In this document: positions 1-64,000 of the stretch, piece by piece | How positions within the stretch are numbered: the first letter of the stretch is position 1 | Layout of the letters: each line of letters opens with the position of its first letter | Assembly (NCBI GenBank): GCA_937925685.1 | Contig: CALAMI010000008.1 | Coordinates: 142,191 to 206,190, forward strand | Direction: 5' to 3' | Length of the DNA: 64,000 nt | From: Candidatus Binatia bacterium | GTDB taxonomy: Bacteria > Desulfobacterota > Binatia > HRBIN30 | The notes under the pieces: generated by a model | Told to the model about the DNA's origin: nothing | Database searches by the model: none | What the model saw: only the letters and a program-made list of their open reading frames with translations | Translations under genes and position numbers: made by a program

Positions 1-1
1 G

Positions 2-1066
2 GTGGATGCGGAACCGAAGTCCTTAGACCTTGGCAACTTGTACGCAAAACCCAGTGCTGTCCGCGAGCTTCAACTCCGTGCCGAAGGGGGAAGCGATCAA
101 GCCCTGCGGTTCAAAGTGCGTGCCCTCGCGCCGGAACTGGCTGCCCATGGGAGCGCGTTGACCGTAAGCCCGGCGCTGCTTACGGAAGCCGGGAGGCAAA
201 CGCTGACCTTTGAGCTTCTCAATCCGGTGACATTGCCGCATCGAGACGGGTACCAAGGCTATGTCTGCATCGAGTCGGGGGATGAAGATGTGGTGATGAA
301 GCCAATTAGCCTGCCAGTGAGATTTCGCTTCCATCCGCGAGGCACATTCAGGATCGACGCTATCGACAAGATCGACGCACTAACGTTGCAACCAGGTGCA
401 ACGGCGACGGTGCACTATCTCTTGCAGGGAGACTCGTGGGCAAAGGGCAAGGTGAAGGTAACGCATCCTGGGGCGGAAGAAGGGTTGCGGGTTCTCATTA
501 ACGGAAGCCCCGGGGTTGTGGAAGTCGCTGCGGGTGAGACGCTTGCCGTGGAACTGCAGAACGTGGGGATGAAATCGGCAGCCGCGGTGGAGCCTCAGCT
601 CATGTTGTCGTACCCGCCGGAAACCGGCGGCCCCGCGGCCATTGCCCTCCCGCTGGTGTCCCGCCCGCTGACGTGGTGGGAAAAGTGGCGTAGGTGGTGG
701 TGGCTCTTACTGCCCTTGCTCCTGGCCATGCTGGCAAAGGCCTGGCAAATGCGCTCGTGGGGATATCTCGCCGGCACAGGTCCCCCACCCGAATGCCGGG
801 AGCTGCGCGGTAAATTGCGCGGCAGGCGGCCGGTGGATCTCGGTAAGGTTACGGGGCTCAAGGAACTCGAAGGAGTTCGAATCCAGCGCAAGGGGGCGGT
901 GCTAATGGTTAAAGGGATCGGCGACCAGCCCGGGCGCAGGCTGGAATGTGAGGGAGATCCCCTGGAGGACAACGAGCCGATTAAATTTGGCGAAGAAGTC
1001 ACGGTTGTTGTCGATGGAACAGAAAAGGGAATGTTCGTGATCTGGCGGCGAGGACAAAAGGCGTAA
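2..1066 (+). CDS. hypothetical single-pass membrane protein (N-terminus cut by window edge); first gene of the tubulin-like operon
   Basis: ORF open from the window edge to TAA at 1064-1066. Trp/Leu-rich hydrophobic segment PLTWWEKWRRWWWLLLPLLLAMLAKAW splits a beta-rich N-terminal part from a ~110 aa C-terminal domain. The stop lies 13 nt before the next ATG, and a G-rich RBS-like stretch (AAAGGGGG) precedes that ATG. Confidence 0.6.
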   Translation: MDAEPKSLDLGNLYAKPSAVRELQLRAEGGSDQALRFKVRALAPELAAHGSALTVSPALLTEAGRQTLTFELLNPVTLPHRDGYQGYVCIESGDEDVVMKPISLPVRFRFHPRGTFRIDAIDKIDALTLQPGATATVHYLLQGDSWAKGKVKVTHPGAEEGLRVLINGSPGVVEVAAGETLAVELQNVGMKSAAAVEPQLMLSYPPETGGPAAIALPLVSRPLTWWEKWRRWWWLLLPLLLAMLAKAWQMRSWGYLAGTGPPPECRELRGKLRGRRPVDLGKVTGLKELEGVRIQRKGAVLMVKGIGDQPGRRLECEGDPLEDNEPIKFGEEVTVVVDGTEKGMFVIWRRGQKA

Positions 1067-1079
1067 AAGGGGGTTTTTT

Positions 1080-3941
1080 ATGGGACCGAAGGAAACACGG
1101 AGGCTCAAGAGAACGATCTTGATTGGTTTGGGAGGTACGGGCAAGGAAGCTCTATTGAGGGCAAAGAAGAATTACGTGGGTGTATTTGGTGAAATCCCCC
1201 CGTTGGTGAAGTTCCTATTGATCGATACCACCGGCGCAGCGATTGATTGCATACGCGCCGAATATCCCGAGGGGAGGCCAGTAGAGTTGCGCTTCGAACC
1301 AAACGAGGTGCTTTTGATCGAAGCCCGAGGCGCAAGCTTATTGCCGAAAACGCACGACGAAATTCGGGACTGGTTTCCTCCAAAGGCTGACCTCAAATCC
1401 AACATTATTTCCGGAGCTGGCCAAATTCGTGCGCTTGGGCGCCTCGCATTATTTGCCAATGCTCACAGCGTTTACGAGGGCCTGCGTGCTCTTTTGTCGC
1501 AGGCGCGCGACTACAGAGTGGAACGACCGACCCAGCAACAGCGCTTTGTGTACCAGCCTTATTCCCCTCATTTGACTGTGTGCATCGTGGGTTCACTGGC
1601 CGGGGGAACAGGTGCCGGAATTTTCCTCGATGTGGCCATGATTTTGCGTGACATTCTGAAAGATGAAGACCAACTCTTCGGCTACTTTTTGCTGCCCGAC
1701 ATTTACGTGAACCGACCGGGAACTCAGAACGTCGAGGCCAATGCGTACGCTGCTCTGTGCGAGCTAGACCACTACATGAGCCTCGACGGAACGCACTCCT
1801 ACTCCTTTGGAGGACGTAGGATCGAGGTCCGTAAAAAACCATTCGACATGGTCTTCCTCGTCAACAACCGCAATCGCGCCGGAAAGAGCTTTAACCAGAT
1901 CGAGGACATGGCTGAACTTCTGGGGCTCGGCGCCTTTCTGGTCAGTGGCCCCTTGGGCAAGCAACAGGCGGATGTGTTTGACAATATTATCATGCAACTC
2001 ACCGAACAGCAGGGGGCTTTTTATGGGAAGCGGGCACACTATGCCAGCTTTGGGGTAGCCGAGCTGCGCTTCCGCCCGCGCGAAGTCGGCGCGAGGGAAG
2101 GCTATCAGGTTGCTGAAAAGGTTCTGAACGATCTGCTCCATGATGACGGCCAAAGCTGGGGGACCACGCAGTTGGAGCGCCAGATCAACACCATCAAAGA
2201 GGCGGATGTGCGCGAAAAAGTGAAGGAAAAGGTCCTAGCTAACTTTTCTCTCCCGAAGCCCTCCGAGTCGCGCGCCGACGATCCTGAGGCGTGGCAGAAG
2301 GCAAAGCAGTCGTTTGCCGAACTCGAGGAAGCAGTTCGTTCAGAAGCCCTCCAATTGCTTTCGAAGGAAGTCAAGTCTTTTGAAAAAGAGCTAGGCGATG
2401 AACTCGACAAGAATTGGCGTACGTACTACGGCTTACCTTCGTTAAAAAGGGGCGTGCAGCAGTTGCACGAGGTAGCCCAAGACTGGATCAAACAATGCAA
2501 AATGGAGACAAAAAGCGCCGAACAAACACGAGACGAAATGCATTCTGCGCTTGAACGCAATCTAAAGAACCAGCGAGGCCTCGGACGGTGGCTGGGTGAG
2601 GGAAACAAAGAGCCGAGGGTCGATCGGAGCCAGCTCAGAAGGGGCCAGGATTGGGCGATCAATGTGGGAATCGAGAGAGCCCGTCTCGCGGCGGCTGAGG
2701 ATTTGGAAAAAGCACTCAAGGAAAAGCTCGAGCAGTTTGAACGTCTGGAAAAAAGCGTAAACGAATTCCTCAAAGACTTTCAGGCTCGAGTCAATAAGCG
2801 AACTACTCAAATAGGTGAGGATTCCTCGCCGTTTACAGTCACGTTGCCGCCTCCGTACTTGGAAGCGCCGAGCGAGAGTCGTGACGGCCATGACCGACCA
2901 GCTCGAGATGCCTTAGTAAGCAAGGGATTGCAAAACCTGCTGCAAAACCCTCCCAGCGTACTCAACGAAGTCTTTATTGGCACCACTACCTCTTTGAAAG
3001 ACTGGCTGCTGCAGGTGCAGGAAAAGGACCGCAACGACCCGATCCGGGAGGCAGTGGAGTCGGCCTTGCAAGAGCTGGATAAACTTTCTGCCCCAGCGTG
3101 GGATTATCAGGAGGCTTGGCTTGCCAACCCGAAGGTGGCGCGGCGCGAGCAAGTGCATATCCTCGGTTTGGAGAACGACGATCCCAATCACCCGTTGCTG
3201 CGAATCGACGGATTTCGGCACGTTTTTGCTGCCAGCGTCGAGGCAGACCGAAAACTCGCCTGCGTGCCTACTGGCGATCCGAACAGAATTTATTTGTACA
3301 AGATCGAAGCTTCGATACCGGCATTTACGTTGCAGGGAATCGAGATCTATCGGGAAAAGTACGACGATTTTTCCAAGGATCGCAGCTTCCACGTGGAACG
3401 CCGCTTCGAGGAAGACCCACCGGAGATTTTTCCCGTGCCGCTACCAGAAACGCTGGGCAGGGTGTGGACGAAGGCGCGCCTTTTTGGGCTGATTCGGAAG
3501 AGCGAAGGCACGCCGATGTACGAATGGCGAGGAGAAGAGGATACTGGCAAGGAACGTTGGCACGCCTTGGGAAGGACGTTGCATGAGGCGTTCCAGCGCC
3601 TTCGAAAAGATTTCTTTGCGTTCAAGGAACTTGAGTCAGCCGTGGCGGAAATGGAGGAGAAAGTTTGCATCCGAAGTCGCGACGGGGTCGAGAAGTTGAA
3701 ACAGTGCTGCGAGGAGGCTCTTAAACATTGTAAAAAGCTCAGCGAGAGCGCTAAGAACGGCAACGGTGCACAAAAACTTGGTCCTGAGGATCTCGAGGTC
3801 GTAAATCGCGAGATTGATGCCCTCACCGCCTGGATCGCGGAGCTCGAAACGTATTCCGGCCCCGGTGTAGAGGACCAGTTCCCCATTCTTGAGCTGACGG
3901 GACAACCAGATGGAGCTGCACCCGACAATCATCGTCGCTAG
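1080..3941 (+). CDS. tubulin/FtsZ-superfamily GTPase-domain protein with ~600 aa coiled-coil-rich C-terminal extension
   Basis: T1-like loop ILIGLGGTGKEAL at aa 13-25. The exact tubulin signature [SAG]GGTG[SA]G occurs as AGGTGAG at aa 174-180 (nt 1599-1619). A GAG T3-like motif (ISGAGQIRALG) is present. The C-terminal two thirds are KE-rich heptad-like segments, e.g. EEAVRSEALQLLSKEVKSFEKELGDELDK. Confidence 0.8.
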   Translation: MGPKETRRLKRTILIGLGGTGKEALLRAKKNYVGVFGEIPPLVKFLLIDTTGAAIDCIRAEYPEGRPVELRFEPNEVLLIEARGASLLPKTHDEIRDWFPPKADLKSNIISGAGQIRALGRLALFANAHSVYEGLRALLSQARDYRVERPTQQQRFVYQPYSPHLTVCIVGSLAGGTGAGIFLDVAMILRDILKDEDQLFGYFLLPDIYVNRPGTQNVEANAYAALCELDHYMSLDGTHSYSFGGRRIEVRKKPFDMVFLVNNRNRAGKSFNQIEDMAELLGLGAFLVSGPLGKQQADVFDNIIMQLTEQQGAFYGKRAHYASFGVAELRFRPREVGAREGYQVAEKVLNDLLHDDGQSWGTTQLERQINTIKEADVREKVKEKVLANFSLPKPSESRADDPEAWQKAKQSFAELEEAVRSEALQLLSKEVKSFEKELGDELDKNWRTYYGLPSLKRGVQQLHEVAQDWIKQCKMETKSAEQTRDEMHSALERNLKNQRGLGRWLGEGNKEPRVDRSQLRRGQDWAINVGIERARLAAAEDLEKALKEKLEQFERLEKSVNEFLKDFQARVNKRTTQIGEDSSPFTVTLPPPYLEAPSESRDGHDRPARDALVSKGLQNLLQNPPSVLNEVFIGTTTSLKDWLLQVQEKDRNDPIREAVESALQELDKLSAPAWDYQEAWLANPKVARREQVHILGLENDDPNHPLLRIDGFRHVFAASVEADRKLACVPTGDPNRIYLYKIEASIPAFTLQGIEIYREKYDDFSKDRSFHVERRFEEDPPEIFPVPLPETLGRVWTKARLFGLIRKSEGTPMYEWRGEEDTGKERWHALGRTLHEAFQRLRKDFFAFKELESAVAEMEEKVCIRSRDGVEKLKQCCEEALKHCKKLSESAKNGNGAQKLGPEDLEVVNREIDALTAWIAELETYSGPGVEDQFPILELTGQPDGAAPDNHRR
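1599..1619 (+). other. tubulin/FtsZ T4-loop signature AGGTGAG encoded in CDS 1080..3941
   Basis: Codons gcc ggg gga aca ggt gcc gga read directly, preceded by hydrophobic strand CIVGSL. Confidence 0.8.
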
Positions 3942-6198
3942 TGGTGGGACAGCTACCGAGCTTGTCTCGTCGCTGGTTGAAGACTGGCACGCTACTCTTG
4001 GCGATGCCGCTGAAGTCGTTGCTTTTGCTGTGCCTGCGGAGTTCGACAAGTGGGGGCAAGCGATCCGCGAAATCCATGATGTATTGACGGTTGCCCGCCT
4101 GCAGCGCCTAGGGCATTGGATCGACCCTGCGATCAATGGGGTGTGGTTGGCAGAACTCCATGACCCAGAGCTGCCGCGGCTTCTATCCTCTTTGGAAAAG
4201 GGGATGCAAAGTGGGCTGACCCAAGGACGCGAACTCCGTCTTCACATGCTCTTGTTACTCCCCGACTTATTCGACGCTTCGCCCCATGAACAAGAGCTTG
4301 CGAGTGCACACATAGAGTTGCTGCGCCCCACTAAGAACGCCTCGTTCACGATGCGCGTTTGGCCTCTGTCGGTGCGCAGCCGGGCCGACCTGTATATCCA
4401 CGACGCAAAAGATCTCTTGCCCCTAGTGCAATACTTTATTGAAGCATGTTTGCTGCGCTCGTTTCCGCTCCATCCCGATGGGCGCGACAGCATAGACTGG
4501 GCGGGTCTGGGCTGCTCGGTTTTCGCCATTGGTAAGCCTCTTCCACAAAACTTGGCACACGATGTTTGGGAGGAAGTGAAAAGGACCGTAGTCCGGTCTG
4601 TAACCTCGTGTTTGCAGCCGACCTCGAGTTTGGCAGGTAGGGAAGAAGACGCCGTTGGCGTAACATCACGTGGCCAGCAGGGTTCCGCTGGGGGGGCCCG
4701 CTTTGGTCAGTTCCCTGAGCGTCAGGATAACGTTTTCGGCGAGGATTTAGAGGTCCCGCCCTGTCCGAAAATCGAGCCAGATGACATTGCCTCTGCGGAA
4801 CAGCATCCGGTGCCTCAACGGAGCGATTGCTTCGATCATCCTAAGTGGGAAACGATCGTGGCCGGTCCATGGAGGAACTATGAAAAGCAGTCGCTGTCGT
4901 CCTGTACGGAGAAAATTTCGCTCAAGGTCGAGCCTTTCGAACGAGGGATCGTGGAGGAAGGAGTCCGCGTGGCCCTGCGGTGTGGCTTGCCACAGGTAGA
5001 GGAGTATCGACGGCGCTTGGAAAGAGCGCTCTCTCGGGCAAACGCTGAGCTCGATGCGGCTTTGGAACCATTCGACCGGCTCATGGGATTAAGTCAGGGT
5101 AGGAGACATCTTTTGCGTGCGGCAGTGAGCCCCGATTTACGGGCTCTGATCGAGGAGGCTGATGAGGCACTGGATGCTTGCGACCTGGAAGCGTTCTTAC
5201 GGCACGACCAGGAGGCTCGACAAATTAGCGAGGAGCTTAGGGAGACCCAGAATCAGTTCGAATTGAACGAGAAACAATGGAAAGAGAGATTCGAGACTAA
5301 GAAGCGCGAAGACGGCGCAACGATGAGTAACGCGCGCCGTGTGTTGCGTTGGATCCTGGACTTTTCAAGAAGACTGGTCGCTCCGTGGTTTGGTTGGGAA
5401 ACACCTTCCGACAAAATTGAAGAAGATCGCGCTTGGCGAAAACGCCACTGTGACAAGGCGTGGACGCTTGTCGACAAAGCCAGCAAGCTCGAGGCGAAGA
5501 AGTGGGAGCGTAGCCGCTTTTGGTTCGAACGCTGGGCGGAGTTTCGAGTGCGGCGTGCCTACCGGGACGCTTTATTGGCTGCCTTGGAGCGTTGCCGGAG
5601 CGTTCTGTCCGCTGCAAAGCACCTCGAAGTGAAACCAATTCTTCCGGCTCAGCCGCCACTGATTTTAACCTTGAATCTCCCGCGCCCCCTCGTCCAACCG
5701 ACCGTCGAGCGACTAGCGCAAGAGCTGGTGAGGGAGCGCCTCCTCGAGGAACTGTGGGATGGCCACACCGACACCCTGGTGAGAAGACTTGTTCGTAAGT
5801 CGGAGGAGGCCATTGCCGAGCTACCTGAGCCGACCCTGGAAGAAATGTTGGATGACGACGCTTGGGCGGCGGCATTCCAGGTGGCGGCGCCCCGCGTCAT
5901 GGTTGCCCATCGCCCCGAACAGGAAATGTACACCCTTTTGTATACCCCGGGGCCATTACCACGGTTTTCGGAGAAGGTACTCGTGGATCGGTATTGGCGT
6001 TCGGGCGGCCTGGTGATGTTCCGCTGTGTGCTGCCAATCTATCCTGAGGCGTTGCTTACGGAAGCAGCCAGCCCGAGGGTCGCACGAGCGGGTCACGGTG
6101 ATGGCGCGAAACCCTACTCGGCAGGCCGCAATTTCTCCAAAAATGACGACCGGCCAAACCACCTTCTCGAAGAGGTATTTGGAGCTAATGCAGCTTGA
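3910..6198 (+). CDS. paralog of the upstream tubulin-like protein (probably degenerate, signature-less GTPase domain) with coiled-coil C-terminal region
   Basis: N-terminus TIIVASGGTATELVS aligns with TILIGLGGTGKEALL of the upstream gene. LLLLPDLFD matches YFLLPDIYV (T5-like). No GGTG[SA]G motif is found. Coiled-coil stretch EARQISEELRETQNQFELNEKQWKERFETKKRE. Start overlaps the upstream stop by 32 nt in another frame. Confidence 0.7.
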   Translation: MELHPTIIVASGGTATELVSSLVEDWHATLGDAAEVVAFAVPAEFDKWGQAIREIHDVLTVARLQRLGHWIDPAINGVWLAELHDPELPRLLSSLEKGMQSGLTQGRELRLHMLLLLPDLFDASPHEQELASAHIELLRPTKNASFTMRVWPLSVRSRADLYIHDAKDLLPLVQYFIEACLLRSFPLHPDGRDSIDWAGLGCSVFAIGKPLPQNLAHDVWEEVKRTVVRSVTSCLQPTSSLAGREEDAVGVTSRGQQGSAGGARFGQFPERQDNVFGEDLEVPPCPKIEPDDIASAEQHPVPQRSDCFDHPKWETIVAGPWRNYEKQSLSSCTEKISLKVEPFERGIVEEGVRVALRCGLPQVEEYRRRLERALSRANAELDAALEPFDRLMGLSQGRRHLLRAAVSPDLRALIEEADEALDACDLEAFLRHDQEARQISEELRETQNQFELNEKQWKERFETKKREDGATMSNARRVLRWILDFSRRLVAPWFGWETPSDKIEEDRAWRKRHCDKAWTLVDKASKLEAKKWERSRFWFERWAEFRVRRAYRDALLAALERCRSVLSAAKHLEVKPILPAQPPLILTLNLPRPLVQPTVERLAQELVRERLLEELWDGHTDTLVRRLVRKSEEAIAELPEPTLEEMLDDDAWAAAFQVAAPRVMVAHRPEQEMYTLLYTPGPLPRFSEKVLVDRYWRSGGLVMFRCVLPIYPEALLTEAASPRVARAGHGDGAKPYSAGRNFSKNDDRPNHLLEEVFGANAA

Positions 6199-7663
6199 GG
6201 AAGCATTTCCCGGTAAAGTGATCTGTAAGGGTACCGCCTTGAATCCCCCTTTCGATCGTCTACCGCGGTTCGTGGCGGAATACTTGGTGGCAAAATTTGC
6301 CCCGGAAGGTGCCGAGAATCGTCTGAGTCGTTTACGGGAATTCGTCCAGCGACATTACCCAACTTTAGAGCAACGGGAGTGGGCGAAAGATCAGCTCCTA
6401 CGCCGTGACCGCTTGGTGCTGATCGACGAACTCCGAGTGAAGCCGGATCTCACCACCGGCCTCTACACGGCGCAGTTAGCCACTTTAGGTGACGTACGAG
6501 TAACGGTTCCGAGCGAGATTTGCGACCGATACCCGGCGGTACTCTATGGTCTTTGGGGAACCCTCGAACTCCGGTACGAAAAGCGCAGCCGGGAAGCAAC
6601 GTTAAGACAATTTATCCCGTTTCAGGTCGGGGCCGATTTCCAGGAGTTCTTGCGTGGGCGTGCTCAATTTTCATTGAACGAGTGGGTCGATATCCTGCTT
6701 GGAGCCGTCGGATTCGACCCCGCACGCCTTCTGGATAGAGAGAAACAGCTTCTGTTGACCCGCCTGGCACCTTTGGTCGAGCCTCGCCTTCAACTCATGG
6801 AACTCGGACCGCGGCAGACTGGAAAATCGTTTTTGCTGAGAAATTGCTCGCCTGACGTGTTCCTGCTCTCTAGTAGTACCGTGAGTCCCGCCACCCTCTT
6901 TTACCATCAGGTATCCCGGCGGCCCGGCTTGTTGTCGGCTTATTCCGTGGTCGTATTCGACGAAATCGGTCATGGACGATGGGTGGACCGGGAGCTCATC
7001 GGAACGCTCAACGACGTGATGGAGTCCGGCAGATTCACCCGTGGCGGGCGGGCGTTTACGGTGCAAACCTCGCTGGTGTTTCTGGGGAACACGGACGACC
7101 CCTCGGTGCCTCAGACAAAGCTGTTACCGCGTGGATTGGCCGGCGAGACAGGATTTTTAGACCGGTTGAACGCCCTCATCCCGGGTCACGAGCTTCCCAA
7201 GATTAATCCGCAACTCGTCAACCACGGCGTGGGGCTGGCAGTCGATTACTTGGCTGAAATCTTGCGCTTTCTTAGGAAAAAGGACATCCACCTTGCGATT
7301 GCACACGAGTTACCGCCCCGGTGCACGGAACGCGATCTCCGCAGCGTGCGGCGCTTGGTAGCGGCCTTCGCAAAGCTGTTGTACCCGGCGGGCGACTGGT
7401 CCCTTGACCAGTTGCGCCCATGGATCGAACTGGCTTGCGAGCTGCGCGAAAAGGTTTGGGTGGAACTCTCCGCCTGGAACCCTGTGGAGTTCCCCCCGCG
7501 TCAGCGGAGAGAAGTTGTCGACAGTGGACCAAAGGGGGCTACCGCGATATCCACCCTCGCCGAGGCCGAGCGCGAACTGGGGGAAGCTGTAGGCGCAGTG
7601 TCCGAGAGCTTGGCCGAGTCGGCGAATGCCGAGGGTAACTCGAGTGCGCGAGGCGAAACCTAA
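6188..7663 (+). CDS. P-loop NTPase of unknown family (AAA/STAND-like)
   Basis: Walker A LGPRQTGKSFLL and Walker B VVVFDEIGH, with TLNDV...GG downstream. The ORF track opens this frame at 6026, but that would overlap the previous gene by 173 nt. I chose ATG 6188 because of GGAG at 6181-6184, giving an 11 nt overlap with the stop of the upstream gene. 6143 is an alternative start. Confidence 0.65.
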   Translation: MQLEEAFPGKVICKGTALNPPFDRLPRFVAEYLVAKFAPEGAENRLSRLREFVQRHYPTLEQREWAKDQLLRRDRLVLIDELRVKPDLTTGLYTAQLATLGDVRVTVPSEICDRYPAVLYGLWGTLELRYEKRSREATLRQFIPFQVGADFQEFLRGRAQFSLNEWVDILLGAVGFDPARLLDREKQLLLTRLAPLVEPRLQLMELGPRQTGKSFLLRNCSPDVFLLSSSTVSPATLFYHQVSRRPGLLSAYSVVVFDEIGHGRWVDRELIGTLNDVMESGRFTRGGRAFTVQTSLVFLGNTDDPSVPQTKLLPRGLAGETGFLDRLNALIPGHELPKINPQLVNHGVGLAVDYLAEILRFLRKKDIHLAIAHELPPRCTERDLRSVRRLVAAFAKLLYPAGDWSLDQLRPWIELACELREKVWVELSAWNPVEFPPRQRREVVDSGPKGATAISTLAEAERELGEAVGAVSESLAESANAEGNSSARGET

Positions 7664-9146
7664 CGCGAGCGCCAGGCCAGGATTGGTATCAGTCATCGTG
7701 GTGTGGAGCTGTAACTCTCTGTGGGGTGCGTGTGTTGATTCCCCGCGGCTACCGTCAGGAACGGAGGACTTTGCCCCGCGGGAGTTGGCCATCCTATTCG
7801 TCGGGGTGGGCCTGCCTACAGCAGGCGTTAGCCGCACCGTGAGATACCCTTTTGGCAGTGGGCGGAGAATGGCCGGAAAAACCTGCGTTGAGCGTTACGA
7901 TGATCAAGGGGGGTGATGGGGAGCATCGGTCAGCTGCCATTTGGCCCATCCGTGACTGCGGTGCTTTACAAACGAAGGGGCGAGAGAGCGAGCTAGCACC
8001 GTGCCCCGGACAATGTGAGGGGCGAGTGAAAGCCGCCCAGGGATTACCTGCACATTGGACACCGTGATCCCCCTACCGATCTTACTGCTTTTGAGCCTAG
8101 TACTTTGCCCGCGCCAGCTTCCCAAGGGAGCACCCTGAGCTCGCCCGCAGAATCGTCTAGCTTCGGTGGTTGCCAGGCTCCGGCACGGTCGGGCATCGAA
8201 AAGGGAACTGGCTGTGGTGCGTCTTACCGAAGAAGGAAGTTGGAGTTAAGACGTTCTGGCCAAGCGCATTGCGGCCAACGGGTCTCCGACCACTCGCCGC
8301 TGAAGCCGACCGGGGAGATGAGTTGCCGCCCGTATTCGAGGCGTCGCACCCGTGAGCACCTCTTCACCCGAAGCCGAGCTCCTGCCACATCGCTAGCTAG
8401 CTCCAAGACGAGGTGTGTCCCTGGTTCTTGCGACCGTCGGCAATTTGACTTGGATTGCCAGAACGCTGATGGCGGACGTTGATGCCGCGGACAAGCCAAT
8501 GAGTTACACGGAAACAATGCTGTTTCTGCGTTCGCGCAACGAGCGGCTTTGTGCGGGACGGAGCGCACAAAACGGATGGGCTTCAAACAGCTGAGCCAAC
8601 AGGCCAACGAGTCTACCGCAGCCTGGACCGCTCTGCTCGAGTAGGTAGCACGTGCCGAAGGGCGACCAGTTGCCGACCTCGTGTAACGAGCCGCCCTTTT
8701 CCGGGGGCACTCGAAGCCCTCGAACACTGCTGGTTGCGGACAAAGGTCGGTGCGCTCTTGGCCGCCACGTTTTGCTGGGCAACGGTCGCGGAACCTAAGG
8801 CGAGTGTGCACTGGTTTGCTTAAGTCTAATCAAAAGACCCCAAGCGGTCGCTTTGGTCACGAACGAGTCGATTTCTTACTGCAGGAGGGGAGCGCCTCGC
8901 TTCGTGGTCGACACCATGCATGAAAGCGGCACGCCCCTTTTTCCGGCGTCCAGCAATAAACGGGCCGTTATCTGCGGACCGGCGAGGGCAAAAGGAATAA
9001 ATGTTGCAGATTTTGCTTCCTCAAAGCCATCACCCACGAGAAATGGTTGGAAAATCACAAGGCCCTGTGACCTCGTAACGAAAGGGCAGTGCCCAGCCAA
9101 CCGTCGCTTGCGAAAGCGGGGCGCAAAAAAGGAAGGGAGGAAAAAC

Positions 9147-9770
9147 GTGTCTGACAACAAGCGTTTTCCGAGGAACGAATTGCTACCGCGGGTATTTGCT
9201 GTCTGCGTACTGTCGGTAGTGTCCGTTGTTCCGACGCTCGAGTTGCGACCGGTCCGGGCACAAGGCGTGACTTATGTGAAGCGCACCGCAGGCGGGCAAA
9301 ATAACGGAAGTAGCTGGACCGATGCGTACGTCGACTTGCAGGGGGCGTTGGCAAACACGACTTCAGGGGAAATTTGGGTTGCCGAGGGCACCTATACCCC
9401 GTCGCCACGTACTGGTGGCCGTGCGCCAGCCTTTACCCTGCCGAGCGGCGTGGCGGTTTACGGTGGGTTTGCCGGCAACGAAGACGTACGGGAGGGGCGT
9501 GATCCGACCCTTCACCCGACAATCCTCAGCGGCGACCTCAACGGTGATGATGAAGCCGGTTGGGTGAATAGATTCGACAACAGCTACCAAGTTGTGAAGG
9601 CTCTGGACACGGCTCCAGGAACAACGCTCGACGGTTTTGTCATCCGTGGTGGCCAGGCAGCAGGTGGCTTTGGACCGACTTACGGGGCTGGCATTTTTGT
9701 TGAGGACGGCAATCGCTCCCTGGCTAACTCCATCATTGCAGATAACCTCGCTTTTTTGGTAGCGGCATGA
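9147..9770 (+). CDS. secreted right-handed beta-helix repeat surface protein, N-terminal portion (broken by a frameshift from the next ORF)
   Basis: GTG 9147 preceded by GGAGG at 9136-9140. Signal peptide LLPRVFAVCVLSVVSVVPTLELRPVRAQG. Beta-helix repeats (FVIRGGQAAGGFGPTYGAGIFVEDGNRSLANSIIADNLA). The ORF track extends this frame upstream to 8853, which I judge to be spurious. Confidence 0.55.
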   Translation: MSDNKRFPRNELLPRVFAVCVLSVVSVVPTLELRPVRAQGVTYVKRTAGGQNNGSSWTDAYVDLQGALANTTSGEIWVAEGTYTPSPRTGGRAPAFTLPSGVAVYGGFAGNEDVREGRDPTLHPTILSGDLNGDDEAGWVNRFDNSYQVVKALDTAPGTTLDGFVIRGGQAAGGFGPTYGAGIFVEDGNRSLANSIIADNLAFLVAA

Positions 9771-11185
9771 CCGCAGTGAACAGCGCTTTGTCTGCCGCTC
9801 AGTGCGAATTTCGCAGCAATCGCGCCGGTCACCATTATGGAGCGGGCATTTACGGCGGCCCGAACAGCACGGCGGCCGTTTCGAGCTGTTTGTTTGCCGA
9901 AAACCGAGCTGAGGGCAGTGGCGCGACTATCGGAGGCGGGGCGATCAAACACGAGGGTGAAATGTTGACGGTAACCAACTCGGCATTCGTCAATAATGTC
10001 GGCTTGCTTACCATGGGGGGCAGCTACCCTGGAGCGACTGGTGGAGCGACCCAGAGTCTGGGCAAGTTAGTCGTTCGAGGCTCTTATTTTGGGGGCAATC
10101 AAGCCAACAACGGTGGTGCGTTGGCCGTGTATAGCGCGGCCACGATCGTGAACTCGGTGTTCAGCGGTAACCACGCACTGAGCGGCCCCACCCTGTGGAC
10201 CACCGGTTATGGGGGAGCCATTGCCATTCTGGCTTCGCAGCCTTCACAGATCAACCTTGAAGGAGTCACGATTGCGGCCAACACCGCCACTGAAGACGCG
10301 GGTGGCATCTATTTCAGCGGTTTCGGAGGGGCGGCAACGCCCCCCCTGGTGGAGAACAGCATTCTTTGGGGTAACCGCTCGAGCAACAACGAGTTGGCGC
10401 AATTCCAGGAACAGGTTCATGGTCCGGTCAATCTGTGGTACGACGATATCGACGGGCTGGCGGCTGGGATTCCCGGCGAGGAACCACCGCAGTGTCCAGG
10501 GTGTATGGATGCTGACCCCTTGTTCGTCGGTCCCTTGGGGGTGGACGGCCTTGTTGGGACACTTGACGATGATCTGCGTCTTGCCGGAGGTTCGCCCGTG
10601 ATTGACGCAGCGGACAACTCCGGTTTTGCGGGGATCACGACCGACATGGATGGCAACTCTCGTTTTGTTGACGATCCCAACACCGCTGATACTGGGCTGG
10701 GAACGCCTCCAGTTGCTGATATGGGTGCGTACGAATTTGGCAGTGCGCCGGCAGCGCCTACGCCGACGGTGACATCAGCGAGCACGCCGGTGGTGGGAAC
10801 CCCGACGCCAACTTCGACGGCCACGCCGGGGGACACAGCGATAGCTACGGCGACAAGCACGGTCGCACCGAGCGCAACACCCACGGTGTGCGTGGGCGTG
10901 CCGATGGCACCGGTGGTCGTGGATCCGCCGGATGGTACGACGTTGAATGTGCGGCGGGTGTGGCTTGATTGGACAGATGTAAGCTGCGCCATGCACTACG
11001 AGGTGGTGGTGCGGGCGCGCGCGATCGATGGCCGAAGGGTGGGCTGGCGGCGAAACCTGACCGAGTCGCAGTATCGCACCCGGGCGCTGCCGCCGAACCG
11101 AAGCTGTTTCTGGCAGGTGCGTGCGTGCAATACCAGTGGTTGTGGCGGCTGGAGTGTGTGGTCCCAGTTCAACCTTGTTCAGTAA
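9767..11185 (+). CDS. beta-helix repeat surface protein, C-terminal portion with Thr/Pro linker and FN3-like C-terminal domain
   Basis: Continues the same repeat family (VNSALSAAQCEF, VSSCLFAENRA, VTNSAFVNNVG, IVNSVFSGNHA), then a TP-rich linker and a terminal W/Y/C-rich beta domain (VWLDWTDVSC...FWQVRACNTSGCGGWS). ATG overlaps the previous stop as ATGA. Confidence 0.6.
   Translation: MTAVNSALSAAQCEFRSNRAGHHYGAGIYGGPNSTAAVSSCLFAENRAEGSGATIGGGAIKHEGEMLTVTNSAFVNNVGLLTMGGSYPGATGGATQSLGKLVVRGSYFGGNQANNGGALAVYSAATIVNSVFSGNHALSGPTLWTTGYGGAIAILASQPSQINLEGVTIAANTATEDAGGIYFSGFGGAATPPLVENSILWGNRSSNNELAQFQEQVHGPVNLWYDDIDGLAAGIPGEEPPQCPGCMDADPLFVGPLGVDGLVGTLDDDLRLAGGSPVIDAADNSGFAGITTDMDGNSRFVDDPNTADTGLGTPPVADMGAYEFGSAPAAPTPTVTSASTPVVGTPTPTSTATPGDTAIATATSTVAPSATPTVCVGVPMAPVVVDPPDGTTLNVRRVWLDWTDVSCAMHYEVVVRARAIDGRRVGWRRNLTESQYRTRALPPNRSCFWQVRACNTSGCGGWSVWSQFNLVQ
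10740..10905 (+). repeat. low-complexity Thr/Pro/Ala linker-coding repeat inside CDS
   Basis: Encodes APAAPTPTVTSASTPVVGTPTPTSTATPGDTAIATATSTVAPSATPTV; coordinates approximate. Confidence 0.5.
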
Positions 11186-11586
11186 AGAGGCCCACCGGCA
11201 TCAAGCAGAGGTCCGAGGCTCACCGGTGAAACGGCACACTGCTGAATCCACTTCTGCGAAAGCAAGCGTGGTCAAGCCGGAGTACAAATCTAGCCTTCGG
11301 TTAGGTAGGAGAACTTCACCAAGGTTGTTGCTGAGGCTTCGCGATTACAGAGTGCATCCAGCAGCGCAGGCGCTGGCATGGGTGGTGGCGCCTGCGCTGC
11401 AGTTCTCGGCGACGAAGAGAGACCTGAACGCTACTTGACGCGGGTACGCTCTCGCCTCGATCGATCCTCGTACAGAATCGCGCCGCGGCAATGTGCGCGG
11501 TTGATGTTGGTCGCCTCTTGCGGCATTTGTAGAGCAGGCTCCGCGTTTCGTAGGCGAAAAGCACCACCTCCCACGAAGTTAGGCGT

Positions 11587-13359
11587 ATGACGGTTTGCAA
11601 CCAAGGGGAAAGCGCACGAGTAAGGCGTTGGCAGTGGTGCTTTGCCCACGAGGCAATGTTCGTTGTTCCACTCGAAGTGCTGGGACCATGTGGAGTGTCC
11701 CCAGAGTTTGCAGCCCAAGTGACTGCTGCTGGGTTGATTCGGGAAAGTGTTCTGAACTGCCTGGGAAGGGCATTTGCGGCATTCTGGGAGCGCAGCATCG
11801 CCCTACACGAGGCCGACCCTGCGCACTGGTTCCCACCGAGAGCGCAGCACATTTGTTTCATCCGAAAAGGAGCTGAAGTTAGGCCGTATTTTCAACCAAT
11901 TTACAACAGCTCTTGGCTTCTTTACGAGGTCGACGTCGACCCGGACACCTCCTCGCTCGAACTAGCTACCTATCTATTCTTCCATGCCGAGCGAATGAGT
12001 TGGCGCCGGGAGGTTTTGGCCGCCTACGAGGAAACGTTACCTTATTGGCTGCTTCGCACCGAAGAGGAAATTGCCGACTTTCATCAGGGTTGTTTCCTGT
12101 CAACTCGCCCGGACGCTGCTGCCTTTCGCGCGCTCGCGGAGGCGTTGCCTTGGATCCGCAGTTTGTACCATGTCCGACTTCGGCCGCCAGCGCTCACTTT
12201 TCCCTCGGGGCTCGTGACTCTGGGGCGCAGCGGATTGCTGGCACCGCGACAGGACTTGCGGGAGTGGGAAAAGTTGAAGACCACCTGGCAGCAGAGCGCT
12301 GAGCGGGTCGTCGAGCGGCATTACGGGTTGTATGCGAAGCGCACCCGAAGGTCCGCCAATCTTCTTTGCCGGTGGTTGAGCGAGCGCAAACCCGAGGTCC
12401 TCATCGTGGGGCAAGGACTTGATGTCGTTTGGGAGCCAGCACGACCTCGGGAAACGACAAAACTCAAGCGCTCGCTGCCGGATCTGTCGCCAGAAGTCGC
12501 GGAAAGTATTCGAGCAGACTTGGAAGTAATCGATGCCCATTCACGGCGCTTTCTCCGTGCCGTGTGCGCTCCGTTGCCCCAACAGTGGCCCAATATCGAG
12601 CCTGGCGGACTGTGCTTTTTATGGCGTGAGCGTCCGATCATTGCTTACCGCTTGCAGGAGCCAGGGATGGATCGCTTGCGCCTTCCAGCTCCACCGTACG
12701 AGCGCTTGATGCTGGGCGCCCGGACGATGCACGAGTGGGGTCACTTGGCTGCTACCGCTGGCTGGGTAGGCGTGACGGCGGAGAGAACGGACGAGTGGAG
12801 ACGCACTTGCGAGCGTCTCGAGGAGCTGTGCACGCGGGTGGTACGCGATGCGCCGCCGAGTCTCCGCGCATCCTTGGGGAACGAACTGGATCGCTTGGCT
12901 AAAGAAGGATCAGTTGCCCGTGCCCTGGCCTCCATCGTGCACGCTCGGATGGAGGACTACCGCGCCAATGTGGTGGCCCGTGAGTTCTTATCCCGCCTCG
13001 AACTGGAAACGTATGTGCGCAACAATGTGACCTGCCTGCAACAGTCTATGCGGCCAACAGCAATTTTCCAACGGCTGGTGCGTTACGCATATGAGTTCCA
13101 GTATCTTGGCTTGATCGGGCTTGACGACCCGTGGCGTTACCTCTGCGCCAGCACCTGGTTCGATCGCGAGTACTGGGTTAGCGGGGCAGTGGCGCGTTCG
13201 CTCACGGAAGAACTCTTCGCGTGTGTGGCCGATTTATGTGCCATGCAGTGGATCGACCCCAGAAAACTTGCGTGTGCGCGGCACACGGATCAGTGCCCAC
13301 AAGCGACGACAGCCCACGGGCAAGCGTCCTCTCAGGCCAGGAACCCCTGTGGCTCGTAA
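11587..13359 (+). CDS. hypothetical cytoplasmic protein with an HEXXH motif (TMHEWGHLAA)
   Basis: 590-codon ORF of complex, non-repetitive composition. A single HEWGH zinc-binding-like motif with acidic residues 15-25 aa downstream. Converges with and overlaps by 28 nt the DUF1501 gene on the other strand. The start is uncertain, because internal Met MFVVPLEV is also possible. Confidence 0.5.
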   Translation: MTVCNQGESARVRRWQWCFAHEAMFVVPLEVLGPCGVSPEFAAQVTAAGLIRESVLNCLGRAFAAFWERSIALHEADPAHWFPPRAQHICFIRKGAEVRPYFQPIYNSSWLLYEVDVDPDTSSLELATYLFFHAERMSWRREVLAAYEETLPYWLLRTEEEIADFHQGCFLSTRPDAAAFRALAEALPWIRSLYHVRLRPPALTFPSGLVTLGRSGLLAPRQDLREWEKLKTTWQQSAERVVERHYGLYAKRTRRSANLLCRWLSERKPEVLIVGQGLDVVWEPARPRETTKLKRSLPDLSPEVAESIRADLEVIDAHSRRFLRAVCAPLPQQWPNIEPGGLCFLWRERPIIAYRLQEPGMDRLRLPAPPYERLMLGARTMHEWGHLAATAGWVGVTAERTDEWRRTCERLEELCTRVVRDAPPSLRASLGNELDRLAKEGSVARALASIVHARMEDYRANVVAREFLSRLELETYVRNNVTCLQQSMRPTAIFQRLVRYAYEFQYLGLIGLDDPWRYLCASTWFDREYWVSGAVARSLTEELFACVADLCAMQWIDPRKLACARHTDQCPQATTAHGQASSQARNPCGS

Positions 13360-14801
13360 GCAAACCCTCCTGCACCCAGGATTTGGTTTGCCGTGGTTGT
13401 CGATAAACCAAGCCAGCGCACCATGACCTCCCCATAAACGTGGCGAAAATCCAAGGTGTGAACCATGTTCCCGTTTCGGTCTGGAAGGTGAAGCTCCGGA
13501 TAAGCACCATACACTCCGCCGGAGACGAACGAATTCGTGGACGACTCCACTTTTCTGGGCCCAATCACAAAGACAGGGCTCGCGGTTCCGTGATCTGTGC
13601 CCGTGTCGGCGTTGTTATTGCCGTTTTCGGCGATTCGGCGTCCGAACTCCGTGAACGTCATAATTAACGTATTGTGATGGAGATTTGCTGCTTCGAGATC
13701 CCGCCAGAATGCCGTAACGGCCTTATCCACCTGATGTAAGAGTTTTCCATGGAGCTCGTCGCGGAAATTATCGGCGACTTTCTGGTGAATGGACTTCTCG
13801 CTGAGGGGAACGTGTCTTCCTTGATCGGAATGGGTGTCAAATCCACCAATACCGACGCGAAAAATCCGGCAGCCTAAAGGCTGGTTTCCAGGTTGCGCTC
13901 CAAGGAGCAGGGCATAGACGAGTCGTAAGGCATAGGCGAGCCCGTAACGTTGCGGTGTCGGTGAGGCGATCGGGTGATCGGCAGCACCATTGATAAGGGC
14001 GTTTAGATTTTCAGCCGAGGAAGAGGAAACAGAGCGGTAAGTGTTCATCCTCGATGCCACGGCGTGTCCCACCTGGGCCCACTGCCTGACGAACCCCGCA
14101 CCGCTAGCCGACAGCGACTGGTAGATCGCGCGAAACGCTTGCTCCAAGGGTTGCCGCTGGTCCGGATTGAACAGGGGATTGCTGGGAATCATCAGGTCGC
14201 TCACACTGGTAAATGCCAGAGTGGACGTTTGTCCGAAAAACAGCGGGTTCAGCGAGCGCGCAATGTCGACCGCAGGTACGGGCAGGTTTTGCCCACTGCA
14301 CAAACTGTCAAGCGTGCGTCCCATCCAACCTTCGCTAATCCCGGAGAGAAGCGGATCGGCTTTGTACCAGATCGCCTTGGATACATCGTGAGACAGGTTC
14401 CCGTTGGCGTAGTGGGCTCCGAGGATCACGGCCAGGTTTCCGCTGTCGTACAGGCTTTTGAGCCCCGTCATATGCGGGTGCAACGCCAGTTCCCCTCCAT
14501 GAAGGGGATCGTTATCGATCTGGGTTTGGCCCAGCTCAGAGACAGGGATGTTGAGCCACTGACGGGCAACGTCGTAACGCGTCCGGTTCTGCCCCGTGCC
14601 GTCTGTCAGCGGTACAACCGTGTTAATGCCATCGTTTCCACCATCGAGTTCGACAAGAATCAAGTTGGGACCCTGTTCGCACGCCTCGAGCGCACTGGCT
14701 TCCCGTGCTTTTAGCCAGATACCGGGAAGAGAAAATACCGCAGAGGCTCCTACAGTGGCTTTCAGAAACTCTCTCCGTGTGAAGCGCATGGGCGATCCCA
14801 C
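13332..14801 (-). CDS. DUF1501 family protein (Tat-signal, sulfatase-like fold)
   Basis: N-terminus MRFTRREFLKATVGASAVFSLPG (twin-arginine RREFLK); LVELDGGNDGINTVVP; ~490 aa, typical DUF1501 size; immediately downstream of a DUF1800 gene. Confidence 0.85.
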   Translation of the reverse strand: MGSPMRFTRREFLKATVGASAVFSLPGIWLKAREASALEACEQGPNLILVELDGGNDGINTVVPLTDGTGQNRTRYDVARQWLNIPVSELGQTQIDNDPLHGGELALHPHMTGLKSLYDSGNLAVILGAHYANGNLSHDVSKAIWYKADPLLSGISEGWMGRTLDSLCSGQNLPVPAVDIARSLNPLFFGQTSTLAFTSVSDLMIPSNPLFNPDQRQPLEQAFRAIYQSLSASGAGFVRQWAQVGHAVASRMNTYRSVSSSSAENLNALINGAADHPIASPTPQRYGLAYALRLVYALLLGAQPGNQPLGCRIFRVGIGGFDTHSDQGRHVPLSEKSIHQKVADNFRDELHGKLLHQVDKAVTAFWRDLEAANLHHNTLIMTFTEFGRRIAENGNNNADTGTDHGTASPVFVIGPRKVESSTNSFVSGGVYGAYPELHLPDRNGNMVHTLDFRHVYGEVMVRWLGLSTTTANQILGAGGFAYEPQGFLA

Positions 14802-14813
14802 CTCCTTCTCCGT

Positions 14814-16358
14814 TCAGTGCACGTGGTATTGCGGCAGCGTTAGAATCATTTGCACCAGGGGATTCAGGCGTGAGAAAATGTTGCGGTCATCACGTGGATT
14901 GAAGGGGTCTTCAGCGCCAAGCAGCGCGACCAATTGGGAGCCTGTCGCTTCGTCCACTTGTATCGGTCCGAGTAAGCGCAACAGACGGTCCACCACCTCT
15001 TGGCGAGGCATTGGGCGTGCAGGCAATAGCCGCTCCGCTTTCACCGGATCTTTCTGATTTTTCGGTGGCCATCGACGCGTACACAATCGGGCAGCAAAGA
15101 TAGCTCGTTGGAGAAGTGCGTGGGACGTGATCCAGTATTGATTGCCCTTCCAGCTAAATACGTCCGGAGGGTCCAATAACGTTTGGCCCATCTGCCCGAG
15201 GCCGCCTTTTCGTTGAAAGCCCTCGTTGCCCAGTTCCTCCAGCGTATCGTAAAAGGTATACCGTTTGGATTCTGTGCGGCGCGCCCGCAACATGCGTAAC
15301 GACCCCACGACGTACTCGACGGGGCCCTTCACCGTCCGGGTGCGGTGAGCGTAAAACTCGGCGCGCAAAAACATTGCCCGCAGCACAACCGGAATCCGGT
15401 AGCCGCTTGCAACAAAGACGTCGGCGAGGTCGTCGATCACGGGCAGGTCCTCGCGCGTAGTCCCGGTATCGACCACGGGATCGTAGGCGTAAAACTTCCA
15501 CAGTTTGCGAACGAGGAAACGCGCCGCCGTTGGCCGCCCTTCGGTGTCACGATGGTTGAAAATGGCGTCGATCAGGCGTCGATGCTCATCCACCGCTAGA
15601 GTGGGGTCGTTCGATGCCGGTTCTGTGTAGGCATTGCCAGGGTTCTGCGAAGGAGTTTCGTTCGGGTCGGGTGCGAAAAGAATTTTTTCGCCCGTGTGGT
15701 GCCGATTCATGTCGAAGTAGGCTTCGACGTCGTTCTCCAGCTCCCGAATGCGCCAACCGGTCAGCATTCGGGCTGCCTGAGTGACGTCGTTCTGGGAGTA
15801 GTTTTTGTTGCCGGCAAAGTCGAACACCCCAATCGTAAACAACTCCATGAGTTCGCGGGCGTAGTTCTCGTTGGGAGCACGGCGTGTGTTCGACTGCCCG
15901 TCGAGCCACCACAACATCGCCGGGTCAATGTTGATCGCTTTGACCAGTTCGCGAAAATCTCCGAGAGCGTAACTCCGGAAGAGTGCGTTTTGCTTGGCCA
16001 TGTAAAGCGATTTGCTCACGCGCGATTGCGCGGTGGCAAAATGCGTGTGCAGAAAGAGAACGATCTTCTCCAACGCTGGGTTCTTTGGCTCGATCATTTG
16101 TTTGAGCCACCAAGCGCGTAACGCGTCGAACGAAGCCCAGTCGCGAACCGTTAGGTTACCCGGGCCTTGCACGGTTCTTGGCACCCGCAATCGGAGCACC
16201 CAGTCAACGGCTTGTTCGGGTGTTTTGTTGGCAAGGCTTCGCACCAGCGTGGCCTCACCAGTGCTCTTGCGTACAGCTCCGTTGTGGCCAAAGCCGGAAC
16301 GCAAAAGTAGGTGAGCGGCGGTTTCGTAGTTCCATTGATCTGGCGTGATGTTGGGCAT
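14814..16358 (-). CDS. DUF1800 family protein
   Basis: N-terminus ...TAAHLLLRSGFGHNGA..., and ~514 aa. Followed after a 12 nt gap by a DUF1501 gene, the canonical arrangement. Confidence 0.85.
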   Translation of the reverse strand: MPNITPDQWNYETAAHLLLRSGFGHNGAVRKSTGEATLVRSLANKTPEQAVDWVLRLRVPRTVQGPGNLTVRDWASFDALRAWWLKQMIEPKNPALEKIVLFLHTHFATAQSRVSKSLYMAKQNALFRSYALGDFRELVKAINIDPAMLWWLDGQSNTRRAPNENYARELMELFTIGVFDFAGNKNYSQNDVTQAARMLTGWRIRELENDVEAYFDMNRHHTGEKILFAPDPNETPSQNPGNAYTEPASNDPTLAVDEHRRLIDAIFNHRDTEGRPTAARFLVRKLWKFYAYDPVVDTGTTREDLPVIDDLADVFVASGYRIPVVLRAMFLRAEFYAHRTRTVKGPVEYVVGSLRMLRARRTESKRYTFYDTLEELGNEGFQRKGGLGQMGQTLLDPPDVFSWKGNQYWITSHALLQRAIFAARLCTRRWPPKNQKDPVKAERLLPARPMPRQEVVDRLLRLLGPIQVDEATGSQLVALLGAEDPFNPRDDRNIFSRLNPLVQMILTLPQYHVH

Positions 16359-16380
16359 CGCGAAGCCTCCTACCGCGAAG

Positions 16381-17469
16381 TTACTGGCACGAGTAAGAGC
16401 TGGCGATGAACCCTGTGGCCGGGGCTCCGGCCAGGATCCAGTCTTTCAGCAGCCGGATCTCGCCTCCGGTCAAGCGTGGCCGGGCGCGGTCGGCAGACGG
16501 GTTGTGAAAGGGCATGCGCAACCCGTAGGCACCGGGACCAAACATAGGGCTGTTCAAGCGGGAGCCGCCTAAAACCTTGAGGTACAACAGGCTGCCATCC
16601 GGGTCGCCCGGTTTAACGCGCAGGAGCCCGTCCGTTGCAGCCGCAAAGTTATGAGGCGTGACGTTCACTAAATCGCTATGGGCAGATCGGCTTCCCCCGC
16701 AGGAAGGCTTCAAGCAAAGGTCGTGTGAAGGCTCGATGGAACCATGACAACCAGCCAGGTTCGAACATTTGCGGTCGAAGATATGTTGTTGGATTTGTTC
16801 GAACGTACTGGCGACGTTGCTGCAGGGGCTGATCGCCTGGTTCGTCATCGGATCGATAGGTGGCAGGCACACAAGCCTGAAGGCATCTGTGTCATGGGAG
16901 ACGCCTACCGGACATCTCCCCCCGCTGAGGAGCGGCACCGTGCAAATTGTAGTCTGAAGCCTGAGTGTAAAAGGACGGAACTTGGGACCGGCACCGGTTT
17001 GTGTGACGGGTAAAACGACGCGCACGGTTTGCCATCCGGACCAACGGTCGACATCCGCACTCGTCAACGGAAGTTCGCCATCGGCAAAAAGCTGAAGCGG
17101 TTCGAAGTCCGGCACATGTTTCGGATGATCGTCGAAGCTCGGGCCGGTGTAGGGGATGGCGAAACTACCAGCAGGGAAATTCGACGGGCTACAGCCGGGG
17201 AAAGTCGTAGAGTTCAGCCCAATTTGAACTTGGAAGCCACACTGGCCCAGCGTGTTGTCGGCATCGCCGCAGGTGGCGTCCTGGTCCCGGCAACGAACGA
17301 ATTTCGGACTCGATGCAGGGGTATTCGGCGCTGGGTTCGACTGGAAAGCCACCCAACAGTCGGTCGCGGTGGGACCTCCACCTCCTACCTGAGCGCGTGC
17401 TGGCAGAGCGACCGCTAGCACGATCATGAACCACACGCTTCGTTTGTGAACAAAGGCGGTCGGTGTCAC
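16381..17469 (-). CDS. secreted Cys-rich protein with a C-terminal PSCyt (planctomycete cytochrome-c-like) type domain carrying a non-canonical CSNLAGCH motif
   Basis: Signal peptide MIVLAVALPARAQ and 19 Cys. C-terminal pattern FEQIQQHIFDRKCSNLAGCHG...DLVNV...GDPDGSLLYLKVLGG...MP...LTGGEIRLLKDWILAGAP matches the PSCyt1-like layout (C..CHG ... GG ... MP ... EI..L..WI..GA). Confidence 0.7.
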   Translation of the reverse strand: MTPTAFVHKRSVWFMIVLAVALPARAQVGGGGPTATDCWVAFQSNPAPNTPASSPKFVRCRDQDATCGDADNTLGQCGFQVQIGLNSTTFPGCSPSNFPAGSFAIPYTGPSFDDHPKHVPDFEPLQLFADGELPLTSADVDRWSGWQTVRVVLPVTQTGAGPKFRPFTLRLQTTICTVPLLSGGRCPVGVSHDTDAFRLVCLPPIDPMTNQAISPCSNVASTFEQIQQHIFDRKCSNLAGCHGSIEPSHDLCLKPSCGGSRSAHSDLVNVTPHNFAAATDGLLRVKPGDPDGSLLYLKVLGGSRLNSPMFGPGAYGLRMPFHNPSADRARPRLTGGEIRLLKDWILAGAPATGFIASSYSCQ

Positions 17470-18914
17470 GGCAGGAAGAGGGGCTGACCGTTCACGGGTT
17501 GAACGAAGTCAAACTGTGGGGAGGTCCAGTACTCGTTGGGATCTCCGCTGTCCGGTTGTAGAAGGCTAGACAAGATCTCGCTCTCGGGAATTGCAAGCCA
17601 ATGCTTTAGCACGGCACCGTAAACATCACGAAAATCGGTAGAGCGATGGGGGTCGGCGTTGTTTTGGGAGTACTTGGTGTTCCCATCGTCCCATGTCGCA
17701 CCCGGATTGAGCACTCGGCTATCAGAAATGTTGGGATGGTTTCCGTACACGCCGCCGTTGATTTTCCCCCCGATCAGAAACATGGGTCCTTGCGAGCCAT
17801 GGTCCGTGCCATTGTCATTTTGCTGCGGGCGCCGGGAAAACTCGCTCCAGATCATCACGAGTACCTTGTCCGCAATGCCCATGTCTGCGAGGTCGTGGTA
17901 AAAGAGCTCGACGGCATCCCCCACTTCCCGGTGCAACTCGTAGTGAGTCTGGTCGGCACCGACTGTCCCTTGGTTGGCGTGAGTGTCGTAACCGCCATTG
18001 GACAACGCAAAGTGTCGTGCTGCGACGTTGGGCACACCCTGGTGGACGCCGTAGATCGCTTTTGCGACTTCGCGCAGGCGACGTGCTGTGCCACTGTCCA
18101 AATCGTTGTACTGTTGGAGCCAAGAACCACGATCAGTTTGGTATAAGCCGTCCAAGGTTGGGTACGCCTGCGTCGCTGTCAGTGTCGCTTGACCACTGTT
18201 CCCTACGAACCGTAGCAAGGGCTGGGAAGATGCTTGTGCCGACGCATATACAGCTTGAAACGCCGAGAGTTTCGCCGAGTCGTCGTCGGGGTACCAGTCG
18301 TCAAGGGGGAACTCGAGTTCCGAGAGGCGACTGGCAGTCAGAACGCTAGTGACTTGCTGCCGAAACTCCCCCGCCATCCAGTAGCCGACAGAGAGGCCCG
18401 GAATGTCCGTCGCTCCATACCGGGATGCCAGGTAGCGGCCAAGCCAACCCGGCCCCATGGCCGCCCGTGACCCTGTCTCCCAAATCGACCGAGACACGGC
18501 GTGCGATAGATTGTACTCGGGGTAACCACACCCTTGGATAATTGCCACCTTCCCGAGTTGGTACAGTCGATGAAGCCCCTCGAGGCCAGGATGCAATGCC
18601 AGGGGAGTGTTCGTCGGTGGATCGTTGGCGATGGCGTAAGGGCTAAGGATGCTCGGTGCCAGCCTGAGTCCGCCAGGGCCAGTGCGGCGGAGTAACTCGT
18701 AGCTCGCGCGGAAGTTGGCGAAGCTCCCATTTGCGAGCGGGACGACTGTATTGAGCCCGTCGTTACCACCGTCCAGGAAGATGGACACGAGGAAACGATC
18801 CCCGATGTCAGCAAATGCTTTGCGCACCAACGGGCGGCTCCACAAGCCGTGGGTCATCAGTCCCCCGGCCAGGAGTCCGGTTCGAACGAGAAAATCACGG
18901 CGAGACAATGACAT
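17466..18914 (-). CDS. DUF1501 family protein (second copy)
   Basis: MSLSRRDFLVRTGLLAGG (Tat-like); FLDGGNDGLNTVVPL; collinear with the first copy at 13332-14801. Its stop overlaps the next start by 4 nt. Confidence 0.85.
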   Translation of the reverse strand: MSLSRRDFLVRTGLLAGGLMTHGLWSRPLVRKAFADIGDRFLVSIFLDGGNDGLNTVVPLANGSFANFRASYELLRRTGPGGLRLAPSILSPYAIANDPPTNTPLALHPGLEGLHRLYQLGKVAIIQGCGYPEYNLSHAVSRSIWETGSRAAMGPGWLGRYLASRYGATDIPGLSVGYWMAGEFRQQVTSVLTASRLSELEFPLDDWYPDDDSAKLSAFQAVYASAQASSQPLLRFVGNSGQATLTATQAYPTLDGLYQTDRGSWLQQYNDLDSGTARRLREVAKAIYGVHQGVPNVAARHFALSNGGYDTHANQGTVGADQTHYELHREVGDAVELFYHDLADMGIADKVLVMIWSEFSRRPQQNDNGTDHGSQGPMFLIGGKINGGVYGNHPNISDSRVLNPGATWDDGNTKYSQNNADPHRSTDFRDVYGAVLKHWLAIPESEILSSLLQPDSGDPNEYWTSPQFDFVQPVNGQPLFLP

Positions 18915-18934
18915 GTATTGGCTCCTCGATGCTG

Positions 18935-20416
18935 TCAGTGAAGATGGAACTGAGGCATTTGCAACACCAACGCAAACAAACCGTGCAACTTGCGCTCCCG
19001 CACGGCAAAGTCATGAAGGTCCAGAGGACCACCCAAGTAGTTGATCAGCGCTTGTCGCTCGTCGGTCGAAATATAGTCCCGAATCCCGAGCACTCCGGTA
19101 ACTGCGTCGACGATGTCTCCAGGATCGGTGAGATCGAGATTCATCAGCAACTGAGGCCGCAGGTGATACACTTTTGTACCTCGGGCCATGGCAACGTCGC
19201 GTGCGAACGCGTAACGCGCCAGCAGCGTGGCACTGTTGACCCATCCTTCCTCCCAATCCCAACCAAACACGCTGGGCGGCTCGAACAAGATTTGGCCCAT
19301 GTCGGCCAAATAACCCGGTACGTTCCCATACTGGCCGCCTTCAATGTACCAGTTGCCCCACTTGTCCCCGCGCGGGGTTACGCGGAGGAGTCGTAGGGTG
19401 CTCACGACAAAATCCACAGGCCACACCACAGATTTGGGCGTGCTGGAGGAAAAAGGGACGGCACTTGCGGTTTCGTAAAAGAAGTCGTCGACGAGAATCT
19501 CTCGTACAAGGCGCCGCAAATCCCAGGTGGTGTCGAAGGCCGCGCGCTGCACGATACGATCGATGATGGTGGCGTTGTCTGGGTAGGAAGGCAGGGGATG
19601 GCCAAAGTACTCGAGCAGCTTCTTGGTGATGAAGCGTGCGACCGTGTTTTTTCCGTCGGTGTCGCGGTGCTCGAAAATGATGTCGACAACCTGAGAGATC
19701 TCTTGTGGACCTTCTCCTCCGGGCAAGGTGAAATCGCGCCCCGCAGGTCCAAAGCCACCGTGGTTGCGGAAAATCACCTTCGGCCCTCGCTCCGAACCGT
19801 ACTCGGTCATGTAGTCGTGGGCCCAGTCGTTGAAGCGCACCCGATTCCGGCTCCAATCCCACCCCCAGCCAGAGAACGCTCGCGAGATTTGCACTATGTC
19901 TTGCTGGTCATAATTCGGCTGCCCAGCGAGGTCGGTAACGCCAAGGGTAAACAGTTCCATAAGTTCCCGTGCGTAGTTCTCGTTTGGTTGCTCTTTGAAG
20001 TTCCGGAAGGTGTCGAGGTATTCCATCATTGCCGGGTCGACGTTGATGGCCTTCACGAAGTTCTTGAAGTTCCCTTTGCAATACAACCTTAACAGCCGGT
20101 TTTGGTCGGCCATCCAATGATGATCCTGTACTTTGTCGTACCCCGTGGCAAAGTGATCGTGCCAAAACAGCACCAGCTTCTCCTGCAGCGGTGCACGGGT
20201 GCGGACCATGTATTTCAGCCACGATACGCGCCGCCGCGAGATGTCCTTCCCAGAGGGGCGAAATTTTGCGGGCTTGAAGGCGGTCAAACGGTCAGCCGCT
20301 GCACCTCGCGTCATAGAGGAAAAAGCGTTCACTTCGCTTTGACGGACACCGAAACCAGTGCGGCGAAGCAAGTGTCTCGCATGAAGAGTACCTAGAACCG
20401 TGTTCTCGTCACCCAT
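18935..20416 (-). CDS. DUF1800 family protein (second copy)
   Basis: ...LHARHLLRRTGFGVRQSEV...; internal motifs shared with the first copy (NENYARELMELFT[IL]GV, INVDPAM). Confidence 0.85.
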   Translation of the reverse strand: MGDENTVLGTLHARHLLRRTGFGVRQSEVNAFSSMTRGAAADRLTAFKPAKFRPSGKDISRRRVSWLKYMVRTRAPLQEKLVLFWHDHFATGYDKVQDHHWMADQNRLLRLYCKGNFKNFVKAINVDPAMMEYLDTFRNFKEQPNENYARELMELFTLGVTDLAGQPNYDQQDIVQISRAFSGWGWDWSRNRVRFNDWAHDYMTEYGSERGPKVIFRNHGGFGPAGRDFTLPGGEGPQEISQVVDIIFEHRDTDGKNTVARFITKKLLEYFGHPLPSYPDNATIIDRIVQRAAFDTTWDLRRLVREILVDDFFYETASAVPFSSSTPKSVVWPVDFVVSTLRLLRVTPRGDKWGNWYIEGGQYGNVPGYLADMGQILFEPPSVFGWDWEEGWVNSATLLARYAFARDVAMARGTKVYHLRPQLLMNLDLTDPGDIVDAVTGVLGIRDYISTDERQALINYLGGPLDLHDFAVRERKLHGLFALVLQMPQFHLH

Positions 20417-20579
20417 TACCCTCCCTCTCTTGTCTCCGCATGTTTCGCGTTAGCGAATTTCGGGCCTCATCGTTCAACGTTGTAGAGCACGTGTCAACCC
20501 TGAAAGCAGGCTCAGGGAGTTGCTCGGCGGCGTCAGAGAACTAACGACGGTTACAATTTTTGGCAGCGTCGCTGGCGCC

Positions 20580-21740
20580 CTAAAGAACACGTAGAAGTTC
20601 CCTCAAGACTCGGTTGGCCTCGAACCAAGTCCGCGCCACTTCTTGTGCTGCGGTTCGGTGGCGGAGGAAATCTCGATGAATGGCCTGGAGCGCTTCTGCT
20701 GCCTCATCTAGGGAAGAAACAGCGAACAGCCCTTCTCCCGTCGGCAGAATACATTCGAATCCTGTGGACTGGGTAACCACTGGCCTCCCAGCGGCCAGGT
20801 AGCAGGCACTGCGGTCTGAGAACCATCCCGTGCGCAGGCGAATGTTGAGATCCTTCGCGGTGGTGAATTCTCCAGCCGAAGACCAGATAAAGTCGCGATA
20901 TCGAAAAGGATCAGCGGAGACGGTAAAGGGATCGACCACGTCCCAGCCGTGGCTACGCAATAAATCCACGTCTTCGGGGTACTTGGCAACGTCCATAGCG
21001 AGTGCAAACCGGTACGGCACACGGCGGGGTAATTGAAGGAAGCAGTGCCACTGTTGTCGTTTGCTCCATCCGTAACGGTCGCCTGCTGTCACTACGTCGC
21101 GGCGAGCTTCGTGCCAGCGTCCAACGGTAGTGAACGGTGCGTCAGGAGGCGGCAAGGGGGCCGCCCAAAGCCGGGTGACAATGGGCTGCCGCGTCGGTTT
21201 CCAGTTGAACCCGCTAGTAGGAACCAGACATTCTCTGGACCCAATGAGCTCTCCGATGGTGAAATGCTGCTTGTGCTCTAAAAGCAGCGTTTGCAAAGCG
21301 GCATCTCCCTGCTGACAGCGAAACTGAGTATACCCTGGATCGAGGTCGATGAAGACGCGCACCGCCCGTGGCGTCCTTGGAACTCGTGTTACCGCTGCGA
21401 GTGTAACGACCAGACGTGCCCTTTCTAGCACCTCCTGAAAGTCGCTTTGAGCCAGCCCGAAGTGGCGACCACTGATAACGTCCCAAAAGTGCCAACGCTT
21501 CCCGAAACCGTGGATGCGAAAAAAACGGGCAAGTGTCTCCACGCCGCGATCGCATGGTGCGGGAACGCAGCGGGTGACCGGATCGAAGCAGTCGCTGACG
21601 AGTTCCGTGTCCTCGTAAAAGTAGGCCTCGAACCCGAGTTCCTCGAAACCGAGCAAGTAGTGCAGGACCTGCCAGCCGTACCCGCCAAGAGGGCAGCGCC
21701 CAAAATAACCAGCGATTATCACGACATCTCGCGCGGACAT
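20580..21740 (-). CDS. GT-B fold glycosyltransferase-like protein (CgeB/GT1-4-like), paralog 1 of 3
   Basis: Start chosen at the internal Met MSARDVVIIAGYFGRCPLGGYGWQVLHYLLGFEELGFEAYFYEDT (the track start 21872 would overlap the upstream paralog by 107 nt). C-terminus RTGWFSDRSACYLAAGRPVVTQSTGFECILPTGEGL...LDEAAEAL is typical of a GT1 C-terminal domain. Confidence 0.7.
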   Translation of the reverse strand: MSARDVVIIAGYFGRCPLGGYGWQVLHYLLGFEELGFEAYFYEDTELVSDCFDPVTRCVPAPCDRGVETLARFFRIHGFGKRWHFWDVISGRHFGLAQSDFQEVLERARLVVTLAAVTRVPRTPRAVRVFIDLDPGYTQFRCQQGDAALQTLLLEHKQHFTIGELIGSRECLVPTSGFNWKPTRQPIVTRLWAAPLPPPDAPFTTVGRWHEARRDVVTAGDRYGWSKRQQWHCFLQLPRRVPYRFALAMDVAKYPEDVDLLRSHGWDVVDPFTVSADPFRYRDFIWSSAGEFTTAKDLNIRLRTGWFSDRSACYLAAGRPVVTQSTGFECILPTGEGLFAVSSLDEAAEALQAIHRDFLRHRTAAQEVARTWFEANRVLRELLRVL

Positions 21741-21765
21741 AAGGTTGAGAGACTTTTCGCTAGGG

Positions 21766-22953
21766 TCACATTCCGGCAAGCTGGAGGATTCGTTGCAAAA
21801 CGCTGTCCGAATCGAAGTGCTCCCGCGCCAGTTCGCGAGCCGCGCGTGCGTGCCAAGCGTAATCCGACTCAACCGCTCGCAAGGCTTCGCTTGCCTCCTC
21901 TAAAGTATTAAAGCACACCAGGCCGGAGCCAGTCGGTAGCACATTGCTAAAGCCAGTATCTTGCACGATCGCAGGCCGCCCAGAAGCAAGGTAACACGCG
22001 GTGCGGTCGCTAAACCACCCGGTCCGGCCGACTCGGTAACCGTTTTTCACGACTGTGAACTCACCGCGAGATCTTTGGATGTAGTGTCGGTAGGCCATTG
22101 GGTCTTTTGCCCGGTCCTGGGGGTCGATAATACGCCAGCCTGCTTCGCGGAGTTTGTTCAGGTCGGGTTCGTTTGGGTGAATGGCAAGGCATAGCTCCAG
22201 CACCGCTGGAGTGTGACGGGGCAGGTGGAGAATGCGCAGGAATTCCTCACTTTTTTGCCCATACCAAGTGCCTTGCCACTGCACCGGACTGTAACCTCGC
22301 CAGTCGGCGACAGTGGTGTAATGGGGCCCAGGTGCCTCGTCATTGTGCCATGCATCCAGGACTACCGGGGGAACCGTGGGATTCCAGGAAATGCCGCAGG
22401 AGGGCACAAGGCATTCTGCCGAGGCTAGGCAGAGACCAACGGTAAAGTACACGTCGTGGTTCCGCAGATTCATGTCCACCCCGTACTGCTCGTGCCAAAT
22501 CTGGGTAAAGCCAGGATCGAGATCCACGTAGATGCGTTTGCGTGGTGCCTGTAGCACTTCCTGCCGATGCATGCGGCCGGATAAATTGAGGATCGCATCG
22601 GCCTCTCTGGCAAACGCCTCTACGGTGGCCACAGGCAGGCCAACCCGAACAGTGGGATCGGTATCCAGCCAGAGAGATGCATGACCCAGCAAACCGAATG
22701 CGCGCATCACTTCAAGGAAGTACATCGCGTTGTGAGAGCAGGTCAGCGGTGTGGGGTTCCACTGCGCATCGAAGCAGCGCTCGGCCGGGATTTCTTCGAC
22801 ATAGCAGACCTCGAAGCCAAGGCGTTTAAGACCAAGGACGTACTGAAGAAAGGCCCACGTGTTGCCACCCCCGCCAATCGGATGAGCCGCAATCGCACCA
22901 GCAACGAGGATGCGCCCACGGTTGATTTTGGTTGGTGTTCTCGTAACCATCAC
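21766..22953 (-). CDS. GT-B fold glycosyltransferase-like protein, paralog 2 of 3
   Basis: RILVAGAIAAHPIGGGGNTWAFLQYVLGLKRLGFEVCYVEE; C-terminus RTGWFSDRTACYLASGRPAIVQDTGFSNVLPTGSGL. Confidence 0.7.
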   Translation of the reverse strand: MMVTRTPTKINRGRILVAGAIAAHPIGGGGNTWAFLQYVLGLKRLGFEVCYVEEIPAERCFDAQWNPTPLTCSHNAMYFLEVMRAFGLLGHASLWLDTDPTVRVGLPVATVEAFAREADAILNLSGRMHRQEVLQAPRKRIYVDLDPGFTQIWHEQYGVDMNLRNHDVYFTVGLCLASAECLVPSCGISWNPTVPPVVLDAWHNDEAPGPHYTTVADWRGYSPVQWQGTWYGQKSEEFLRILHLPRHTPAVLELCLAIHPNEPDLNKLREAGWRIIDPQDRAKDPMAYRHYIQRSRGEFTVVKNGYRVGRTGWFSDRTACYLASGRPAIVQDTGFSNVLPTGSGLVCFNTLEEASEALRAVESDYAWHARAARELAREHFDSDSVLQRILQLAGM

Positions 22954-22959
22954 CCTTGT

Positions 22960-24132
22960 TCAAGTGAGACCACAGTCTTGAAGGAGTTGACGGAGCACCC
23001 GCTCGGCGGAAAAAAATTGCTCGGCAACGGCGCGAGCTGCCTCGCAGTGTTTGCGGTATGCCGATTCGATGGAGTCGAAGGCTGCCAGAGCCTCGTCGGC
23101 GGTCTGGAACGCGAAAAGGCCCTCCCCGACAGGGAGGAAGCGAGAAAAGCCCGTATCCTGTAACACAACCGGCTTGCCGCTGGCCAAATAACTGGCGCTG
23201 CGTGTGGCGAACCAGCCGCTTCGGGTTGCCACGTAAGCATTCTTGGCTACGCTCCATTCCGCTCGAGAACATTGGATGAAGCGTTGATAAACTCCCATGG
23301 TGCGGGAACAGCGGTATCCGTCGCGAATCCGCCATCCATGCGCTTCCAGCTCTTCTCGGGGGGCTTGGCCGGATAGGGCTACGCCAAGTCGCACCGGCGC
23401 ACGGCGAGGCAAGTCGACGAACTTTTGAAACTCTACGTTCTTGTCTCCATAAGCACTCGTACCGATCCGCGGTGGGTTCACATCGATTTTCCAGGACATC
23501 ACCGTAGTGTACCATCGTGCCGCCGGCGCATAGACAACGGGCCACTGTTCTAGGCAAATGGGTTGCCGTGTTCGCTTCCACTCGAAGCCGCATGACGGCA
23601 GCGAGCAATCGCTGGCGCCAAGGTTCTCCGCGAAGGAAAAGAAGTGTGTATGGGAGCGGATGAGCTCGACGGAGAAGAGCTCGTCTGGGGTTGCGCCCCC
23701 GTTCTCCGCGGCCCATAGCTTTGCGTGAGTGTAGCCCGGGTCGGAGTCTAAATACGCGGTGCAGCGCGCCCCGCGGTAGGATTCCCGTAGCCAGCAGGCG
23801 CCAGAAACGTTGAGAAACAAATCTGCACGGCCACAAAATGCCGTAACCTTTTCTTCGCTCCAGCCATGCAGGGATCCGTCCACCCCGCGCACGGCCCACT
23901 GTTTTGCACAACGCTTGCTCCGTTGCCGCAGCGCCGTGGCGAGGTAGCGGATATTCCGGGACCCATCGGGGGTGAAGGTGGCCGCACGGGGATCGTAAAA
24001 CCATTGCCCCGTGTCTTCGAGATAAAGCACGTCACACCCCAACGCTTCGAACCCACGCACGTATGCAAGGTAGTCCCACGCAACCCCACCGAGCGGATAG
24101 GTGGCGACTAGACCCGTGACAACAACCTTCAT
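22960..24132 (-). CDS. GT-B fold glycosyltransferase-like protein, paralog 3 of 3
   Basis: Start at internal Met MKVVVTGLVATYPLGGVAWDYLAYVRGFEALGCDVLYLEDTG, as ATGA overlapping the ABC gene stop. The Arg-rich 155 aa extension in the track ORF is judged spurious. C-terminus TRSGWFATRSASYLASGKPVVLQDTGFSRFLPVGEGL. Confidence 0.7.
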   Translation of the reverse strand: MKVVVTGLVATYPLGGVAWDYLAYVRGFEALGCDVLYLEDTGQWFYDPRAATFTPDGSRNIRYLATALRQRSKRCAKQWAVRGVDGSLHGWSEEKVTAFCGRADLFLNVSGACWLRESYRGARCTAYLDSDPGYTHAKLWAAENGGATPDELFSVELIRSHTHFFSFAENLGASDCSLPSCGFEWKRTRQPICLEQWPVVYAPAARWYTTVMSWKIDVNPPRIGTSAYGDKNVEFQKFVDLPRRAPVRLGVALSGQAPREELEAHGWRIRDGYRCSRTMGVYQRFIQCSRAEWSVAKNAYVATRSGWFATRSASYLASGKPVVLQDTGFSRFLPVGEGLFAFQTADEALAAFDSIESAYRKHCEAARAVAEQFFSAERVLRQLLQDCGLT

Positions 24133-25940
24133 ACCGCCGTTTCCACGTAAGGTTCCATCAGTCCGTGACGGTAAAGGCGATAGAAAAACCCTTTTCGGGC
24201 TAAAAGTTGGGCGAACGTACCGCGTTCGACGATGCGGCCACCCTCCAAAACGAGAATCTGGCTTGCCCGTTGCACCGTGGCTAGCCGGTGGGCAATGACA
24301 AAAGTGGTCTTGTTGCGAGTCACAGCGAGTAGCGCCTCGAGAATGGCGGTTTCCGTGGCCAGGTCGACCGAGGAAGTCGGCTCGTCGAGAATGAGGATGG
24401 GTGCGTCGCGAAGCAGTGCACGAGCGATGGTCAGGCGCTGGCGCTCTCCCTCTGATAAGGTTGCGCCGTGGCTTCCTAAGACCGTATCGTACCCTTGCGG
24501 CAGCCGTTCGATGAACGAGTGCGCTTGAGCTAGTTGAGCGGCGCGCTCGATCTCGGCTTGCGAGGCCCCGGGCCGACCATAAGCGATGTTTTCCCAAACG
24601 GAGAGTGGAAACACAATTGGAGGCTGTAACACCATCGTGACGGTTTCCCGCAAGGAGCGCAGCGTAAGTTCCCGAATGTCAACACCATCGATGGTAATCC
24701 GCCCAGCCTCGGGATCGTAAAACCGCGCGATCAAACTCACCAACGTACTCTTGCCCGCCCCCGTTGGACCGACGATGGCGACGAGCTCCCCGGGTGCGGC
24801 CTCGAAGTTGATGTCCACCAAAGTCGGTTTGCCCCGCTCGTAGGAAAAGCTTACGCGTTCGAACCGAACTCGCCCTGCGGGTTTTCGCGAGAAAACCCGG
24901 AAGCCGTCCTTGATTTCAGGGACAGTGGCGAGCAGTTCTAACACCCGCCCCAACCCCGCCCGTGCACCTTGCACGGATCCATAGGTGGAAAAAATGGCTT
25001 GCAGCGGCCCGTACAAGGATGCAAGGTAATTCAGAAATACCACCAAGTCCCCAGCGCTCAGCCGACCCATCCAAACCCGCTGCGCACCGAACCACAACAC
25101 TGCTGCACTTCCGCTAGCCAGCAACAAGCCGGTCGATGCGCCAAAAGCGGTTTGCCAGAGATATAAGCGCAAGTGCGCTCGTAGACTTGCGGTGCTGCGT
25201 TGCGTAAATGCTGCGTGTTCTTCGGGCTCTTTAGTGAACGCTTGCACAACCTTCACTGCTGACATCGACCGCTCCACGTGATCGTAAACGCCGCTTTCCT
25301 GCTCCCGTGCCTCGCGCGCTGTGCCAGTCAGTTTTTTTTCCATAACGAAGAGAACACCAATAAGCGCTGGGCACACTGCTGCGGCTAAAGCCGTGAGGAA
25401 CCGGTCCATCTGAAAAAGCACGACGAACATGCCAGCGAGGAGAGTCGCCGAGGCGACAACAGGGAAAACTCCATTCATGGCCAAGGTTTGGATGGCATAA
25501 GTGTCGCTCGTCACACGGTAGATCAGGTCTCCCACCGACGCGCGCGTATGAAAGGAAAGGGACAGCCGCTGCAGATGCTGGTACAAGCGGCTGCGCAAGT
25601 CGGCCACCATATTTTGGCCGATCGCGATTGTGGTGTAATTGTTCCAAACCTGGACGATGCCCAGCAGGGCGTAAATACCAATTAAACTTAGTGTGGCCAC
25701 GATCAGCAGACTGGACGCCTGGGCCAAGCTGGCGGGTAACCACGAGGGTGGTTGGTTCGGCAGCACATAGTCCAGAGCGATCTTGAGTGGCCACGGCTTG
25801 GCTAACTCGAGCGCACTCATCAGCGCCACCTGAGCTAATCCGAGCACGAACCGTCCACGATATGGCCAAAGTGCTTGGAGAACGAACGGCAGCACTCGCG
25901 GCCGCGCTGCGGTGAGATTAGCCACGGGCTCGGTCTCCAT
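24129..25940 (-). CDS. ABC transporter, fused permease/ATPase (MsbA-like type I exporter)
   Basis: Six-TM N-terminal half; Walker A GPTGAGKST; signature LSEGERQRLTIARAL; Walker B ILILDEPTS. Confidence 0.9.
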   Translation of the reverse strand: METEPVANLTAARPRVLPFVLQALWPYRGRFVLGLAQVALMSALELAKPWPLKIALDYVLPNQPPSWLPASLAQASSLLIVATLSLIGIYALLGIVQVWNNYTTIAIGQNMVADLRSRLYQHLQRLSLSFHTRASVGDLIYRVTSDTYAIQTLAMNGVFPVVASATLLAGMFVVLFQMDRFLTALAAAVCPALIGVLFVMEKKLTGTAREAREQESGVYDHVERSMSAVKVVQAFTKEPEEHAAFTQRSTASLRAHLRLYLWQTAFGASTGLLLASGSAAVLWFGAQRVWMGRLSAGDLVVFLNYLASLYGPLQAIFSTYGSVQGARAGLGRVLELLATVPEIKDGFRVFSRKPAGRVRFERVSFSYERGKPTLVDINFEAAPGELVAIVGPTGAGKSTLVSLIARFYDPEAGRITIDGVDIRELTLRSLRETVTMVLQPPIVFPLSVWENIAYGRPGASQAEIERAAQLAQAHSFIERLPQGYDTVLGSHGATLSEGERQRLTIARALLRDAPILILDEPTSSVDLATETAILEALLAVTRNKTTFVIAHRLATVQRASQILVLEGGRIVERGTFAQLLARKGFFYRLYRHGLMEPYVETAV

Positions 25941-28455
25941 GACTCAAAAGCCGGAGTTGTTCGGCAACGATCTCTTGGGCGTGCCAGAGGGTTTGGCCGA
26001 GCAGTACGCTCTCGATTGCAGTCGTGCCGAGGGTGATGGCGAGTAGGAGCAAGGCCATTTCGCTAATTTCGCCCAAACCTCCAAGGGAGGCCAAAATCGC
26101 AACTGCCAGGAGCGCTGTCGCTACCAACCCAGCAAACCAAGAAGCACGCACACGGCTGCGAGTGCGCAACAGACGCCTGCTACCCCCGTGGTTTTCCGCT
26201 GCCACGGTAAGCTCCACCTGCGACCACAAGCCACGATGTACGGTAACGTCATGATCGCTCCATCCTTGATCGACGGCCACGAGGTATTTTCTTGGCCCGA
26301 GGAACTCGATGAGGGTGTGCAGGAAATGCTCTTTTTCAATGCCGTGATCGCTCCAGAAGCCCAACAAAAACTCGCGCCGAAGCCAGCGAATTTCCAGATG
26401 CTGACGAGCACCACTGAAGCGAATTCGCACGACCCCGTTTTGCCCTTGTAACCGATAGAAGTAACGTTGGAGACTTCGCACCAGCGGCCCTAAGTAAATT
26501 AGGGCTGCAACGAGTAGCCGCCCACGCCAATGATCAAAACGGGGATCGATCTCCGCCTTCCATGCCCGCGCCACAGCGAGTACGGTGGTGACTAGTAAAG
26601 GCAGCGCTGCCAGCAGACGCCAGCGGCCGGCGAGCAGGGCGCCTGAGAATAAAGTGACACCGAGCAAATTCCATTCTAACGTGAACGGAAGATAGGCAAG
26701 GAGCGAAGAGGGGGCCTCGTACAAGGTCTGGAACAGTCCTCGCCCAAAGACCCCGTAGTAAATAATCGGTCGCGCGGATAGCAGGGGTAGCCCGATGTCC
26801 CCATAAATCCGCCCAATCCACTGGGATTGCCCAAGCATGTTAAAGCGAAAAGGATGTTTGAAGTAGAGCTGAGCCTCGGCTTGGCCGTAACCCATTTGTT
26901 GCTTCAGGTATGCCCGAACCGTGTTGCGCCTGAAGTGCCACACCTGTGCTGCTGGACTGAAGCCAATGCGATACCCCGCATCCTGTAGCCGCCAACAGAC
27001 GTCGACATCGTCTCCGGCTGCTCGGTGCACGGGGTCGAAGCCGCCAATGCGTTCCAAAGCGTCTTTTCGGAACGCCATGTTGCAGCCGGGAATGTGCTCG
27101 GCCACTTCGTCATCGAGAAGAACATGAGTAGGCCCCCCAGGGGCAGCAGCGACGTAGGCAGCAGTGGCCGAGTCTTCAGGTGGTGGCAGGTTCGGGCCAC
27201 CCACGCCAGCAAAGTCGGAGGAAACGAATTTGTAAGCGAGGTATGTCAGCCAGTCAGGGTCGACCACACAATCCGCGTCCGTGTAAGCGACGACTTCTCC
27301 GCTTGCTGCCCTCCAGCCGACATTGCGTGCCACACTCAAGCCCTTGTTGGGCTGCGAAATCAGTCGAAACTCTGGATAGCGTCGGGCGATGGCTTCCGTC
27401 TTGTCCGTAGAACCATCGTTGACCACAATGACTTCATAGTTTGGGTAGCGCAGTTGGCGCAGCGAAGCCAAACAGGCATCGATCGTACGTTCTGCATTGT
27501 AGGCGCAAATCACTACGGACATCTTCGGAGGTTGCGCCAGTGGTGGGGGGAGGGGAGATCGGTACAGACGCTGAACCGCCGAAAACGCTGCCTTTCGACA
27601 CCGATTGCGGTCCACGAGCCCGAAAGCCCAGTCGTCTACGGGGAACCCTCCCGTAAACCACTCGTCGGTCCAGGAAAACACGAACGTTCCGGCCACGCCA
27701 GATTCGAATGCCGCGCGGATCTGCCAACTCAGAATTTCAGCCTGCTGCGTTGCCCCTTCGCGTAACGAGTCGATACCGAATTCGGTCAAAACCAGAGGCT
27801 TGTCACAAGCTAGGTTCTGGAGGCGGGATACATAGCGGCGAAAGTCCGTTTCGCGATGCAAATACAAGTTGAACCCAACGAAATCCAGAAAATCGAGCTC
27901 GAGGTATTCTGTGGAGGGAAAGTTGGCATAGCTCACCAAAGCTTCGGGCATGGCATTCTTGGCTATGGCGTACAGCTCCATCAAGAAGCGACGAATGCGT
28001 CGCGGGCCATGCCAACGCACCACGTCCGGCGGAATTTCGTTGCCAATCAAAATGCCTGCGATGGCTGGATGCTGCCCAAGACCGCGCACCGCCGCCGTGA
28101 CTTCTGAACGGATGCCCTTGACGATGCGGGGATCGTCGAGGAAGCACACGTGTTGCGTCCAAGGGATGCCAACCAACAGCATTAGGCCATGTTCCGCGGC
28201 AAGGTCCAGGAACCAACTCGGCGGAGGCGTGAAGGTGCGCAGGCAGTTGGCACCTAACTCACCCATCAGTGCAAGATCACGCAACACCGCTTCTCGGCCA
28301 GGAAAAGGTGCCCCATCGCGAGGAGCAAATGGACCGTAGGTTACTCCCCGCAGATAAAGCTTTTCCTGCCCGCGAAAGAAAAACTTACCCGCCGTGCGAA
28401 TGCGGGCAGCATCGAACGTCCAGTCGACGCGTCGAGCCACGGATACTTGGTACAT
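25918..28455 (-). CDS. fusion protein: N-terminal clan GH-A-like (TIM-barrel) glycoside hydrolase domain, family 2 glycosyltransferase domain, C-terminal multi-TM region (polysaccharide synthase-like)
   Basis: GNEIP and LTEFGID (acid/base and nucleophile-like Glu motifs of clan GH-A). GT2 core KMSVVICAYNAERTI...YEVIVVNDGSTD...AYTDADCVVDPDW, with the DxD-like segment TDAD. Seven or more hydrophobic helices follow. Confidence 0.8.
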   Translation of the reverse strand: MYQVSVARRVDWTFDAARIRTAGKFFFRGQEKLYLRGVTYGPFAPRDGAPFPGREAVLRDLALMGELGANCLRTFTPPPSWFLDLAAEHGLMLLVGIPWTQHVCFLDDPRIVKGIRSEVTAAVRGLGQHPAIAGILIGNEIPPDVVRWHGPRRIRRFLMELYAIAKNAMPEALVSYANFPSTEYLELDFLDFVGFNLYLHRETDFRRYVSRLQNLACDKPLVLTEFGIDSLREGATQQAEILSWQIRAAFESGVAGTFVFSWTDEWFTGGFPVDDWAFGLVDRNRCRKAAFSAVQRLYRSPLPPPLAQPPKMSVVICAYNAERTIDACLASLRQLRYPNYEVIVVNDGSTDKTEAIARRYPEFRLISQPNKGLSVARNVGWRAASGEVVAYTDADCVVDPDWLTYLAYKFVSSDFAGVGGPNLPPPEDSATAAYVAAAPGGPTHVLLDDEVAEHIPGCNMAFRKDALERIGGFDPVHRAAGDDVDVCWRLQDAGYRIGFSPAAQVWHFRRNTVRAYLKQQMGYGQAEAQLYFKHPFRFNMLGQSQWIGRIYGDIGLPLLSARPIIYYGVFGRGLFQTLYEAPSSLLAYLPFTLEWNLLGVTLFSGALLAGRWRLLAALPLLVTTVLAVARAWKAEIDPRFDHWRGRLLVAALIYLGPLVRSLQRYFYRLQGQNGVVRIRFSGARQHLEIRWLRREFLLGFWSDHGIEKEHFLHTLIEFLGPRKYLVAVDQGWSDHDVTVHRGLWSQVELTVAAENHGGSRRLLRTRSRVRASWFAGLVATALLAVAILASLGGLGEISEMALLLLAITLGTTAIESVLLGQTLWHAQEIVAEQLRLLSHGDRARG

Positions 28456-28770
28456 ACGACTCCCGATTAGCGAAGCTATCCCTCGACCAAAACCGAGTCA
28501 CATTCCCTGCCTTTGTCGTGCAAAAGATGAAAGCGTGAACCGGCTGGGGCTGAGCGTGAATCCTCAAGTTAAGGGAAGCTAAGAGCTGTTCGGCGTCACG
28601 CACAACTTGGCAAGGCTGTTCGTCTACGGCGTGTTTCGTTTAGCGGAAAAGCAGGCATGTGGTCATGTTCGTTGGCCCATACCCCTGGCGGGCGGTTTTC
28701 GAACGGCTGCACGTTTCTTGCGGGTTGAAACCGTGGTAGGAACGAGCTTGTTGGAGCAAGGAGACAAGCC
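28456..28770. promoter_or_regulatory. divergent intergenic/promoter region between the synthase gene (minus) and the CBS gene (plus)
   Basis: 315 nt non-coding gap between divergently oriented starts; no promoter boxes confidently recognised. Confidence 0.3.
28758..28764 (+). promoter_or_regulatory. ribosome binding site AAGGAGA for CDS 28771
   Basis: AAGGAGA lies 6 nt upstream of ATG 28771. Confidence 0.6.
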
Positions 28771-29304
28771 ATGCTGGACGAGATCTTCTCCGAAGAGGAG
28801 GAAATCCAGGCTGAACGTGAGGCCGAAGCGGCACGGCTAGGAGCACAGGTTCTTGGGTTGCCCATTAAAGAACTCTCTACACTGAAGCCCCCAGTGTGTG
28901 TTGCCCAAGGAACTTCCCTTCGGGTGGCGATCGAGCGCATGAACGAATCGGGGGTGGGCTGCGTGCTAGTGGAGGATCAAGGGCGTTTGTGCGGGATTTT
29001 TACCGAACGGGATGTGCTGACGAAGGTTGTCGGAAAACCTTTCGATCTCGATAGCGAGCAAGTGCAAACGTTCATGACCCCGGATCCAGAGGTTCTCTCC
29101 CCCGACGACCGGGTGAGCTTCGCTTTGAACCTGATGACTGTTGGAGGGTTTCGCCACGTGCCGCTCGTGGACAAGGAGGGCCGCCCAGCAGGGGTCGTAT
29201 CGATGCGGAACGTGGTCGATTACATGGTCGAGGTGTTCCGTACCGAAGTACTGAACCTTCCCCCATCGCCTCGTCACCTCGTGCACTCGCGCGAGGGTGG
29301 ATGA
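28771..29304 (+). CDS. CBS domain pair protein
   Basis: Two CBS motifs: VCVAQGTSLRVAIERMNESGVGCVLVED...GIFTERDVL and FMTPDPEVLSPDDRVSFALNLMTVGGFRHVPLVDKEGRPAGVVSMRNVVDYM. Confidence 0.85.
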   Translation: MLDEIFSEEEEIQAEREAEAARLGAQVLGLPIKELSTLKPPVCVAQGTSLRVAIERMNESGVGCVLVEDQGRLCGIFTERDVLTKVVGKPFDLDSEQVQTFMTPDPEVLSPDDRVSFALNLMTVGGFRHVPLVDKEGRPAGVVSMRNVVDYMVEVFRTEVLNLPPSPRHLVHSREGG

Positions 29305-29376
29305 GGACTCGCCACTGCGCTGGCACGGCGCGGAGTGACACCGAGCTGAAAGCCGCGTCGGGGCGGCGTTGAGCTC

Positions 29377-29394
29377 AGGCGTCTACGCCTTTTC
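29377..29394. terminator. weak candidate bidirectional terminator hairpin between convergent genes
   Basis: AGGCG-TCTA-CGCCT short stem-loop followed by TTTT; marginal stem length. Confidence 0.25.
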
Positions 29395-29500
29395 CGTTCT
29401 GCTCCATTTCCCCGAGGTCGTTTCGGCATGGACTGGCGCACCGCTGGCGAGGATCGTTTGCGAACGTCCTGTTCTGTGTGCCAGCGAGCTCGCCTGCCGG

Positions 29501-32098
29501 CTACAAGTCTGCACCGAGTTGCAACACTTCCAGCTCGTTTTGATCGATCTGGATTCGCGCCACGCGACGCCGCCATGGATAGAACAGTGGAGCATCGTCG
29601 GAGATCTGACGTGCCACGGCTAAAAGCGAGCCGTTGTCGACCCAAGCAACTTGGAAGAAATCGAGTTCTGGGTCGGCCCAGGCCTTCACCTCTTGCTCGG
29701 TTAGGTCCAACACGTAAACTTGGCGCCTTGTACGGGGGTACTGGCGTTTCGGCGCCGCCACTAGGGCGAGCTGACTTGCGTCGGGGCTGAGCGTCATGTC
29801 ACTGAGCATCACCGCGCCTTGCACCAAAGCACGCGCTGGCGTGCCTGCGGGCGAAATCTCCCAAATATCCCATACGGGACCAGTTGCGATCCCCACGAGT
29901 AAGGATTCATCCGCACCCTTCCAGGCCACGAAGTGCAGATACTTTTCCCAAGCCAACAGAGTTTCCATCGGACTTGCCGCCCCTCTCCAGAGCAACAACG
30001 AACCCTCTCCCCCACGGTTGGCCACGAGCGCAAGGTGCCCCGCATTCGGCAATGGTACCAGCGTTTCGATACTGGCCCCCGGCACCTGCAACACAGTGTG
30101 TGAGCGTCCGGCGGGGCCGTAGCGCACCACTTTGTCCCCGATAGCGGCCAGAATTGCCCCGCCGTCGGAAGGAACTGCTGCTGTTCCGGCTCCGATCGCC
30201 CGACGGCTGCCATCGGCTTCTAGAACTACGACGAGTCCCTGCCCCGGTGTGGCGGTAGCCACATTTACGACGAACCAGCCGTGGTCACGATCCAAAGACG
30301 GGGCTTGGAGAAGTCCGCTTTCGAACTGCCACTCCTTTACGTCCTCTGGCGACACACGCAAACGGGCTCGCGCTCTAGACCACGGGAATGGCTCGCCCGT
30401 GACTACCAAAGTACCACGCTCGCTTGGCCTGACGAACAGTGGTTCCTCGCGTCTAGGGTAACGGTTGTTCTCACGGTTCAAGTCTGCCCACTGCAAGTAG
30501 GGATCGACGAGAACTTCCGCATCGGCGTTGTTCAGCCGAATTTCACTGGGAGGAACAAGCTCCAGGCGGCGAGGCTCGGCAGAGCCGGGCTCGCGGATGA
30601 CCACCGTCACTGGCCACTGTGCTTTCGCGCTTCCCACGTTGCTGAGGATCAAGGTTCCGGGAGAGACCGCGTCTACGGCGAGGTCCAGCGTTTGCCGGCC
30701 GCTGACGAAGGATTCGAAGAAATCGCCGAGAGATTGGCCACTCACCCGCTCGAAAACTTCCTGGACCTCAGAGGCGCCAATTTCCCGCGTCGCGTGTTTC
30801 TGCAGAATCTCCCGCAAGGCAGTAAGAAAAACATCGTTACCAACGATATGGCGCAGCATCCACAAGACGTAGGCGCCCTTTCGGTAAATGGTTTCGCGAC
30901 CGTGCGCTTGGGGTAGTGCGTTGTCGAGGACTGTCATATCGGCAAGCGCCTTTTGATTTCGTGGATCGTAAAATTCCCCGAGCAAGCGCTTCACTACTGC
31001 GTCTGCACCGTACACCGCCTCGGTAGCGAGAAGACTACTTAACTCAGCGAAACCCTCGATGATCCATTGGGCGGCGTTGCGGGTGCGTAACCAGCCCCCG
31101 GTCACCGTTCCTCCCCACCAGCAATGCGCGAGTTCGTGGGTGACGAGTGCAAAGCCAGCATCCTCGCTTGCTAAAGCTCGGCGCGGAATGCCGACCACCC
31201 CCGCCCCGTCATGAAAGCCGCGGCTCAATGTGGGGTGCACGAACAAACTCGTGAGCGGGAGGCGACAGGGGCCCAAGCGGTTGGCAAGTGCTTGGTAGCC
31301 GTTTTCCATGGTGTCGAGGAGCGCCTCGGGGTCGAGATTTTCTCCCACCGGCACGTAGGCACGCAGCCGTTGCGTACCCGCCCAGCGCTCGTGGTACCGG
31401 TAGGCACCTGCTACGAGCCCAAAGCCGGCAATCGGCTGATCGCTCTCCCAGCGGTGTTCGCGATGTCCTCCTCGCCACGATACCTCTGTAGCTGGTCCGC
31501 TTGCGACCAGCTCCCACGTACTCGGTAGTTGAACGCGTGCTACCAAAGAAAAGAAATTTTGCGCATCCAGCGGATACCAGAGACAGTGCGGACTGAGCAA
31601 AACCTCGGCCGCATCGATGCGGCAGTCCTCTGGCTGCAAGCGTGGGCTACCTTCATAATCGACTCGAACTTCCTGGATGGAGTCCGTTCGCAGAGCCATG
31701 GGAATTTGCACCACAGGGCCGAGCTGCACCCAAGGTAAGGGGGTCGGCGCTCCTTTGGGGCCGAGGCGTTGAACTCGCACGATACGAAAACCGGGGTCGA
31801 GAAGAAGATAGATTGCCGCCCGATCGCGCTGAAGAATGCGCACCCGCAGCGTTGCCGCGGCAACGAGTTCCCTCTGTTTCGCTTTCACCCGGGCGTCGAG
31901 AGTTAGAGCTTCGATCTGCTGCCCGATAAACACGGAATGCAGCCGCCCCAAGGCTTGTCGCATGACAGCAAGGTCGGCAGTGTGCACAGTGTGCCAACAG
32001 AGAAACGCGACGATGGTGAAGAGCACTGCCACCGTCCATCCACCCAGCTCGGCCACCCCAATGACCAGTCGGGCAACTGTTCGAGCCCACGTAAGCAT
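29501..32098 (-). CDS. membrane-anchored M1-family (gluzincin) metallopeptidase-like protein with C-terminal beta-propeller-like region
   Basis: HELAHCWWGGTVTGGW (HEXXH), then WIIEGFAELSS ~20 aa later (third-ligand Glu, as in the M1 WLNEGFA motif). N-terminal TM helix. No GAMEN exopeptidase motif found. Confidence 0.8.
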   Translation of the reverse strand: MLTWARTVARLVIGVAELGGWTVAVLFTIVAFLCWHTVHTADLAVMRQALGRLHSVFIGQQIEALTLDARVKAKQRELVAAATLRVRILQRDRAAIYLLLDPGFRIVRVQRLGPKGAPTPLPWVQLGPVVQIPMALRTDSIQEVRVDYEGSPRLQPEDCRIDAAEVLLSPHCLWYPLDAQNFFSLVARVQLPSTWELVASGPATEVSWRGGHREHRWESDQPIAGFGLVAGAYRYHERWAGTQRLRAYVPVGENLDPEALLDTMENGYQALANRLGPCRLPLTSLFVHPTLSRGFHDGAGVVGIPRRALASEDAGFALVTHELAHCWWGGTVTGGWLRTRNAAQWIIEGFAELSSLLATEAVYGADAVVKRLLGEFYDPRNQKALADMTVLDNALPQAHGRETIYRKGAYVLWMLRHIVGNDVFLTALREILQKHATREIGASEVQEVFERVSGQSLGDFFESFVSGRQTLDLAVDAVSPGTLILSNVGSAKAQWPVTVVIREPGSAEPRRLELVPPSEIRLNNADAEVLVDPYLQWADLNRENNRYPRREEPLFVRPSERGTLVVTGEPFPWSRARARLRVSPEDVKEWQFESGLLQAPSLDRDHGWFVVNVATATPGQGLVVVLEADGSRRAIGAGTAAVPSDGGAILAAIGDKVVRYGPAGRSHTVLQVPGASIETLVPLPNAGHLALVANRGGEGSLLLWRGAASPMETLLAWEKYLHFVAWKGADESLLVGIATGPVWDIWEISPAGTPARALVQGAVMLSDMTLSPDASQLALVAAPKRQYPRTRRQVYVLDLTEQEVKAWADPELDFFQVAWVDNGSLLAVARQISDDAPLFYPWRRRVARIQIDQNELEVLQLGADL

Positions 32099-32235
32099 GC
32101 GCGGGGTTCATACGTATGCTGGCTAGGGGATGTCAATGTACGCCAGATCAGGAACCCCAGTGGAGCGCGAGCTACGCAAGTGGTTGACACCTTCGCTCAG
32201 GCTGGCGACACTCGGGAATACGCTGTAGAGGAGCC

Positions 32236-32781
32236 ATGAAGACGTCGACTGGAATGCGTTGGCTGAAAGAGCTGTGGTTGGTCGTTCGAGTGGTGGGAAC
32301 GTTCTTGCTGATTATTCTCCTCGTGTTCTTGGCGAGCGACTACGCACCCGTGGCGGAGCGGGTGAATTTCGCTGTCTGGATGGCCCGCTTCGCTACATGG
32401 GGGAGTTCGTTTTTTCTGCAACTTCTTGGTCCCCTTCTGGGTTTTGCCGTGTCCGTGGATGGAACCCGGATCAGCGCTGGTGGTTTCGCAGTCGACGTGA
32501 CCGAAGCGTGCTCCGGTGTGGTCCCGACAGCAATTTACAGCGCTGCTGTGATCGCATACCCGGCATCGTGGAGCGCTCGCTGCGTCGGGTTGGCACTGGG
32601 GGCCGTGGTGATTCATGCGTTGAACGTGTTGCGGGTGGTGGGGTTGTTTTTGGTTGGTCTGTTTGCCAACCCCTACTTTCACTACACACATGTGTACTTG
32701 GCTCAGGCGTTGATCATCGTCGCCGCGGTGGCCACGTGGCTTTATTGGGCGCAACGGTTCGTGAATGTCTCTAGCCGTTGA
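32236..32781 (+). CDS. exosortase/archaeosortase family protein (minimal, 181 aa)
   Basis: Five hydrophobic helices. Catalytic-Cys motif GGFAVDVTEACSGVVPT and the N..R motif IHALNVLRVVGLFLV, characteristic of exosortases (EpsH-like). Confidence 0.75.
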   Translation: MKTSTGMRWLKELWLVVRVVGTFLLIILLVFLASDYAPVAERVNFAVWMARFATWGSSFFLQLLGPLLGFAVSVDGTRISAGGFAVDVTEACSGVVPTAIYSAAVIAYPASWSARCVGLALGAVVIHALNVLRVVGLFLVGLFANPYFHYTHVYLAQALIIVAAVATWLYWAQRFVNVSSR

Positions 32782-33382
32782 GCCGCTGAAGTTCCTTGGC
32801 CGCCTATTGGTGGCGTTTGTCGCGTTCTTTGCTGCCTGGCTCGCTATTGGCCCGGCGTACACGTCCATGTTGGCAGCGTTGGCTGAGCTTACGGTGAGCG
32901 TCGTGGATCGGCCGACGCACGTTTGGTCCCAAGGAACTACTGTGTTCTTTTGGCCTCGGGGCTACCCGGTGCCGACAGCCCCTCCGAGTATTGCCGCGGA
33001 GTGGATTCAAGCGAACACAATTTTGCTTCTTGCCTTGATGGTTGCCACCGCGGCCCCAACATGGCGAGCCAAGGGCAAACGCATGCTCATCGCTCTTGTC
33101 CTGGTGCTCCTCTGGCAGGTCCTCGATGTTACCTTGGCCATTGAGTTCGGGTATGCCACGCAGTTGGATCCTTATTCGTACAATGCTGCTACAAGATACC
33201 GGCTCGCCTTGTTTACGAACTTGGCCATGTACTTGGACACGCAAATCATTCCGTTCATGATTTGGGCGGGTATTCACTTCCGTGAGTTGTTAGCGATTGC
33301 AGGCACAGTGCACGGCAGGGAAGCTCTGGCTGGGGGGCGGGCACGCCGTGGAAGGGCGACGTCGAAACGTTATTCCGCTTGA
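32765..33382 (+). CDS. polytopic membrane protein overlapping the exosortase by 17 nt in another frame (possible exosortase partner/EpsI-like or second half of a split gene)
   Basis: Hydrophobic helices (LLVAFVAFFAAWLAIGPAY, TILLLALMVATAAP, MLIALVLVLLWQVL, LALFTNLAMYL, IIPFMIWAGIHF); the start codon is uncertain. Confidence 0.45.
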   Translation: MSLAVEPLKFLGRLLVAFVAFFAAWLAIGPAYTSMLAALAELTVSVVDRPTHVWSQGTTVFFWPRGYPVPTAPPSIAAEWIQANTILLLALMVATAAPTWRAKGKRMLIALVLVLLWQVLDVTLAIEFGYATQLDPYSYNAATRYRLALFTNLAMYLDTQIIPFMIWAGIHFRELLAIAGTVHGREALAGGRARRGRATSKRYSA

Positions 33383-36300
33383 ATCGACTCCAACCGGAAA
33401 AGGTGAGGCGCAAGTGCCCGGGCGGTACTCTCTATTTCGATCCATAGGGTAACAGGACCTGAAAACGGCTGCGACCTGGCCGCGGCAATCCGCAAGTGCC
33501 CGCCGCTCGCGCGTTGGGCTAACAGCGTTCCAGCTCGAGCATCCCCAGTTAACCGTGCCCGTACCGCTTGGAGCGCTGCTGGTTCATAACGAATCGAAAC
33601 CTCGAGGGCGGTGAACGGGACGGGAGAAAGGATGTTGTAAGGGAAGCGGTGAACCATCGTGCGGCCACGCCGTGTCAGGCGCGGCGACCCCCGGTGGAGT
33701 CTAACCGGCGCATCGATAGCGAGCGTCGACGAAGCTTGCCACGACCCGTTCACGTCGCCCAAGAATATACCGATGAAGTTCTGGCCGCCCGCTGCCTCTA
33801 GTAAAGGAGTGTAAGCAATAGCTCCAGCGATACATGGAACGGCGGAGGGTTGGGGTGAAATGAGTTGCTGGTTCGGTAGCGGATCAGGTAGGGGTAAAAA
33901 GATCCACGGCGATCCACAGTGGCTGGCTGCCGGGAAAGCCCCGATGGCACCGACAACGTACTGAAGAACGAGCGCAGCGTCTGCAGCCGTTACCTGGCCA
34001 GAGGCGTTCACATCCGCGGCGAGAAGCGCGGCGGCATCGAGGGAGCGCATACCCACGAGGTACTGCAAAATGGCCACCGCATCGCTTGCGCTGACCGGTG
34101 AAATAGCAAGCGCGAGGCTAGACGATGGCTCGAGTTGCAAGGGGCCCGTCGGCACGGAGGTAAAAGCAAACGTTCCGTTGCCGTCTGTAATTGTCTCGAT
34201 CGGTGGGTTGGTGAGACGCACCCGAACCCCAGCCATCGGCCGCCCGTTGCCATGATACCGAACAGTGCCGGAGACCGAGGTGGTAGGTACCGGCGTGAAT
34301 GTGGGGGAGGGAGTGATGGAAGGCGTGCGTGTGGGACTCGCAGAGGCACTTGGAGAAGGCGTGCGGGTAGGGGTGCTGGATGCAGTGGCTGTGCGGCTAG
34401 CCGTTTGCGATGGAGTTGCGGTGACGGTGGCCGAAGGAGTGGCTGTGAGAGAGGGCGTAGCGGTACGTGTGGAGGTGAAGGGTACGGTTGGAGTGGGCGT
34501 TCGAGTAGGCGTCGTCGTTCGCGTGTCCGTGGCTGTTGGGGTCCATGTGCTTGTGGGTGAGGAGGAAGGGGTTGGGGTCGCCGTTGGTGTGAGGCTCGGT
34601 AAAGGTGTGTGAGTAGCTGTTGGGGTTGCGGTCAGCGTGTGCGTAAAAGTGGGTGTCAGGGTCGGTGAACGGGAAGGCGTTAACGTCCATGTAGCTGTTG
34701 GCGTCCGGGTAGGCGTGAGAGTCATCGTGAACGTGGGTGGGAGAGTGTGAGTCGCGGTTGCAGTTGACGAGGGCGTAGCCGTCGACGACGGGGTAGCCGT
34801 CTGGGTTGGCGACGACGTGTGAGTCGGACTCAGTGTTATTGTCGGGGTTTGGGTCGGCGGCAAAGTGGACGTGCTCGTTGGCGTTTGCGACGGCGTTCCT
34901 GTTGCGGTCGGCGTGGGTGTTTCCGTGGCAGTTGCGGAGATCGTCGCCGTCCACGTGAAGGTGGCAGTCGCACTGGGCGTAGGGGTAAATGAAGGTGTCC
35001 GGCTGGCGGTTGCCGTTCGCGACGGGGTTGCGGTTGCCGTTGCAGTGCGCGTAGGTGTGGCCGTCGGGGACGGGGTAAAGGTGCGGCTGGGAGTGATCGT
35101 AAAGGTCGTGCTAGGGGTACGCGTGGGTGTGGGCGTTGGCGAGAAGCTGCGGGTTGGCGATGAGCTTGGTGTCGCTGTGGGCGATCGGCTTGGGGTCCAA
35201 GTGGCTGTGGCCGTAACGGTTGGAGTCTCCGTTGCGGTGCGGGTTTCTGTCGGCGTAAACGATGGGCCTGTGTATGGGTAGACGAACTGCATTGCAGCGA
35301 TGTCATCCGCGCGTACTTGAGCACAACGTCCATCGTTGTGGGCTCGATAGTACATGGTGGCGTCCTTCAGCGTGAAGTTCGGTTCTGTCGGGTTTTCCGA
35401 CGAATGTCCGAGCCCGATACTGTGGCCCACTTCGTGAGTCAGTACCTCGGCAACTAGACAGGGCGTCCAGAAACTAGGGCACTGGCTCGACCACCCATTG
35501 TTGAGCACGATCTTGCCTGTAGTGATGGCAATGAAAGTCGTTCCGTTGACGGTCTTTTGGCTGATGGTGCTCGAACAATACCCCCCGATGCCTAGGGTTC
35601 CCGAACAGTTACTCGGATCGGAGATTTCTCCTCGTGGGTCGTCAAAAATGATTCGATTGTAGGCGCAGCCTCCATATCCTAGGGGTGTCGGAGTCGGGAA
35701 ACCTGGAGCCGGTGTGGGCGTGGGAGCGATGAGCCCCCCATAATCGAGCACCAGTCCTGCCCCCGGCACGCTGCTCCACGCAGCCAATGCATCGCTCACC
35801 GCTTGTATGGACGCAGCAACACCAAGGCCTGCGTCGGTAGTGCTCACATACGACACGGGCGTACCTGTGTCTGCCTCATGCCAGCGGGCCGGCGGGCTAC
35901 CGAGCAACGTGAACGCTGCGTGGTACTCGTAGAGCCCGTCGTCCGGTCCGGCCGGGATTGTGGGAGTGGGTCTAGGTAGAGGTGAAGAATGGACCGAGGG
36001 AAAACCAACCAGGTGCCGAACGCGCTCGACGAATGCCTGCAAATCTTCTTCGCGAGGGGCTGGCGAGACAAAGGCTCCATCGGGATTGAGCAGCGCTGTG
36101 CCCTGGCCGAGCTCCCGCACCACGACCGAGGTGCCATTGCCACGGCGGCGAATGCCGAATTTACCCCAGCCCAGGGAGTTTGTTTGCCACACACCGCCCC
36201 CGTTTCGCACGAGGAACAGGAGGACTTCTTCCTGCAGGAAAAACTGGGGTGCGCCGAAAATCCACTCGATGCGGTCGGCCACTTGGCCACCAGGCAGTTG

Positions 36301-36558
36301 CAACACCACACTGGGCTCGACGATGGGTCCCTTGAGAACCTCGTAAACCTCGATGGTGATGCGAGTGACAATGCTTTGGTCGATCTCGTCGATAAAGGAG
36401 CCGATGGCGGAGACGCGGCCGAGAACGATCGCTTCCGAGCTTTCCACTAGCACTTCATCGCTCATCGGCACGAAAGTCGTAGCCTCGCTCGTCGATCGGA
36501 GGGGGACAGTCGAGAGGAAGGTCAAAGAAAGGAACCACACGTGAAATTTGCGATTCAT
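33370..36558 (-). CDS. secreted matrixin-like metzincin protease with Thr/Pro linker, CarboxypepD_reg-like domain, dockerin-like module and a conserved C-terminal domain
   Basis: Signal peptide MNRKFHVWFLSLTFLSTVPL with AAGGA RBS. HEVGHSIGLGHS (HExxHxxGxxH) at nt 35401-35436. ~330 aa TPT/TPS linker. VSGTVRYHGNGRPMAGVRVRLTN...TDGNGTFAF. SASDAVAILQYLVG...ADVNASGQVTAADAALVLQYVVG dockerin-like. Confidence 0.8.
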   Translation of the reverse strand: MNRKFHVWFLSLTFLSTVPLRSTSEATTFVPMSDEVLVESSEAIVLGRVSAIGSFIDEIDQSIVTRITIEVYEVLKGPIVEPSVVLQLPGGQVADRIEWIFGAPQFFLQEEVLLFLVRNGGGVWQTNSLGWGKFGIRRRGNGTSVVVRELGQGTALLNPDGAFVSPAPREEDLQAFVERVRHLVGFPSVHSSPLPRPTPTIPAGPDDGLYEYHAAFTLLGSPPARWHEADTGTPVSYVSTTDAGLGVAASIQAVSDALAAWSSVPGAGLVLDYGGLIAPTPTPAPGFPTPTPLGYGGCAYNRIIFDDPRGEISDPSNCSGTLGIGGYCSSTISQKTVNGTTFIAITTGKIVLNNGWSSQCPSFWTPCLVAEVLTHEVGHSIGLGHSSENPTEPNFTLKDATMYYRAHNDGRCAQVRADDIAAMQFVYPYTGPSFTPTETRTATETPTVTATATWTPSRSPTATPSSSPTRSFSPTPTPTRTPSTTFTITPSRTFTPSPTATPTRTATATATPSRTATASRTPSFTPTPSATATFTWTATISATATETPTPTATGTPSQTPTSTSTLPPTQTPTITLSPTHTSSPTQTATPSSTATPSSTATATHTLPPTFTMTLTPTRTPTATWTLTPSRSPTLTPTFTHTLTATPTATHTPLPSLTPTATPTPSSSPTSTWTPTATDTRTTTPTRTPTPTVPFTSTRTATPSLTATPSATVTATPSQTASRTATASSTPTRTPSPSASASPTRTPSITPSPTFTPVPTTSVSGTVRYHGNGRPMAGVRVRLTNPPIETITDGNGTFAFTSVPTGPLQLEPSSSLALAISPVSASDAVAILQYLVGMRSLDAAALLAADVNASGQVTAADAALVLQYVVGAIGAFPAASHCGSPWIFLPLPDPLPNQQLISPQPSAVPCIAGAIAYTPLLEAAGGQNFIGIFLGDVNGSWQASSTLAIDAPVRLHRGSPRLTRRGRTMVHRFPYNILSPVPFTALEVSIRYEPAALQAVRARLTGDARAGTLLAQRASGGHLRIAAARSQPFSGPVTLWIEIESTARALAPHLFRLESIQAE
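33943..34107 (-). other. dockerin-like module of the metzincin protein
   Basis: ISPVSASDAVAILQYLVGMRSLDAAALLAADVNASGQVTAADAALVLQYVVGA (two Ca-loop/helix repeats, the first degenerate). Confidence 0.55.
34279..35259 (-). repeat. Thr/Pro/Ser linker-coding tandem repeats inside CDS
   Basis: Repetitive ACNCCNAC-type codon repeats encoding TPT(A/E/R/S)TPT; coordinates derived from residue counting. Confidence 0.5.
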
Positions 36559-36664
36559 ATGCGATCCTTCGTCCGACTGTGTTGCCTCGGTTAATTTGAT
36601 GCCTGGGTGCGTGCCCGCTTACAAGCGATAAATTTTGGTAGCCTCTCCCCCGAGGCAGCTCGTG

Positions 36665-39600
36665 TTACTCGAGGAGCGCACTCTGAATTCGAATCGCACC
36701 GGCACGGAGTCTAACGGGGCCATCGAACACGAGCCAGGCGACAGCCTCTTGTCCGCTGCGAGCTTCGATGCGCGCCAGGGCAAGAGCCACGGAACCGGAT
36801 TCGACGTGGTAGGCGGTGAGCGATTTGTAGCCCTGGTCAGGAAGCACGACCCGCGGCGGGTCAAGCCGAGCGCCGTCGAACCACACGCGAATGGTTGCGG
36901 CGTTCCACGGTGTTTGCGAAGCGATGGTGATGGGAACGCGCCATGTCCGCCGGTGGCGTATGGCTTTCCCCACACGGACAAGCGCTCGTTGGGACGAAGC
37001 CACACTGACGCGCTGGGAGCGGGCCACCATTCCCGAAGCAGCAGGTGCGAAGCTCCCGTTACAGTCGCCCACCATCCCCGTCACGAAATCAATGCCGCTC
37101 ACGTCGCTCGTGGCAGCGGCTAGCGACACTTGTAGCACAGAGCTGCAACTTTCCCTGCGAGCTGGAGTAGGGGTGGCCATCGGAGGTAAGGGGCCGTGAG
37201 GTTGCACAGCCCAGGTGCCGACGCATGACTGAGGGCCGAGAGCCCCAACGACATAACTTAGAATCATCGCTGCGTCTTTGGCGGTGATCGACCCGCTGCC
37301 GTCGGCGTCGCAAACCGCTCGCTGCAGCGTTGAGAGTTCCTCTAAGCCGGTAGCGGCCCGCAACACGACGACGGCATCGCTCGCCGTGACAGTCGACTGG
37401 TTGTTGGTGCCTCGGGGAACGAGCCCCTGTGCTTCCTCAGGAAGCGGAACCACGTTTACCTGACCTACCGGAACTTGTTCGATTTGATAGATCCCGTTGG
37501 GCCCAGTAGTCGCGCTTCGAATGACGCCATTGCTCTCAGCCTGCACCGGAACATCGGGAAGTGGCTGACCTGGCACAAAGTACGCGACGGCACCACTCAA
37601 GCGAATCGCTCCGACTGTGGGGGTAGCCGTCGGCGAGGGGTTCGGGGTGACCGTTGCGGAACGTGTCGGCGTTCCAGTGTGCGTGGGTGTGCTGGTCGAC
37701 GTTGGCGTCGGTGTGCGGCTCGGTGTTGCCGAATTGCTTGGCGACGCCGAAGCCGTCGGAGTTCGCGTCGGCGTCGAGGTTACCGTACTCGTGTTTGTTG
37801 GGGTGGCAGAAGGGGTTCGGGTCAGAGTCGCCGTGAGGGTTGGTGACGGTGTCGCAGTGACGGTGGGAGTGCGTGTGGTCGTGTTCGTTGCCGTCGGTGT
37901 GCGCGACGGGGTGTACGTTCGTGTTAGAGTGGGTGTCGTTGTTGCGGTGGCGCTGGGAGTGGCTGTGCGCGTGGGGGAAGAGGTAGGGGTAAACGTGTGA
38001 GTCGGTGTGCGGGACGGAGTTGGTGTCAGCGTGGGAGAGGGCGTGTTGGTTGGGGTACGGGTAGCGGTCTGTGACGGAGTGTGGGATGGGGTCGAGGTCG
38101 ACGTGAAGGTGGGGGTGTTGCTGCGCGTGGGGGTGGAACTGCGGGTGAATGTTGGCGTGAAGGTGTTCGTTGGCGTTGGTGTGGCCGTTGGGGTAAAGGT
38201 TTGCGTCGGGGTACGTGAACGGGTCTGGGTTGCGGTGTGAGTGGGCGTAGCTGTCCGCGTCGCCGTAAACGTGGGGGTTCGGGTACTCGTCGAGGTGAAG
38301 GTATTCGTTGGGGTGAATGTTTCCGTCGGAGTACTAGAAGGGGTCCAGGTCGGTGTCCAAGTTGGTGTCGCTGTTCGGGTCGGCGTAAAGCTGGGCGTGG
38401 CTGTGAAGGTTGACGTCGGTGTCCAGGTAGGGCTCAGGGAATTCGTGGGCGTGGAGCTTGCCGTCTTCGTTGGTGTGGGCGAAGCTGTTGGTGTCGCCGA
38501 GGCAGTTGTCGTCGGGGTTGCGGCCACAGTTGCCGTGAATGTCGCCGGCGGACGAAGTGTGCTAGTGGGCGTAGGCGAGCTGGTAGCAGTCGGTGGGGTG
38601 AAAGCTAGACTGGCAACGCGGATTCTCGCGGAGTCAGGCACGGAGAGGAAGAGGTGCCCGTCTTTGTCGATGGTAAGACCGGTGACGCGACTGAGCCCTG
38701 CCTCCAGTGCCGAGCCGCCATCGCCGGAATCTCCGAGACTACCGCTGCCAGCCACGGTGGTGATAACTCCGGTGACCATATCCACGCGGCGAATGCGATA
38801 ATTGCCGGCGTCGGCAATCAACAAGTTGCCAAATCGGTCGAAAGTGATGCGGGTCGGCCCAGAAAGCAGGGCTTGGGTTGCAGGCCCGCCGTCACCACCA
38901 AAGCCAGCCCAACCAGTGCCTGCGACTCGTTCGAGGAGCCCGCCACGAATGCGTCGCACAACGTTGTTTCCTCGATCCACGAAATACACGTTGCCGTCGG
39001 GGCCAAGGGCAACGTCCGTGGGAGCGCCAAGTGGCGACTGAGCGGCAACGGCGCCATCGGGTGGGTTGCCCCAACTCCCGTTGCCGGCGACGGTGGTGAT
39101 GATTCCGCCTTCCACCTTGCGGATGCGGTTGTTTTGAAAATCGGCAATGTAAGCGATGCTTCCATCCGCTGAAACAGCAACCGCGTAGGGGTTGGCCAGT
39201 GTGGCTTGAGTCGCTGGAATGTTATCGCCGTTATATCCAAACCCGCCTGTACCTGCGATTGTAGAAATGATGCCGCTGGCAGCGTCAAGTTTGCGGACGC
39301 GGTGGCCGCCCAACTCAACGATGTAAAGGTTGCCGAAGCTGTCGCTGTCCACGTCGAAGGGATTCGTGAGTTGCGCGGCAATGGCTAGTCCGCCATCACC
39401 ACACGATGAGCCCGAGCCACAAGGCGTTCCGTTACCGGCAACAGTCGTGATTGTACCGGAGAGCGAACTCACCATGCGCACGCGATGATGGGCGCTGTCG
39501 GCGACGTAAAGCTCGAAGCCGCCACCAGTCGCTAGCGGCCGGAGGAAAAGCCCCATCGGATCGAGCAGGGCATTTTTAGCGACACCTCCATCGCCAACGC

Positions 39601-40816
39601 CACCGCCAGCAAGAGGCACAACCACGCCGGACGGAGTGACGGCCCGGGTGCGATTTTCTGGATGTGGAGGAGTGGTCATATACTGGCCGACGTAAACCGA
39701 GCCCGTGTCCCAGTCAGCGGCCAGGCCCGTCAGCATGGCGAAGCTCGTCTGGGTAGCCGGTTGGCCATCGGGAGACGGTGAGCGCACACCGGTACCGGCC
39801 ACAGTCTTGACGATCGACTGCAGCGTAATGACTCCGCCAATCGATTCGATGCGGCGTACACGGTTATTGCCGACGTCCGTGAAGAACAAATTTCCCATGA
39901 GATCGAATGCCAGCCGCCCTGGATTGAAAATTCGCGCGCTAGAAGCAGGGCCGTTGTCTCCTGTGAACCCCTGCACACCGTCTCCGGCAATGGTGGTGAT
40001 GATACCTTGAGAGTCTACTCGCCGAATGCGTGAGTTTCCGGAGTCGGCGATGAACAAATTCCCCACGCTGTCGAACGCGATGTGCCACGGATTCGCTAGC
40101 TTTGCTTGAGTTGCCGGTCCACCGTCTCCGGCGAAACCCCAAGCGCCCGTCCCTGCAAAGGTAGTGATGATCCCGCTGGCACTAATTTTTCGAATCCGAT
40201 TTCCATCTGTCTCGGCAACGTACAGGTTCCCAGCCGAGTCGAACGCAACGCCTCGCGGGGCATTGATGCTTGCGCTGGTCGCTGAGCTGCCGTCGCCGCT
40301 ACTAAACGCCCGCCCGTCGCCCACGGCCGTAACGATGACTCCATCGCGCGCGATCTTACGCACCCGATGATTTAGGGTGTCGGCAACATAGACCGCCCCC
40401 CCAGACCCACAAGCGACATCGGTGGGGAAATTGAGCTGGGCGTTCACCGCCAGTCCTCCGTCCCCGGAGAATCCCCGCGCTCCCGTACCGGCCACGGTTT
40501 CGATGGTGAGCAAATCAAGGTCGACCTTGCGAACCCGATGGTTCAATCCATCCGCGATGAAAAGATTGCGGCCGCATACCGCCATGCCTCGTGGATCGAC
40601 GATGCCATTGATGGCCACACCACCGTCGCCAACACCGCCGCCCAAGACGGTATCAATCACGCCCTCGGGCGGAAGTTCGAGGGCCCAACCGAGCGAGGCC
40701 AGCATGGTTGTGACTAGGAAAAGTGAAGCGACGAGGGACGGCAAGAGCCGGTTGGCCGAGAAGCCGCAGCGCCGCATCGTTTCCCAGGGGGTTCCCGGAT
40801 TAGACCCTTCGATCAT
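36665..40816 (-). CDS. giant secreted NHL-repeat (six-bladed beta-propeller x2-3) protein with Thr/Pro linker, CarboxypepD_reg-like domain, dockerin-like module and the same conserved C-terminal domain as the metzincin
   Basis: At least 11 NHL-type repeats (LNHRVRKVD, NSRIRRVD, NNRIRKVE, GNYRIRRVD, AHHRVRMV and similar). ~330 aa TP linker. GAIRLSGAVAYFVPGQ...TGPNGIYQI. TASDAVVVLRAATGL...CDADGSGSITAKDAAMILSYVVGA. Confidence 0.8.
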   Translation of the reverse strand: MIEGSNPGTPWETMRRCGFSANRLLPSLVASLFLVTTMLASLGWALELPPEGVIDTVLGGGVGDGGVAINGIVDPRGMAVCGRNLFIADGLNHRVRKVDLDLLTIETVAGTGARGFSGDGGLAVNAQLNFPTDVACGSGGAVYVADTLNHRVRKIARDGVIVTAVGDGRAFSSGDGSSATSASINAPRGVAFDSAGNLYVAETDGNRIRKISASGIITTFAGTGAWGFAGDGGPATQAKLANPWHIAFDSVGNLFIADSGNSRIRRVDSQGIITTIAGDGVQGFTGDNGPASSARIFNPGRLAFDLMGNLFFTDVGNNRVRRIESIGGVITLQSIVKTVAGTGVRSPSPDGQPATQTSFAMLTGLAADWDTGSVYVGQYMTTPPHPENRTRAVTPSGVVVPLAGGGVGDGGVAKNALLDPMGLFLRPLATGGGFELYVADSAHHRVRMVSSLSGTITTVAGNGTPCGSGSSCGDGGLAIAAQLTNPFDVDSDSFGNLYIVELGGHRVRKLDAASGIISTIAGTGGFGYNGDNIPATQATLANPYAVAVSADGSIAYIADFQNNRIRKVEGGIITTVAGNGSWGNPPDGAVAAQSPLGAPTDVALGPDGNVYFVDRGNNVVRRIRGGLLERVAGTGWAGFGGDGGPATQALLSGPTRITFDRFGNLLIADAGNYRIRRVDMVTGVITTVAGSGSLGDSGDGGSALEAGLSRVTGLTIDKDGHLFLSVPDSARIRVASLAFTPPTATSSPTPTSTLRPPATFTATVAATPTTTASATPTASPTPTKTASSTPTNSLSPTWTPTSTFTATPSFTPTRTATPTWTPTWTPSSTPTETFTPTNTFTSTSTRTPTFTATRTATPTHTATQTRSRTPTQTFTPTATPTPTNTFTPTFTRSSTPTRSNTPTFTSTSTPSHTPSQTATRTPTNTPSPTLTPTPSRTPTHTFTPTSSPTRTATPSATATTTPTLTRTYTPSRTPTATNTTTRTPTVTATPSPTLTATLTRTPSATPTNTSTVTSTPTRTPTASASPSNSATPSRTPTPTSTSTPTHTGTPTRSATVTPNPSPTATPTVGAIRLSGAVAYFVPGQPLPDVPVQAESNGVIRSATTGPNGIYQIEQVPVGQVNVVPLPEEAQGLVPRGTNNQSTVTASDAVVVLRAATGLEELSTLQRAVCDADGSGSITAKDAAMILSYVVGALGPQSCVGTWAVQPHGPLPPMATPTPARRESCSSVLQVSLAAATSDVSGIDFVTGMVGDCNGSFAPAASGMVARSQRVSVASSQRALVRVGKAIRHRRTWRVPITIASQTPWNAATIRVWFDGARLDPPRVVLPDQGYKSLTAYHVESGSVALALARIEARSGQEAVAWLVFDGPVRLRAGAIRIQSALLE
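37238..37387 (-). other. dockerin-like module of the NHL-repeat protein
   Basis: TASDAVVVLRAATGLEELSTLQRAVCDADGSGSITAKDAAMILSYVVGALG. Confidence 0.55.
37613..38599 (-). repeat. Thr/Pro/Ser linker-coding tandem repeats inside CDS
   Basis: Encodes TPTxTxTPT runs; the opposite strand translates as V/G-rich ORFs, a tell-tale of this repeat. Confidence 0.5.
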
Positions 40817-42161
40817 TCAGCTTACCCAGCGTGTTTCCCGCAAGTCCCGAAATTTGCGCGGCTCTTTTGCCAAACTCGCAGTGAGCCAAGGCCTGCGCCA
40901 AATCCATGCCAGGCAGTGGTGCCTGCCGCCGCAGTGGAGAGACTGCTCTTCTGGTTGCGACTTGGCACATTCGCCGACAAAAAAATGCCACGATGGCTAA
41001 GATCATGAACTCCGGCCGCCGATTCCCTGCGACTATGTTGGGCTCTGAGAGCGAGGGCATCGATCCTGTGCACATCCCACAACCGCCTCCGCCACCATCT
41101 ATTGGATCGGGAAATTGCCTTACGGAGAATGCGGGTTGGCAATACATCTCGCAAATCCGCAAGCAAATCAACAGAGAAAATTCGCCGGTGGTTCACCTCA
41201 GATTCCACTGGAAGGCACGTCTTTTGGTGCATTGCGGTGGCGAAGAGGGTAGCTTGGGAGCTTGAGCCCGTAGGGAATAGGAGGTGGGCGGGAGGGGGCA
41301 ACTGACTGCCCATACTGTTGCTGGGCTTGCAGCGGCGAAACAGCAGTTTGCACTCGGTCCCTGCCTTTAAGGAGTTTCCCGGTTCCTATTTGCCTTGGGG
41401 CTGTGGCTGTGCAGTTTCTCGAGTGAGTATGGTTTTGAGGTAACGTGGCGCGGTTGCGTGCGGAGCAGAACCCGACTTCGGCAGGCTTGCGGGTGAGCAA
41501 GGAAGTGTACGCTACGGAAAGCGCAAGGAGGCAAGAGCGAATCGTAAATATGAGGGGCGCACTAGATAACGGATCGGTTGTTTCTGGTGGACGGGCCAAC
41601 TCGACCTGGGAGAAACCTCCACAAGGAGGAACGCAATAGAGAATGCTAGAGGGCGCGCGTTCTCCCGTAGGTGCAGAAAACGTAAAGCGCCGGGATACGG
41701 GTTTCGTGCCGGATGGGGATGCAACCCTGTTGATTCAGTCGAGCTGCTGAACATCAGAGTTTACTTAACCCCTACCACTTAAAACCGATATCTCGCCGCG
41801 TTGGTTCCGTCCCGCGGGCCACTGTAACGTGCGCCCTGGAGACGAGTTTGGAATGTGACGTAAAGCTGGCATTTCCGGCCGACGATTCTCCAGCGGCCGC
41901 TGCATCGAAGAGCTTTGAGTTTGCTTGGTCACGGGCGCCTCTTCCGTGAACCACATCCGTCCCGGTTGTAGGGTCCCAACTCAAGGTGCTGCAGGACTTG
42001 TTTCCACGGGCATCGAGCTTGGGGCTTCCCTAGGAATGCCAGTTTGCGATTGACACGCGTTGGTCAGAGGTGATAGGCATGGGTCGCCCTACAGCGGGTG
42101 TGGGGTGTGTGCTTTGGGCCTTAGGTGCCTCGGTTCGTTAGCAAAGACAAGGAGCGTGCGG
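40817..42161. other. 1.3 kb region without credible ORFs, locally lower in GC
   Basis: Only short, Arg-rich or overlapping ORFs; contains AT-richer stretches (ttacttaacccctaccacttaaaacc); AAGGAG RBS at its 3' edge for the next gene. Confidence 0.4.
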
Positions 42162-43439
42162 ATGGTTCGGGGAAAAATGAAGTGGATGGTTGGCGCGGTG
42201 GAGACAGGAATTTGGAGCCTGGGAGCCTTCGTTGCCGGCTTGTTGATTGCGGTGGGAACATCGCAAGCTCAGTTCAGCCTCGCTTTCACCCAGCGAGCGT
42301 CAAATGGAACGGTGTATGAGGTACTGGTTGTGCCCAATGGGCCGCTCACCGCGGGAGCTGATGAGATGCGAATCACGACCATCGCGGGATCGACTTCTGG
42401 AGTGCAATCCTGCACCTCTCCTGGTGGTACTTCAGGCCAAAACACGTCAGCACTGGCGGGGGTCGACCCGAACATTGGCTCGTTGCACTCTTTTACGGAC
42501 GTTCGCCGCACGAACGTGCTAACGCCAAGTAACGTCTCTTCCGTATTGTTTAGCCCCGGCGGTGGGGGTCGGCTCACGATTGGTGGGATTGATATTTGCG
42601 CGAATGCTGCTGACTGCAGCGGGGGCGACCCGGACGCTCGGATATTCGACCTGGATGGAAATGTGGTCGTGAGCGGAGGCGTCACGGGCACTGCCATCCC
42701 AGCTGCATGCGTGGCAACCGGAGTCCCTGCTCTTTGTTCTTCGGGTCAACTTACCACTTTTGGTTTTGGGTTGCCCCGTGACAGCACAACCAAGGAGTGC
42801 AACAGCAAGCCAACGACAAATCGGACGGTGTGCGGGGCACCCCCAGAGGATGGTTTTACCGTCCCACCAGGCGGCGTGGTGGTGTTCATCTACAATGGTA
42901 ACCTGGCCAACCAGGGATTCAGTGTAGGAGCTGCTGGGTTCGGTATCGACACCGATGGGGTCAATAACCCGCAGTGCCCGGCGAACAGTGTCATCACGGC
43001 GGACGGGCAGAACCCTAGTGCGCCGCCACCGCCACCGCCGACGCCAACGAACACTCCAACCCAAACGCCGACGCCAACGGACACCCCGACTCTGACGCCG
43101 ACCTCGACACCAACGTTAACCCCCACACTCACGCCGACTTTGACGCCAACCCTGACGCCTACGCTGACACCGACGCAAACGCCGACAAATACGCCCACGC
43201 TGACACCGACGCAAACGCCGACAAACACGCCGACGCTGACGCCCACGCCGACAAACACACCGACACTGACTCCGACACGGACCTTCACCCCGACATTAAC
43301 GCCGACCGTGACTCCGTCACCCACGCCCCCGCCTATTCCTCTGATTCCTTCGCCGATATCGCCGGCTGGTTTGGGCATGATTGGCGGGTTGGCAGCGGCG
43401 CTGTTGTGGATGATGCGGCGTGCCGTTCGTCGAGCCTAA
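42162..43439 (+). CDS. secreted protein with PTxTPT linker and C-terminal PEP-CTERM-like sorting signal ([16 protein letters not shown]), paralog 1
   Basis: ATG 42162 preceded by AAGGAG (7 nt spacer). Signal peptide [38 protein letters not shown]-terminus [37 protein letters not shown]. The track ORF starts at 42060, probably too early. Confidence 0.7.
43017..43331 (+). repeat. tandem DNA repeats (36-nt unit ACGCTGACACCGACGCAAACGCCGACAAA[T/C]ACGCC) encoding a ([12 protein letters not shown])n linker
   Basis: Near-identical adjacent units at about 43161-43196 and 43197-43232, embedded in a longer PTxTPT-coding repeat. Confidence 0.6.
43332..43436 (+). other. C-terminal sorting-signal-like tail: Pro motif, hydrophobic helix and basic cluster
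   Basis: [34 protein letters not shown]-stop. Confidence 0.55.
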
Positions 43440-43477
43440 AGTCGTGATGTGAGCGAAATATTCGGGGCTGCGAAGCT

Positions 43478-44968
43478 GTGAGGATCGACCGAGGTTGCTG
43501 CATTTGGCGTTCTCGCGGCGTTGCAGCCCCAGCCGCTGTGGCTGTGGCGCTCTTCGCGTGGGGCAAGTTCGCCGAGGCGCAGTTGAATCAAGCTTCATCG
43601 CAACGAGCAGCTGACGGTACGGTTTATCAAGTCATCATCGTCCCTCCCGGTCCGTTAAATGCAGGTGCCGAAGAGGTCCGGGTAACTACGGTGGCCGGTG
43701 GAGTGCAGGGCCTCGTCTCGTGCTCTGGCGTGGTCGGGGGGCAGGCAGCTGCCGCACGGGCAGTCGTTGGTGCGGACCCAGGTGCAGGTCAAGCCCTCTT
43801 CCCTGCAGGACAAGTGTTAAGAACGACGGTTCTAAATCCATCCTCCCTAACGGTCTCGTTCTCGTCCGGAGGAGCCGGGAGGTTGACTTTTGGCTCCGGC
43901 CCCACTGGGCTTCAGATATGCCGCAATCCGGCGGACTGTACCGGTCCCGAAAACGTGGTGTCGTTGGTGCCAATTTCCACAGCTGATAGTAGCGTGCCGA
44001 AAGCATGCGTGCGCTCCAACGTCGCTGCGGGATGTACGAGCGCTACGGTGACCACGTATGCTTTCGGGTTGGACCAGGACAACGACGGGACTTGTGACGC
44101 TGCCCCCACCACCGATACAAACGTTTGTGCGCCTGCGCCGACAGACGGCTTTAGCTTGCCGGCTGGGCGGGCCATCGTCTTCGTTTACGATAGCGGGTTG
44201 TTGAACACAGGTTTCACGATCGGTGCAGCCGGCTTTGGTGTCGACACCGACGGCTCGAACGATCCCCAGTGCAGTGCCGGAACGGTCGTGAGTGCGGACG
44301 GCCAGAGCCAAAGTGCTCCGCCGCCCCCACCGCCTACGTTCACCCCCACGAATACACCCACCGAGACGCCGACGCCAACGAGCACCCCCACGGAAACTCC
44401 AACGGAAACGCCCACATCGACTCCGACGCCCACACCAACGGAGACGCCAACTGCGACTCCGACCAGGACCCCGACGCACACCCCCACGGAGACACCGACG
44501 AATACTCCGACGAACACACCGACTGAGACACCCACGCACACCCCGACGAATACGCCAACTCATACGCCCACGGAGACGCCTACGCACACCCCCACCGACA
44601 CCCCCACTCATACGCCGACTCATACGCCGACGAACACGCCGACGAACACTCCGACGCACACCCCGACACCAACTCCCACGAACACGCCCACCGACACCCC
44701 GACACGGACTCCAACATCCACCCCGACAGATACGCCCACTCCCACACCCACGTTCACACCGACACACACGATGACGTCGACACCGACTCTGACTCACACC
44801 CCCACACCCACGCGGACCCGCACGCCCACGCGCACACCGCCGCCTATTCCAGTGGTGCCATCGCCGCTTGCCCCTTCGGGGATATTGATGATCGTTTGCC
44901 TCGTGCTGGCTTTGGCTTGGCTTGCCGTGCGCCCAGGCAGGTTCTCTCGCCCCCGTGTGCTGCGGTAG
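43478..44968 (+). CDS. secreted protein with long PTxTPT linker and C-terminal PEP-CTERM-like sorting signal, paralog 2
   Basis: GTG start. Signal-like N-terminus. Domain-level identity to paralog 1 ([42 protein letters not shown] vs [42 protein letters not shown]; [21 protein letters not shown] vs [21 protein letters not shown]). C-terminus [43 protein letters not shown]. Confidence 0.7.
44312..44845 (+). repeat. tandem codon-level repeats encoding a (TPTxTPT)n linker
   Basis: ACNCCNACNGAGAC/CACAC units; ~178 aa of TPT(E/H/N/D)TPT. Confidence 0.55.
44846..44965 (+). other. C-terminal sorting-signal-like tail of paralog 2
   Basis: [40 protein letters not shown]-stop. Confidence 0.55.
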
Positions 44969-45265
44969 TGCCCTCGCGAGAAGTGGCCTGAACCCATCTG
45001 CGGCTACCCGCGCGAAACCCCGCGTCTCCATCGCAGTCTGGGTGCGAAAAAAGTTTCTCGCGCTGCCGTAGGGAAGAGAGCGTCTGCTGAGCTTTCTGCT
45101 TGGAAGCGACGATAACTCAGGCCTCGACGGAGTCCGAAAAATTTAGCGCGTCCGCCGTGAAGGGGTGGAAATTGCATCGGCCCTTCGAAAATGACTTGCG
45201 AAGGTCACTTCGGTGAGAAACAAAGGTTGCCGTCCACGAGCGTTTCTTAAGGATGGCGGGTTGGC

Positions 45266-47758
45266 ATGAGAGGGCCTCAAGGTCTGCAAAAAGTCTTTGC
45301 CTCGGTTCAAGGGCCTGGCTCGGTATGGCTTGCCGTGTTGATGAGCATGGCCTTGGGCGGGGCTCCTAAGGCTCACGCGCAAACCCGTAACGTGTCGTTG
45401 CAGCCACCTAGCGTCGCACTGCCTGTGTCCTCAACGGTTACCCTGGAGTTGCGCATTGACGACCCAAGCGAGATTGTGGGTTACAATCTGGGCGTGAGTT
45501 ACGATTCGTCTTTGCTCGCTGTAGACACTGATTTAACCTTCAGTACGCCCGGATGCGTTGCTCAGGCAAATCGCCAAGATCCTGGGAAAATCTGTATTGC
45601 GATTGCTTGTGCCAGCCCTTTGCCGACGGCCAATACGACTCTGGCAGAGGTTAGGTTCCGCGGTGTTGCCAACGGAGTCACCTCGGCCGCGTTTGCCAAT
45701 GTCATGTGCGGGCCTAGCAGTGTGCCGGCCTGTCTCCTAGAGCGCGAAAGCGGGGGTTCCTTTGCGTGCAACACTTCTGGCACCACGTTCCAGATAGGCC
45801 CCACGCCCACGCCGACACCGACAGCGACAAACACTCCGACGCTGACTGCGACGGTCACCCTTACTGCGACCTTCAGCCGAACTCCGACCAGTTCACCCAG
45901 CTCGACAAACACTCCCTCGGCAACTCGAAGCCCCACTCCAACGTTTTCGGCCACAGTGACGCGCACCTCAACGCCCACGATGACTGCAAGCCCAACGCCT
46001 TCTTGGTCGCCCACCTTCTCCCCGACGCGAAGCTTTACGCGCACCCCCACAGCAACGGCTTCGCCGACGCACACGAGGACAGCGACGGATACGGCAACCC
46101 GTTCGCCGACGCCAACCCCGTCAGCGACGCACACAGCATCGATGACGATGACCCGAACCCCTACTCGAACTGCGACCCTAACCCCTACGGTCAGCGCTAC
46201 GCTGACGCTTACAACCACCGCAACCAGCACGAACACGCCGACCGCGTCCCGCACGTCGACGCCGAGTCCGTCGGCGACTGCGACCTGGAGTGCGACTCCT
46301 ACGGTAAGTCAGACAGCTACACGCACTTTGTCGCCAACGTTGACATCGAGTCCTACTTGGTCGGTGACCGGAACCCCAACCACGACACCAACCGCGACGC
46401 CGAGCTGGACGCTAACTTCGACTTTCACGGTGACGCCAACTCGCACTCCGAGCGCAACGCCGTCAAACTCGGCCACCGCGTCGCTTACGAGAACAGCGAC
46501 TTGGTCGGCCACCGCGAGCCCATCCTTTACCCCATCTGTGACGAGAAGTCCGACTCGCACTGTCACGGCTACCTTGCCTGCCACACCGACCCCGACGGGG
46601 ACCGGAACACCAACGGCCACCAATTCTCCGAGCGCAACGCGGACTGCAACACCGTCGCGAAGCCCGACAAATTCGCCTACGCTCACTGCCTCGAGCACGG
46701 GCACGGCGACGGCGACCCCCTCGAACACCGCCAGCCTCACCCCTACACGAGCGAGCTCACCGACACGAACTGCTTCCTTTTCCGCCACAGCCAGCCGAAC
46801 GCCAACTCCGACACCGACTCCGTCCGTTACAGCGATGCCATCAGCGTCGCGCACCGTAACAGCGTCTGCCACTCCTTCGCCGAGTGCGTCGCCAACCGCG
46901 TCGGCAACGATGTCGGTTGCCGTTACTTTCTCTCCCACCAAAACGCTTAGCCCGACGCCCACAGGCACCCCGTTAGCAGCCACGCCCACGCAGACAGCGA
47001 CCCGTCAACCTACGGCGACGCGGACCGAATCCCGCACGCCCACAGACACCGTGACGCCAACGGTTTCACCAACTTACACCAATGTCCCTACCGCCACCGC
47101 GTCTTGGACGTTTACCCCCCTGCCAACGGCCACGTATACAACCAGTGGGACACAAACTCCGACCGAAACCGCAACGACCACGGCTACAGCCTCTGAAACT
47201 CCGAGCGTGTCCCCATCGCCAACGCTCACGCGAACCTTAGAGCCAACGGCAACGGACACCCCCACTGCCACCAGCAGTCCGAGCCCAAGTATTACCCCGA
47301 CAGTAACTTACTCACCGACCTCGGCCTTTGAGGAGTCACCCACGGCGACGGCCACCGCGCAGATACCCCCGACGCAGGAGCCTTCCGCGACGCCGCCGCC
47401 GACGGAGACCATCGAGATTCCAAGTCCGTCCCTGACGGCAGAGCCAACGGTTACGCCGACAGCGACGCCACAGTCCTCGCCAACTGCGAGTGCCACGGTT
47501 ACTGAGTCGCCTCCTTTACCCACTCCGACTGTGCAACTGGGCACTTGTCCGGGCGACTGTGATGGCGATGGTCAGGTTGCGGTATATGAGATCGTGCGCA
47601 TGGTGAACATTTTACTCGAAGCATTTTCTGTGGAAGTGTGCGCAGCAGGAGACTTGTGTGGCGATGGTCGGATTACTGTCGACGAAATCGTGCTTGCGGT
47701 TCGCGCCTTGCTGCTGGGATGTCCTTTGCCGGTTTCACCCGACCGTTGCTCGCTCTAA
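45266..47758 (+). CDS. scaffoldin-like secreted protein: N-terminal cohesin-like domain, ~575 aa Thr/Pro/Ser/Ala linker, C-terminal dockerin-like domain
   Basis: Signal peptide; cohesin-like pattern TVTLELRIDDPSEIVGYNLGVSYDSSLLAV...TTLAEVRFRGVANGVTSAAFANV; C-terminal CPGDCDGDGQVAVYEIVRMVNILL...GDLCGDGRITVDEIVLAVRALLLGC (two Ca-binding loop/helix repeats). Confidence 0.75.
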   Translation: MRGPQGLQKVFASVQGPGSVWLAVLMSMALGGAPKAHAQTRNVSLQPPSVALPVSSTVTLELRIDDPSEIVGYNLGVSYDSSLLAVDTDLTFSTPGCVAQANRQDPGKICIAIACASPLPTANTTLAEVRFRGVANGVTSAAFANVMCGPSSVPACLLERESGGSFACNTSGTTFQIGPTPTPTPTATNTPTLTATVTLTATFSRTPTSSPSSTNTPSATRSPTPTFSATVTRTSTPTMTASPTPSWSPTFSPTRSFTRTPTATASPTHTRTATDTATRSPTPTPSATHTASMTMTRTPTRTATLTPTVSATLTLTTTATSTNTPTASRTSTPSPSATATWSATPTVSQTATRTLSPTLTSSPTWSVTGTPTTTPTATPSWTLTSTFTVTPTRTPSATPSNSATASLTRTATWSATASPSFTPSVTRSPTRTVTATLPATPTPTGTGTPTATNSPSATRTATPSRSPTNSPTLTASSTGTATATPSNTASLTPTRASSPTRTASFSATASRTPTPTPTPSVTAMPSASRTVTASATPSPSASPTASATMSVAVTFSPTKTLSPTPTGTPLAATPTQTATRQPTATRTESRTPTDTVTPTVSPTYTNVPTATASWTFTPLPTATYTTSGTQTPTETATTTATASETPSVSPSPTLTRTLEPTATDTPTATSSPSPSITPTVTYSPTSAFEESPTATATAQIPPTQEPSATPPPTETIEIPSPSLTAEPTVTPTATPQSSPTASATVTESPPLPTPTVQLGTCPGDCDGDGQVAVYEIVRMVNILLEAFSVEVCAAGDLCGDGRITVDEIVLAVRALLLGCPLPVSPDRCSL
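45800..47530 (+). repeat. very long low-complexity T/P/S/A linker-coding region
   Basis: TPTxTAT / SPTPT runs throughout; the opposite strand and other frames give long V/G/D-rich pseudo-ORFs. Confidence 0.5.
47531..47755 (+). other. dockerin-like C-terminal module
   Basis: DCDGDGQVAVYEIVRMVNILL and DLCGDGRITVDEIVLAVRALL repeats. Confidence 0.6.
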
Positions 47759-47788
47759 GGCTCGCGCGCGGGCTTTGCACAGCCGCAC

Positions 47789-49012
47789 TCAGACGTAGCG
47801 TATCAAGGAGCGGGACAAACGGACGACCAACTCCTCCGGACTCCGAGCGATCACCACCAGCGTGCACAACGGTGCGTAGTGCAGGAACGCACTGTCGGCC
47901 GTGCCCCATCGTGTGGGGTCTTCAGGCTGCACCCAGAGTACAGCCCGACTTCGATGGCGAAGTTGGGTGAGGATTTCGGCGCGTGGCGGGCGGTAATTGT
48001 TCCGCCCATCGCCGAGGATCAAGAGCACCGTGTCGCGATCGATGCTCCGCAGTAGCTCCGGTGGCAGAGTGGCCAACACGTTCCCGAAGTCCGAGCGCGC
48101 GTAGACATCCAACGGGGCCAAGGGTTGAACGTGGTCTCGCTCTACTTCGAGTTCTACCGGGCGGTCGACAAAGGCAAAGAACTGGGTGCGGTGGAAGAAG
48201 GGCTTTGCGGCTGCAAGGAGTTGGAGGAAGAATTGACTCGCAGTCGCCACCGAATGCGACAGGTCGCACAGGGCCACGAGGCGCGGCCGGCGGGGCCGTT
48301 GGCGGTGGAACACGGGTTCGACGAAAAGCCCGCCGGTGCTCACGGCTTTTCGGAACGTGGCCCTGAAGTGCAACGCTCCGCGCCTTGCCCGCTTTCGCCG
48401 TCGCGCCAAGCGTCCGTGGAACGTTGTAGCTAGCTTTTGCATGGCCGGACGCAAACGTTCCACATCTGCAGGATCGAACTCCGTCCACGGGCGCTGGAAG
48501 AACGGTTTGTGGTTCCCACACGGCCCGAACTCAGGTACGCTTTGACCGGTCGTGCGGTTCAGAGACGCTGGGTAAAGCGTTTGCGATTCCCCATGGGCGT
48601 CGTATCTGCGGAGGAGTTCGCGGACGTGGCGTTGCCAACCGCTCCGAGCGGGGTGTTGGAGCGGCGAGGTGTGACTCTCGGGTTCGGGTGAAATCCGCTT
48701 TGGCTGACCGCCGTCGCCCGTAGAAGGACCGCCCTTGCGGTGCCGCTTTTGGCGCAGTCGGCGTTGCTGCGGAGCGAGGGGGAAGAACTGGTCAAAAAGG
48801 GCGTCGAACGTTGATCGATCGTCGGCGGTCTTCACCATGCAAGCTGCCAGTGTTTCTCGCAGCACAAAACGCTCTACCCCCATAACTGGGATGGCGTTGA
48901 AGGCATCCAGCACTTCCGCAGGGCTCAGGTCGATTCCGTGCGAGCGTAGGGCGCGCACGAAACTAAACAGGCGTTGGATCATGGAAGGGCTCCACGGGGA
49001 TTCAGCGACCAC
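47789..49012 (-). CDS. VWA domain-containing CoxE-like protein (MoxR partner)
   Basis: N-terminus MIQRLFSFVRALRSHGIDLSPAEVLDAFNAI typical of CoxE/VWA-MoxR partners. DLSHSVATASQFF (MIDAS-like DxSxS). Its start overlaps the MoxR stop by 11 nt. Confidence 0.8.
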   Translation of the reverse strand: MVAESPWSPSMIQRLFSFVRALRSHGIDLSPAEVLDAFNAIPVMGVERFVLRETLAACMVKTADDRSTFDALFDQFFPLAPQQRRLRQKRHRKGGPSTGDGGQPKRISPEPESHTSPLQHPARSGWQRHVRELLRRYDAHGESQTLYPASLNRTTGQSVPEFGPCGNHKPFFQRPWTEFDPADVERLRPAMQKLATTFHGRLARRRKRARRGALHFRATFRKAVSTGGLFVEPVFHRQRPRRPRLVALCDLSHSVATASQFFLQLLAAAKPFFHRTQFFAFVDRPVELEVERDHVQPLAPLDVYARSDFGNVLATLPPELLRSIDRDTVLLILGDGRNNYRPPRAEILTQLRHRSRAVLWVQPEDPTRWGTADSAFLHYAPLCTLVVIARSPEELVVRLSRSLIRYV

Positions 49013-49877
49013 TTGCGCTGAGGAGGGAAGCCCATCGCTGTCGCACCAGAGAAAGGTCTTCCTCGTGTTTGGCCAAGGCGGTGACTGTCTCCTTCGCCCG
49101 CGGATCGCCGAGTTCCGTTACCCCGAGCGCCATGAGCGCTTCGGCCCAGGCAATGGTTTCGGCAACGCTTGGTTGTTTGCGGAATGGCAACCGCCGGGCA
49201 GCTTGGACGAAGCGAACAATGTGCGCCCCCAGCTTGGCCTCGAGGTGTGGGACTTTGAGCCGCACAATGGACTCCTCTCGTTCCCGTGATGGAAAGTCGA
49301 GGAAGAAATAGAGGCAGCGACGGCGCAATGCGTCGGAAAGTTCTCGGCTGCGATTTGACGTAAGAATCACAGTCGGACGGTGTTGCGCGCGAATGGTCCC
49401 CAGTTCAGGAATCGATACTTGAAACTCTGCCAGAAATTCGAGCAAGAACGCTTCGAATTCTTCTTCGGCTTTGTCGATTTCATCGATCAACAACACCGTT
49501 GGCTGCGAGCTACGGAGCGCCTTGAGCAAAGGCCGGTCCAGAAGGTACTCCGGGGAGAAAATTTCATGCTGGGTTTCCTGCCAGCTAGCATTTCGTCCCT
49601 GATCAGCTTGCAAGCGCAGCAGCTGCTTGTGGTAGTTCCATTCGTACAAGGCCTTCGACTCGTCGAGCCCTTCGTAACATTGCAACCGAAGGAAGGGCCG
49701 CCCCAGGGCTAGACTTAAAGCCCGCGCGATTTCCGTTTTACCTGCGCCAGCCGGCCCTTCCACGAGCAAGGGCCGCCCGAGCACAAGAGCAAGGCGCAAA
49801 ACCGTGGCTAGGCTCGCTGAAGCTAGGTAGCCAGCCGCGGCCAATCGAGACTCTAACTCGGGGTACGCCGCGTCCAT
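49002..49877 (-). CDS. MoxR-family AAA+ ATPase (CoxD-like)
   Basis: Walker A GPAGAGKT; Walker B VLLIDEIDKA; ~290 aa. Confidence 0.9.
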   Translation of the reverse strand: MDAAYPELESRLAAAGYLASASLATVLRLALVLGRPLLVEGPAGAGKTEIARALSLALGRPFLRLQCYEGLDESKALYEWNYHKQLLRLQADQGRNASWQETQHEIFSPEYLLDRPLLKALRSSQPTVLLIDEIDKAEEEFEAFLLEFLAEFQVSIPELGTIRAQHRPTVILTSNRSRELSDALRRRCLYFFLDFPSREREESIVRLKVPHLEAKLGAHIVRFVQAARRLPFRKQPSVAETIAWAEALMALGVTELGDPRAKETVTALAKHEEDLSLVRQRWASLLSASGR

Positions 49878-49914
49878 TGCTAGGGCTCAAGTGGAGCAGC
49901 ATCCCAGCAGATGT

Positions 49915-50910
49915 TCAAGCGGTGGCTTGACGAGGGCGCTCGTGCGCAAATGCTTGGACGGCGAGCTGTAAACCGGCTGCGCAAAGGATGCGCCTAAGGT
50001 GTTGAATGCTGATGTTTTTCACCACAGCCCGCTGCACAAGCGCCGCACGTAGGCTGCGAAGCGACCAATGATCCCGAGGCACTCCCCAGTCCGCGGGCGG
50101 GCTGCTGGCCACAGCCAGGATCTTGCGTCGAATCTCGGGAGTGAACCTCGTGGGTCGCGGGGGTTTTCGTGGTGCCTGGATTCCTAAAACGCCGTGAACG
50201 CGAAAGCGCCGTAACCAGTAGCGCACTGACGAGGGAGCGACAGCCACCGCCGCTGCGATCTCAGCTTCTTGAAGGCCGTTTGCTCGTGCCAAAACGATGT
50301 GAGCCCTTCGCCCGACCTCTGGCTTTGCACTGGCGATAATTTGTTCCAAAATGGCACGTTGCTCGGAGGAAAGCACCAAAGGTTGCGTTCTCTTCCGCTG
50401 CCACAGCTCGCAAGGCAGGGGAACGCCGCGCAAAAGTTGCCGTAAGCCCTCCACGCTGAGGTGCTTGACCAGGCCACGCCCCAGCACGTGCCTTTGCAGC
50501 CTGCGCAGCGACCAGCTGTCAAATGGCTCCCCAACGGTTTTCGGCGAACTGACGGCAATTCTGATAATGGCATCGCGAACGTTACTCTCCACTCGGGCGC
50601 ACCGCGGGCGAGCCCCGCAGTCACGCGTGAGTCCGGGAATACGTTTCCCAGCAAACCTTTGAATCCAGCGGCGCACGGTGGAACGATGGACCTGGAAGCG
50701 GCGGGCAATCTCGTGGACAGTTTCCCCCCGAGTCCACAGCAACACCACTTGAGCCCGCCGCGCGATGCTGGGCGGCTCTTCCTCCGCAAGCCACGTTAGC
50801 TCCGCCCACTCCTGCGGTGTAGGCTCGACCGGCTCGAAAGGCGAGCCTGAACTTGGCTTGGCATTCGCTCTTTTTAGTTGGACCATGGAGCCGCGCGCAG
50901 CGCTCGACAC
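49915..50910 (-). CDS. IS630/Tc1-family transposase-like HTH protein: two tandem copies of the N-terminal HTH module, no DDE domain
   Basis: IARRAQVVLLWTRGETVHEIARRFQVHRSTVRRWIQRF...WSLRRLQ, then RRAHIVLARANGLQEAEIAAAVAVAPSSVRYWLRRF...WSLRSLR. No catalytic DDE region follows. Confidence 0.65.
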   Translation of the reverse strand: MSSAARGSMVQLKRANAKPSSGSPFEPVEPTPQEWAELTWLAEEEPPSIARRAQVVLLWTRGETVHEIARRFQVHRSTVRRWIQRFAGKRIPGLTRDCGARPRCARVESNVRDAIIRIAVSSPKTVGEPFDSWSLRRLQRHVLGRGLVKHLSVEGLRQLLRGVPLPCELWQRKRTQPLVLSSEQRAILEQIIASAKPEVGRRAHIVLARANGLQEAEIAAAVAVAPSSVRYWLRRFRVHGVLGIQAPRKPPRPTRFTPEIRRKILAVASSPPADWGVPRDHWSLRSLRAALVQRAVVKNISIQHLRRILCAAGLQLAVQAFAHERPRQATA

Positions 50911-50957
50911 CTCTTATAATGGCTTCCTGGCTCGGCTGCAAGCAAAACGCAGTTCTG

Positions 50958-51116
50958 TCTAGGCTTCGTCCCAGAATTCTTTTGCCCGATCGATAGAACT
51001 CCCATGCGATCCTTCGCTGGCGCCTTCGAGCGGAATTGTCCGCGCCCTCTCCGGCTCCAGTGTACTGAGTTTTGCCTTGGTTTTGCGTAGCGCTTTGGCC
51101 ACTTGGAGTTGATTCA
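50958..51116 (-). CDS. possible small ORF (52 aa) upstream of the HTH gene, with strong RBS
   Basis: MNQLQVAKALRKTKAKLSTLEPERARTIPLEGASEGSHGSSIDRAKEFWDEA. GGAGGG lies 5 nt upstream of the ATG. It is too short to validate. Confidence 0.25.
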
Positions 51117-51267
51117 TGGCGCCCTCCATACCGAGCAGCTTGCCTGCAAAGGGTTTGCCAGCGAGGCAAGGACTGATGGATTAGCCCACCCAAGCCGGGC
51201 GGTTTCCAAAAATGACCTTACCGTGTATCAGAATTGAAACGGGTGGAGGGCTAGTGTTGTGAGTTTG

Positions 51268-51921
51268 TCACCTAGTGGGGTGATGCGGGGATTGCTCAAG
51301 CAATCGATCGACAATTTCCACGGTGCGGTTTGCCGCGCGCTCTGCTGCTTCGCTTTGCCTCACTGCGTCTTCGGCGGCCGCGGCAGCGCGATCGGCAGCG
51401 GCTTCCACCCGGGCGACGAGGTCCTCTAAGGATGGTCTTTGTGGCTGGGTTGTTGTCTCCGCCCGCCGTTCGGTTGACACGCTAGGGGCGGCTACGGTTT
51501 CGGGCGGGTTTAGCGCCAGTTCGATTTCCAGCCGTTTACTCGCGGGGATGCCACCAGAAAACTTGACCAGCCCGAGGTTCGGGTACGACTCTGGCAGCGT
51601 AAGAGCCCGGCCAAAGTCCACCTCCATATTGCGCCGCAGGTAGTAGAGTCGCACCTCGTACGAGTCCCACGGCCACTCCGGGCGAATTTCTTGCACCTCG
51701 GCGTAATCGGGGTAGCCGTACTGGTCGAGGAAAAGACGTAGCTCCTCCATGCGGGCAGCTTCCCGCTCGAGGGTGGCCCGAGAAATGGGAGAAGGCTCGC
51801 CAATTTCTGTGATGTATGGCCGCCGTGCCGGTGTCTCGCGTCGAACGTCGGCAGCGGTTTCCAGGGCAACTGAGATGAGCGTTAGGCACGCGGTCGCAAT
51901 TATGAACCGTTGATACCTCAT
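51268..51921 (-). CDS. secreted hypothetical protein with Ala/Glu-rich C-terminal helix
   Basis: Signal peptide MRYQRFIIATACLTLISVALETAA; non-repetitive composition; clean intergenic flanks. Confidence 0.6.
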   Translation of the reverse strand: MRYQRFIIATACLTLISVALETAADVRRETPARRPYITEIGEPSPISRATLEREAARMEELRLFLDQYGYPDYAEVQEIRPEWPWDSYEVRLYYLRRNMEVDFGRALTLPESYPNLGLVKFSGGIPASKRLEIELALNPPETVAAPSVSTERRAETTTQPQRPSLEDLVARVEAAADRAAAAAEDAVRQSEAAERAANRTVEIVDRLLEQSPHHPTR

Positions 51922-52104
51922 GAAGCCAACCTCCTGACTCGCGCAGCCTACGGGAGGTGGGAAAGACGTGCAAGCAGAAATTCAAGTCTTTTGCTTTTTG
52001 GGGGAAGAGCTGATTTATTGTTGGGAAACAGCTTGGCATGACTACGGCTGTCGAATACGCTCGGCGGGTCCATTGAGTGTCTTGGAGTGCGGAGTGGCAA
52101 AACT

Positions 52105-53124
52105 ATGGCAATCGTTCGCGGCGAGGAACTGACGTACACGAAGTTGCAGTCGATGGACTTCAGTCGCACTCTGTGCATGCAGTCCGTGAGCGCCTTGGAA
52201 GTCCATGGGCCTCATTTACCCGTGGGCATGGATCTGTTCATGGCGCGCTGGATGGCCGAGGAAACGGGCCGGCGCTTTGCCGAAGCGCACCCGGATTGGA
52301 CAGTGGTAATTCAGCCTCACTTGCCCGTGGGTACGGACGAGCTGCCGCTTCCGGGATCGGTGCGGGTTGGACCGTACACCTTTTACCGCCTGCTCTGGGA
52401 TCACGCACGGTCGCTGGTGGAAGCGGGGTATCGTTATATCGTTTTGACCAATGGTCACGGTGGTCCGCGGCACGCGGCGACCATCGAGCATGTCTGCCGG
52501 CGGATGAGTCGCCGCTATGGGGTATCGATGTTTTCCCCGTCGATTGTTGCCTTGCACCGCATCATCACTGGACAGAGGTTCACTGAATTGGAAGCGATTC
52601 TCGGCCGTTCGCTTTTGGCAGAAGAGCGAGAGGGTTTGCTTGCGGGGGAACATGCCGGAGGTTGGGAGACTGCTTTTCAGCTAGCTGCGGATGCGGCTAC
52701 AGTGGAACCCACGTGGAAGAGTTTGCAACGTGATGAGCCGCCCAAGTGGGGACCTTTGGTACGCCTTGGCGAGCGGTGGGCCGCCCTGCGCGAGCGCAAA
52801 GGTAAGCCGGCGAAGAGAGTTCGTGAGCTAATCGATGGGCTGTCGGGGGCGATCGGGTGGCTTTTGAATGCCCGCTATGCGTATGGGGGCCCGCCGGTGA
52901 CCTACAAGGGTACGCCAGCAGTGGCTTCCGTCGAACTGGGCCGGGCATTTCGTGAGCTCATGGCGCGCGATTGCTTGGAGATCATCGAGCAGGTGATACG
53001 AGGTGTCGTTGCAGCGGAGTCGATCCGCAGCATTGCTTCGGATCATCCGCTGATTCAGCCGCTGTTCTGGCGACGCATCGCGTGGGGTGCGGTTGCGGCC
53101 GCACTTCTGCTGGTGTTCTTGTGA
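52105..53124 (+). CDS. creatininase-family amidohydrolase (MftE-like)
   Basis: ALEVHGPHLPVGMD and IVLTNGHGGPRH motifs; ATG 52105 preferred over upstream GTG 52087. Confidence 0.8.
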   Translation: MAIVRGEELTYTKLQSMDFSRTLCMQSVSALEVHGPHLPVGMDLFMARWMAEETGRRFAEAHPDWTVVIQPHLPVGTDELPLPGSVRVGPYTFYRLLWDHARSLVEAGYRYIVLTNGHGGPRHAATIEHVCRRMSRRYGVSMFSPSIVALHRIITGQRFTELEAILGRSLLAEEREGLLAGEHAGGWETAFQLAADAATVEPTWKSLQRDEPPKWGPLVRLGERWAALRERKGKPAKRVRELIDGLSGAIGWLLNARYAYGGPPVTYKGTPAVASVELGRAFRELMARDCLEIIEQVIRGVVAAESIRSIASDHPLIQPLFWRRIAWGAVAAALLLVFL

Positions 53125-53150
53125 TGCGTGCATAGTCTGGAGGAGAGGGC

Positions 53151-54089
53151 ATGTTGTTCGGTCTACACACCGGGCCGCAAAACTGTTCGTACAACGAGCT
53201 CGTGGATCTGTGGCACGATGCCGACAATGCAGGTTTCCACTGGATTTCTGTGTGGGACCACTTTTACCCGGCGATGCTAACGCCAGAAGATGCCGAGGGC
53301 AGTTGTTTCGAGGCTGTTTCAATTCTGACGGCGTTGGCCAAAGAAACGCGACGTGTACGCGTTGGTTGCTTGGTTTTTTGCATGGGGTATCGACATCCCG
53401 CGGTTTTGGCCAATGCTCTTGCCACCATCGACCACGTCAGCGGCGGTCGCGTAGAGGCTGGGCTGGGCGCGGGGTGGAGCCAAATCGAGTTCGATGCTTA
53501 CGGAATTCCCTTCTTGCCCATCCGTGACCGGCTGGATCAATTGGAAGAGGGAATCCAGATCATCCGCTCTTTACTGACACAGCCGGTTTCGAATTTCGAA
53601 GGGCGGTACTATCGCCTACAAGATGCGCGGTGCGAACCGAAACCCTTGCAGGGTCGCCTCCGACTGTGGATAGGTGGAATGGGAGAGCGGCGACTCCTGC
53701 GGATTGCCGCGCAATACGCTGACGGTTGGAACGTTCCCTTTCTTAGCCCGGAGCTGTTTGGTCAAAAGAATGCTGTCCTGACGCAGTGGTGCGAGAAAAT
53801 CGGGCGCGATCCGGCTTCTATCACGCGTACGGTCAACGTCGGCTTGGCCATTGCGCGCAACGAGGCGGAACTTGCAAAAAAACGCGAAGGCTTGCGCCAG
53901 CAATTTGGCGCTGCTTTGGCAGTGCTCGAGCCTGGGATGCTGGTTGGCGCGGTTCCGCAAGTGGTGGATCGCATCGGTGCCTATGAACGTGCTGGGGCGG
54001 ATTGGGTGATCGTGGCATTGCGCGCGCCGTTCGACCGTGAAGGTTTGCAACTTTTTACCGAAGAAGTCTTGCCTGCGTTTGGCCGCTGA
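53151..54089 (+). CDS. LLM-class (luciferase-like) F420-dependent oxidoreductase
   Basis: MLFGLHTGPQNCSYNELVDLWHDADNAGFHWISVWDHF...; ~310 aa, typical of the TIGR03560-like LLM subfamily. Confidence 0.85.
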   Translation: MLFGLHTGPQNCSYNELVDLWHDADNAGFHWISVWDHFYPAMLTPEDAEGSCFEAVSILTALAKETRRVRVGCLVFCMGYRHPAVLANALATIDHVSGGRVEAGLGAGWSQIEFDAYGIPFLPIRDRLDQLEEGIQIIRSLLTQPVSNFEGRYYRLQDARCEPKPLQGRLRLWIGGMGERRLLRIAAQYADGWNVPFLSPELFGQKNAVLTQWCEKIGRDPASITRTVNVGLAIARNEAELAKKREGLRQQFGAALAVLEPGMLVGAVPQVVDRIGAYERAGADWVIVALRAPFDREGLQLFTEEVLPAFGR

Positions 54090-54106
54090 GTGGTTCGAGC
54101 GTGCCC

Positions 54107-55066
54107 TTACTTGATTGCCTGAGGATTGACTGGGGAACCGACTGCACCGGTAATGGGCAAGGGGGGGGCGACAAAAAGAAATTCGTAGATTCGATCTTGT
54201 CCGCAATCCTCGGCAAGTGCCTCGAGATCGAAGATCTCCCCAACTAACATGCCCATGTGCACGATGGCCACGCAATGTAACGGTTGGAAACAGTCTGGGG
54301 TTTCGTTGGGAATAACTTCTGTACCCCAGGTGTCGGTCGCGTAGCCGGCAATTTCGTGCTTCGCGAACCATTCGGCACAACGGAGACTGAGTCCCGGAGC
54401 GGGCCCCCCGGCATATTGGCCCCAGCTCCCCTCCGATCGGACTTGCGCTAGCTGACCCGTGCGTACGAGCACAATGTCGCCTCGCTCAATCCGAACACCT
54501 TCCTGTGCCGCAGCAGCATCGAGTTCTTCGGGCCCAATGGCCTCGCCTGGCTCGAGCCAGGCTTTACCCAGCAAGCGGGGGATATCGAGCAGAACTCCGC
54601 GGCTCACGACACTCTGTTTGAGTTTGTCGATCGAATTTGCCCGCGCGCCGCTGCTCGTGACCCATTCTGGTCCGCGGTTGTTGTACATTTTGCCATCGAA
54701 AAAGATGTGCGAAAGGGCGTCCCATTGGGTGGCGCACTGTAATGGCATGGTGATCGCGTCATCGCAGTACCGGAGGCCCGGAATGAAGTCTTGGGCACCC
54801 GAGGCGATGTCCCCACCATCCTGGAGCATGAAGTGCAAGGGATTCACTCTGCCGGCAAAACCGGTTTGGGGGCCCTGGGAGTCGAAGGGAATGGCCAAAG
54901 AAAACACGCGGCCACGGCGAACTAAGCCAGCGGCACGGACGATCTTCTCGGGGGTGATAAAGTTGAGGGTCCCCAGTTGGTCATCGTCGCCCCACCGGCC
55001 CCAGTTGGATAGCCGTTTCCCCAGTGCGCGCACATCGTCAATCGTGAATTGGTGCCGTGTCATCAA
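54107..55066 (-). CDS. cyclase-family protein (kynurenine formamidase-like fold)
   Basis: RWGDDDQLGTLNFITPEKIV...HxGTHxDAxxH-like region (QWDALSHIFFDG); ~320 aa. Confidence 0.8.
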   Translation of the reverse strand: MMTRHQFTIDDVRALGKRLSNWGRWGDDDQLGTLNFITPEKIVRAAGLVRRGRVFSLAIPFDSQGPQTGFAGRVNPLHFMLQDGGDIASGAQDFIPGLRYCDDAITMPLQCATQWDALSHIFFDGKMYNNRGPEWVTSSGARANSIDKLKQSVVSRGVLLDIPRLLGKAWLEPGEAIGPEELDAAAAQEGVRIERGDIVLVRTGQLAQVRSEGSWGQYAGGPAPGLSLRCAEWFAKHEIAGYATDTWGTEVIPNETPDCFQPLHCVAIVHMGMLVGEIFDLEALAEDCGQDRIYEFLFVAPPLPITGAVGSPVNPQAIK

Positions 55067-55098
55067 CCTCCTCCTCCGAAGCTGAGGGAATGCAACTC

Positions 55099-55938
55099 CT
55101 AGCGGTGCAAAAACACCGGGCAGCTTGCATTGCGTAGCACGTACTCCGTCGTGCTGCCGAGCACCAGCTCGATGATGCGGCTGTGTCCGTACGCACCGAT
55201 GAAGAGTAAGTCGTGGCGGTGCTCGCGCAAATAGTTGGCAATTCGTTCGGGAGCGTTCCCGGTCTGCTGGAGTTCGAGTTTGACCTCGATTGGATACGCC
55301 CTCAAATAGGTATTGGCCTCTTGGAGGATTTTATTCCCCGCGGTTTCGTCGCGGTGCACGGTGAGCACGGTAAGGGGCAGGCGAAGGACCGTGCAAAATT
55401 CCGCGGCAGAGTGCATGGCCGCAGCGGCGCGTTGACTGCCGTCGTAAGCGAGGAGCGGGTTTTGAATCTCTTTGAACTGCAGCGTGCAAACTAACACAGG
55501 TTTGGGTGACCGCCGGGTCACGTTCTCTGCCGTGCTTCCGAGCAAGCCTGTCACGAACTTCTCGTTCACCCCGCGATGCCCAATGGCGACCAAATCCGTG
55601 GTTTTCGCCGCTTCGGCAATTTCGTTGGGCACAATGCCCATGGTCAGGATCGTATCATGTCTTACACCGGCTTCGGCTGCGCGGGTACGGAATTCGTCCA
55701 GAATCGCTTTGCCTCGCTCGTGGAGCACTTCGCGCATTTTGGAGGAGAAGTCCAAATACGGCTCAAACCCGAGGGAGCCAGAGATATCGTGGAAAAAAGA
55801 TCCTTCGATGGAGACGATATCCACCACGTGCAAGCCAATCACTGTAGCTTCGAGCTGTTGCGCTAGCCAAATGGCGTAGCGTGACGCTGTGCGCGCGTGC
55901 TCGGACCCATCCAGTCCTACCAAGATGGTTTTGATCAT
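55099..55938 (-). CDS. universal stress protein, tandem UspA domains
   Basis: MIKTILVGLDGSEHARTASRYAIWLA...IGLHVVD and a second LLAYDGSQRAAAAMHSAAEF half. Internal ATG 55938 chosen; the track ORF extends to 56058. Confidence 0.85.
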   Translation of the reverse strand: MIKTILVGLDGSEHARTASRYAIWLAQQLEATVIGLHVVDIVSIEGSFFHDISGSLGFEPYLDFSSKMREVLHERGKAILDEFRTRAAEAGVRHDTILTMGIVPNEIAEAAKTTDLVAIGHRGVNEKFVTGLLGSTAENVTRRSPKPVLVCTLQFKEIQNPLLAYDGSQRAAAAMHSAAEFCTVLRLPLTVLTVHRDETAGNKILQEANTYLRAYPIEVKLELQQTGNAPERIANYLREHRHDLLFIGAYGHSRIIELVLGSTTEYVLRNASCPVFLHR

Positions 55939-56695
55939 GGCTTTGCGTGTACCACCGCTCAGGAACCTTCGACAAGCGCTGCTGTTCCGTTGGCTAGGCG
56001 GCTTGGGCATGCCATAGCCTGGTTGCAAACTGGGCACATTCGCGGCACATGACAGCACAGTAAAGCTATCGGAAGTCGGCGGTAAAAGTGTCGAGGAAAC
56101 GCAAACGATTCCCGCAATCCCGGGTCTCTATCCGAATATGGGCGACGATTGCCGTCACTGGGATTTTCATGGTGGCGCTTGCCGAGGCGCCGCTTGGGAT
56201 TGTGGCGCACCGTCACCCGGGCGACCAGATCGCTCACGTTCACGTTTCGTTACGAGCGCCGTGGTGGAGTTCGGGAAACTCAGTCGCGCACGAGCAAGAG
56301 CTGCCTTTTGCTGCCAACGACACTCCAGTCGATTGGTGGTCGCAGGAGGCTGCGAGCCGTCGCCTGGGAGTCGGGCTCTGGGGGCCACAGGCCTTGTCGA
56401 ACACGCATGTACACAGCTTCTCGCCCTTTCAGCCGACCCTCCTTGAACTTGCGCCGCTAGAGTTGGCGGCAGAAGTGGTACGCTTGGCTGGGGGTGTACC
56501 TCCGGGAGATTCCCCGCACCAAGCCCTGACGAGGTGGCGCTCGCGTGCCCCACCCCCGCGCTGATTGCTGTCGGGGAGCGAGAAGGACATCGTCGGTCGT
56601 TAACGGTTCGGTGCCAGCGGCCACCAGCGCTCGGCTTGGTCCGCCAACCGGTGGCCCCGTGTGCGCTGATCGCCGTTTAACTTGGAGGTGGATCT

Positions 56696-59113
56696 GTGGG
56701 AGGCTTACGTGCGGGCGTTTGCGTGGGCGCCGTGGTGGCGCTCGTGGGCTTTACGGGTGTTCGAAGCGAAGGGAGCGATGCGGAGATTTGGGACAAACAG
56801 GTCACGGGCGAGCAGCAAACGGAGGGTTCCGATCAGCAGCGGAAGGGCACGGTACAGCGCCGAGAGACTTCTCGGACCGATCTTGGCGCTGTCGTCGTGC
56901 GGGCGAGCCGGCCGTTGAGCTCGGCATCCTCGGCAGAGATTCGGGCGCGCGATTTCCTCTTGCGGCCCAGAGGCACTTTGCAGGAGATCCTGAATAACGT
57001 GCCCGGGCTGGTTGTGGCCCAACATCAAGGTGGAGGTAAGGCGCCTCAGTGGCTCGTTCGGGGCTTCGACGGAGATCATGGGACGGATTTTGCTGTCTTC
57101 GTCGACGAGATGCCCGTCAATCTCGTCTCCCACGCTCACGGCCAGGGGTATGCGGACGTGAATTTCGTGATCCCGGAAACGATTCAACGGCTGCAACTTC
57201 ACAAGGGGCCATATTTCCCGGAGTTTGGCGATTTCGCTAATGCCGGGGCTCTGCAAATCGTCACGAAGGACGAGTTTTCAGAGCCCTTCGCCCTGGCGGA
57301 AGGCGGTTCGTTGGCAACGCACCGTTATGTGATTGGGGCATCGCCACGTGTCGGTGCGTGGCGCAGCTTGATTGCCGCCCAGGCGTATTTTTCTGATGGT
57401 CCTTTCGAGCACCCGCAGAATTATTCGCGCTACAATCTGTTTGCGAAGATTCATCGTGCCGTCGACGAGAAACAAATGATCTCGGTGTCCGCAGGGGCGT
57501 ATGCGGGCGATTGGGATGCCTCGGGTCAGATTCCTTTACGGGCGGTTCAAGCTGGTCGTTTGGTGCTGGCCCCGAAAGAACTCGATCCGCAGGCGGCGAC
57601 ACGGCCGTTCAGCCGCTTCGATGCGATCGATCCGACAGAAGGTGGAAGCACGGATCGGCAATTTGTCACCCTCCGCTACCGTACCCAGCCGGGGGACGAC
57701 GACGAGTGGACCGCGCAGCTCTGGGCGCAACGGTACAAGCTGGCGCTCTTTTCCAACTTTACGTTCTATAAGGATACGGGGCTGCGTTTTGTGGAGCGCT
57801 CTGGGAGCATCATCGACGTAGCGGGAGAACCCGTGGATCTCCGGCAGCAGTACCTACCCGGGGACGGGATCGAGCAGAACGATCGCCGCGTCCTTTACGG
57901 CGGGCGCTTGCAGTACCTGCGATATTGGTTTGCAGCCGCTCCGTTCGCGTTTCCTCTAAGAACTCGTGTGGCCGTGGAAACGAGGCACGACCACATCCGC
58001 CTTCGCCTGGATCGTCAGGTTCGGCGGATTCGTTTTTTCCCAGTGAACGCTCTTTCAGTGGACGAACGCTCCTTGGGGGGCTTCGTGGATCAGCAGGTGC
58101 TTTTTACCGACTGGCTGCGCCTCGAAGCGGGGCTTCGTGGAGACGTGTTCTGGTTCGCCGGGGACGACCGCCTTCCTACCGGGGTCGGTTTGCTCGACCC
58201 GATTCTCGAATCCTGCATAGGGCAAAGCGATCCGAATTTTTGTGCCGTACGTGTCGACGGTCACGTGGTTGACTCGATCGTCAGTCCGAAAGCGAACCTG
58301 ATTGTATCCCCCTGGGAGACCACCGACATTTATTTGAACTTTGGTGTGGGTTTCCATTCGAACGATGCCCGCAACGCGATTTTGGCGAAAAATTACCCCA
58401 CCTTGGCCGGGCCTTTGCAAAGTCCGCTGACACGATCGCTAGGGTACGAAATAGGGCTGCGGACGCGTCAGTTTGAGCGCCTCGACCTAGCTACGGCGCT
58501 GTGGCTATTAGACCTGGACAGCGAGCTCGTTTTTTCGGGCGATGCCGGCAATCAAGAAATTGGAGCCGGGGGAACCTTCGAGCCAGCGGGAAAGACGCGG
58601 CGCTGGGGCATCGATTTCGAGTTCCGCTATCAAGCGTTTCCGTGGCTGTTCCTCGACTACGATTTGGCATACGCTGACCCTCGCTTTCGTGGTACCGGAG
58701 AGGCGGTTCCGTTGGCGCCGACGCTTCTGATGAACGGAGGGATCACTGCTAGCCCATTGGAACATTTGGAGGCTGCGTTGCGAGTGCGCTATTTGGGGGA
58801 TCGCCCTGCCATAGAAGACCGCTCCCTTACCGCACGCGGTTACACCCTTTTGGACCTGCTTGCCCGTTACCGCTGGAGAAATGTCGAGACCTCAATTGCC
58901 CTGTTGAATTTATTGGATCGCGATTGGCGCGAGGCGCAGTTTTCGGACACGTCGTGCTTGCTGGGAGAGCTTCAAGACCCGGCGCAGCACCCTGGCACGC
59001 CGTGTTCTATTCGCCCAGGGCTGCAGGGGACCCACGAGGATCCGCCGCCGGACATCCATTTCACACCGGGGAATCCGTTTTGGGTGAGGGGTGGACTAAC
59101 CGTGTACTTTTGA
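56696..59113 (+). CDS. TonB-dependent outer-membrane receptor
   Basis: Plug-domain motifs (LQEILNNVPGLVVAQHQGGGKAPQWLVRGF); ~800 aa beta-barrel-like composition; C-terminal GLTVYF aromatic terminus. The start codon is uncertain. Confidence 0.8.
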   Translation: MGGLRAGVCVGAVVALVGFTGVRSEGSDAEIWDKQVTGEQQTEGSDQQRKGTVQRRETSRTDLGAVVVRASRPLSSASSAEIRARDFLLRPRGTLQEILNNVPGLVVAQHQGGGKAPQWLVRGFDGDHGTDFAVFVDEMPVNLVSHAHGQGYADVNFVIPETIQRLQLHKGPYFPEFGDFANAGALQIVTKDEFSEPFALAEGGSLATHRYVIGASPRVGAWRSLIAAQAYFSDGPFEHPQNYSRYNLFAKIHRAVDEKQMISVSAGAYAGDWDASGQIPLRAVQAGRLVLAPKELDPQAATRPFSRFDAIDPTEGGSTDRQFVTLRYRTQPGDDDEWTAQLWAQRYKLALFSNFTFYKDTGLRFVERSGSIIDVAGEPVDLRQQYLPGDGIEQNDRRVLYGGRLQYLRYWFAAAPFAFPLRTRVAVETRHDHIRLRLDRQVRRIRFFPVNALSVDERSLGGFVDQQVLFTDWLRLEAGLRGDVFWFAGDDRLPTGVGLLDPILESCIGQSDPNFCAVRVDGHVVDSIVSPKANLIVSPWETTDIYLNFGVGFHSNDARNAILAKNYPTLAGPLQSPLTRSLGYEIGLRTRQFERLDLATALWLLDLDSELVFSGDAGNQEIGAGGTFEPAGKTRRWGIDFEFRYQAFPWLFLDYDLAYADPRFRGTGEAVPLAPTLLMNGGITASPLEHLEAALRVRYLGDRPAIEDRSLTARGYTLLDLLARYRWRNVETSIALLNLLDRDWREAQFSDTSCLLGELQDPAQHPGTPCSIRPGLQGTHEDPPPDIHFTPGNPFWVRGGLTVYF

Positions 59114-59408
59114 GGCGAGGTTTTCTGCCGGCGCACCCTACTCTAGGGCCAGGGACAGTTTTTGCTGAGAGGTGTTCTTCGAGAGAATCGGGCTCCAAGT
59201 GCTGCCCTGCGGGTCACGAAAACTCGGAGCTGCACGAACTGCGTCGTAGCAGCGAGTCCAGTGCTACTGACAGGATAGGCCGCCACAATCCTCTCGGACC
59301 GCAGCATCGCCCGGGACAGATCTAGCCGCGGCAGAGAGGCCGTTGCTCCTCTCCGTCCGATCCCTCCAAGTTTGCGAGCACGAATCTCTACGAGTAGATT
59401 GTGAACCC

Positions 59409-60878
59409 ATGGACGACCGCACTTTGCCCTCTTGCGCGGCAAGCGAAGCACAGAACTTCTTTTTCGACCAACTTGGACTCCAGCCCCGTTGGTTGGAGGA
59501 GAGCGTGGGTAGTGCTTTGTGTCGTCGTTGCGATGATGCCGATTTGTACTTCGAGCATCGAACCGTTGAATCGGTGAGCCTGGAAGACGGTTTGGTCAAA
59601 TCGGCCACCCGACAAACGCGGCAGGGGGTTGGCGCGCGTGTAGTGGTCGGGGATCGAACGGGCTACGCACACACTGACGACCTGACCCTAGAGGGCTTGC
59701 GGCTGGCAACGCGCACGGCGCAAGCCATTGCCTGGCAAGGCGGAGATAGCCGCTCCGTCGCGGTGGTCGTAGAGCGCCCAAGACATAATTTGTACAGTCT
59801 ACATGCTGCGCCGATTCTTGTTCCTGTCGAGGAGAAAGTTCGAGTGTTGCAGCACGTCGACGAATATGCCCGTGCTTTCGATGCACGGATCCGTAACGTG
59901 CTGGCTAGCATCGTGGTGGAACAGAAGCTGGTTCTCATCGTGACGGCCGAAGGGCGGGTTGTCGCGGATGTTCAGCCGCTGGTGCGCATGCAGGTAACCT
60001 GCATTGCAGAGGAGAAGGGCAACCGGCAGCAGGGCACTTTTGGCGGAGGAGGCCGCGTGGCTTTCGACTACCTCTGCGAGAACCAGCGCTACTTGTATTT
60101 TACCCGTAAGGCAGCCCAGCAGGCGGTGCGTAATCTGGATGCGGTGGAGGCTCCGGCTGGCGAAATGGTAGTGGTGCTGGGGCCAGGATGGCCGGGAATT
60201 TTGCTCCATGAAGCGGTCGGCCACGGCTTGGAAGGGGACTTCAACCGCAAGGGAGTTTCGGCGTTTGCGGGCCGATTGGGAGAGGTAGTTGCATCGCCGC
60301 TGTGTACCGTCGTGGACGATGGCACCATTGCAAACCGGCGGGGTTCGCTCAACGCCGATGACGAGGGGACGCCCACGGGGCGGACGGTCCTGATCGAAAA
60401 AGGCGTTCTCGTTGCTTATTTGCAAGATCGTTTGAACGCCCGCTTGATGGGGATGTCTCCTACGGGTAACGGCCGGAGGGAATCGTTCGCTCATCCCCCT
60501 CTGCCGCGGATGACGAATACCTTCTTGTTACCGGGGGAGAGTGACCCGGAGGAGATTATCCGTTCGGTGGATTACGGCTTGTACGCAGTTCATTTTGGGG
60601 GAGGTCAGGTGGACATCACCAGCGGAAAGTTCGTCTTTTCGGCAAGCGAGGCTTACTTGATCGAAAGAGGCAAGGTGACTCGACCGGTCAAGGGAGCGAC
60701 CCTGATTGGCCACGGACCGGAAGTGCTCAAACGAATCACCAGGGTCGGACACGATCTGGGACTGGACGAAGGAATTGGGACGTGCGGAAAGGATGGCCAG
60801 TCAGTTCCTGTGGGTGTCGGCCTCCCTACGGTTCGGATTGATGGGCTGACGGTCGGCGGAACACAACCCGTGGGCTAG
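59409..60878 (+). CDS. tldD: TldD metalloprotease
   Basis: HEAVGHGLEGDF motif; ...DDEGTPTG...; C-terminal GxC-containing end; start at internal Met MDDRTLP. Confidence 0.9.
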   Translation: MDDRTLPSCAASEAQNFFFDQLGLQPRWLEESVGSALCRRCDDADLYFEHRTVESVSLEDGLVKSATRQTRQGVGARVVVGDRTGYAHTDDLTLEGLRLATRTAQAIAWQGGDSRSVAVVVERPRHNLYSLHAAPILVPVEEKVRVLQHVDEYARAFDARIRNVLASIVVEQKLVLIVTAEGRVVADVQPLVRMQVTCIAEEKGNRQQGTFGGGGRVAFDYLCENQRYLYFTRKAAQQAVRNLDAVEAPAGEMVVVLGPGWPGILLHEAVGHGLEGDFNRKGVSAFAGRLGEVVASPLCTVVDDGTIANRRGSLNADDEGTPTGRTVLIEKGVLVAYLQDRLNARLMGMSPTGNGRRESFAHPPLPRMTNTFLLPGESDPEEIIRSVDYGLYAVHFGGGQVDITSGKFVFSASEAYLIERGKVTRPVKGATLIGHGPEVLKRITRVGHDLGLDEGIGTCGKDGQSVPVGVGLPTVRIDGLTVGGTQPVG

Positions 60879-60883
60879 GATAC

Positions 60884-62233
60884 ATGCTCCTCCCAGAGGC
60901 TGCAGAATTGGTGCTACGTGCGGCGAAGGCCAACGGTGCGACCGCAGCTGACGTGGTGGTCGTTCGCACGAGAACTCTGACTGTCGGCGTAAGATCCGGG
61001 GCGATCGAGAAGGTTGCTCAGGCTGAAGAGAAGCAGCTCGGCCTGAGGGTGTTTGTCGGCAAGCGTAGCGCGGTTTGCTCGACTTCGAGCTTCGCTCCTG
61101 AGGCACTGCGGGACTTTGCTTCAGCTGCCTGTGCACTCGCCAAGGTGGTCGCTGAGGACAACTACGCCGGGCTGGCCGATCTGGAGGAGCAAACGTTGGA
61201 GGGCCCAGATCTGCAACTGTTCGATTCGAGGGTGAGCGAACTTGGGCCGGATGAAGCTCGGCAGCTTGCGGAGCGAGCGGAGCGCAGCGCGCTGGAATTT
61301 GATGTCCGCATCGTCAACTCGGAAGGTGCGGAATGCTCCACGGAGTCGACAGAAACTTGGTATGCGTCAACCATGGGGTTTGCTGCCGGGTATTCGGCTA
61401 CCGTCATCAGCGTGTCCGTGGTGCCTGTGGCCAAGGGCTCTAATGGAATGCAACGCGATTTCTGGTACTCCGTGGTTCGCCAGTTGGAACGCTTGGCTTC
61501 TCCGGAGGACATCGGCCGCAAAGCCGCGGAGCGAACGTTACGCCGCCTAGAAGCGCGGAGCGTCAAGAGTTGCGAAGTTCCGGTTGTCTTCGATTCGGAA
61601 ACGGCAGCTAGCTTATTGGGCCATTTGGCGCAGGCGGTCATAGGCCAGTCGATTTTCCGGGGAACCTCGTTCCTCGTAGGGCGATTGGGCCGCCAGATCG
61701 CACCGAACTTCGTGAACATTGTCGACGACGCGCGCATTCCTGCAGCCCTAGGTTCGAAACCTTTCGATGCCGAGGGTGTGCCAACGCGTCGCCTTGGCAT
61801 TGTGGAGGGTGGGTATCTTCGTTCTTACCTGATGGACTCCTACTCCGCTCGGCGACTAGGGTTTGAGAAGAGCACGGGGAGTGCAAGCCGTGCCGTTGGT
61901 TCGCCACCGTTTGCAGCGCCGACGAACTTTTTTCTCCTTCCGGGGCAGGTGCCCGCGGAGGAAATCGTGAAGTCGCTCAAACGGGGACTTTACGTTACGA
62001 ACCTGATCGGGTTTGGGGTGAATTTGACGACAGGAGACTATTCCCGCGGCGCTGGTGGCCTGTGGATCGAGAACGGACAGTTGACGTTCCCGGTAGAAGA
62101 GGTGACGGTTGCCGGCAATCTTCTGGACATGTTCGCTCGGATTGAAGCAGTCGGTAGCGATCTCGAACTCCGGCGCCGCGTGGCTTCTCCGACGATTTTG
62201 ATCGGAAAGCTGACTGTCGCTGGACGCGGTTGA
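60884..62233 (+). CDS. pmbA: PmbA/TldE protein (TldD partner)
   Basis: Directly follows tldD with a 5 nt gap; TldE-like architecture and C-terminal GxxxxxGG region; no HExxxH motif. Confidence 0.9.
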
Positions 62234-62249
62234 GACCACGAGGCAAAGC

Positions 62250-62906
62250 GTGCGCTGGCTCGATCGGTGGTGGGTGGTGGTGGTTGGGTTGGCAGTGGCC
62301 ACAAGCGGCTGTGGCTGGTTTCGTGCTCGCCCGGCAATCGACCCTAGGATAGGCGCCAGACAAGAGGGTATCGCCTCTTGGTATGGCCCGGGGTTCCACG
62401 GCAACCCCACTGCGAGCGGCGAGGTGTTCGATCAGTACGACCTGACCGCTGCGCATCCGACGCTACCTTTGGGTACACGTGTGCTGGTGACCAATCTAGC
62501 GAATGGTCGGCAGGTCGAAGTGCGCATTAACGATCGAGGCCCCTTCGTTAAGGGCCGCGTCATCGATTTGTCTTATGCGGCCGCCCGGGTGCTGGGGCTG
62601 ACTCGAGCGGGAACAGCGCAGGTTCGACTAGAAGTTGTCGGATTTACCGAACCAGCACTGCGCGCCGCGAAATACACGATCCAACTGGGCTCATTTGTCG
62701 ATCAACGTGCTGCGGAGCGACTCCAACGGGCCATGAGCCGGAGATTTAGAAGTACCCGCGTTCAGGCCTGGCGGTTGAATGGCCAAACCTACTACAGGGT
62801 TCGCCTCGGCCGCTTCGACCGGCACGATGAGGCGCGAGCCCACGCTCGAGAAGTGGAACGTTTGGGGGTTGTGCCCATCATTGTGCGCGTGGAGGATGAA
62901 CCGTGA
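62250..62906 (+). CDS. rlpA: septal-ring lytic transglycosylase RlpA-family lipoprotein (DPBB domain plus C-terminal SPOR domain)
   Basis: Lipobox VATSGC; [22 protein letters not shown]...[20 protein letters not shown]; SPOR-like YTIQLGSF...YYRVRLGRF. Confidence 0.85.
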
Positions 62907-63553
62907 GCTGTCCCCCGAAGCCGTGGAAGCCTGCTCTCGAGGTTTTGATCTTACTCGGGATCGCTTTGCCACTCGCTCTGTGGTCGCACCTAACAGCAGT
63001 CTGGATCTTCGTGCCTTTGGTTTATGCGTTCGTTACCAAACGCAGCCTCGACCCCTATGGGATCACCCTGCGCGGTATTCCTGGCCCAATGTTCCATTTG
63101 GGTTTGTTAGTCTGGGTGTTTGCTCCTTACGTTGTCGGGCACTACCTCTTCGCAGTGTGGTATCTAGGCCAAAGATTTACTTTACGTTTTCCAGAGAATT
63201 TCCTCGACCTCGCATTGGAACACTTGTTAGGCGTCGGTTTGGCGGAGGAATTTTTCTTTCGCGCTTATATGCAAACAGAGTTCGATCGGGTTTGGGCACG
63301 CCGCTGGTCACTTCTGGGGGCCCGCTGGGGCCCAGGCCTGCTAGGGGCGAATGCGCTGTTCGCTGTATGCCACGTCTTCAACGGCGGGCTCACCCGGTTG
63401 GTCGTCTTCTTTCCGGGACTCCTTTACGGTTGGCTTTGGGCGCGGACGAACAACCTCTTCGTACCTGCCTTCTACCATGGCTTTAGCAACATCCTGATGA
63501 GCGTGATGCTGGCGTCGTTGCATGGCAGCGTAATCAAATTGTCGGGGCAGTGA
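62903..63553 (+). CDS. CPBP-family intramembrane glutamic endopeptidase (CAAX protease/Abi)
   Basis: [17 protein letters not shown] and FYHGFSNI motifs across six or more TM helices. Confidence 0.8.
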
Positions 63554-63761
63554 CAAATTGCGACCCAGTGCCGTTGTGCGGCAGAACCTGCGACAAGCCA
63601 CGGCACGCGGGCGTCGCATAGATGACGCCCGAGCTTGCTGGGGTGGTGCGCAGATAACAAAGACTGTCCCTTGCGGTTACGCTCGAGTCGCGGGGGCTAA
63701 GTTTGAGCCCTGGCCCGCAGCTTGCATTGCGGCGTGGGCTGTCTTCCTTGAGGTGAGAGCG

Positions 63762-64000
63762 ATGGCGATGGACATCACGCAACTGTTGAGCTTCGCGCAC
63801 CGTGAGGGTGCATCGGACGTGCACTTGTCCTCGGGTGAGCCGCCGATGGTGCGCATCCATGGTGACATGAAGCGAATTGAACACCCGCCGCTGACGCCCG
63901 ACCAGGTTCACCGGATGGTGTTCGACATCATGACAGATGCTGTCCGCAAGCAGTTTCAGGAGACCAACGATGTAGACTTTTCCTTTGAGCTTGGAGAAGT
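63762..64000 (+). CDS. pilT: twitching-motility ATPase PilT, 5' end (runs off window)
   Basis: MAMDITQLLSFAHREGASDVHLSSGEPPMVRIHGDMKRIEHPPLTPDQVHRMVFDIMTD matches the conserved PilT N-terminus; AGGTGA RBS at 63751-63756. Confidence 0.85.
   Translation, partial: MAMDITQLLSFAHREGASDVHLSSGEPPMVRIHGDMKRIEHPPLTPDQVHRMVFDIMTDAVRKQFQETNDVDFSFELGE

Follow-up and report, generated by a model that had tools for sequence, protein, structure and literature searches.

A BrxL-type ATPase linked to an FtsZl1 tubulin-like cassette hints at a role against phages or foreign DNA

Introduction

Among the closest described relatives of the locus analysed here are operons in which an FtsZl1 protein is encoded together with a vWA protein, reported in 2010 by Makarova & Koonin (Biol Direct 5:33; PMC2875224). 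In the supplement of that study, the Meiothermus silvanus operon is given in the order vWA, FtsZl1 and a 681-aa hypothetical protein, and the T6-H7 region of FtsZl1 could not be aligned by its authors (PMC2875224). Kaur, Burroughs, Iyer & Aravind (2020; eLife 9:e52696; PMC7159879) described Firmicute loci that combine two tubulin+coiled-coil genes with an extracellular TM-vWA protein and predicted them to be conflict systems. BrxL, to which the last gene of our locus is related, forms a DNA-binding ring that is needed for BREX phage restriction (PMC10164562), and its N-terminal region binds DNA (PMC12839542). The literature that we searched yielded no experimentally characterised member of FtsZl1 since the 2010 description. 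To our knowledge, no branch of the tubulin/FtsZ superfamily diverges further than FtsZl1, and we know of BrxL only as a DNA-clamping ATPase from BREX phage defence.

Here we analyse four genes at the beginning of a 64-kb stretch of Binatia DNA (hereafter, the window). Together they form an FtsZl1-class operon that encodes a vWA protein, FtsZl1, a nucleotide-loop-less FtsZl1' and a short BrxL. A first-pass annotation, which named FtsZ-like-1 among the known families, had concluded that this architecture matches none of those known; this cannot be upheld, as gene 2 is a textbook FtsZl1 with the hallmark vWA neighbour (PMC2875224).

Results

Four tightly packed genes on the plus strand

The plus strand of the window carries four tightly packed ORFs, three of which coincide with the genes in Table 1, while the fourth extends from 6026 to 7663 and contains the real start of gene 4, the ATG at 6188. 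The junctions between consecutive genes measure +13, -32 and -11 nt, in agreement with the arrangement and spacing first annotated, and the GLGGTG, SGAGQ, AGGTGAG and Walker A/B motifs also sit where they had been placed. No promoter-like sites were found in the cassette, and the number of terminator-like sites inside it is not above the shuffled expectation. An upstream gene for a 667-aa secreted Cys-rich protein does not qualify as a fifth component, since it is conserved only in the closest relative, at an identity (83%) above that of the cassette.

Table 1 Features of the cassette and their positions in the window
Feature	Position	Strand	Basis or remark
vWA membrane-protein gene (gene 1), 3' part (last 354 codons)	2..1066	+	5' end ~690 nt upstream of the window
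Single C-terminal TM helix of the vWA protein (WWWLLLPLLLAMLAKAW)	695..745	+	Equivalent position in orthologs also exceeds the hydropathy threshold for a TM helix
FtsZl1-family tubulin-like putative GTPase (gene 2), 953 aa	1080..3941	+	Pfam Tubulin_2, AF2 model, Foldseek
T1-type glycine loop GLGGTG, aa 16-21	1125..1142	+	Nearly invariant in 115 homologs
T3-like SGAGQ, aa 111-115	1410..1424	+	Followed by invariant R117, G120, R121 (115 homologs)
T4 tubulin signature AGGTGAG, aa 174-180	1599..1619	+	Conservation across 115 homologs
Degenerate FtsZl1 paralog ('FtsZl1-prime', gene 3), 762 aa	3910..6198	+	Tubulin-fold N-domain without T1/T4 glycine motifs
Short BrxL-type AAA+ ATPase (gene 4), 491 aa	6188..7663	+	BrxL N-terminal region and MCM-like ATPase, without Lon-like C-terminal domain
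Walker A GPRQTGKS, aa 207-214	6806..6829	+	Motif
Walker B VVVFDE, aa 254-259	6947..6964	+	Alignment to BrxL

Gene 1 encodes a vWA protein predicted to face outward

Only part of gene 1 lies within the window. In the public contig (L002:7930-9987) the ORF comprises 685 aa, and a likely start at MNRRRG would give a protein of ~584 aa. The signal peptide/TM and the VWA_2 domain (29.5 bits against a cut-off of 27) lie outside the window, and the full protein consists of the signal peptide/TM, the vWA domain (MIDAS motif DTSKS), a beta-rich stalk, a TM helix and a ~100-aa cytoplasmic tail, a topology that recurs in nine orthologs. The vWA domain, whose MIDAS is intact, is predicted to face outward. 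For five vWA orthologs, a search of this ~100-aa tail returned no Pfam domain, with a lone MU2_FHA hint at E=0.16. What had been annotated as a membrane anchor is indeed a membrane protein with one TM helix; it is really the C-terminal portion of a vWA protein.

Gene 2 is an FtsZl1 protein with intact nucleotide loops

The product of gene 2 matches Pfam PF13809 (Tubulin_2) far beyond chance, with 201.7 bits against a cut-off of 27 (E=2.6e-59) and aa 13-338 aligned to profile positions 1-344 of 356. Its AF2 model (pLDDT 90.9) comprises a tubulin-fold region (1-353), three long helices (398-576), an alpha/beta region (586-830) and terminal helices (834-924), an organization at odds with the ~600-aa coiled-coil tail proposed earlier. 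When the model was compared by Foldseek, a check that the first-pass annotation had called for, the best 50 matches were all FtsZ, CetZ, tubulin or TubZ, which together with the Tubulin_2 match bears out its placement of gene 2 in the tubulin/FtsZ superfamily. Across 115 homologs, the T4-region residues S172, G175, G176, T177, G178 and G180 are invariant; the motif LLPDIY is located at aa 204. PF13809, the T1/T4 loops, the domain architecture and the vWA operon partner, the features of FtsZl1 membership, are all present. Judging from the sequence and the predicted model, gene 2 is clearly a member of FtsZl1/Tubulin_2 within the tubulin/FtsZ superfamily, with intact GTP-binding loops and a putative GTPase activity.

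The family is nevertheless distant from canonical tubulins: FtsZ_C, Tubulin_C and PF00091 find no Pfam match in genes 2 and 3, and a T7-type catalytic loop is not detectable in either, so that any polymerisation-coupled GTP hydrolysis of the canonical kind is hypothetical for FtsZl1. Similarly, no FtsZ or tubulin was among the 60 best PDB chains listed (E<=10) for a HMMER profile of 115 FtsZl1 sequences; these consist of coiled-coil noise and a weak RecA C-terminal domain-like match.

Gene 3 is a paralog without nucleotide loops

The tubulin/FtsZ GTPase-domain fold was found in both gene 2 and gene 3. The latter consists of a tubulin-fold N-domain (1-225), a disordered linker (231-277), long helices (313-571) and an alpha/beta C-domain (585-710), and the T1 and T4 glycine-rich nucleotide loops are absent. 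Gene 3 contains ASGGTA (aa 10-15) and LLPDLF (aa 116), and its GGT is not conserved within the partner family, in which the consensus PT(L/I)VxA is followed by variable residues and neither GGxG nor GGTG[SA]G occurs; the loss of the latter signature had been noted at first pass and is confirmed by this consensus. Only 12 columns of the family are invariant, none of them forming a glycine loop.

The two proteins had been presented as clear paralogs, but their sequences do not make this relationship evident, and only the comparison of structures and profiles established it. A BLASTP match between genes 2 and 3 extends over 50 aa at E=0.026, which would not suffice by itself, and Pfam, NCBIfam and PADLOC return nothing for gene 3 and six close homologs even at E<=10. 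A partner-family HMMER profile retrieved only 21 clusters from 1.84 billion representative proteins, none of them FtsZl1, and paralogy is therefore not demonstrable from sequence profiles alone. The third-gene proteins of distant cassettes, which bear one or two TM helices and show sub-threshold Tubulin_2 matches, bridge the two families in profile comparisons: they match the partner family with 95.6% probability (E=1.2e-8) and FtsZl1 with 95.8% (E=8e-9), with T1 and T4 aligned. Direct alignments of genes 2 and 3 are also collinear (N-terminal E=0.002, C-terminal E=0.003). According to the modelled fold, gene 3 is a full-length FtsZl1 paralog that has kept the tubulin fold and lost the glycine-rich nucleotide loops, that is, a predicted pseudo-GTPase. 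This fold-level evidence identifies the neighbouring 'hypothetical' as a nucleotide-loop-less tubulin paralog and suggests an obligate active/inactive pair, comparable to alpha/beta-tubulin.

Gene 4 is a short BrxL

The Walker A/B motifs by which gene 4 had been called a P-loop NTPase are present, and the protein can be named more specifically as a short BrxL. It matches Pfam BrxL_N (E=2.9e-18) and, again far beyond chance, BrxL_ATPase (E=1.3e-78), exceeds the TIGR02688 cut-off (346 bits against 329) and aligns with BrxL residues 13-463 of PDB 8emc_A (E=1.6e-60). By alignment, E259 corresponds to BrxL E280, whose mutation abolishes phage restriction; the ring-interface residues E79/L134 and the pore residues S264/R265 (positions 243-244 of gene 4) are conserved, and two of the four DNA-binding pore residues are replaced (R104->T and K287->V). 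The protein stops ~55 aa past the ATPase domain and has no Lon-like C-terminal domain; TIGR02653 (type-1 BrxL) scores 248 bits against a cut-off of 628, and there is no match to Lon_C or ChlI. By these sequence comparisons, gene 4 encodes a homolog of BrxL that lacks the Lon-like domain. The cassette-type proteins constitute a clade of their own (43-76% identity), with ~40% identity to canonical long BrxL.

The cassette is conserved in two phyla

In line with the proposal that the four genes form one unit, a neighbourhood search found the order FtsZl1-partner-BrxL to be identical in 11 loci from two phyla (8 Deinococcota and 3 Binatia), with overlapping or nearly abutting junctions throughout; in loci with called genes, brxL overlaps the preceding gene by up to 11 nt or follows it at a distance of up to 13 nt. 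Nine of the 11 also have an upstream vWA homolog; one locus (L006) ends at the contig end and another (L020) has, at the vWA position, a 563-aa gene in which no vWA was detected. The FtsZl1, partner and BrxL families form discrete, co-diverging clades, with the partner evolving fastest; the identities between the window and Calidithermus are 51%, 30% and 53%, respectively. The distribution of the cassette-type BrxL clade matches those of FtsZl1 and the partner.

The vWA-FtsZl1-FtsZl1' triad is widespread. It occurs without BrxL in Nostoc and two uncultured bacteria, and the BrxL-like gene is the addition of one Deinococcota/Binatia clade, in which it takes the NTPase slot held by a GAP1-N2 GTPase in the Firmicute/actinobacterial versions. 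Most copies of the cassette are chromosomal and one, from Thermus, is plasmid-borne. The Binatia carry it at differing loci, and one syntenic site has lost it, leaving a truncated brxL (L022); the window organism and bacterium HR30 also share the cassette in a syntenic position, a sign of vertical inheritance. A metagenome scan added only one further locus, of the same sequence type as HR30, and a scan of 2.9 million viral contigs a single partial FtsZl1 relative. Another short brxL-like gene lies beside a kinase, with no tubulin gene.

Defence genes surround the Deinococcota loci

Recognised defence genes lie within 10 kb of the cassette in all eight Deinococcota loci, a raw count with no computed background in a setting where Thermaceae genomes are rich in defence genes. 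These neighbours include DrmD-like (E=3e-119) and DrmMI-like (E=4e-100) genes, GajB-like UvrD helicases, DruE-like and DpdF/DinG-like genes, pPIWI-RE, HepT/MNT and PIN toxin-antitoxin pairs, and Csm6/Cas1. Directly after brxL, Thermus/Meiothermus loci have either a UvrD-like helicase or a DrmD-like SNF2 helicase together with a DrmMI-like methylase; the junction between brxL and the helicase is 4-8 nt in Thermaceae. The DrmD/DrmMI pair of M. ruber is on the opposite side of the cassette, with toxin-antitoxin genes in between, and brxL has no adjacent helicase or methylase in the three Binatia loci, Calidithermus and Deinococcus aerophilus. All three Binatia loci, including the window, have metabolic or secreted-protein neighbours and no recognised defence genes, so that the initial description of the module as defence-like fits the Deinococcota surroundings and not those of the Binatia. 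No PADLOC model covers genes 1-3. PglZ, BrxC/PglY, PglX, BrxA/B and PAPS reductase are absent from the 64-kb window and the 10 kb upstream of it, in a scan that covered called genes within +/-10 kb and all window ORFs of at least 800 aa, plus others.

Discussion

A defence role for the cassette is plausible, and we see an even balance for and against the view that this FtsZl1-class operon, with its vWA receptor, tubulin-like pair and BrxL ring, serves in conflict or defence against phages or mobile DNA, the likeliest of the roles considered here. The defence genes near all eight Deinococcota loci, the patchy occurrence of the cassette (a plasmid copy, loss at a syntenic site) and the retained BrxL N-terminal region speak for it, and related tubulin+vWA systems have independently been predicted as conflict systems (PMC7159879); the Binatia neighbours, the synteny with HR30 and the replaced pore residues R104/K287 speak against it. 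In such a system, the active and dead tubulin-like proteins would pair like alpha/beta-tubulin or BtubA/B and assemble on the cytoplasmic tail of the vWA receptor, beneath the membrane and in a GTP-dependent manner. This assembly could be triggered or localised when the vWA ectodomain binds a ligand or experiences a perturbed envelope, and may then recruit or activate the BrxL-like ring on membrane-near DNA, for example incoming phage or foreign DNA. In Thermaceae, the cassette might work beside or together with the helicase and methyltransferase genes. More specifically, and only tentatively, we propose a stand-alone immune system in which the tubulin heterodimer, as signal transducer and scaffold, couples an extracellular vWA phage sensor to an MCM-like BrxL clamp that stops incoming DNA at the membrane. 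If true, prokaryotes would have a first demonstrated case of tubulin-based defence, and FtsZl1 would have a function; should the broader defence hypothesis hold, the roles of tubulin-like proteins would extend beyond division and segregation to immunity, and BrxL-type rings would be reusable modules outside BREX. The pseudo-GTPase pair and the fixed BrxL link turn the 'membrane remodelling' prediction into a testable hypothesis in the tractable Thermus.

That prediction, made by Makarova & Koonin for the original FtsZl1 operons, offers a rather doubtful alternative, a housekeeping or accessory membrane-remodelling, cytoskeletal machine in which FtsZl1/FtsZl1' filaments, anchored by the vWA protein, give the membrane its shape or cause it to bud, while the BrxL-like AAA+ ring remodels the polymer, disassembling it like Vps4 or katanin and not acting on DNA. 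The triads without BrxL in Nostoc and two uncultured bacteria, mostly in non-defence contexts, would fit this scheme, as would the TM helices of the distant third-gene paralogs, the location of the Binatia loci outside defence islands (with that of the window syntenic with HR30) and the replacement of two DNA-pore residues of BrxL. However, the N-terminal DNA-binding region of BrxL and the pore S/R at 243-244 have been kept, the distribution is patchy, with a plasmid copy and presence/absence polymorphism, and the ESCRT-like matches are generic helical hairpins; the defence genes adjoining 8 of 8 Deinococcota loci and the Thermaceae helicase 4-8 nt after brxL likewise tell against it.

Those same helicases raise the question of whether the locus comprises two separate modules, the triad and the brxL-like gene of a neighbouring BREX/DISARM-like system, orphaned in Binatia. 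We find this unlikely. The genes that follow brxL in Thermus/Meiothermus (DrmD-like helicase and DrmMI-like methylase, or UvrD-like helicase) are compatible with it, as are the lone truncated brxL-like gene of L022, the short brxL-like gene found with a kinase and no tubulin gene, and the triads that lack brxL elsewhere. Yet the brxL-like gene comes next in all 11 loci carrying the partner family, including five (three from Binatia and those of Calidithermus and Deinococcus aerophilus) where neither a helicase nor a methylase adjoins it; its clade (43-76% identity) tracks those of FtsZl1 and the partner; the DrmD/DrmMI genes of M. ruber are on the other side, past toxin-antitoxin genes; and L022 looks like a deletion remnant at a syntenic site and not an independent gene. 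Finally, TubZRC-like segregation or positioning of DNA, with FtsZl1 filaments moving DNA through a BrxL-like ring as adaptor, is highly improbable in spite of the Thermus plasmid copy and the DNA binding of BrxL, given an extracytoplasmic vWA receptor that is out of place in partition, mostly chromosomal copies of a cassette that can be lost, the absence of iterated centromere-like repeats flanking the operon and of a TubR-like small HTH gene, and one partial FtsZl1 relative in 2.9 million viral contigs.

Comparison with known systems

Several assignments to described systems were rejected. The genes that define BREX (PglZ, BrxC/PglY, PglX or PAPS reductase) are missing; the window contains no DrmA, DrmB, DrmC, DrmD or DrmMI of class 1 DISARM, with only DrmD-/DrmMI-like genes flanking Thermus/Meiothermus loci; and direct-repeat arrays flanking the cassette and a small HTH gene within it, as in TubZRC type III partition, were not found. 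MoxR-vWA pairs and ternary conflict systems are likewise NTP-dependent modules of several genes that include an AAA+ ATPase and a vWA protein, but their defining genes are missing and the cassette ATPase is of the BrxL/MCM type; since the vWA domain is predicted outside and the ATPase inside, a classic MIDAS-AAA+ contact is unlikely here.

Compared with alpha/beta-tubulin, BtubA/B and Asgard AtubA/B, in which non-exchangeable GTP is bound, the partner has no nucleotide loops, and genes 2 and 3 are without Tubulin_C/FtsZ_C and a recognisable T7 loop, carrying long coiled coils and extra C-terminal domains. Gene 4 shares with BrxL of BREX (Acinetobacter, PDB 8emc/8emh) the region 13-463, the Walker A/B motifs, E79/L134 and S264/R265, and with type-4 BREX BrxL (TIGR02688) the missing Lon-like domain; it differs in the replaced pore residues R104 and K287 and in its separate clade.

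Also close are the systems of the two tubulin-vWA studies. The FtsZl1 operons of PMC2875224 have the same N-terminal FtsZ-like domain with T1/T4, coiled coil, alpha-rich C-terminus and upstream vWA, and the tables of that work contain the Meiothermus silvanus and M. ruber cassettes of the same clade; the downstream large protein was not recognised there as a tubulin-fold paralog, nor was the BrxL/COG4930 ATPase discussed as a component, and the GTPase, kinase or OmpA gene of those operons is lacking here. The GAP1-N2 systems of PMC7159879, which were predicted to build cytoskeleton-like assemblies near the membrane, likewise have two tubulin+coiled-coil genes and a TM-anchored vWA outside, whereas our cassette lacks the GAP1-N2 GTPase, the second (YtkA-fused) vWA and the FNIII protein and has a BrxL-type AAA+ instead; that paper mentions no Deinococcota, Binatia, BrxL or BREX. 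Near the operon, motifs and Pfam families revealed no GAP1-N2-type GTPase, the only real P-loop protein being the BrxL-like one, with no NKxD and no GTPase Pfam among the neighbours. Literature searches (PF13809; FtsZ-like+vWA+BrxL; tubulin-like+vWA+anti-phage) found no paper on an FtsZl1/vWA/BrxL variant. Most parts of the cassette have thus already been described, whereas no description seems to exist of a BrxL-type ATPase that replaces the GAP1-N2 GTPase; this new link between BrxL and an FtsZl1 cassette gives a hint of a function in defence against phages or foreign DNA.

Gene content and layout of the cassette

Nucleotides 1-7,663 of the window carry four ORFs in succession on the + strand, where the first-pass annotation had placed them, and the motifs it quoted for genes 2, 3 and 4 all stand at the positions given there. 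With junctions of +13, -32 and -11 nt between genes 1/2, 2/3 and 3/4, no promoter-like site found in the block and terminator-like sites not above shuffled expectation, the sequence fits a single transcription unit. For each of the four products, the analysis shows its identity, its fold, the state of its motifs and its predicted topology.

Features of the cassette, its homologs and its surroundings (L numbers, database sequences compared with the window)
Feature	Sequence	Position	Strand	Details
Gene 1, 3' part	window	2-1066	+	same ORF in L002 at 8923-9987
Gene 1, single TM helix	window	695-745	+
Gene 2	window	1080-3941	+	953 aa; GLGGTG aa 16-21, SGAGQ aa 111-115, AGGTGAG aa 174-180
Gene 2 AF2 elements	window			alpha/beta domain 1-353; three long helices 398-576; alpha/beta domain 586-830; terminal helices to 924
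Weak RecA-type match in gene 2	window	3480-3660	+	aa ~800-860
Gene 3	window	3910-6198	+	762 aa; ASGGTA aa 10-15, LLPDLF at aa 116
Gene 4	window	6026-7663	+	called start ATG 6188, 491 aa; GPRQTGKS, VVVFDE
DUF1800/DUF1501 gene pairs	window	13332-20416	-
Two giant secreted proteins	window	33370-40816	-
Cys-rich secreted protein	L002	5646-7664
Distant FtsZl1 paralogs	L010	12746-16039
	L013	12779-15835
	L012	12807-16196
Short BrxL-like locus	L017	7354-11497
Truncated brxL-like gene	L022	10001-11215		404 aa
Full cassette, syntenic site	L023	8117-16551
Helicases after brxL	L007	13396-15627
	L020	16375-18387
	L021	16377-18365
	L006	5818-8580
	L008	13588-16449
	L015	11613-14129
TROVE/Ro60-like genes	L020	6727-8202
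	L013	1-962
GAF/PAS-GGDEF-EAL genes	L005	2438-5053
	L016	17118-19258
	L013	4417-7341

An FtsZ-like protein and its degenerate partner

Gene 2 matches Pfam Tubulin_2 (PF13809; E=2.6e-59, aa 13-338), which is the FtsZ-like 1 (FtsZl1) family of Makarova & Koonin 2010 (PMC2875224), and in an alignment of 115 homologs the IGLGGTG (T1) loop, the GAGQxRxxGR block and the S-x-x-GGTG-x-G (T4) loop are invariant or nearly so. In a Foldseek search of the PDB with its AF2 model (pLDDT 90.9, pTM 0.81), the best 50 matches belong without exception to CetZ, FtsZ, tubulin, gamma-tubulin or TubZ (E from 1.6e-5, probability 1.0). The tail, first described as ~600 aa of coiled coil, is resolved by the model into three helices, an alpha/beta domain and terminal helices, and the coiled coil is therefore shorter than proposed. 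Pfam gave no FtsZ_C or Tubulin_C match for this protein, and a HMMER profile of FtsZl1 searched against PDB sequences retrieved no FtsZ among the 60 best chains listed, consistent with the 2010 report that the T6-H7 segment of FtsZl1 cannot be aligned (PMC2875224). Separately, positions 801-858 of the FtsZl1 profile weakly match the RecA C-terminal domain (3hr8_A, E=0.0055), and tandem-RecA fusion chains score higher, a hint that the FtsZl1 C-terminal domain contains a small module resembling RecA-CTD.

Gene 3 matched nothing in Pfam, NCBIfam or PADLOC. Its homologs fall into only 6 clusters among 5.8 billion proteins, and a profile of the partner family reached 21 representative clusters among 1.84 billion, none of which contains FtsZl1. 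It had been called a clear paralog of gene 2; direct similarity is in fact marginal (BLASTP E=0.026; hhalign E=0.002, probability 13.6%) and its 'GGT' is not conserved across the partner family, and the relationship stands at the level of fold and profile. In Nostoc and two uncultured bacteria, FtsZl1 is followed by a gene whose product of 1,018-1,129 aa has sub-threshold Tubulin_2 matches (E=6e-5 to 0.017). This distant third-gene family links both to the window's partner family (95.6% probability, E=1.2e-8) and to FtsZl1 (95.8% probability, E=8e-9), the latter with T1 and T4 in register. Since genes 2 and 3 also run through one and the same series of elements (N-domain, long helices, then a short strand at ~586 and a helical/beta C-domain) and their C-terminal halves align collinearly (E=0.003), gene 3 is a full-length paralog of FtsZl1 in which the glycine nucleotide-binding loops have been lost. 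The distant paralogs are longer and have one or two predicted mid-protein TM helices, of which the window's partner has none.

A membrane protein with a vWA domain

Gene 1 had been annotated as a membrane protein; the TM helix is present, but the gene is truncated by the window edge and in full encodes a vWA protein. Its upstream part was read from 10 kb (L002) of the 436-kb metagenomic contig ERZ6863514, matched by exact-protein look-up, in which the ORF has 685 aa and a probable start at MNRRRG gives ~584 aa (orthologs, 547-619 aa). Compared with this contig, the shared part of gene 1 differs at two residues (V/L, W/S) and gene 2 is identical, which makes the window a close strain variant. 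The protein comprises, in order, an N-terminal signal peptide/TM segment, the vWA domain (VWA_2, 29.5 bits against a cut-off of 27), a beta-rich region, a TM helix and a cytoplasmic tail of ~100 aa that matched no Pfam family. The MIDAS DxSxS motif is intact (DTSKS). Because nine orthologs have the same signal/TM ... TM-plus-tail layout, the vWA domain is predicted to face outward and the tail inward.

Directly upstream of the vWA gene lies a gene for a Cys-rich secreted protein of 667-672 aa (667 aa here) with no Pfam match. It was rejected as a member of the cassette, since it is kept only in the closest relative, bacterium HR30, at 83% identity, above that of the cassette proteins, and is absent from all other cassette loci.

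A short BrxL-type ATPase outside BREX

Gene 4 matches BrxL_N (E=2.9e-18) and BrxL_ATPase (E=1.3e-78) in Pfam, passes the equivalog cut-off of the short BrxL model TIGR02688 (346 bits against 329) and aligns with residues 13-463 of the Acinetobacter BrxL structure 8emc (E=1.6e-60), its C-terminus falling short of the Lon-like domain. The BrxL of type-4 BREX is also short (PMC12839542). Gene 4 keeps the glutamate E259 (BrxL E280, whose mutation abolishes phage restriction), the ring-interface residues and pore residues S/R; the BrxL pore residues R104 and K287 are not conserved. No gene for PglZ, BrxC or PglX was found in or near the window, among the called genes within 10 kb and the further window ORFs scanned, which included all of at least 800 aa, and membership of a BREX system was therefore rejected. 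A further short ATPase of this type, in L017 (498 aa), is 39% identical and stands behind a Ser/Thr kinase gene and two unknown genes; neither BREX nor tubulin genes lie close by. Several cassettes other than BREX seem to reuse short BrxL rings.

Conservation and genomic neighbourhoods

The four genes form one conserved unit. FtsZl1, partner and BrxL-like genes follow one another in this order at 11 distinct loci, three from Binatia (the window, bacterium HR30 and one MAG) and eight from Deinococcota (Calidithermus roseus, three Meiothermus, two chromosomal Thermus, a Thermus oshimai plasmid and Deinococcus aerophilus). At nine of the 11 a vWA homolog lies upstream of them; of the other two, L006 stops at a contig end and L020 has a 563-aa gene there with no detected vWA. 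Cassette-type FtsZl1 and BrxL-like proteins each make up one discrete clade, with identical taxonomic spread, and the partner diverges fastest (identity to Calidithermus: FtsZl1 51%, partner 30%, BrxL 53%). The triad vWA-FtsZl1-FtsZl1' occurs without BrxL in other phyla; the BrxL-like ATPase is therefore a clade-specific addition to it. Viral contigs yielded a single FtsZl1 relative, and that one partial.

Binatia genomes differ in where the cassette sits. L023 has the full cassette; at the syntenic site, the MAG L022 keeps only a 5'-truncated brxL-like gene between the same flanks (ADH, DHO dehydrogenase ... acyl-CoA dehydrogenases), a presence/absence polymorphism with a remnant.

Each of the 8 Deinococcota loci has recognised defence genes no more than 10 kb from the cassette. 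DrmD-like SNF2 helicases (E=3e-119) with DrmMI-like methylases (E=4e-100) either follow brxL directly or lie shortly upstream of the cassette, and GajB-like UvrD helicases overlap the stop codon of brxL. Also present are giant helicases of DruE-like and DpdF/DinG-like type, pPIWI-RE, the toxin-antitoxin pairs HepT/MNT and PIN, and Csm6 and Cas1. The neighbours in the three Binatia loci are metabolic or secreted-protein genes.

At all Thermus and Meiothermus loci brxL is directly followed by a helicase gene, either UvrD/GajB-like, with an N-terminal extension of ~230-300 aa and a 4-nt overlap with the brxL stop, or DrmD-like SNF2, followed by the DrmMI-like methylase of 1,330-1,410 aa. Cassette and helicase, with or without the methylase, may there constitute an extended five- or six-gene system. 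The FtsZl1 cassettes of the Thermus oshimai plasmid and of Nostoc have TROVE/Ro60-like genes in their vicinity; Ro60 itself carries a vWA domain. Three unrelated loci have GAF/PAS-GGDEF-EAL signalling genes no more than 10 kb from the cassette, which may be coincidence. Elsewhere in the window, two DUF1800 genes and one DUF1501 gene of the minus-strand pairs were scanned and confirmed by Pfam, and the + strand GC skew peaks (0.26) over the two giant secreted proteins (1,062 aa, M10-like peptidase and dockerin motifs; 1,383 aa, NHL/teneurin-type repeats and dockerin).

Proposed role and comparison with known systems

Three points make defence against phages or mobile DNA the most likely role of the cassette: the homology of gene 4 to BrxL, the accessory and patchy distribution, and the neighbourhoods in Deinococcota. 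The active tubulin-like protein would pair with the dead one, and the two would assemble below the membrane on the vWA receptor's tail, an assembly that would position or activate the BrxL-like DNA ring; we put the chances of this reading as a whole, defence role included, at about even. The main rival is the original idea of membrane remodelling, with the AAA+ ring working on the polymer, which we regard as a possible but doubtful account. That the brxL-like gene belongs to a neighbouring restriction system is improbable, as its position is invariant even in loci without any helicase or methylase, and a partition role for the cassette is unlikely.

The cassette had been thought to match no described architecture, a view that finds no support: it is an FtsZl1 system (PMC2875224), and related systems with two tubulins and a vWA protein are already described (PMC7159879). 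The FtsZl1-vWA linkage was published in 2010, with a supplement listing the order vWA-FtsZl1-681-aa hypothetical protein in M. silvanus and a pair in M. ruber (PMC2875224). Kaur et al. 2020 described GAP1-N2 GTPase-centric systems, whose Firmicute form combines two tubulin-plus-coiled-coil genes with a TM-vWA protein exposing its vWA domain on the outside, and interpreted them as conflict systems close to the membrane in which cytoskeleton-like complexes are assembled; BrxL, BREX, Thermus and Deinococcus are not mentioned there (PMC7159879). We found no paper on an FtsZl1-BrxL link in the literature searched. Unlike the GAP1-N2 systems, the cassette has no GTPase gene. New here are the BrxL-type ATPase variant with its defence-island association and the explicit structural evidence for the partner as a pseudo-tubulin.

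Follow-up and report, generated by a model that had tools for sequence, protein, structure and literature searches.

A probable C-terminal sorting signal in Candidatus Binatia, likely cognate to a divergent clade of XrtH-like exosortases

Two tandem genes in a 64 kb stretch of Candidatus Binatia DNA (hereafter the window, meaning the whole stretch that was analysed) encode proteins, designated pA and pB, that end in a tail of unfamiliar sequence. These are likely to be Sec-exported surface proteins in which the last ~38–44 residues serve as an exosortase-type sorting signal, processed by an XrtH-like enzyme and its partner protein. The tail fits no catalogued IPTL-, PEP-, MYXO- or VPXXXP-CTERM class. 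Tail and enzyme together most probably represent a novel form of the known exosortase sorting system, one that appears to be characteristic of Candidatus Binatia. The finding is an incremental addition to an established paradigm and involves no new principle.

C-terminal sorting signals are the route by which annotation pipelines recognise surface-anchored proteins, and a new signal class with a paired enzyme opens the surface proteome of a lineage. Because neither Pfam nor NCBIfam recognises the present tag, ~100 protein clusters are left ‘hypothetical’ or mislabelled, for instance as DedD, MYXO-CTERM or DOMON. The named sources of the carriers are mostly metagenome-assembled genomes of Candidatus Binatia, an uncultured phylum-level group. 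With curated HMMs of the tail and of the enzyme clade, a minimal 180-aa exosortase would have a defined set of substrates open to testing; such models would also add a data point on the co-evolution of exosortase specificity and signal.

Table 1. Features of the window relevant to the proposed sorting system
Feature	Position	Strand	Basis
XrtH-like exosortase, 181 aa, proposed processing enzyme	32236..32781	+	XrtH top model
XrtH-associated-like membrane protein, 205 aa	32765..33382	+	Sub-threshold NF041730
Secreted M10-like metalloprotease, PT linker, dockerin	33370..36558	-	Dockerin_1, 28.6 bits
NHL beta-propeller protein, PT linker, dockerin-like module	36665..40816	-	TEN_NHL 183 bits, NHL 105 bits (Pfam)
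pA, tail-bearing surface protein (predicted), 425 aa	42162..43439	+	ORF, RBS, homologs
Predicted sorting tail of pA, aa 388-425	43323..43436	+	57.8 bits against the tail HMM
pB, tandem paralog of pA, 496 aa	43478..44968	+	46% identity to pA
Predicted sorting tail of pB, aa 453-496	44834..44965	+	46.3 bits against the tail HMM
Protein with cohesin-like domain, long PT/ST linker, dockerin-like C-terminus	45266..47758	+	Cohesin (Pfam) 19.8 bits, sub-threshold

Architecture of the tandem paralogs

An earlier note on this DNA had described two tandem paralogs, each composed of a signal peptide, a domain of ~250 aa, a PPPPPP/PT linker and a tail. Both ORFs were found as described (Table 1), and the same order of parts was read in both sequences. 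The pA gene starts with the ATG at 42162, preceded 8 nt upstream by an AAGGAG ribosome-binding site, and the N-terminus MVRG(R/K) is also that of the pA homologs. The pB gene starts with a GTG at 43478. From the sequence, the signal peptides are predicted to span aa 1–36 of pA (ending SQA, followed by QF) and aa 1–34 of pB (ending AEA, followed by QL). The conserved domain that follows occupies aa 37–287 (~250 aa) in pA and aa 35–280 in pB; the two copies are 46% identical (BLASTP, E 2e-62) and share eight conserved Cys. The linkers (aa 288–387 in pA, aa 281–452 in pB) have PPPPPP and, after it, PTxT repeats.

Homologs of the pA N-domain are 38–80% identical over that domain, and its AlphaFold model is all-beta (pLDDT 82, pTM 0.80). 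The tandem partner is kept at loci L001-4 and L055/56. One public assembly leaves pB unannotated and has an antisense ORF there instead. Further ORFs that overlap the locus on either strand, among them 43847–45031 (minus strand, 394 aa, Arg-rich) and 42890–43378 (minus strand, Gly/Val-rich), were considered and rejected as genes, being by-products of PT-repeat coding.

The tail is a modular, strictly C-terminal domain

The tails of pA and pB consist of the motif IP(L/V)(I/V)PSP, a hydrophobic helix and an Arg cluster. None of the remaining ORFs of the window carries a tail of this type. A tail profile of 40 positions was searched exhaustively against 1.84 billion (1.84e9) protein representatives. 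A word-indexed search with the same profile returned four short fragments, and the counts given here are from the exhaustive search. Among the 1.84e9 proteins, 99 cluster representatives matched at E<=1e-3 and 17 at E<=1e-10, and the recurrence of the tail is therefore far beyond chance. Without exception, the matches of the 99 clusters end 1–15 residues (median 4) from the C-terminus.

The consensus motif reads (P/R)T(P/R)PP[IV]P[VL][VI][PSA][ST]PxSP[AS]G and is followed by a hydrophobic helix of ~16 residues with a terminal W-x-L, then Arg-Arg. P7 (96/96), P12 (104/105), G17 (105/106), W30 (91/103) and the RR pair were all near-invariant. An N-terminal hydrophobic leader was present in 60 of the 66 full-length carriers.

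The N-terminal portions of the carriers were diverse. When the 99 profile matches were taken together with two fragments from the word-indexed search, and P0008 was left out, only 13 of the resulting 100 proteins had the pA-type domain. When 133 non-redundant carriers were clustered by BLAST, 22 clusters were obtained; hhalign reduced these to some small groups and several larger ones, of which at least three are mutually unrelated. Domains recognised on the carriers included choice-of-anchor D (seven) and Q, ice-binding, DUF11 and SdrD_B; choice_anch_D and choice_anch_Q domains were found in eight of 80 carriers. The tail is thus a real, modular and strictly C-terminal domain borne by several unrelated N-domain groups, and the proposal that it has the tripartite architecture of exosortase/archaeosortase sorting signals is upheld. 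Conversely, the pA-type domain occurs in other proteins with other tripartite tails (APTLS, APALS, APAMSP), so that at least four different tails accompany it, as is typical of choice-of-anchor families.

Two to three tail genes were found per contig in the window and at L072, L071, L074 and L077, and further tail genes lie outside the conserved gene island described below at L012 and L016. Such a distribution fits an arrangement of many substrates to one enzyme. At L016 the carrier is adjoined by BamA and TamB, which identifies the host as a diderm bacterium.

Comparison of the tail with catalogued CTERM models

The tails were compared with the CTERM models of NCBIfam 20.0 (June 2026) and Pfam. 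The pA and pB tails, the family consensus and 80 full-length carriers reached no CTERM model, and the pA tail gave no match of any kind to either library at E<=10. The earlier note had called the motif previously unlisted; the comparison with TIGRFAM-type models agrees with that. As a positive control, a canonical IPTL tail scored 50.1 bits on TIGR04174 with the same tool, and it also matched the ‘midcut-by-XrtH’ model. In the reverse test, the HMM built from the new tails gave this control 4.5 bits. TIGR04174 (cut-off 20.5 bits) had no match at all from the window tails, the consensus or the 80 carriers. The tails also contain no PEP motif and gave no match to TIGR02595 at E<=10. On MYXO-CTERM (TIGR03901) the consensus scored 15.1 bits, below the cut-off of 20. 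The MYXO-CTERM signature requires an invariant Cys, and only three of the 100 tails contain any Cys. With VPXXXP-CTERM (TIGR04143, cut-off 30) the consensus reached 17.3 bits, the match being confined to the helix region, and one of the 80 carriers matched this model at E 0.005.

By eye, tails with APTLS, APALS and LPVLSSP could be placed on a continuum leading to IPTL-CTERM. This idea was rejected, as none of them matches TIGR04174; the tail HMM scores the APTLS and APALS tails at <=4.5 bits and the LPVLSSP tail, a true member, at 44 bits.

An XrtH-like exosortase and a putative partner lie upstream of tail genes in several lineages

A minimal exosortase had been noted 9 kb upstream. The distance and size stand, the gene for the 181-aa enzyme ending 9.4 kb before pA, but the enzyme is XrtH-like rather than generically minimal. 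It scored 86.6 bits on TIGR04177 (XrtH, cut-off 86), 47.1 bits on the exo_archaeo signature TIGR04178 (cut-off 23) and 35.1 bits on Exosortase_EpsH PF09721 of Pfam (cut-off 25.7), and ORF 32236–32781 thus belongs to the exosortase/archaeosortase superfamily. XrtH was the best model for each enzyme scored: the L011 enzyme reached 86.4 bits, while those of L001 (82.7), L006/L010 (80.6) and L033 (66.0) fell below the cut-off. The conserved residues Cys92 (in TEACSG), Arg133 (NVLRV) and His149/His152 (YFHYTH) are ones that we take to be the catalytic residues of the family. Orthologs of 49–85% identity retain ACSG, N-x-x-R-V and YFH-x-THVY without change.

In the window the partner gene starts before the exosortase gene has ended, and a partner gene always follows the exosortase gene. 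The partner in the window scored 13.9 bits (E 0.033) on NF041730 (XrtH_assoc). Its orthologs scored 17–31 bits on this model, the only one matched, and all are below the cut-off of 35.

In the window and at L001-4/L009, L006, L011, L033 and L078, at least six lineages in all, tail genes have the exosortase and partner 4–10 kb upstream. The enzymes of the other loci are 85, 75, 67, 51 and 49% identical to that of the window. L075 retains the partner gene alone, at the edge of its contig, where the exosortase is cut off. No exosortase was found within the 7–9 kb of available sequence upstream of the tail genes at L021 and L045, or within 10 kb of P0013 and P0014, proteins that share the N-domain but end in different tails. 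A scan of genome contigs with the exosortase alignment, using very specific peptide patterns, returned three loci only. The region as a whole is syntenic in these relatives, so vertical inheritance alone may account for some of the adjacency. As far as sequence reaches, gene neighbourhood supports the link to the nearby exosortase drawn in the earlier note, and the tail is probably cognate to this divergent XrtH-like clade.

Proposed processing and alternative explanations

By analogy with the sortase/LPXTG, ArtA/PGF-CTERM and XrtA/PEP-CTERM systems, the following course can be proposed. After removal of the signal peptide, the helix of the tail would tether pA and pB in the inner membrane, with the beta-sandwich domain held in the periplasm on the extended PT linker. 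At the outer face of the inner membrane, the XrtH-like exosortase (Cys92, Arg133 and His149 or His152) and its partner would recognise the Pro-rich motif and cleave there via a thioacyl intermediate. The protein would then be released, or transferred to an acceptor for display at the cell surface.

IPTL-CTERM is the catalogued signal of XrtH, in keeping with the match of the IPTL control to the midcut-by-XrtH model. Among the closest known systems is IPTL-CTERM/XrtH (TIGR04174, TIGR04177, NF041730, and NF033207 for midcut-by-XrtH), and the tail could be merely a divergent IPTL-CTERM signal whose novelty reflects a poorly fitting HMM. Points of likeness are a minimal enzyme of ~180 aa with XrtH as its best NCBIfam match, just above the cut-off in the window, an XrtH_assoc-like gene directly after it, and a tripartite C-terminal tail whose motif opens with IP, as IPTL does. 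APTLS and APALS moreover stand at the aligned position in the same N-domain family. However, the T, L and W-G of the IPTLxxWG core are missing, and an invariant P-x-x-x-x-P-x-x-x-x-G forms a Pro-rich signature instead. The reciprocal HMM tests separate the two classes, and the APTLS and APALS tails fall outside TIGR04174 as well. The enzymes of the clade score 66–86.6 bits, from below to just above the XrtH cut-off, and the partner, at 14–31 bits, is always below its own. A mere divergent IPTL-CTERM signal is therefore considered unlikely.

A hydrophobic helix with basic residues suffices for membrane anchoring, and many tail genes are not beside an exosortase in the available sequence, so the tail might also be an unprocessed C-terminal anchor that holds PT-linked domains at the inner membrane and has no dedicated enzyme. 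This is quite unlikely, as an anchor alone would not need a conserved Pro-rich motif; the strongest conservation lies in that motif, outside the helix, and is near-invariant across unrelated N-domains. Furthermore, other sorting-type tails can stand in place of this one on the same domains, and the exosortase neighbourhood is conserved. Among the carriers are also the choice-of-anchor D and Q families, which by definition bear alternative sorting signals. Processing by another enzyme, such as a rhombosortase, a myxosortase/CPBP protease or a second exosortase encoded elsewhere, would agree with the labelling of fragment P0018 as MYXO-CTERM by JGI and with the sub-threshold scores of the consensus on MYXO-CTERM and VPXXXP-CTERM. 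It is nevertheless very improbable, given the rarity of the Cys that MYXO-CTERM needs and the absence of a GlyGly motif from the tails. With the XrtH-like and partner HMMs applied to the fetched loci, the XrtH-like gene was the sole sorting enzyme near tail genes, and at the loci having precomputed Pfam listings these contained no further sorting-enzyme family.

The preferred reading, an exosortase-type signal processed by the XrtH-like enzyme and its partner, shares features with two further systems. PEP-CTERM/XrtA (EpsH) has the same succession of signal peptide, passenger domain, short motif, transmembrane helix and Arg cluster, serves many substrates per enzyme, and also relies on an enzyme of the Exosortase_EpsH superfamily. 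The enzyme here, in contrast, is half the size of XrtA, and no clear EPS locus adjoins it, apart from glycosyltransferases and an MsbA-like ABC exporter 4–10 kb away. VPXXXP-CTERM/archaeosortase B (TIGR04143/TIGR04144) has a Pro-rich V-P motif and gave the best, although sub-threshold, CTERM match of the consensus; ArtB was also the third-best model of the window enzyme, at 56 bits. That match covered the helix and not the motif, and the system is archaeal, whereas the host here is a diderm bacterium.

A literature search for XrtH, IPTL-CTERM and exosortase H matched only a study of Methylomirabilis (PMC8671808). Its S-layer protein mela_00855, of 312 aa, offers a precedent for the preferred reading: it has a signal peptide and an IPTL-CTERM, and its C-terminal tail was undetected by proteomics (PMC8671808). 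Homology of the pA N-domain to mela_00855 was considered and is unsupported, as none of the 13 proteins from the profile search is named as Methylomirabilis.

A conserved gene island around the tandem pair

The exosortase, its partner, the dockerin-bearing M10 and beta-propeller proteins and the tandem tail-bearing pair appear to form a conserved island in Candidatus Binatia. A more far-reaching reading, which we regard as unlikely, is that the tail and the XrtH-like enzyme make up a separate, lineage-wide Candidatus Binatia sorting system inside a conserved surface-assembly island that also takes in the cohesin-like protein. The tandem pair would then be either the S-layer itself or the scaffold that anchors a cohesin-dockerin-type complex on the diderm surface, with the passenger domain swapped between lineages and the tail and genomic position kept.

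Several neighbours in the window recur elsewhere. The gene for the M10-like protease, which scored a sub-threshold 22.1 bits on Peptidase_M10 of Pfam, is syntenic at L015, L055/56 and L075. The cohesin-like protein is without the sorting tail, and its gene is syntenic at L055/56 and L059. The NHL beta-propeller gene lies immediately upstream of the tail-bearing pair at many loci.

Architecture of pA and pB

The secreted paralogues pA and pB were as the earlier note had described them (tandem genes, leader, domain, linkers and tail), as the ORFs, the leader and the identity between the two confirmed. pA starts at an ATG with AAGGAG 8 nt upstream, and its MVRG(R/K) beginning is common to its homologues. 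Each protein opens with a hydrophobic N-terminal leader whose end reads AxA|Q and continues with a domain of ~250 residues with eight conserved cysteines (46% identity between the two, E 2e-62), then PPPPPP and an extended PTxT linker before the tail, [37 protein letters not shown] in pA and [43 protein letters not shown] in pB. No further ORF in the 64 kb window carried such a tail.

Across the pA/pB region the PT-repeat coding DNA gives rise to spurious long ORFs, both in alternative frames and antisense; the antisense ones are artefacts of the coding repeats. In a public assembly with an identical pA (L076), the gene caller annotated a 394-aa Arg-rich antisense ORF (window 43847-45031, -) in place of pB. 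pB, and not this ORF, is the genuine gene, because its N-domain is 46% identical to that of pA and the tandem partner is conserved.

Features of the window and of related contigs and proteins
Feature	Coordinates or members	Strand	Comment
Glycosyltransferase-like ORF	within 21766-28455	-	
MsbA-like ABC exporter	24129-25940	-	
845-aa protein	25918-28455	-	GH2-like TIM barrel joined to GT2 domain, C-terminal TM segments
XrtH-like exosortase	32236-32781		181 aa ORF; TIGR04178, Pfam Exosortase_EpsH and XrtH matches
Partner	32765-33382		overlaps exosortase ORF; weak match to XrtH-associated membrane protein
M10-like metalloprotease protein	33370-36558	-	long PT/ST linker, dockerin or dockerin-like module
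NHL-propeller protein	36665-40816	-	long PT/ST linker, dockerin or dockerin-like module
pA	42162-43439	+	425 aa ORF
pB	43478-44968	+	496 aa ORF, adjacent to pA
Cohesin-like-domain protein	45266-47758	+	long PT/ST linker, dockerin or dockerin-like module
Tail-bearing genes at island position	L033 5920-9145; L077 10001-12058; L078 10001-11302		
Homologues of window 42270-43022	P0006, P0007, P0010, P0012-P0014, P0121, P0122		other tails or fusions

The tail as a modular C-terminal domain

The two tails of the window together with three tail fragments gave a profile of 40 positions, which was searched exhaustively against 1.84 billion cluster representatives. At E<=1e-3 its matches numbered 99 proteins, of which 17 reached E<=1e-10, always at the C-terminus. 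Two tail fragments were added to these hits and P0008 was dropped; in every one of the resulting 100 tail-bearing sequences the match ended 1-15 residues from the C-terminus (median 4), and only 13 had the pA-type N-domain. The 133 non-redundant carriers, metagenome loci included, formed 22 BLAST clusters, which profile-profile comparison reduced to two superfamilies, one of them that of pA, and a third group, besides small groups and singletons. Pfam and NCBIfam domains on carriers were choice-of-anchor D (seven proteins), choice-of-anchor Q, ice-binding, DUF11, SdrD_B and HYDIN-type Ig. An N-terminal hydrophobic leader was seen in 60 of 66 full-length carriers, and a PT-rich linker immediately ahead of the tail in 60/78. 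Named sources were MAGs of Candidatus Binatia (P0031, P0036, L009) and MAGs labelled bacterium HR30 (L011) and Myxococcales (L010). The tail is genuinely a domain, C-terminal and modular.

The consensus was (P/R)T(P/R)[31 protein letters not shown], with near-invariant P7 (96/96), P12 (104/105), G17 (105/106), L24, W30 and RR. Conservation peaked ahead of the helix, in the Pro-rich segment, which fits the prediction that an enzyme recognizes it; a plain membrane anchor, the alternative reading of the tail, has no need of such a segment. Judged by its sequence, the tail probably works like an exosortase sorting signal.

Elsewhere, the pA-type domain was found with other tripartite tails (APTLS, APALS, APAMSP after DUF4215 Cys-rich repeats), none of which matched a curated CTERM model, and in fusions with ice-binding-like domains. 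Two homologues with other tails, P0006 and P0013, come from MAGs labelled 'Deltaproteobacteria'. Such tail swapping is choice-of-anchor behaviour, and the varied tails are independent evidence for the tail as a swappable sorting module. Sequence search puts the pA-type domain in a small family of about 16 clusters. A confident AlphaFold model of pA residues 1-287 (pLDDT 82, pTM 0.80) predicted an all-beta fold following a disordered leader, for which Foldseek returned no PDB counterpart. A beta-sandwich rich in disulfides, carried on a long PT stalk, would suit a surface protein with a structural or adhesive role.

Comparison with curated models

Neither in NCBIfam 20.0 (June 2026) nor in Pfam was any CTERM model reached by pA, pB, the isolated tails, the consensus or 80 full-length carriers, so that the tail is indeed unlisted there, as first proposed. 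This negative result was validated by a canonical IPTL tail, put through the same tool, which was detected by TIGR04174 (50.1 bits) and the 'midcut-by-XrtH' model (38.9 bits); in the reverse test it scored just 4.5 bits on the new tail HMM. The only traces, both sub-threshold and over the helix, came from VPXXXP-CTERM (17.3 bits, cut-off 30) and MYXO-CTERM (15.1 bits, cut-off 20). Assignment of the tail to IPTL-CTERM, PEP-CTERM, MYXO-CTERM or VPXXXP-CTERM was rejected on the outcome of the membership tests.

The exosortase and its neighbourhood

The 181-aa ORF, a predicted exosortase-family protein, scored 47.1 bits against the TIGR04178 signature (cut-off 23) and 35.1 bits against Exosortase_EpsH (cut-off 25.7); the top subfamily model was XrtH, at 86.6 bits (cut-off 86). 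Orthologues on related contigs scored 86.4, 82.7, 80.6 and 66.0 bits against XrtH. Their partners, the small membrane proteins encoded directly after them, scored 17-31 bits against the model of the XrtH-associated membrane protein (cut-off 35). The clade therefore lies on or under the lower limit of the curated XrtH family. The window enzyme is thus a borderline XrtH-like protein. ACSG, N-x-x-R-V and YFH-x-THVY were invariant in orthologues 49-85% identical to it.

The exosortase and partner lay 4-10 kb upstream of the tail genes in the window, in L001-L004 and L009 (72%-identical pA relative), L006 (60% relative), L011 (Bacterium HR30) and the much more distant contigs L033 and L078 (enzyme identity 51% and 49%). 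The proximity pointed out in the earlier note recurs down to 49% enzyme identity; synteny in these relatives extends over the entire region, and the link is read from gene neighbourhood. L075 had the partner gene alone, at the contig start, and no exosortase was found in L021 and L045 within the 7-9 kb available upstream of the tail genes.

This island was recurrent, its order being M1 peptidase (-), exosortase (+), partner (+), [M10-dockerin protein (-)], beta-propeller protein (-), tail protein (+), tail protein (+), [cohesin-like protein (+)], VWA (-), AAA (-), HTH (-). The slot downstream of the beta-propeller gene was always taken by genes with the tail, in most cases two in tandem (~300-550 aa); position and tail were kept while the N-domain family changed (L033, L077, L078). 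The propellers upstream in L077 (Ca. Binatia GCA_046327925.1) were of the LVIVD kind, not NHL. Carriers outside the island were found in L012 (ice-binding) and L016 (SdrD_B, adjoining BamA and TamB); L072 had three carriers.

Proposed mechanism

By analogy with sortase/LPXTG, ArtA/PGF-CTERM and XrtA/PEP-CTERM, the protein would be exported by Sec and its leader cleaved, after which the tail helix would tether it transiently in the inner membrane with the Arg cluster cytoplasmic. The XrtH-like Cys enzyme and partner would then recognize the Pro-rich motif, and after cleavage the protein would be either released or passed to an acceptor, and then displayed at the surface. A published precedent for a related tag is the Methylomirabilis lanthanidiphila S-layer protein mela_00855 (312 aa), which is made up of a signal peptide plus an IPTL-CTERM domain and whose C-terminal tail proteomics did not recover (PMC8671808). 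As described, its size and architecture resemble those of the short pA-family members P0010, P0013 and P0014. Tail and enzyme bring no new principle; the tail is of use in annotation, and in defining what belongs to an uncultured lineage's surface proteome.

Other neighbouring genes

Three large secreted proteins (M10-like, NHL-propeller and cohesin-like) flank the tail pair and are syntenic with it in many contigs. Scores in them were 28.6 and 21.9 bits for Dockerin_1 and a sub-threshold 19.8 bits for Cohesin, hinting at a candidate cohesin-dockerin surface assembly. The glycosyltransferase-like ORF, MsbA-like exporter and GH2/GT2 protein, 4-10 kb from the exosortase, could form a candidate polysaccharide export module. 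At 47789-49877 (-), a MadC-like VWA protein (164 bits) and a MadB-like AAA ATPase (287 bits), both below cut-off, were followed by an HTH protein; these genes were conserved beside the tail pair in nearly all related contigs. At 13332-20416 (-), two DUF1800/DUF1501 gene pairs follow each other, and one member has a TAT signal.
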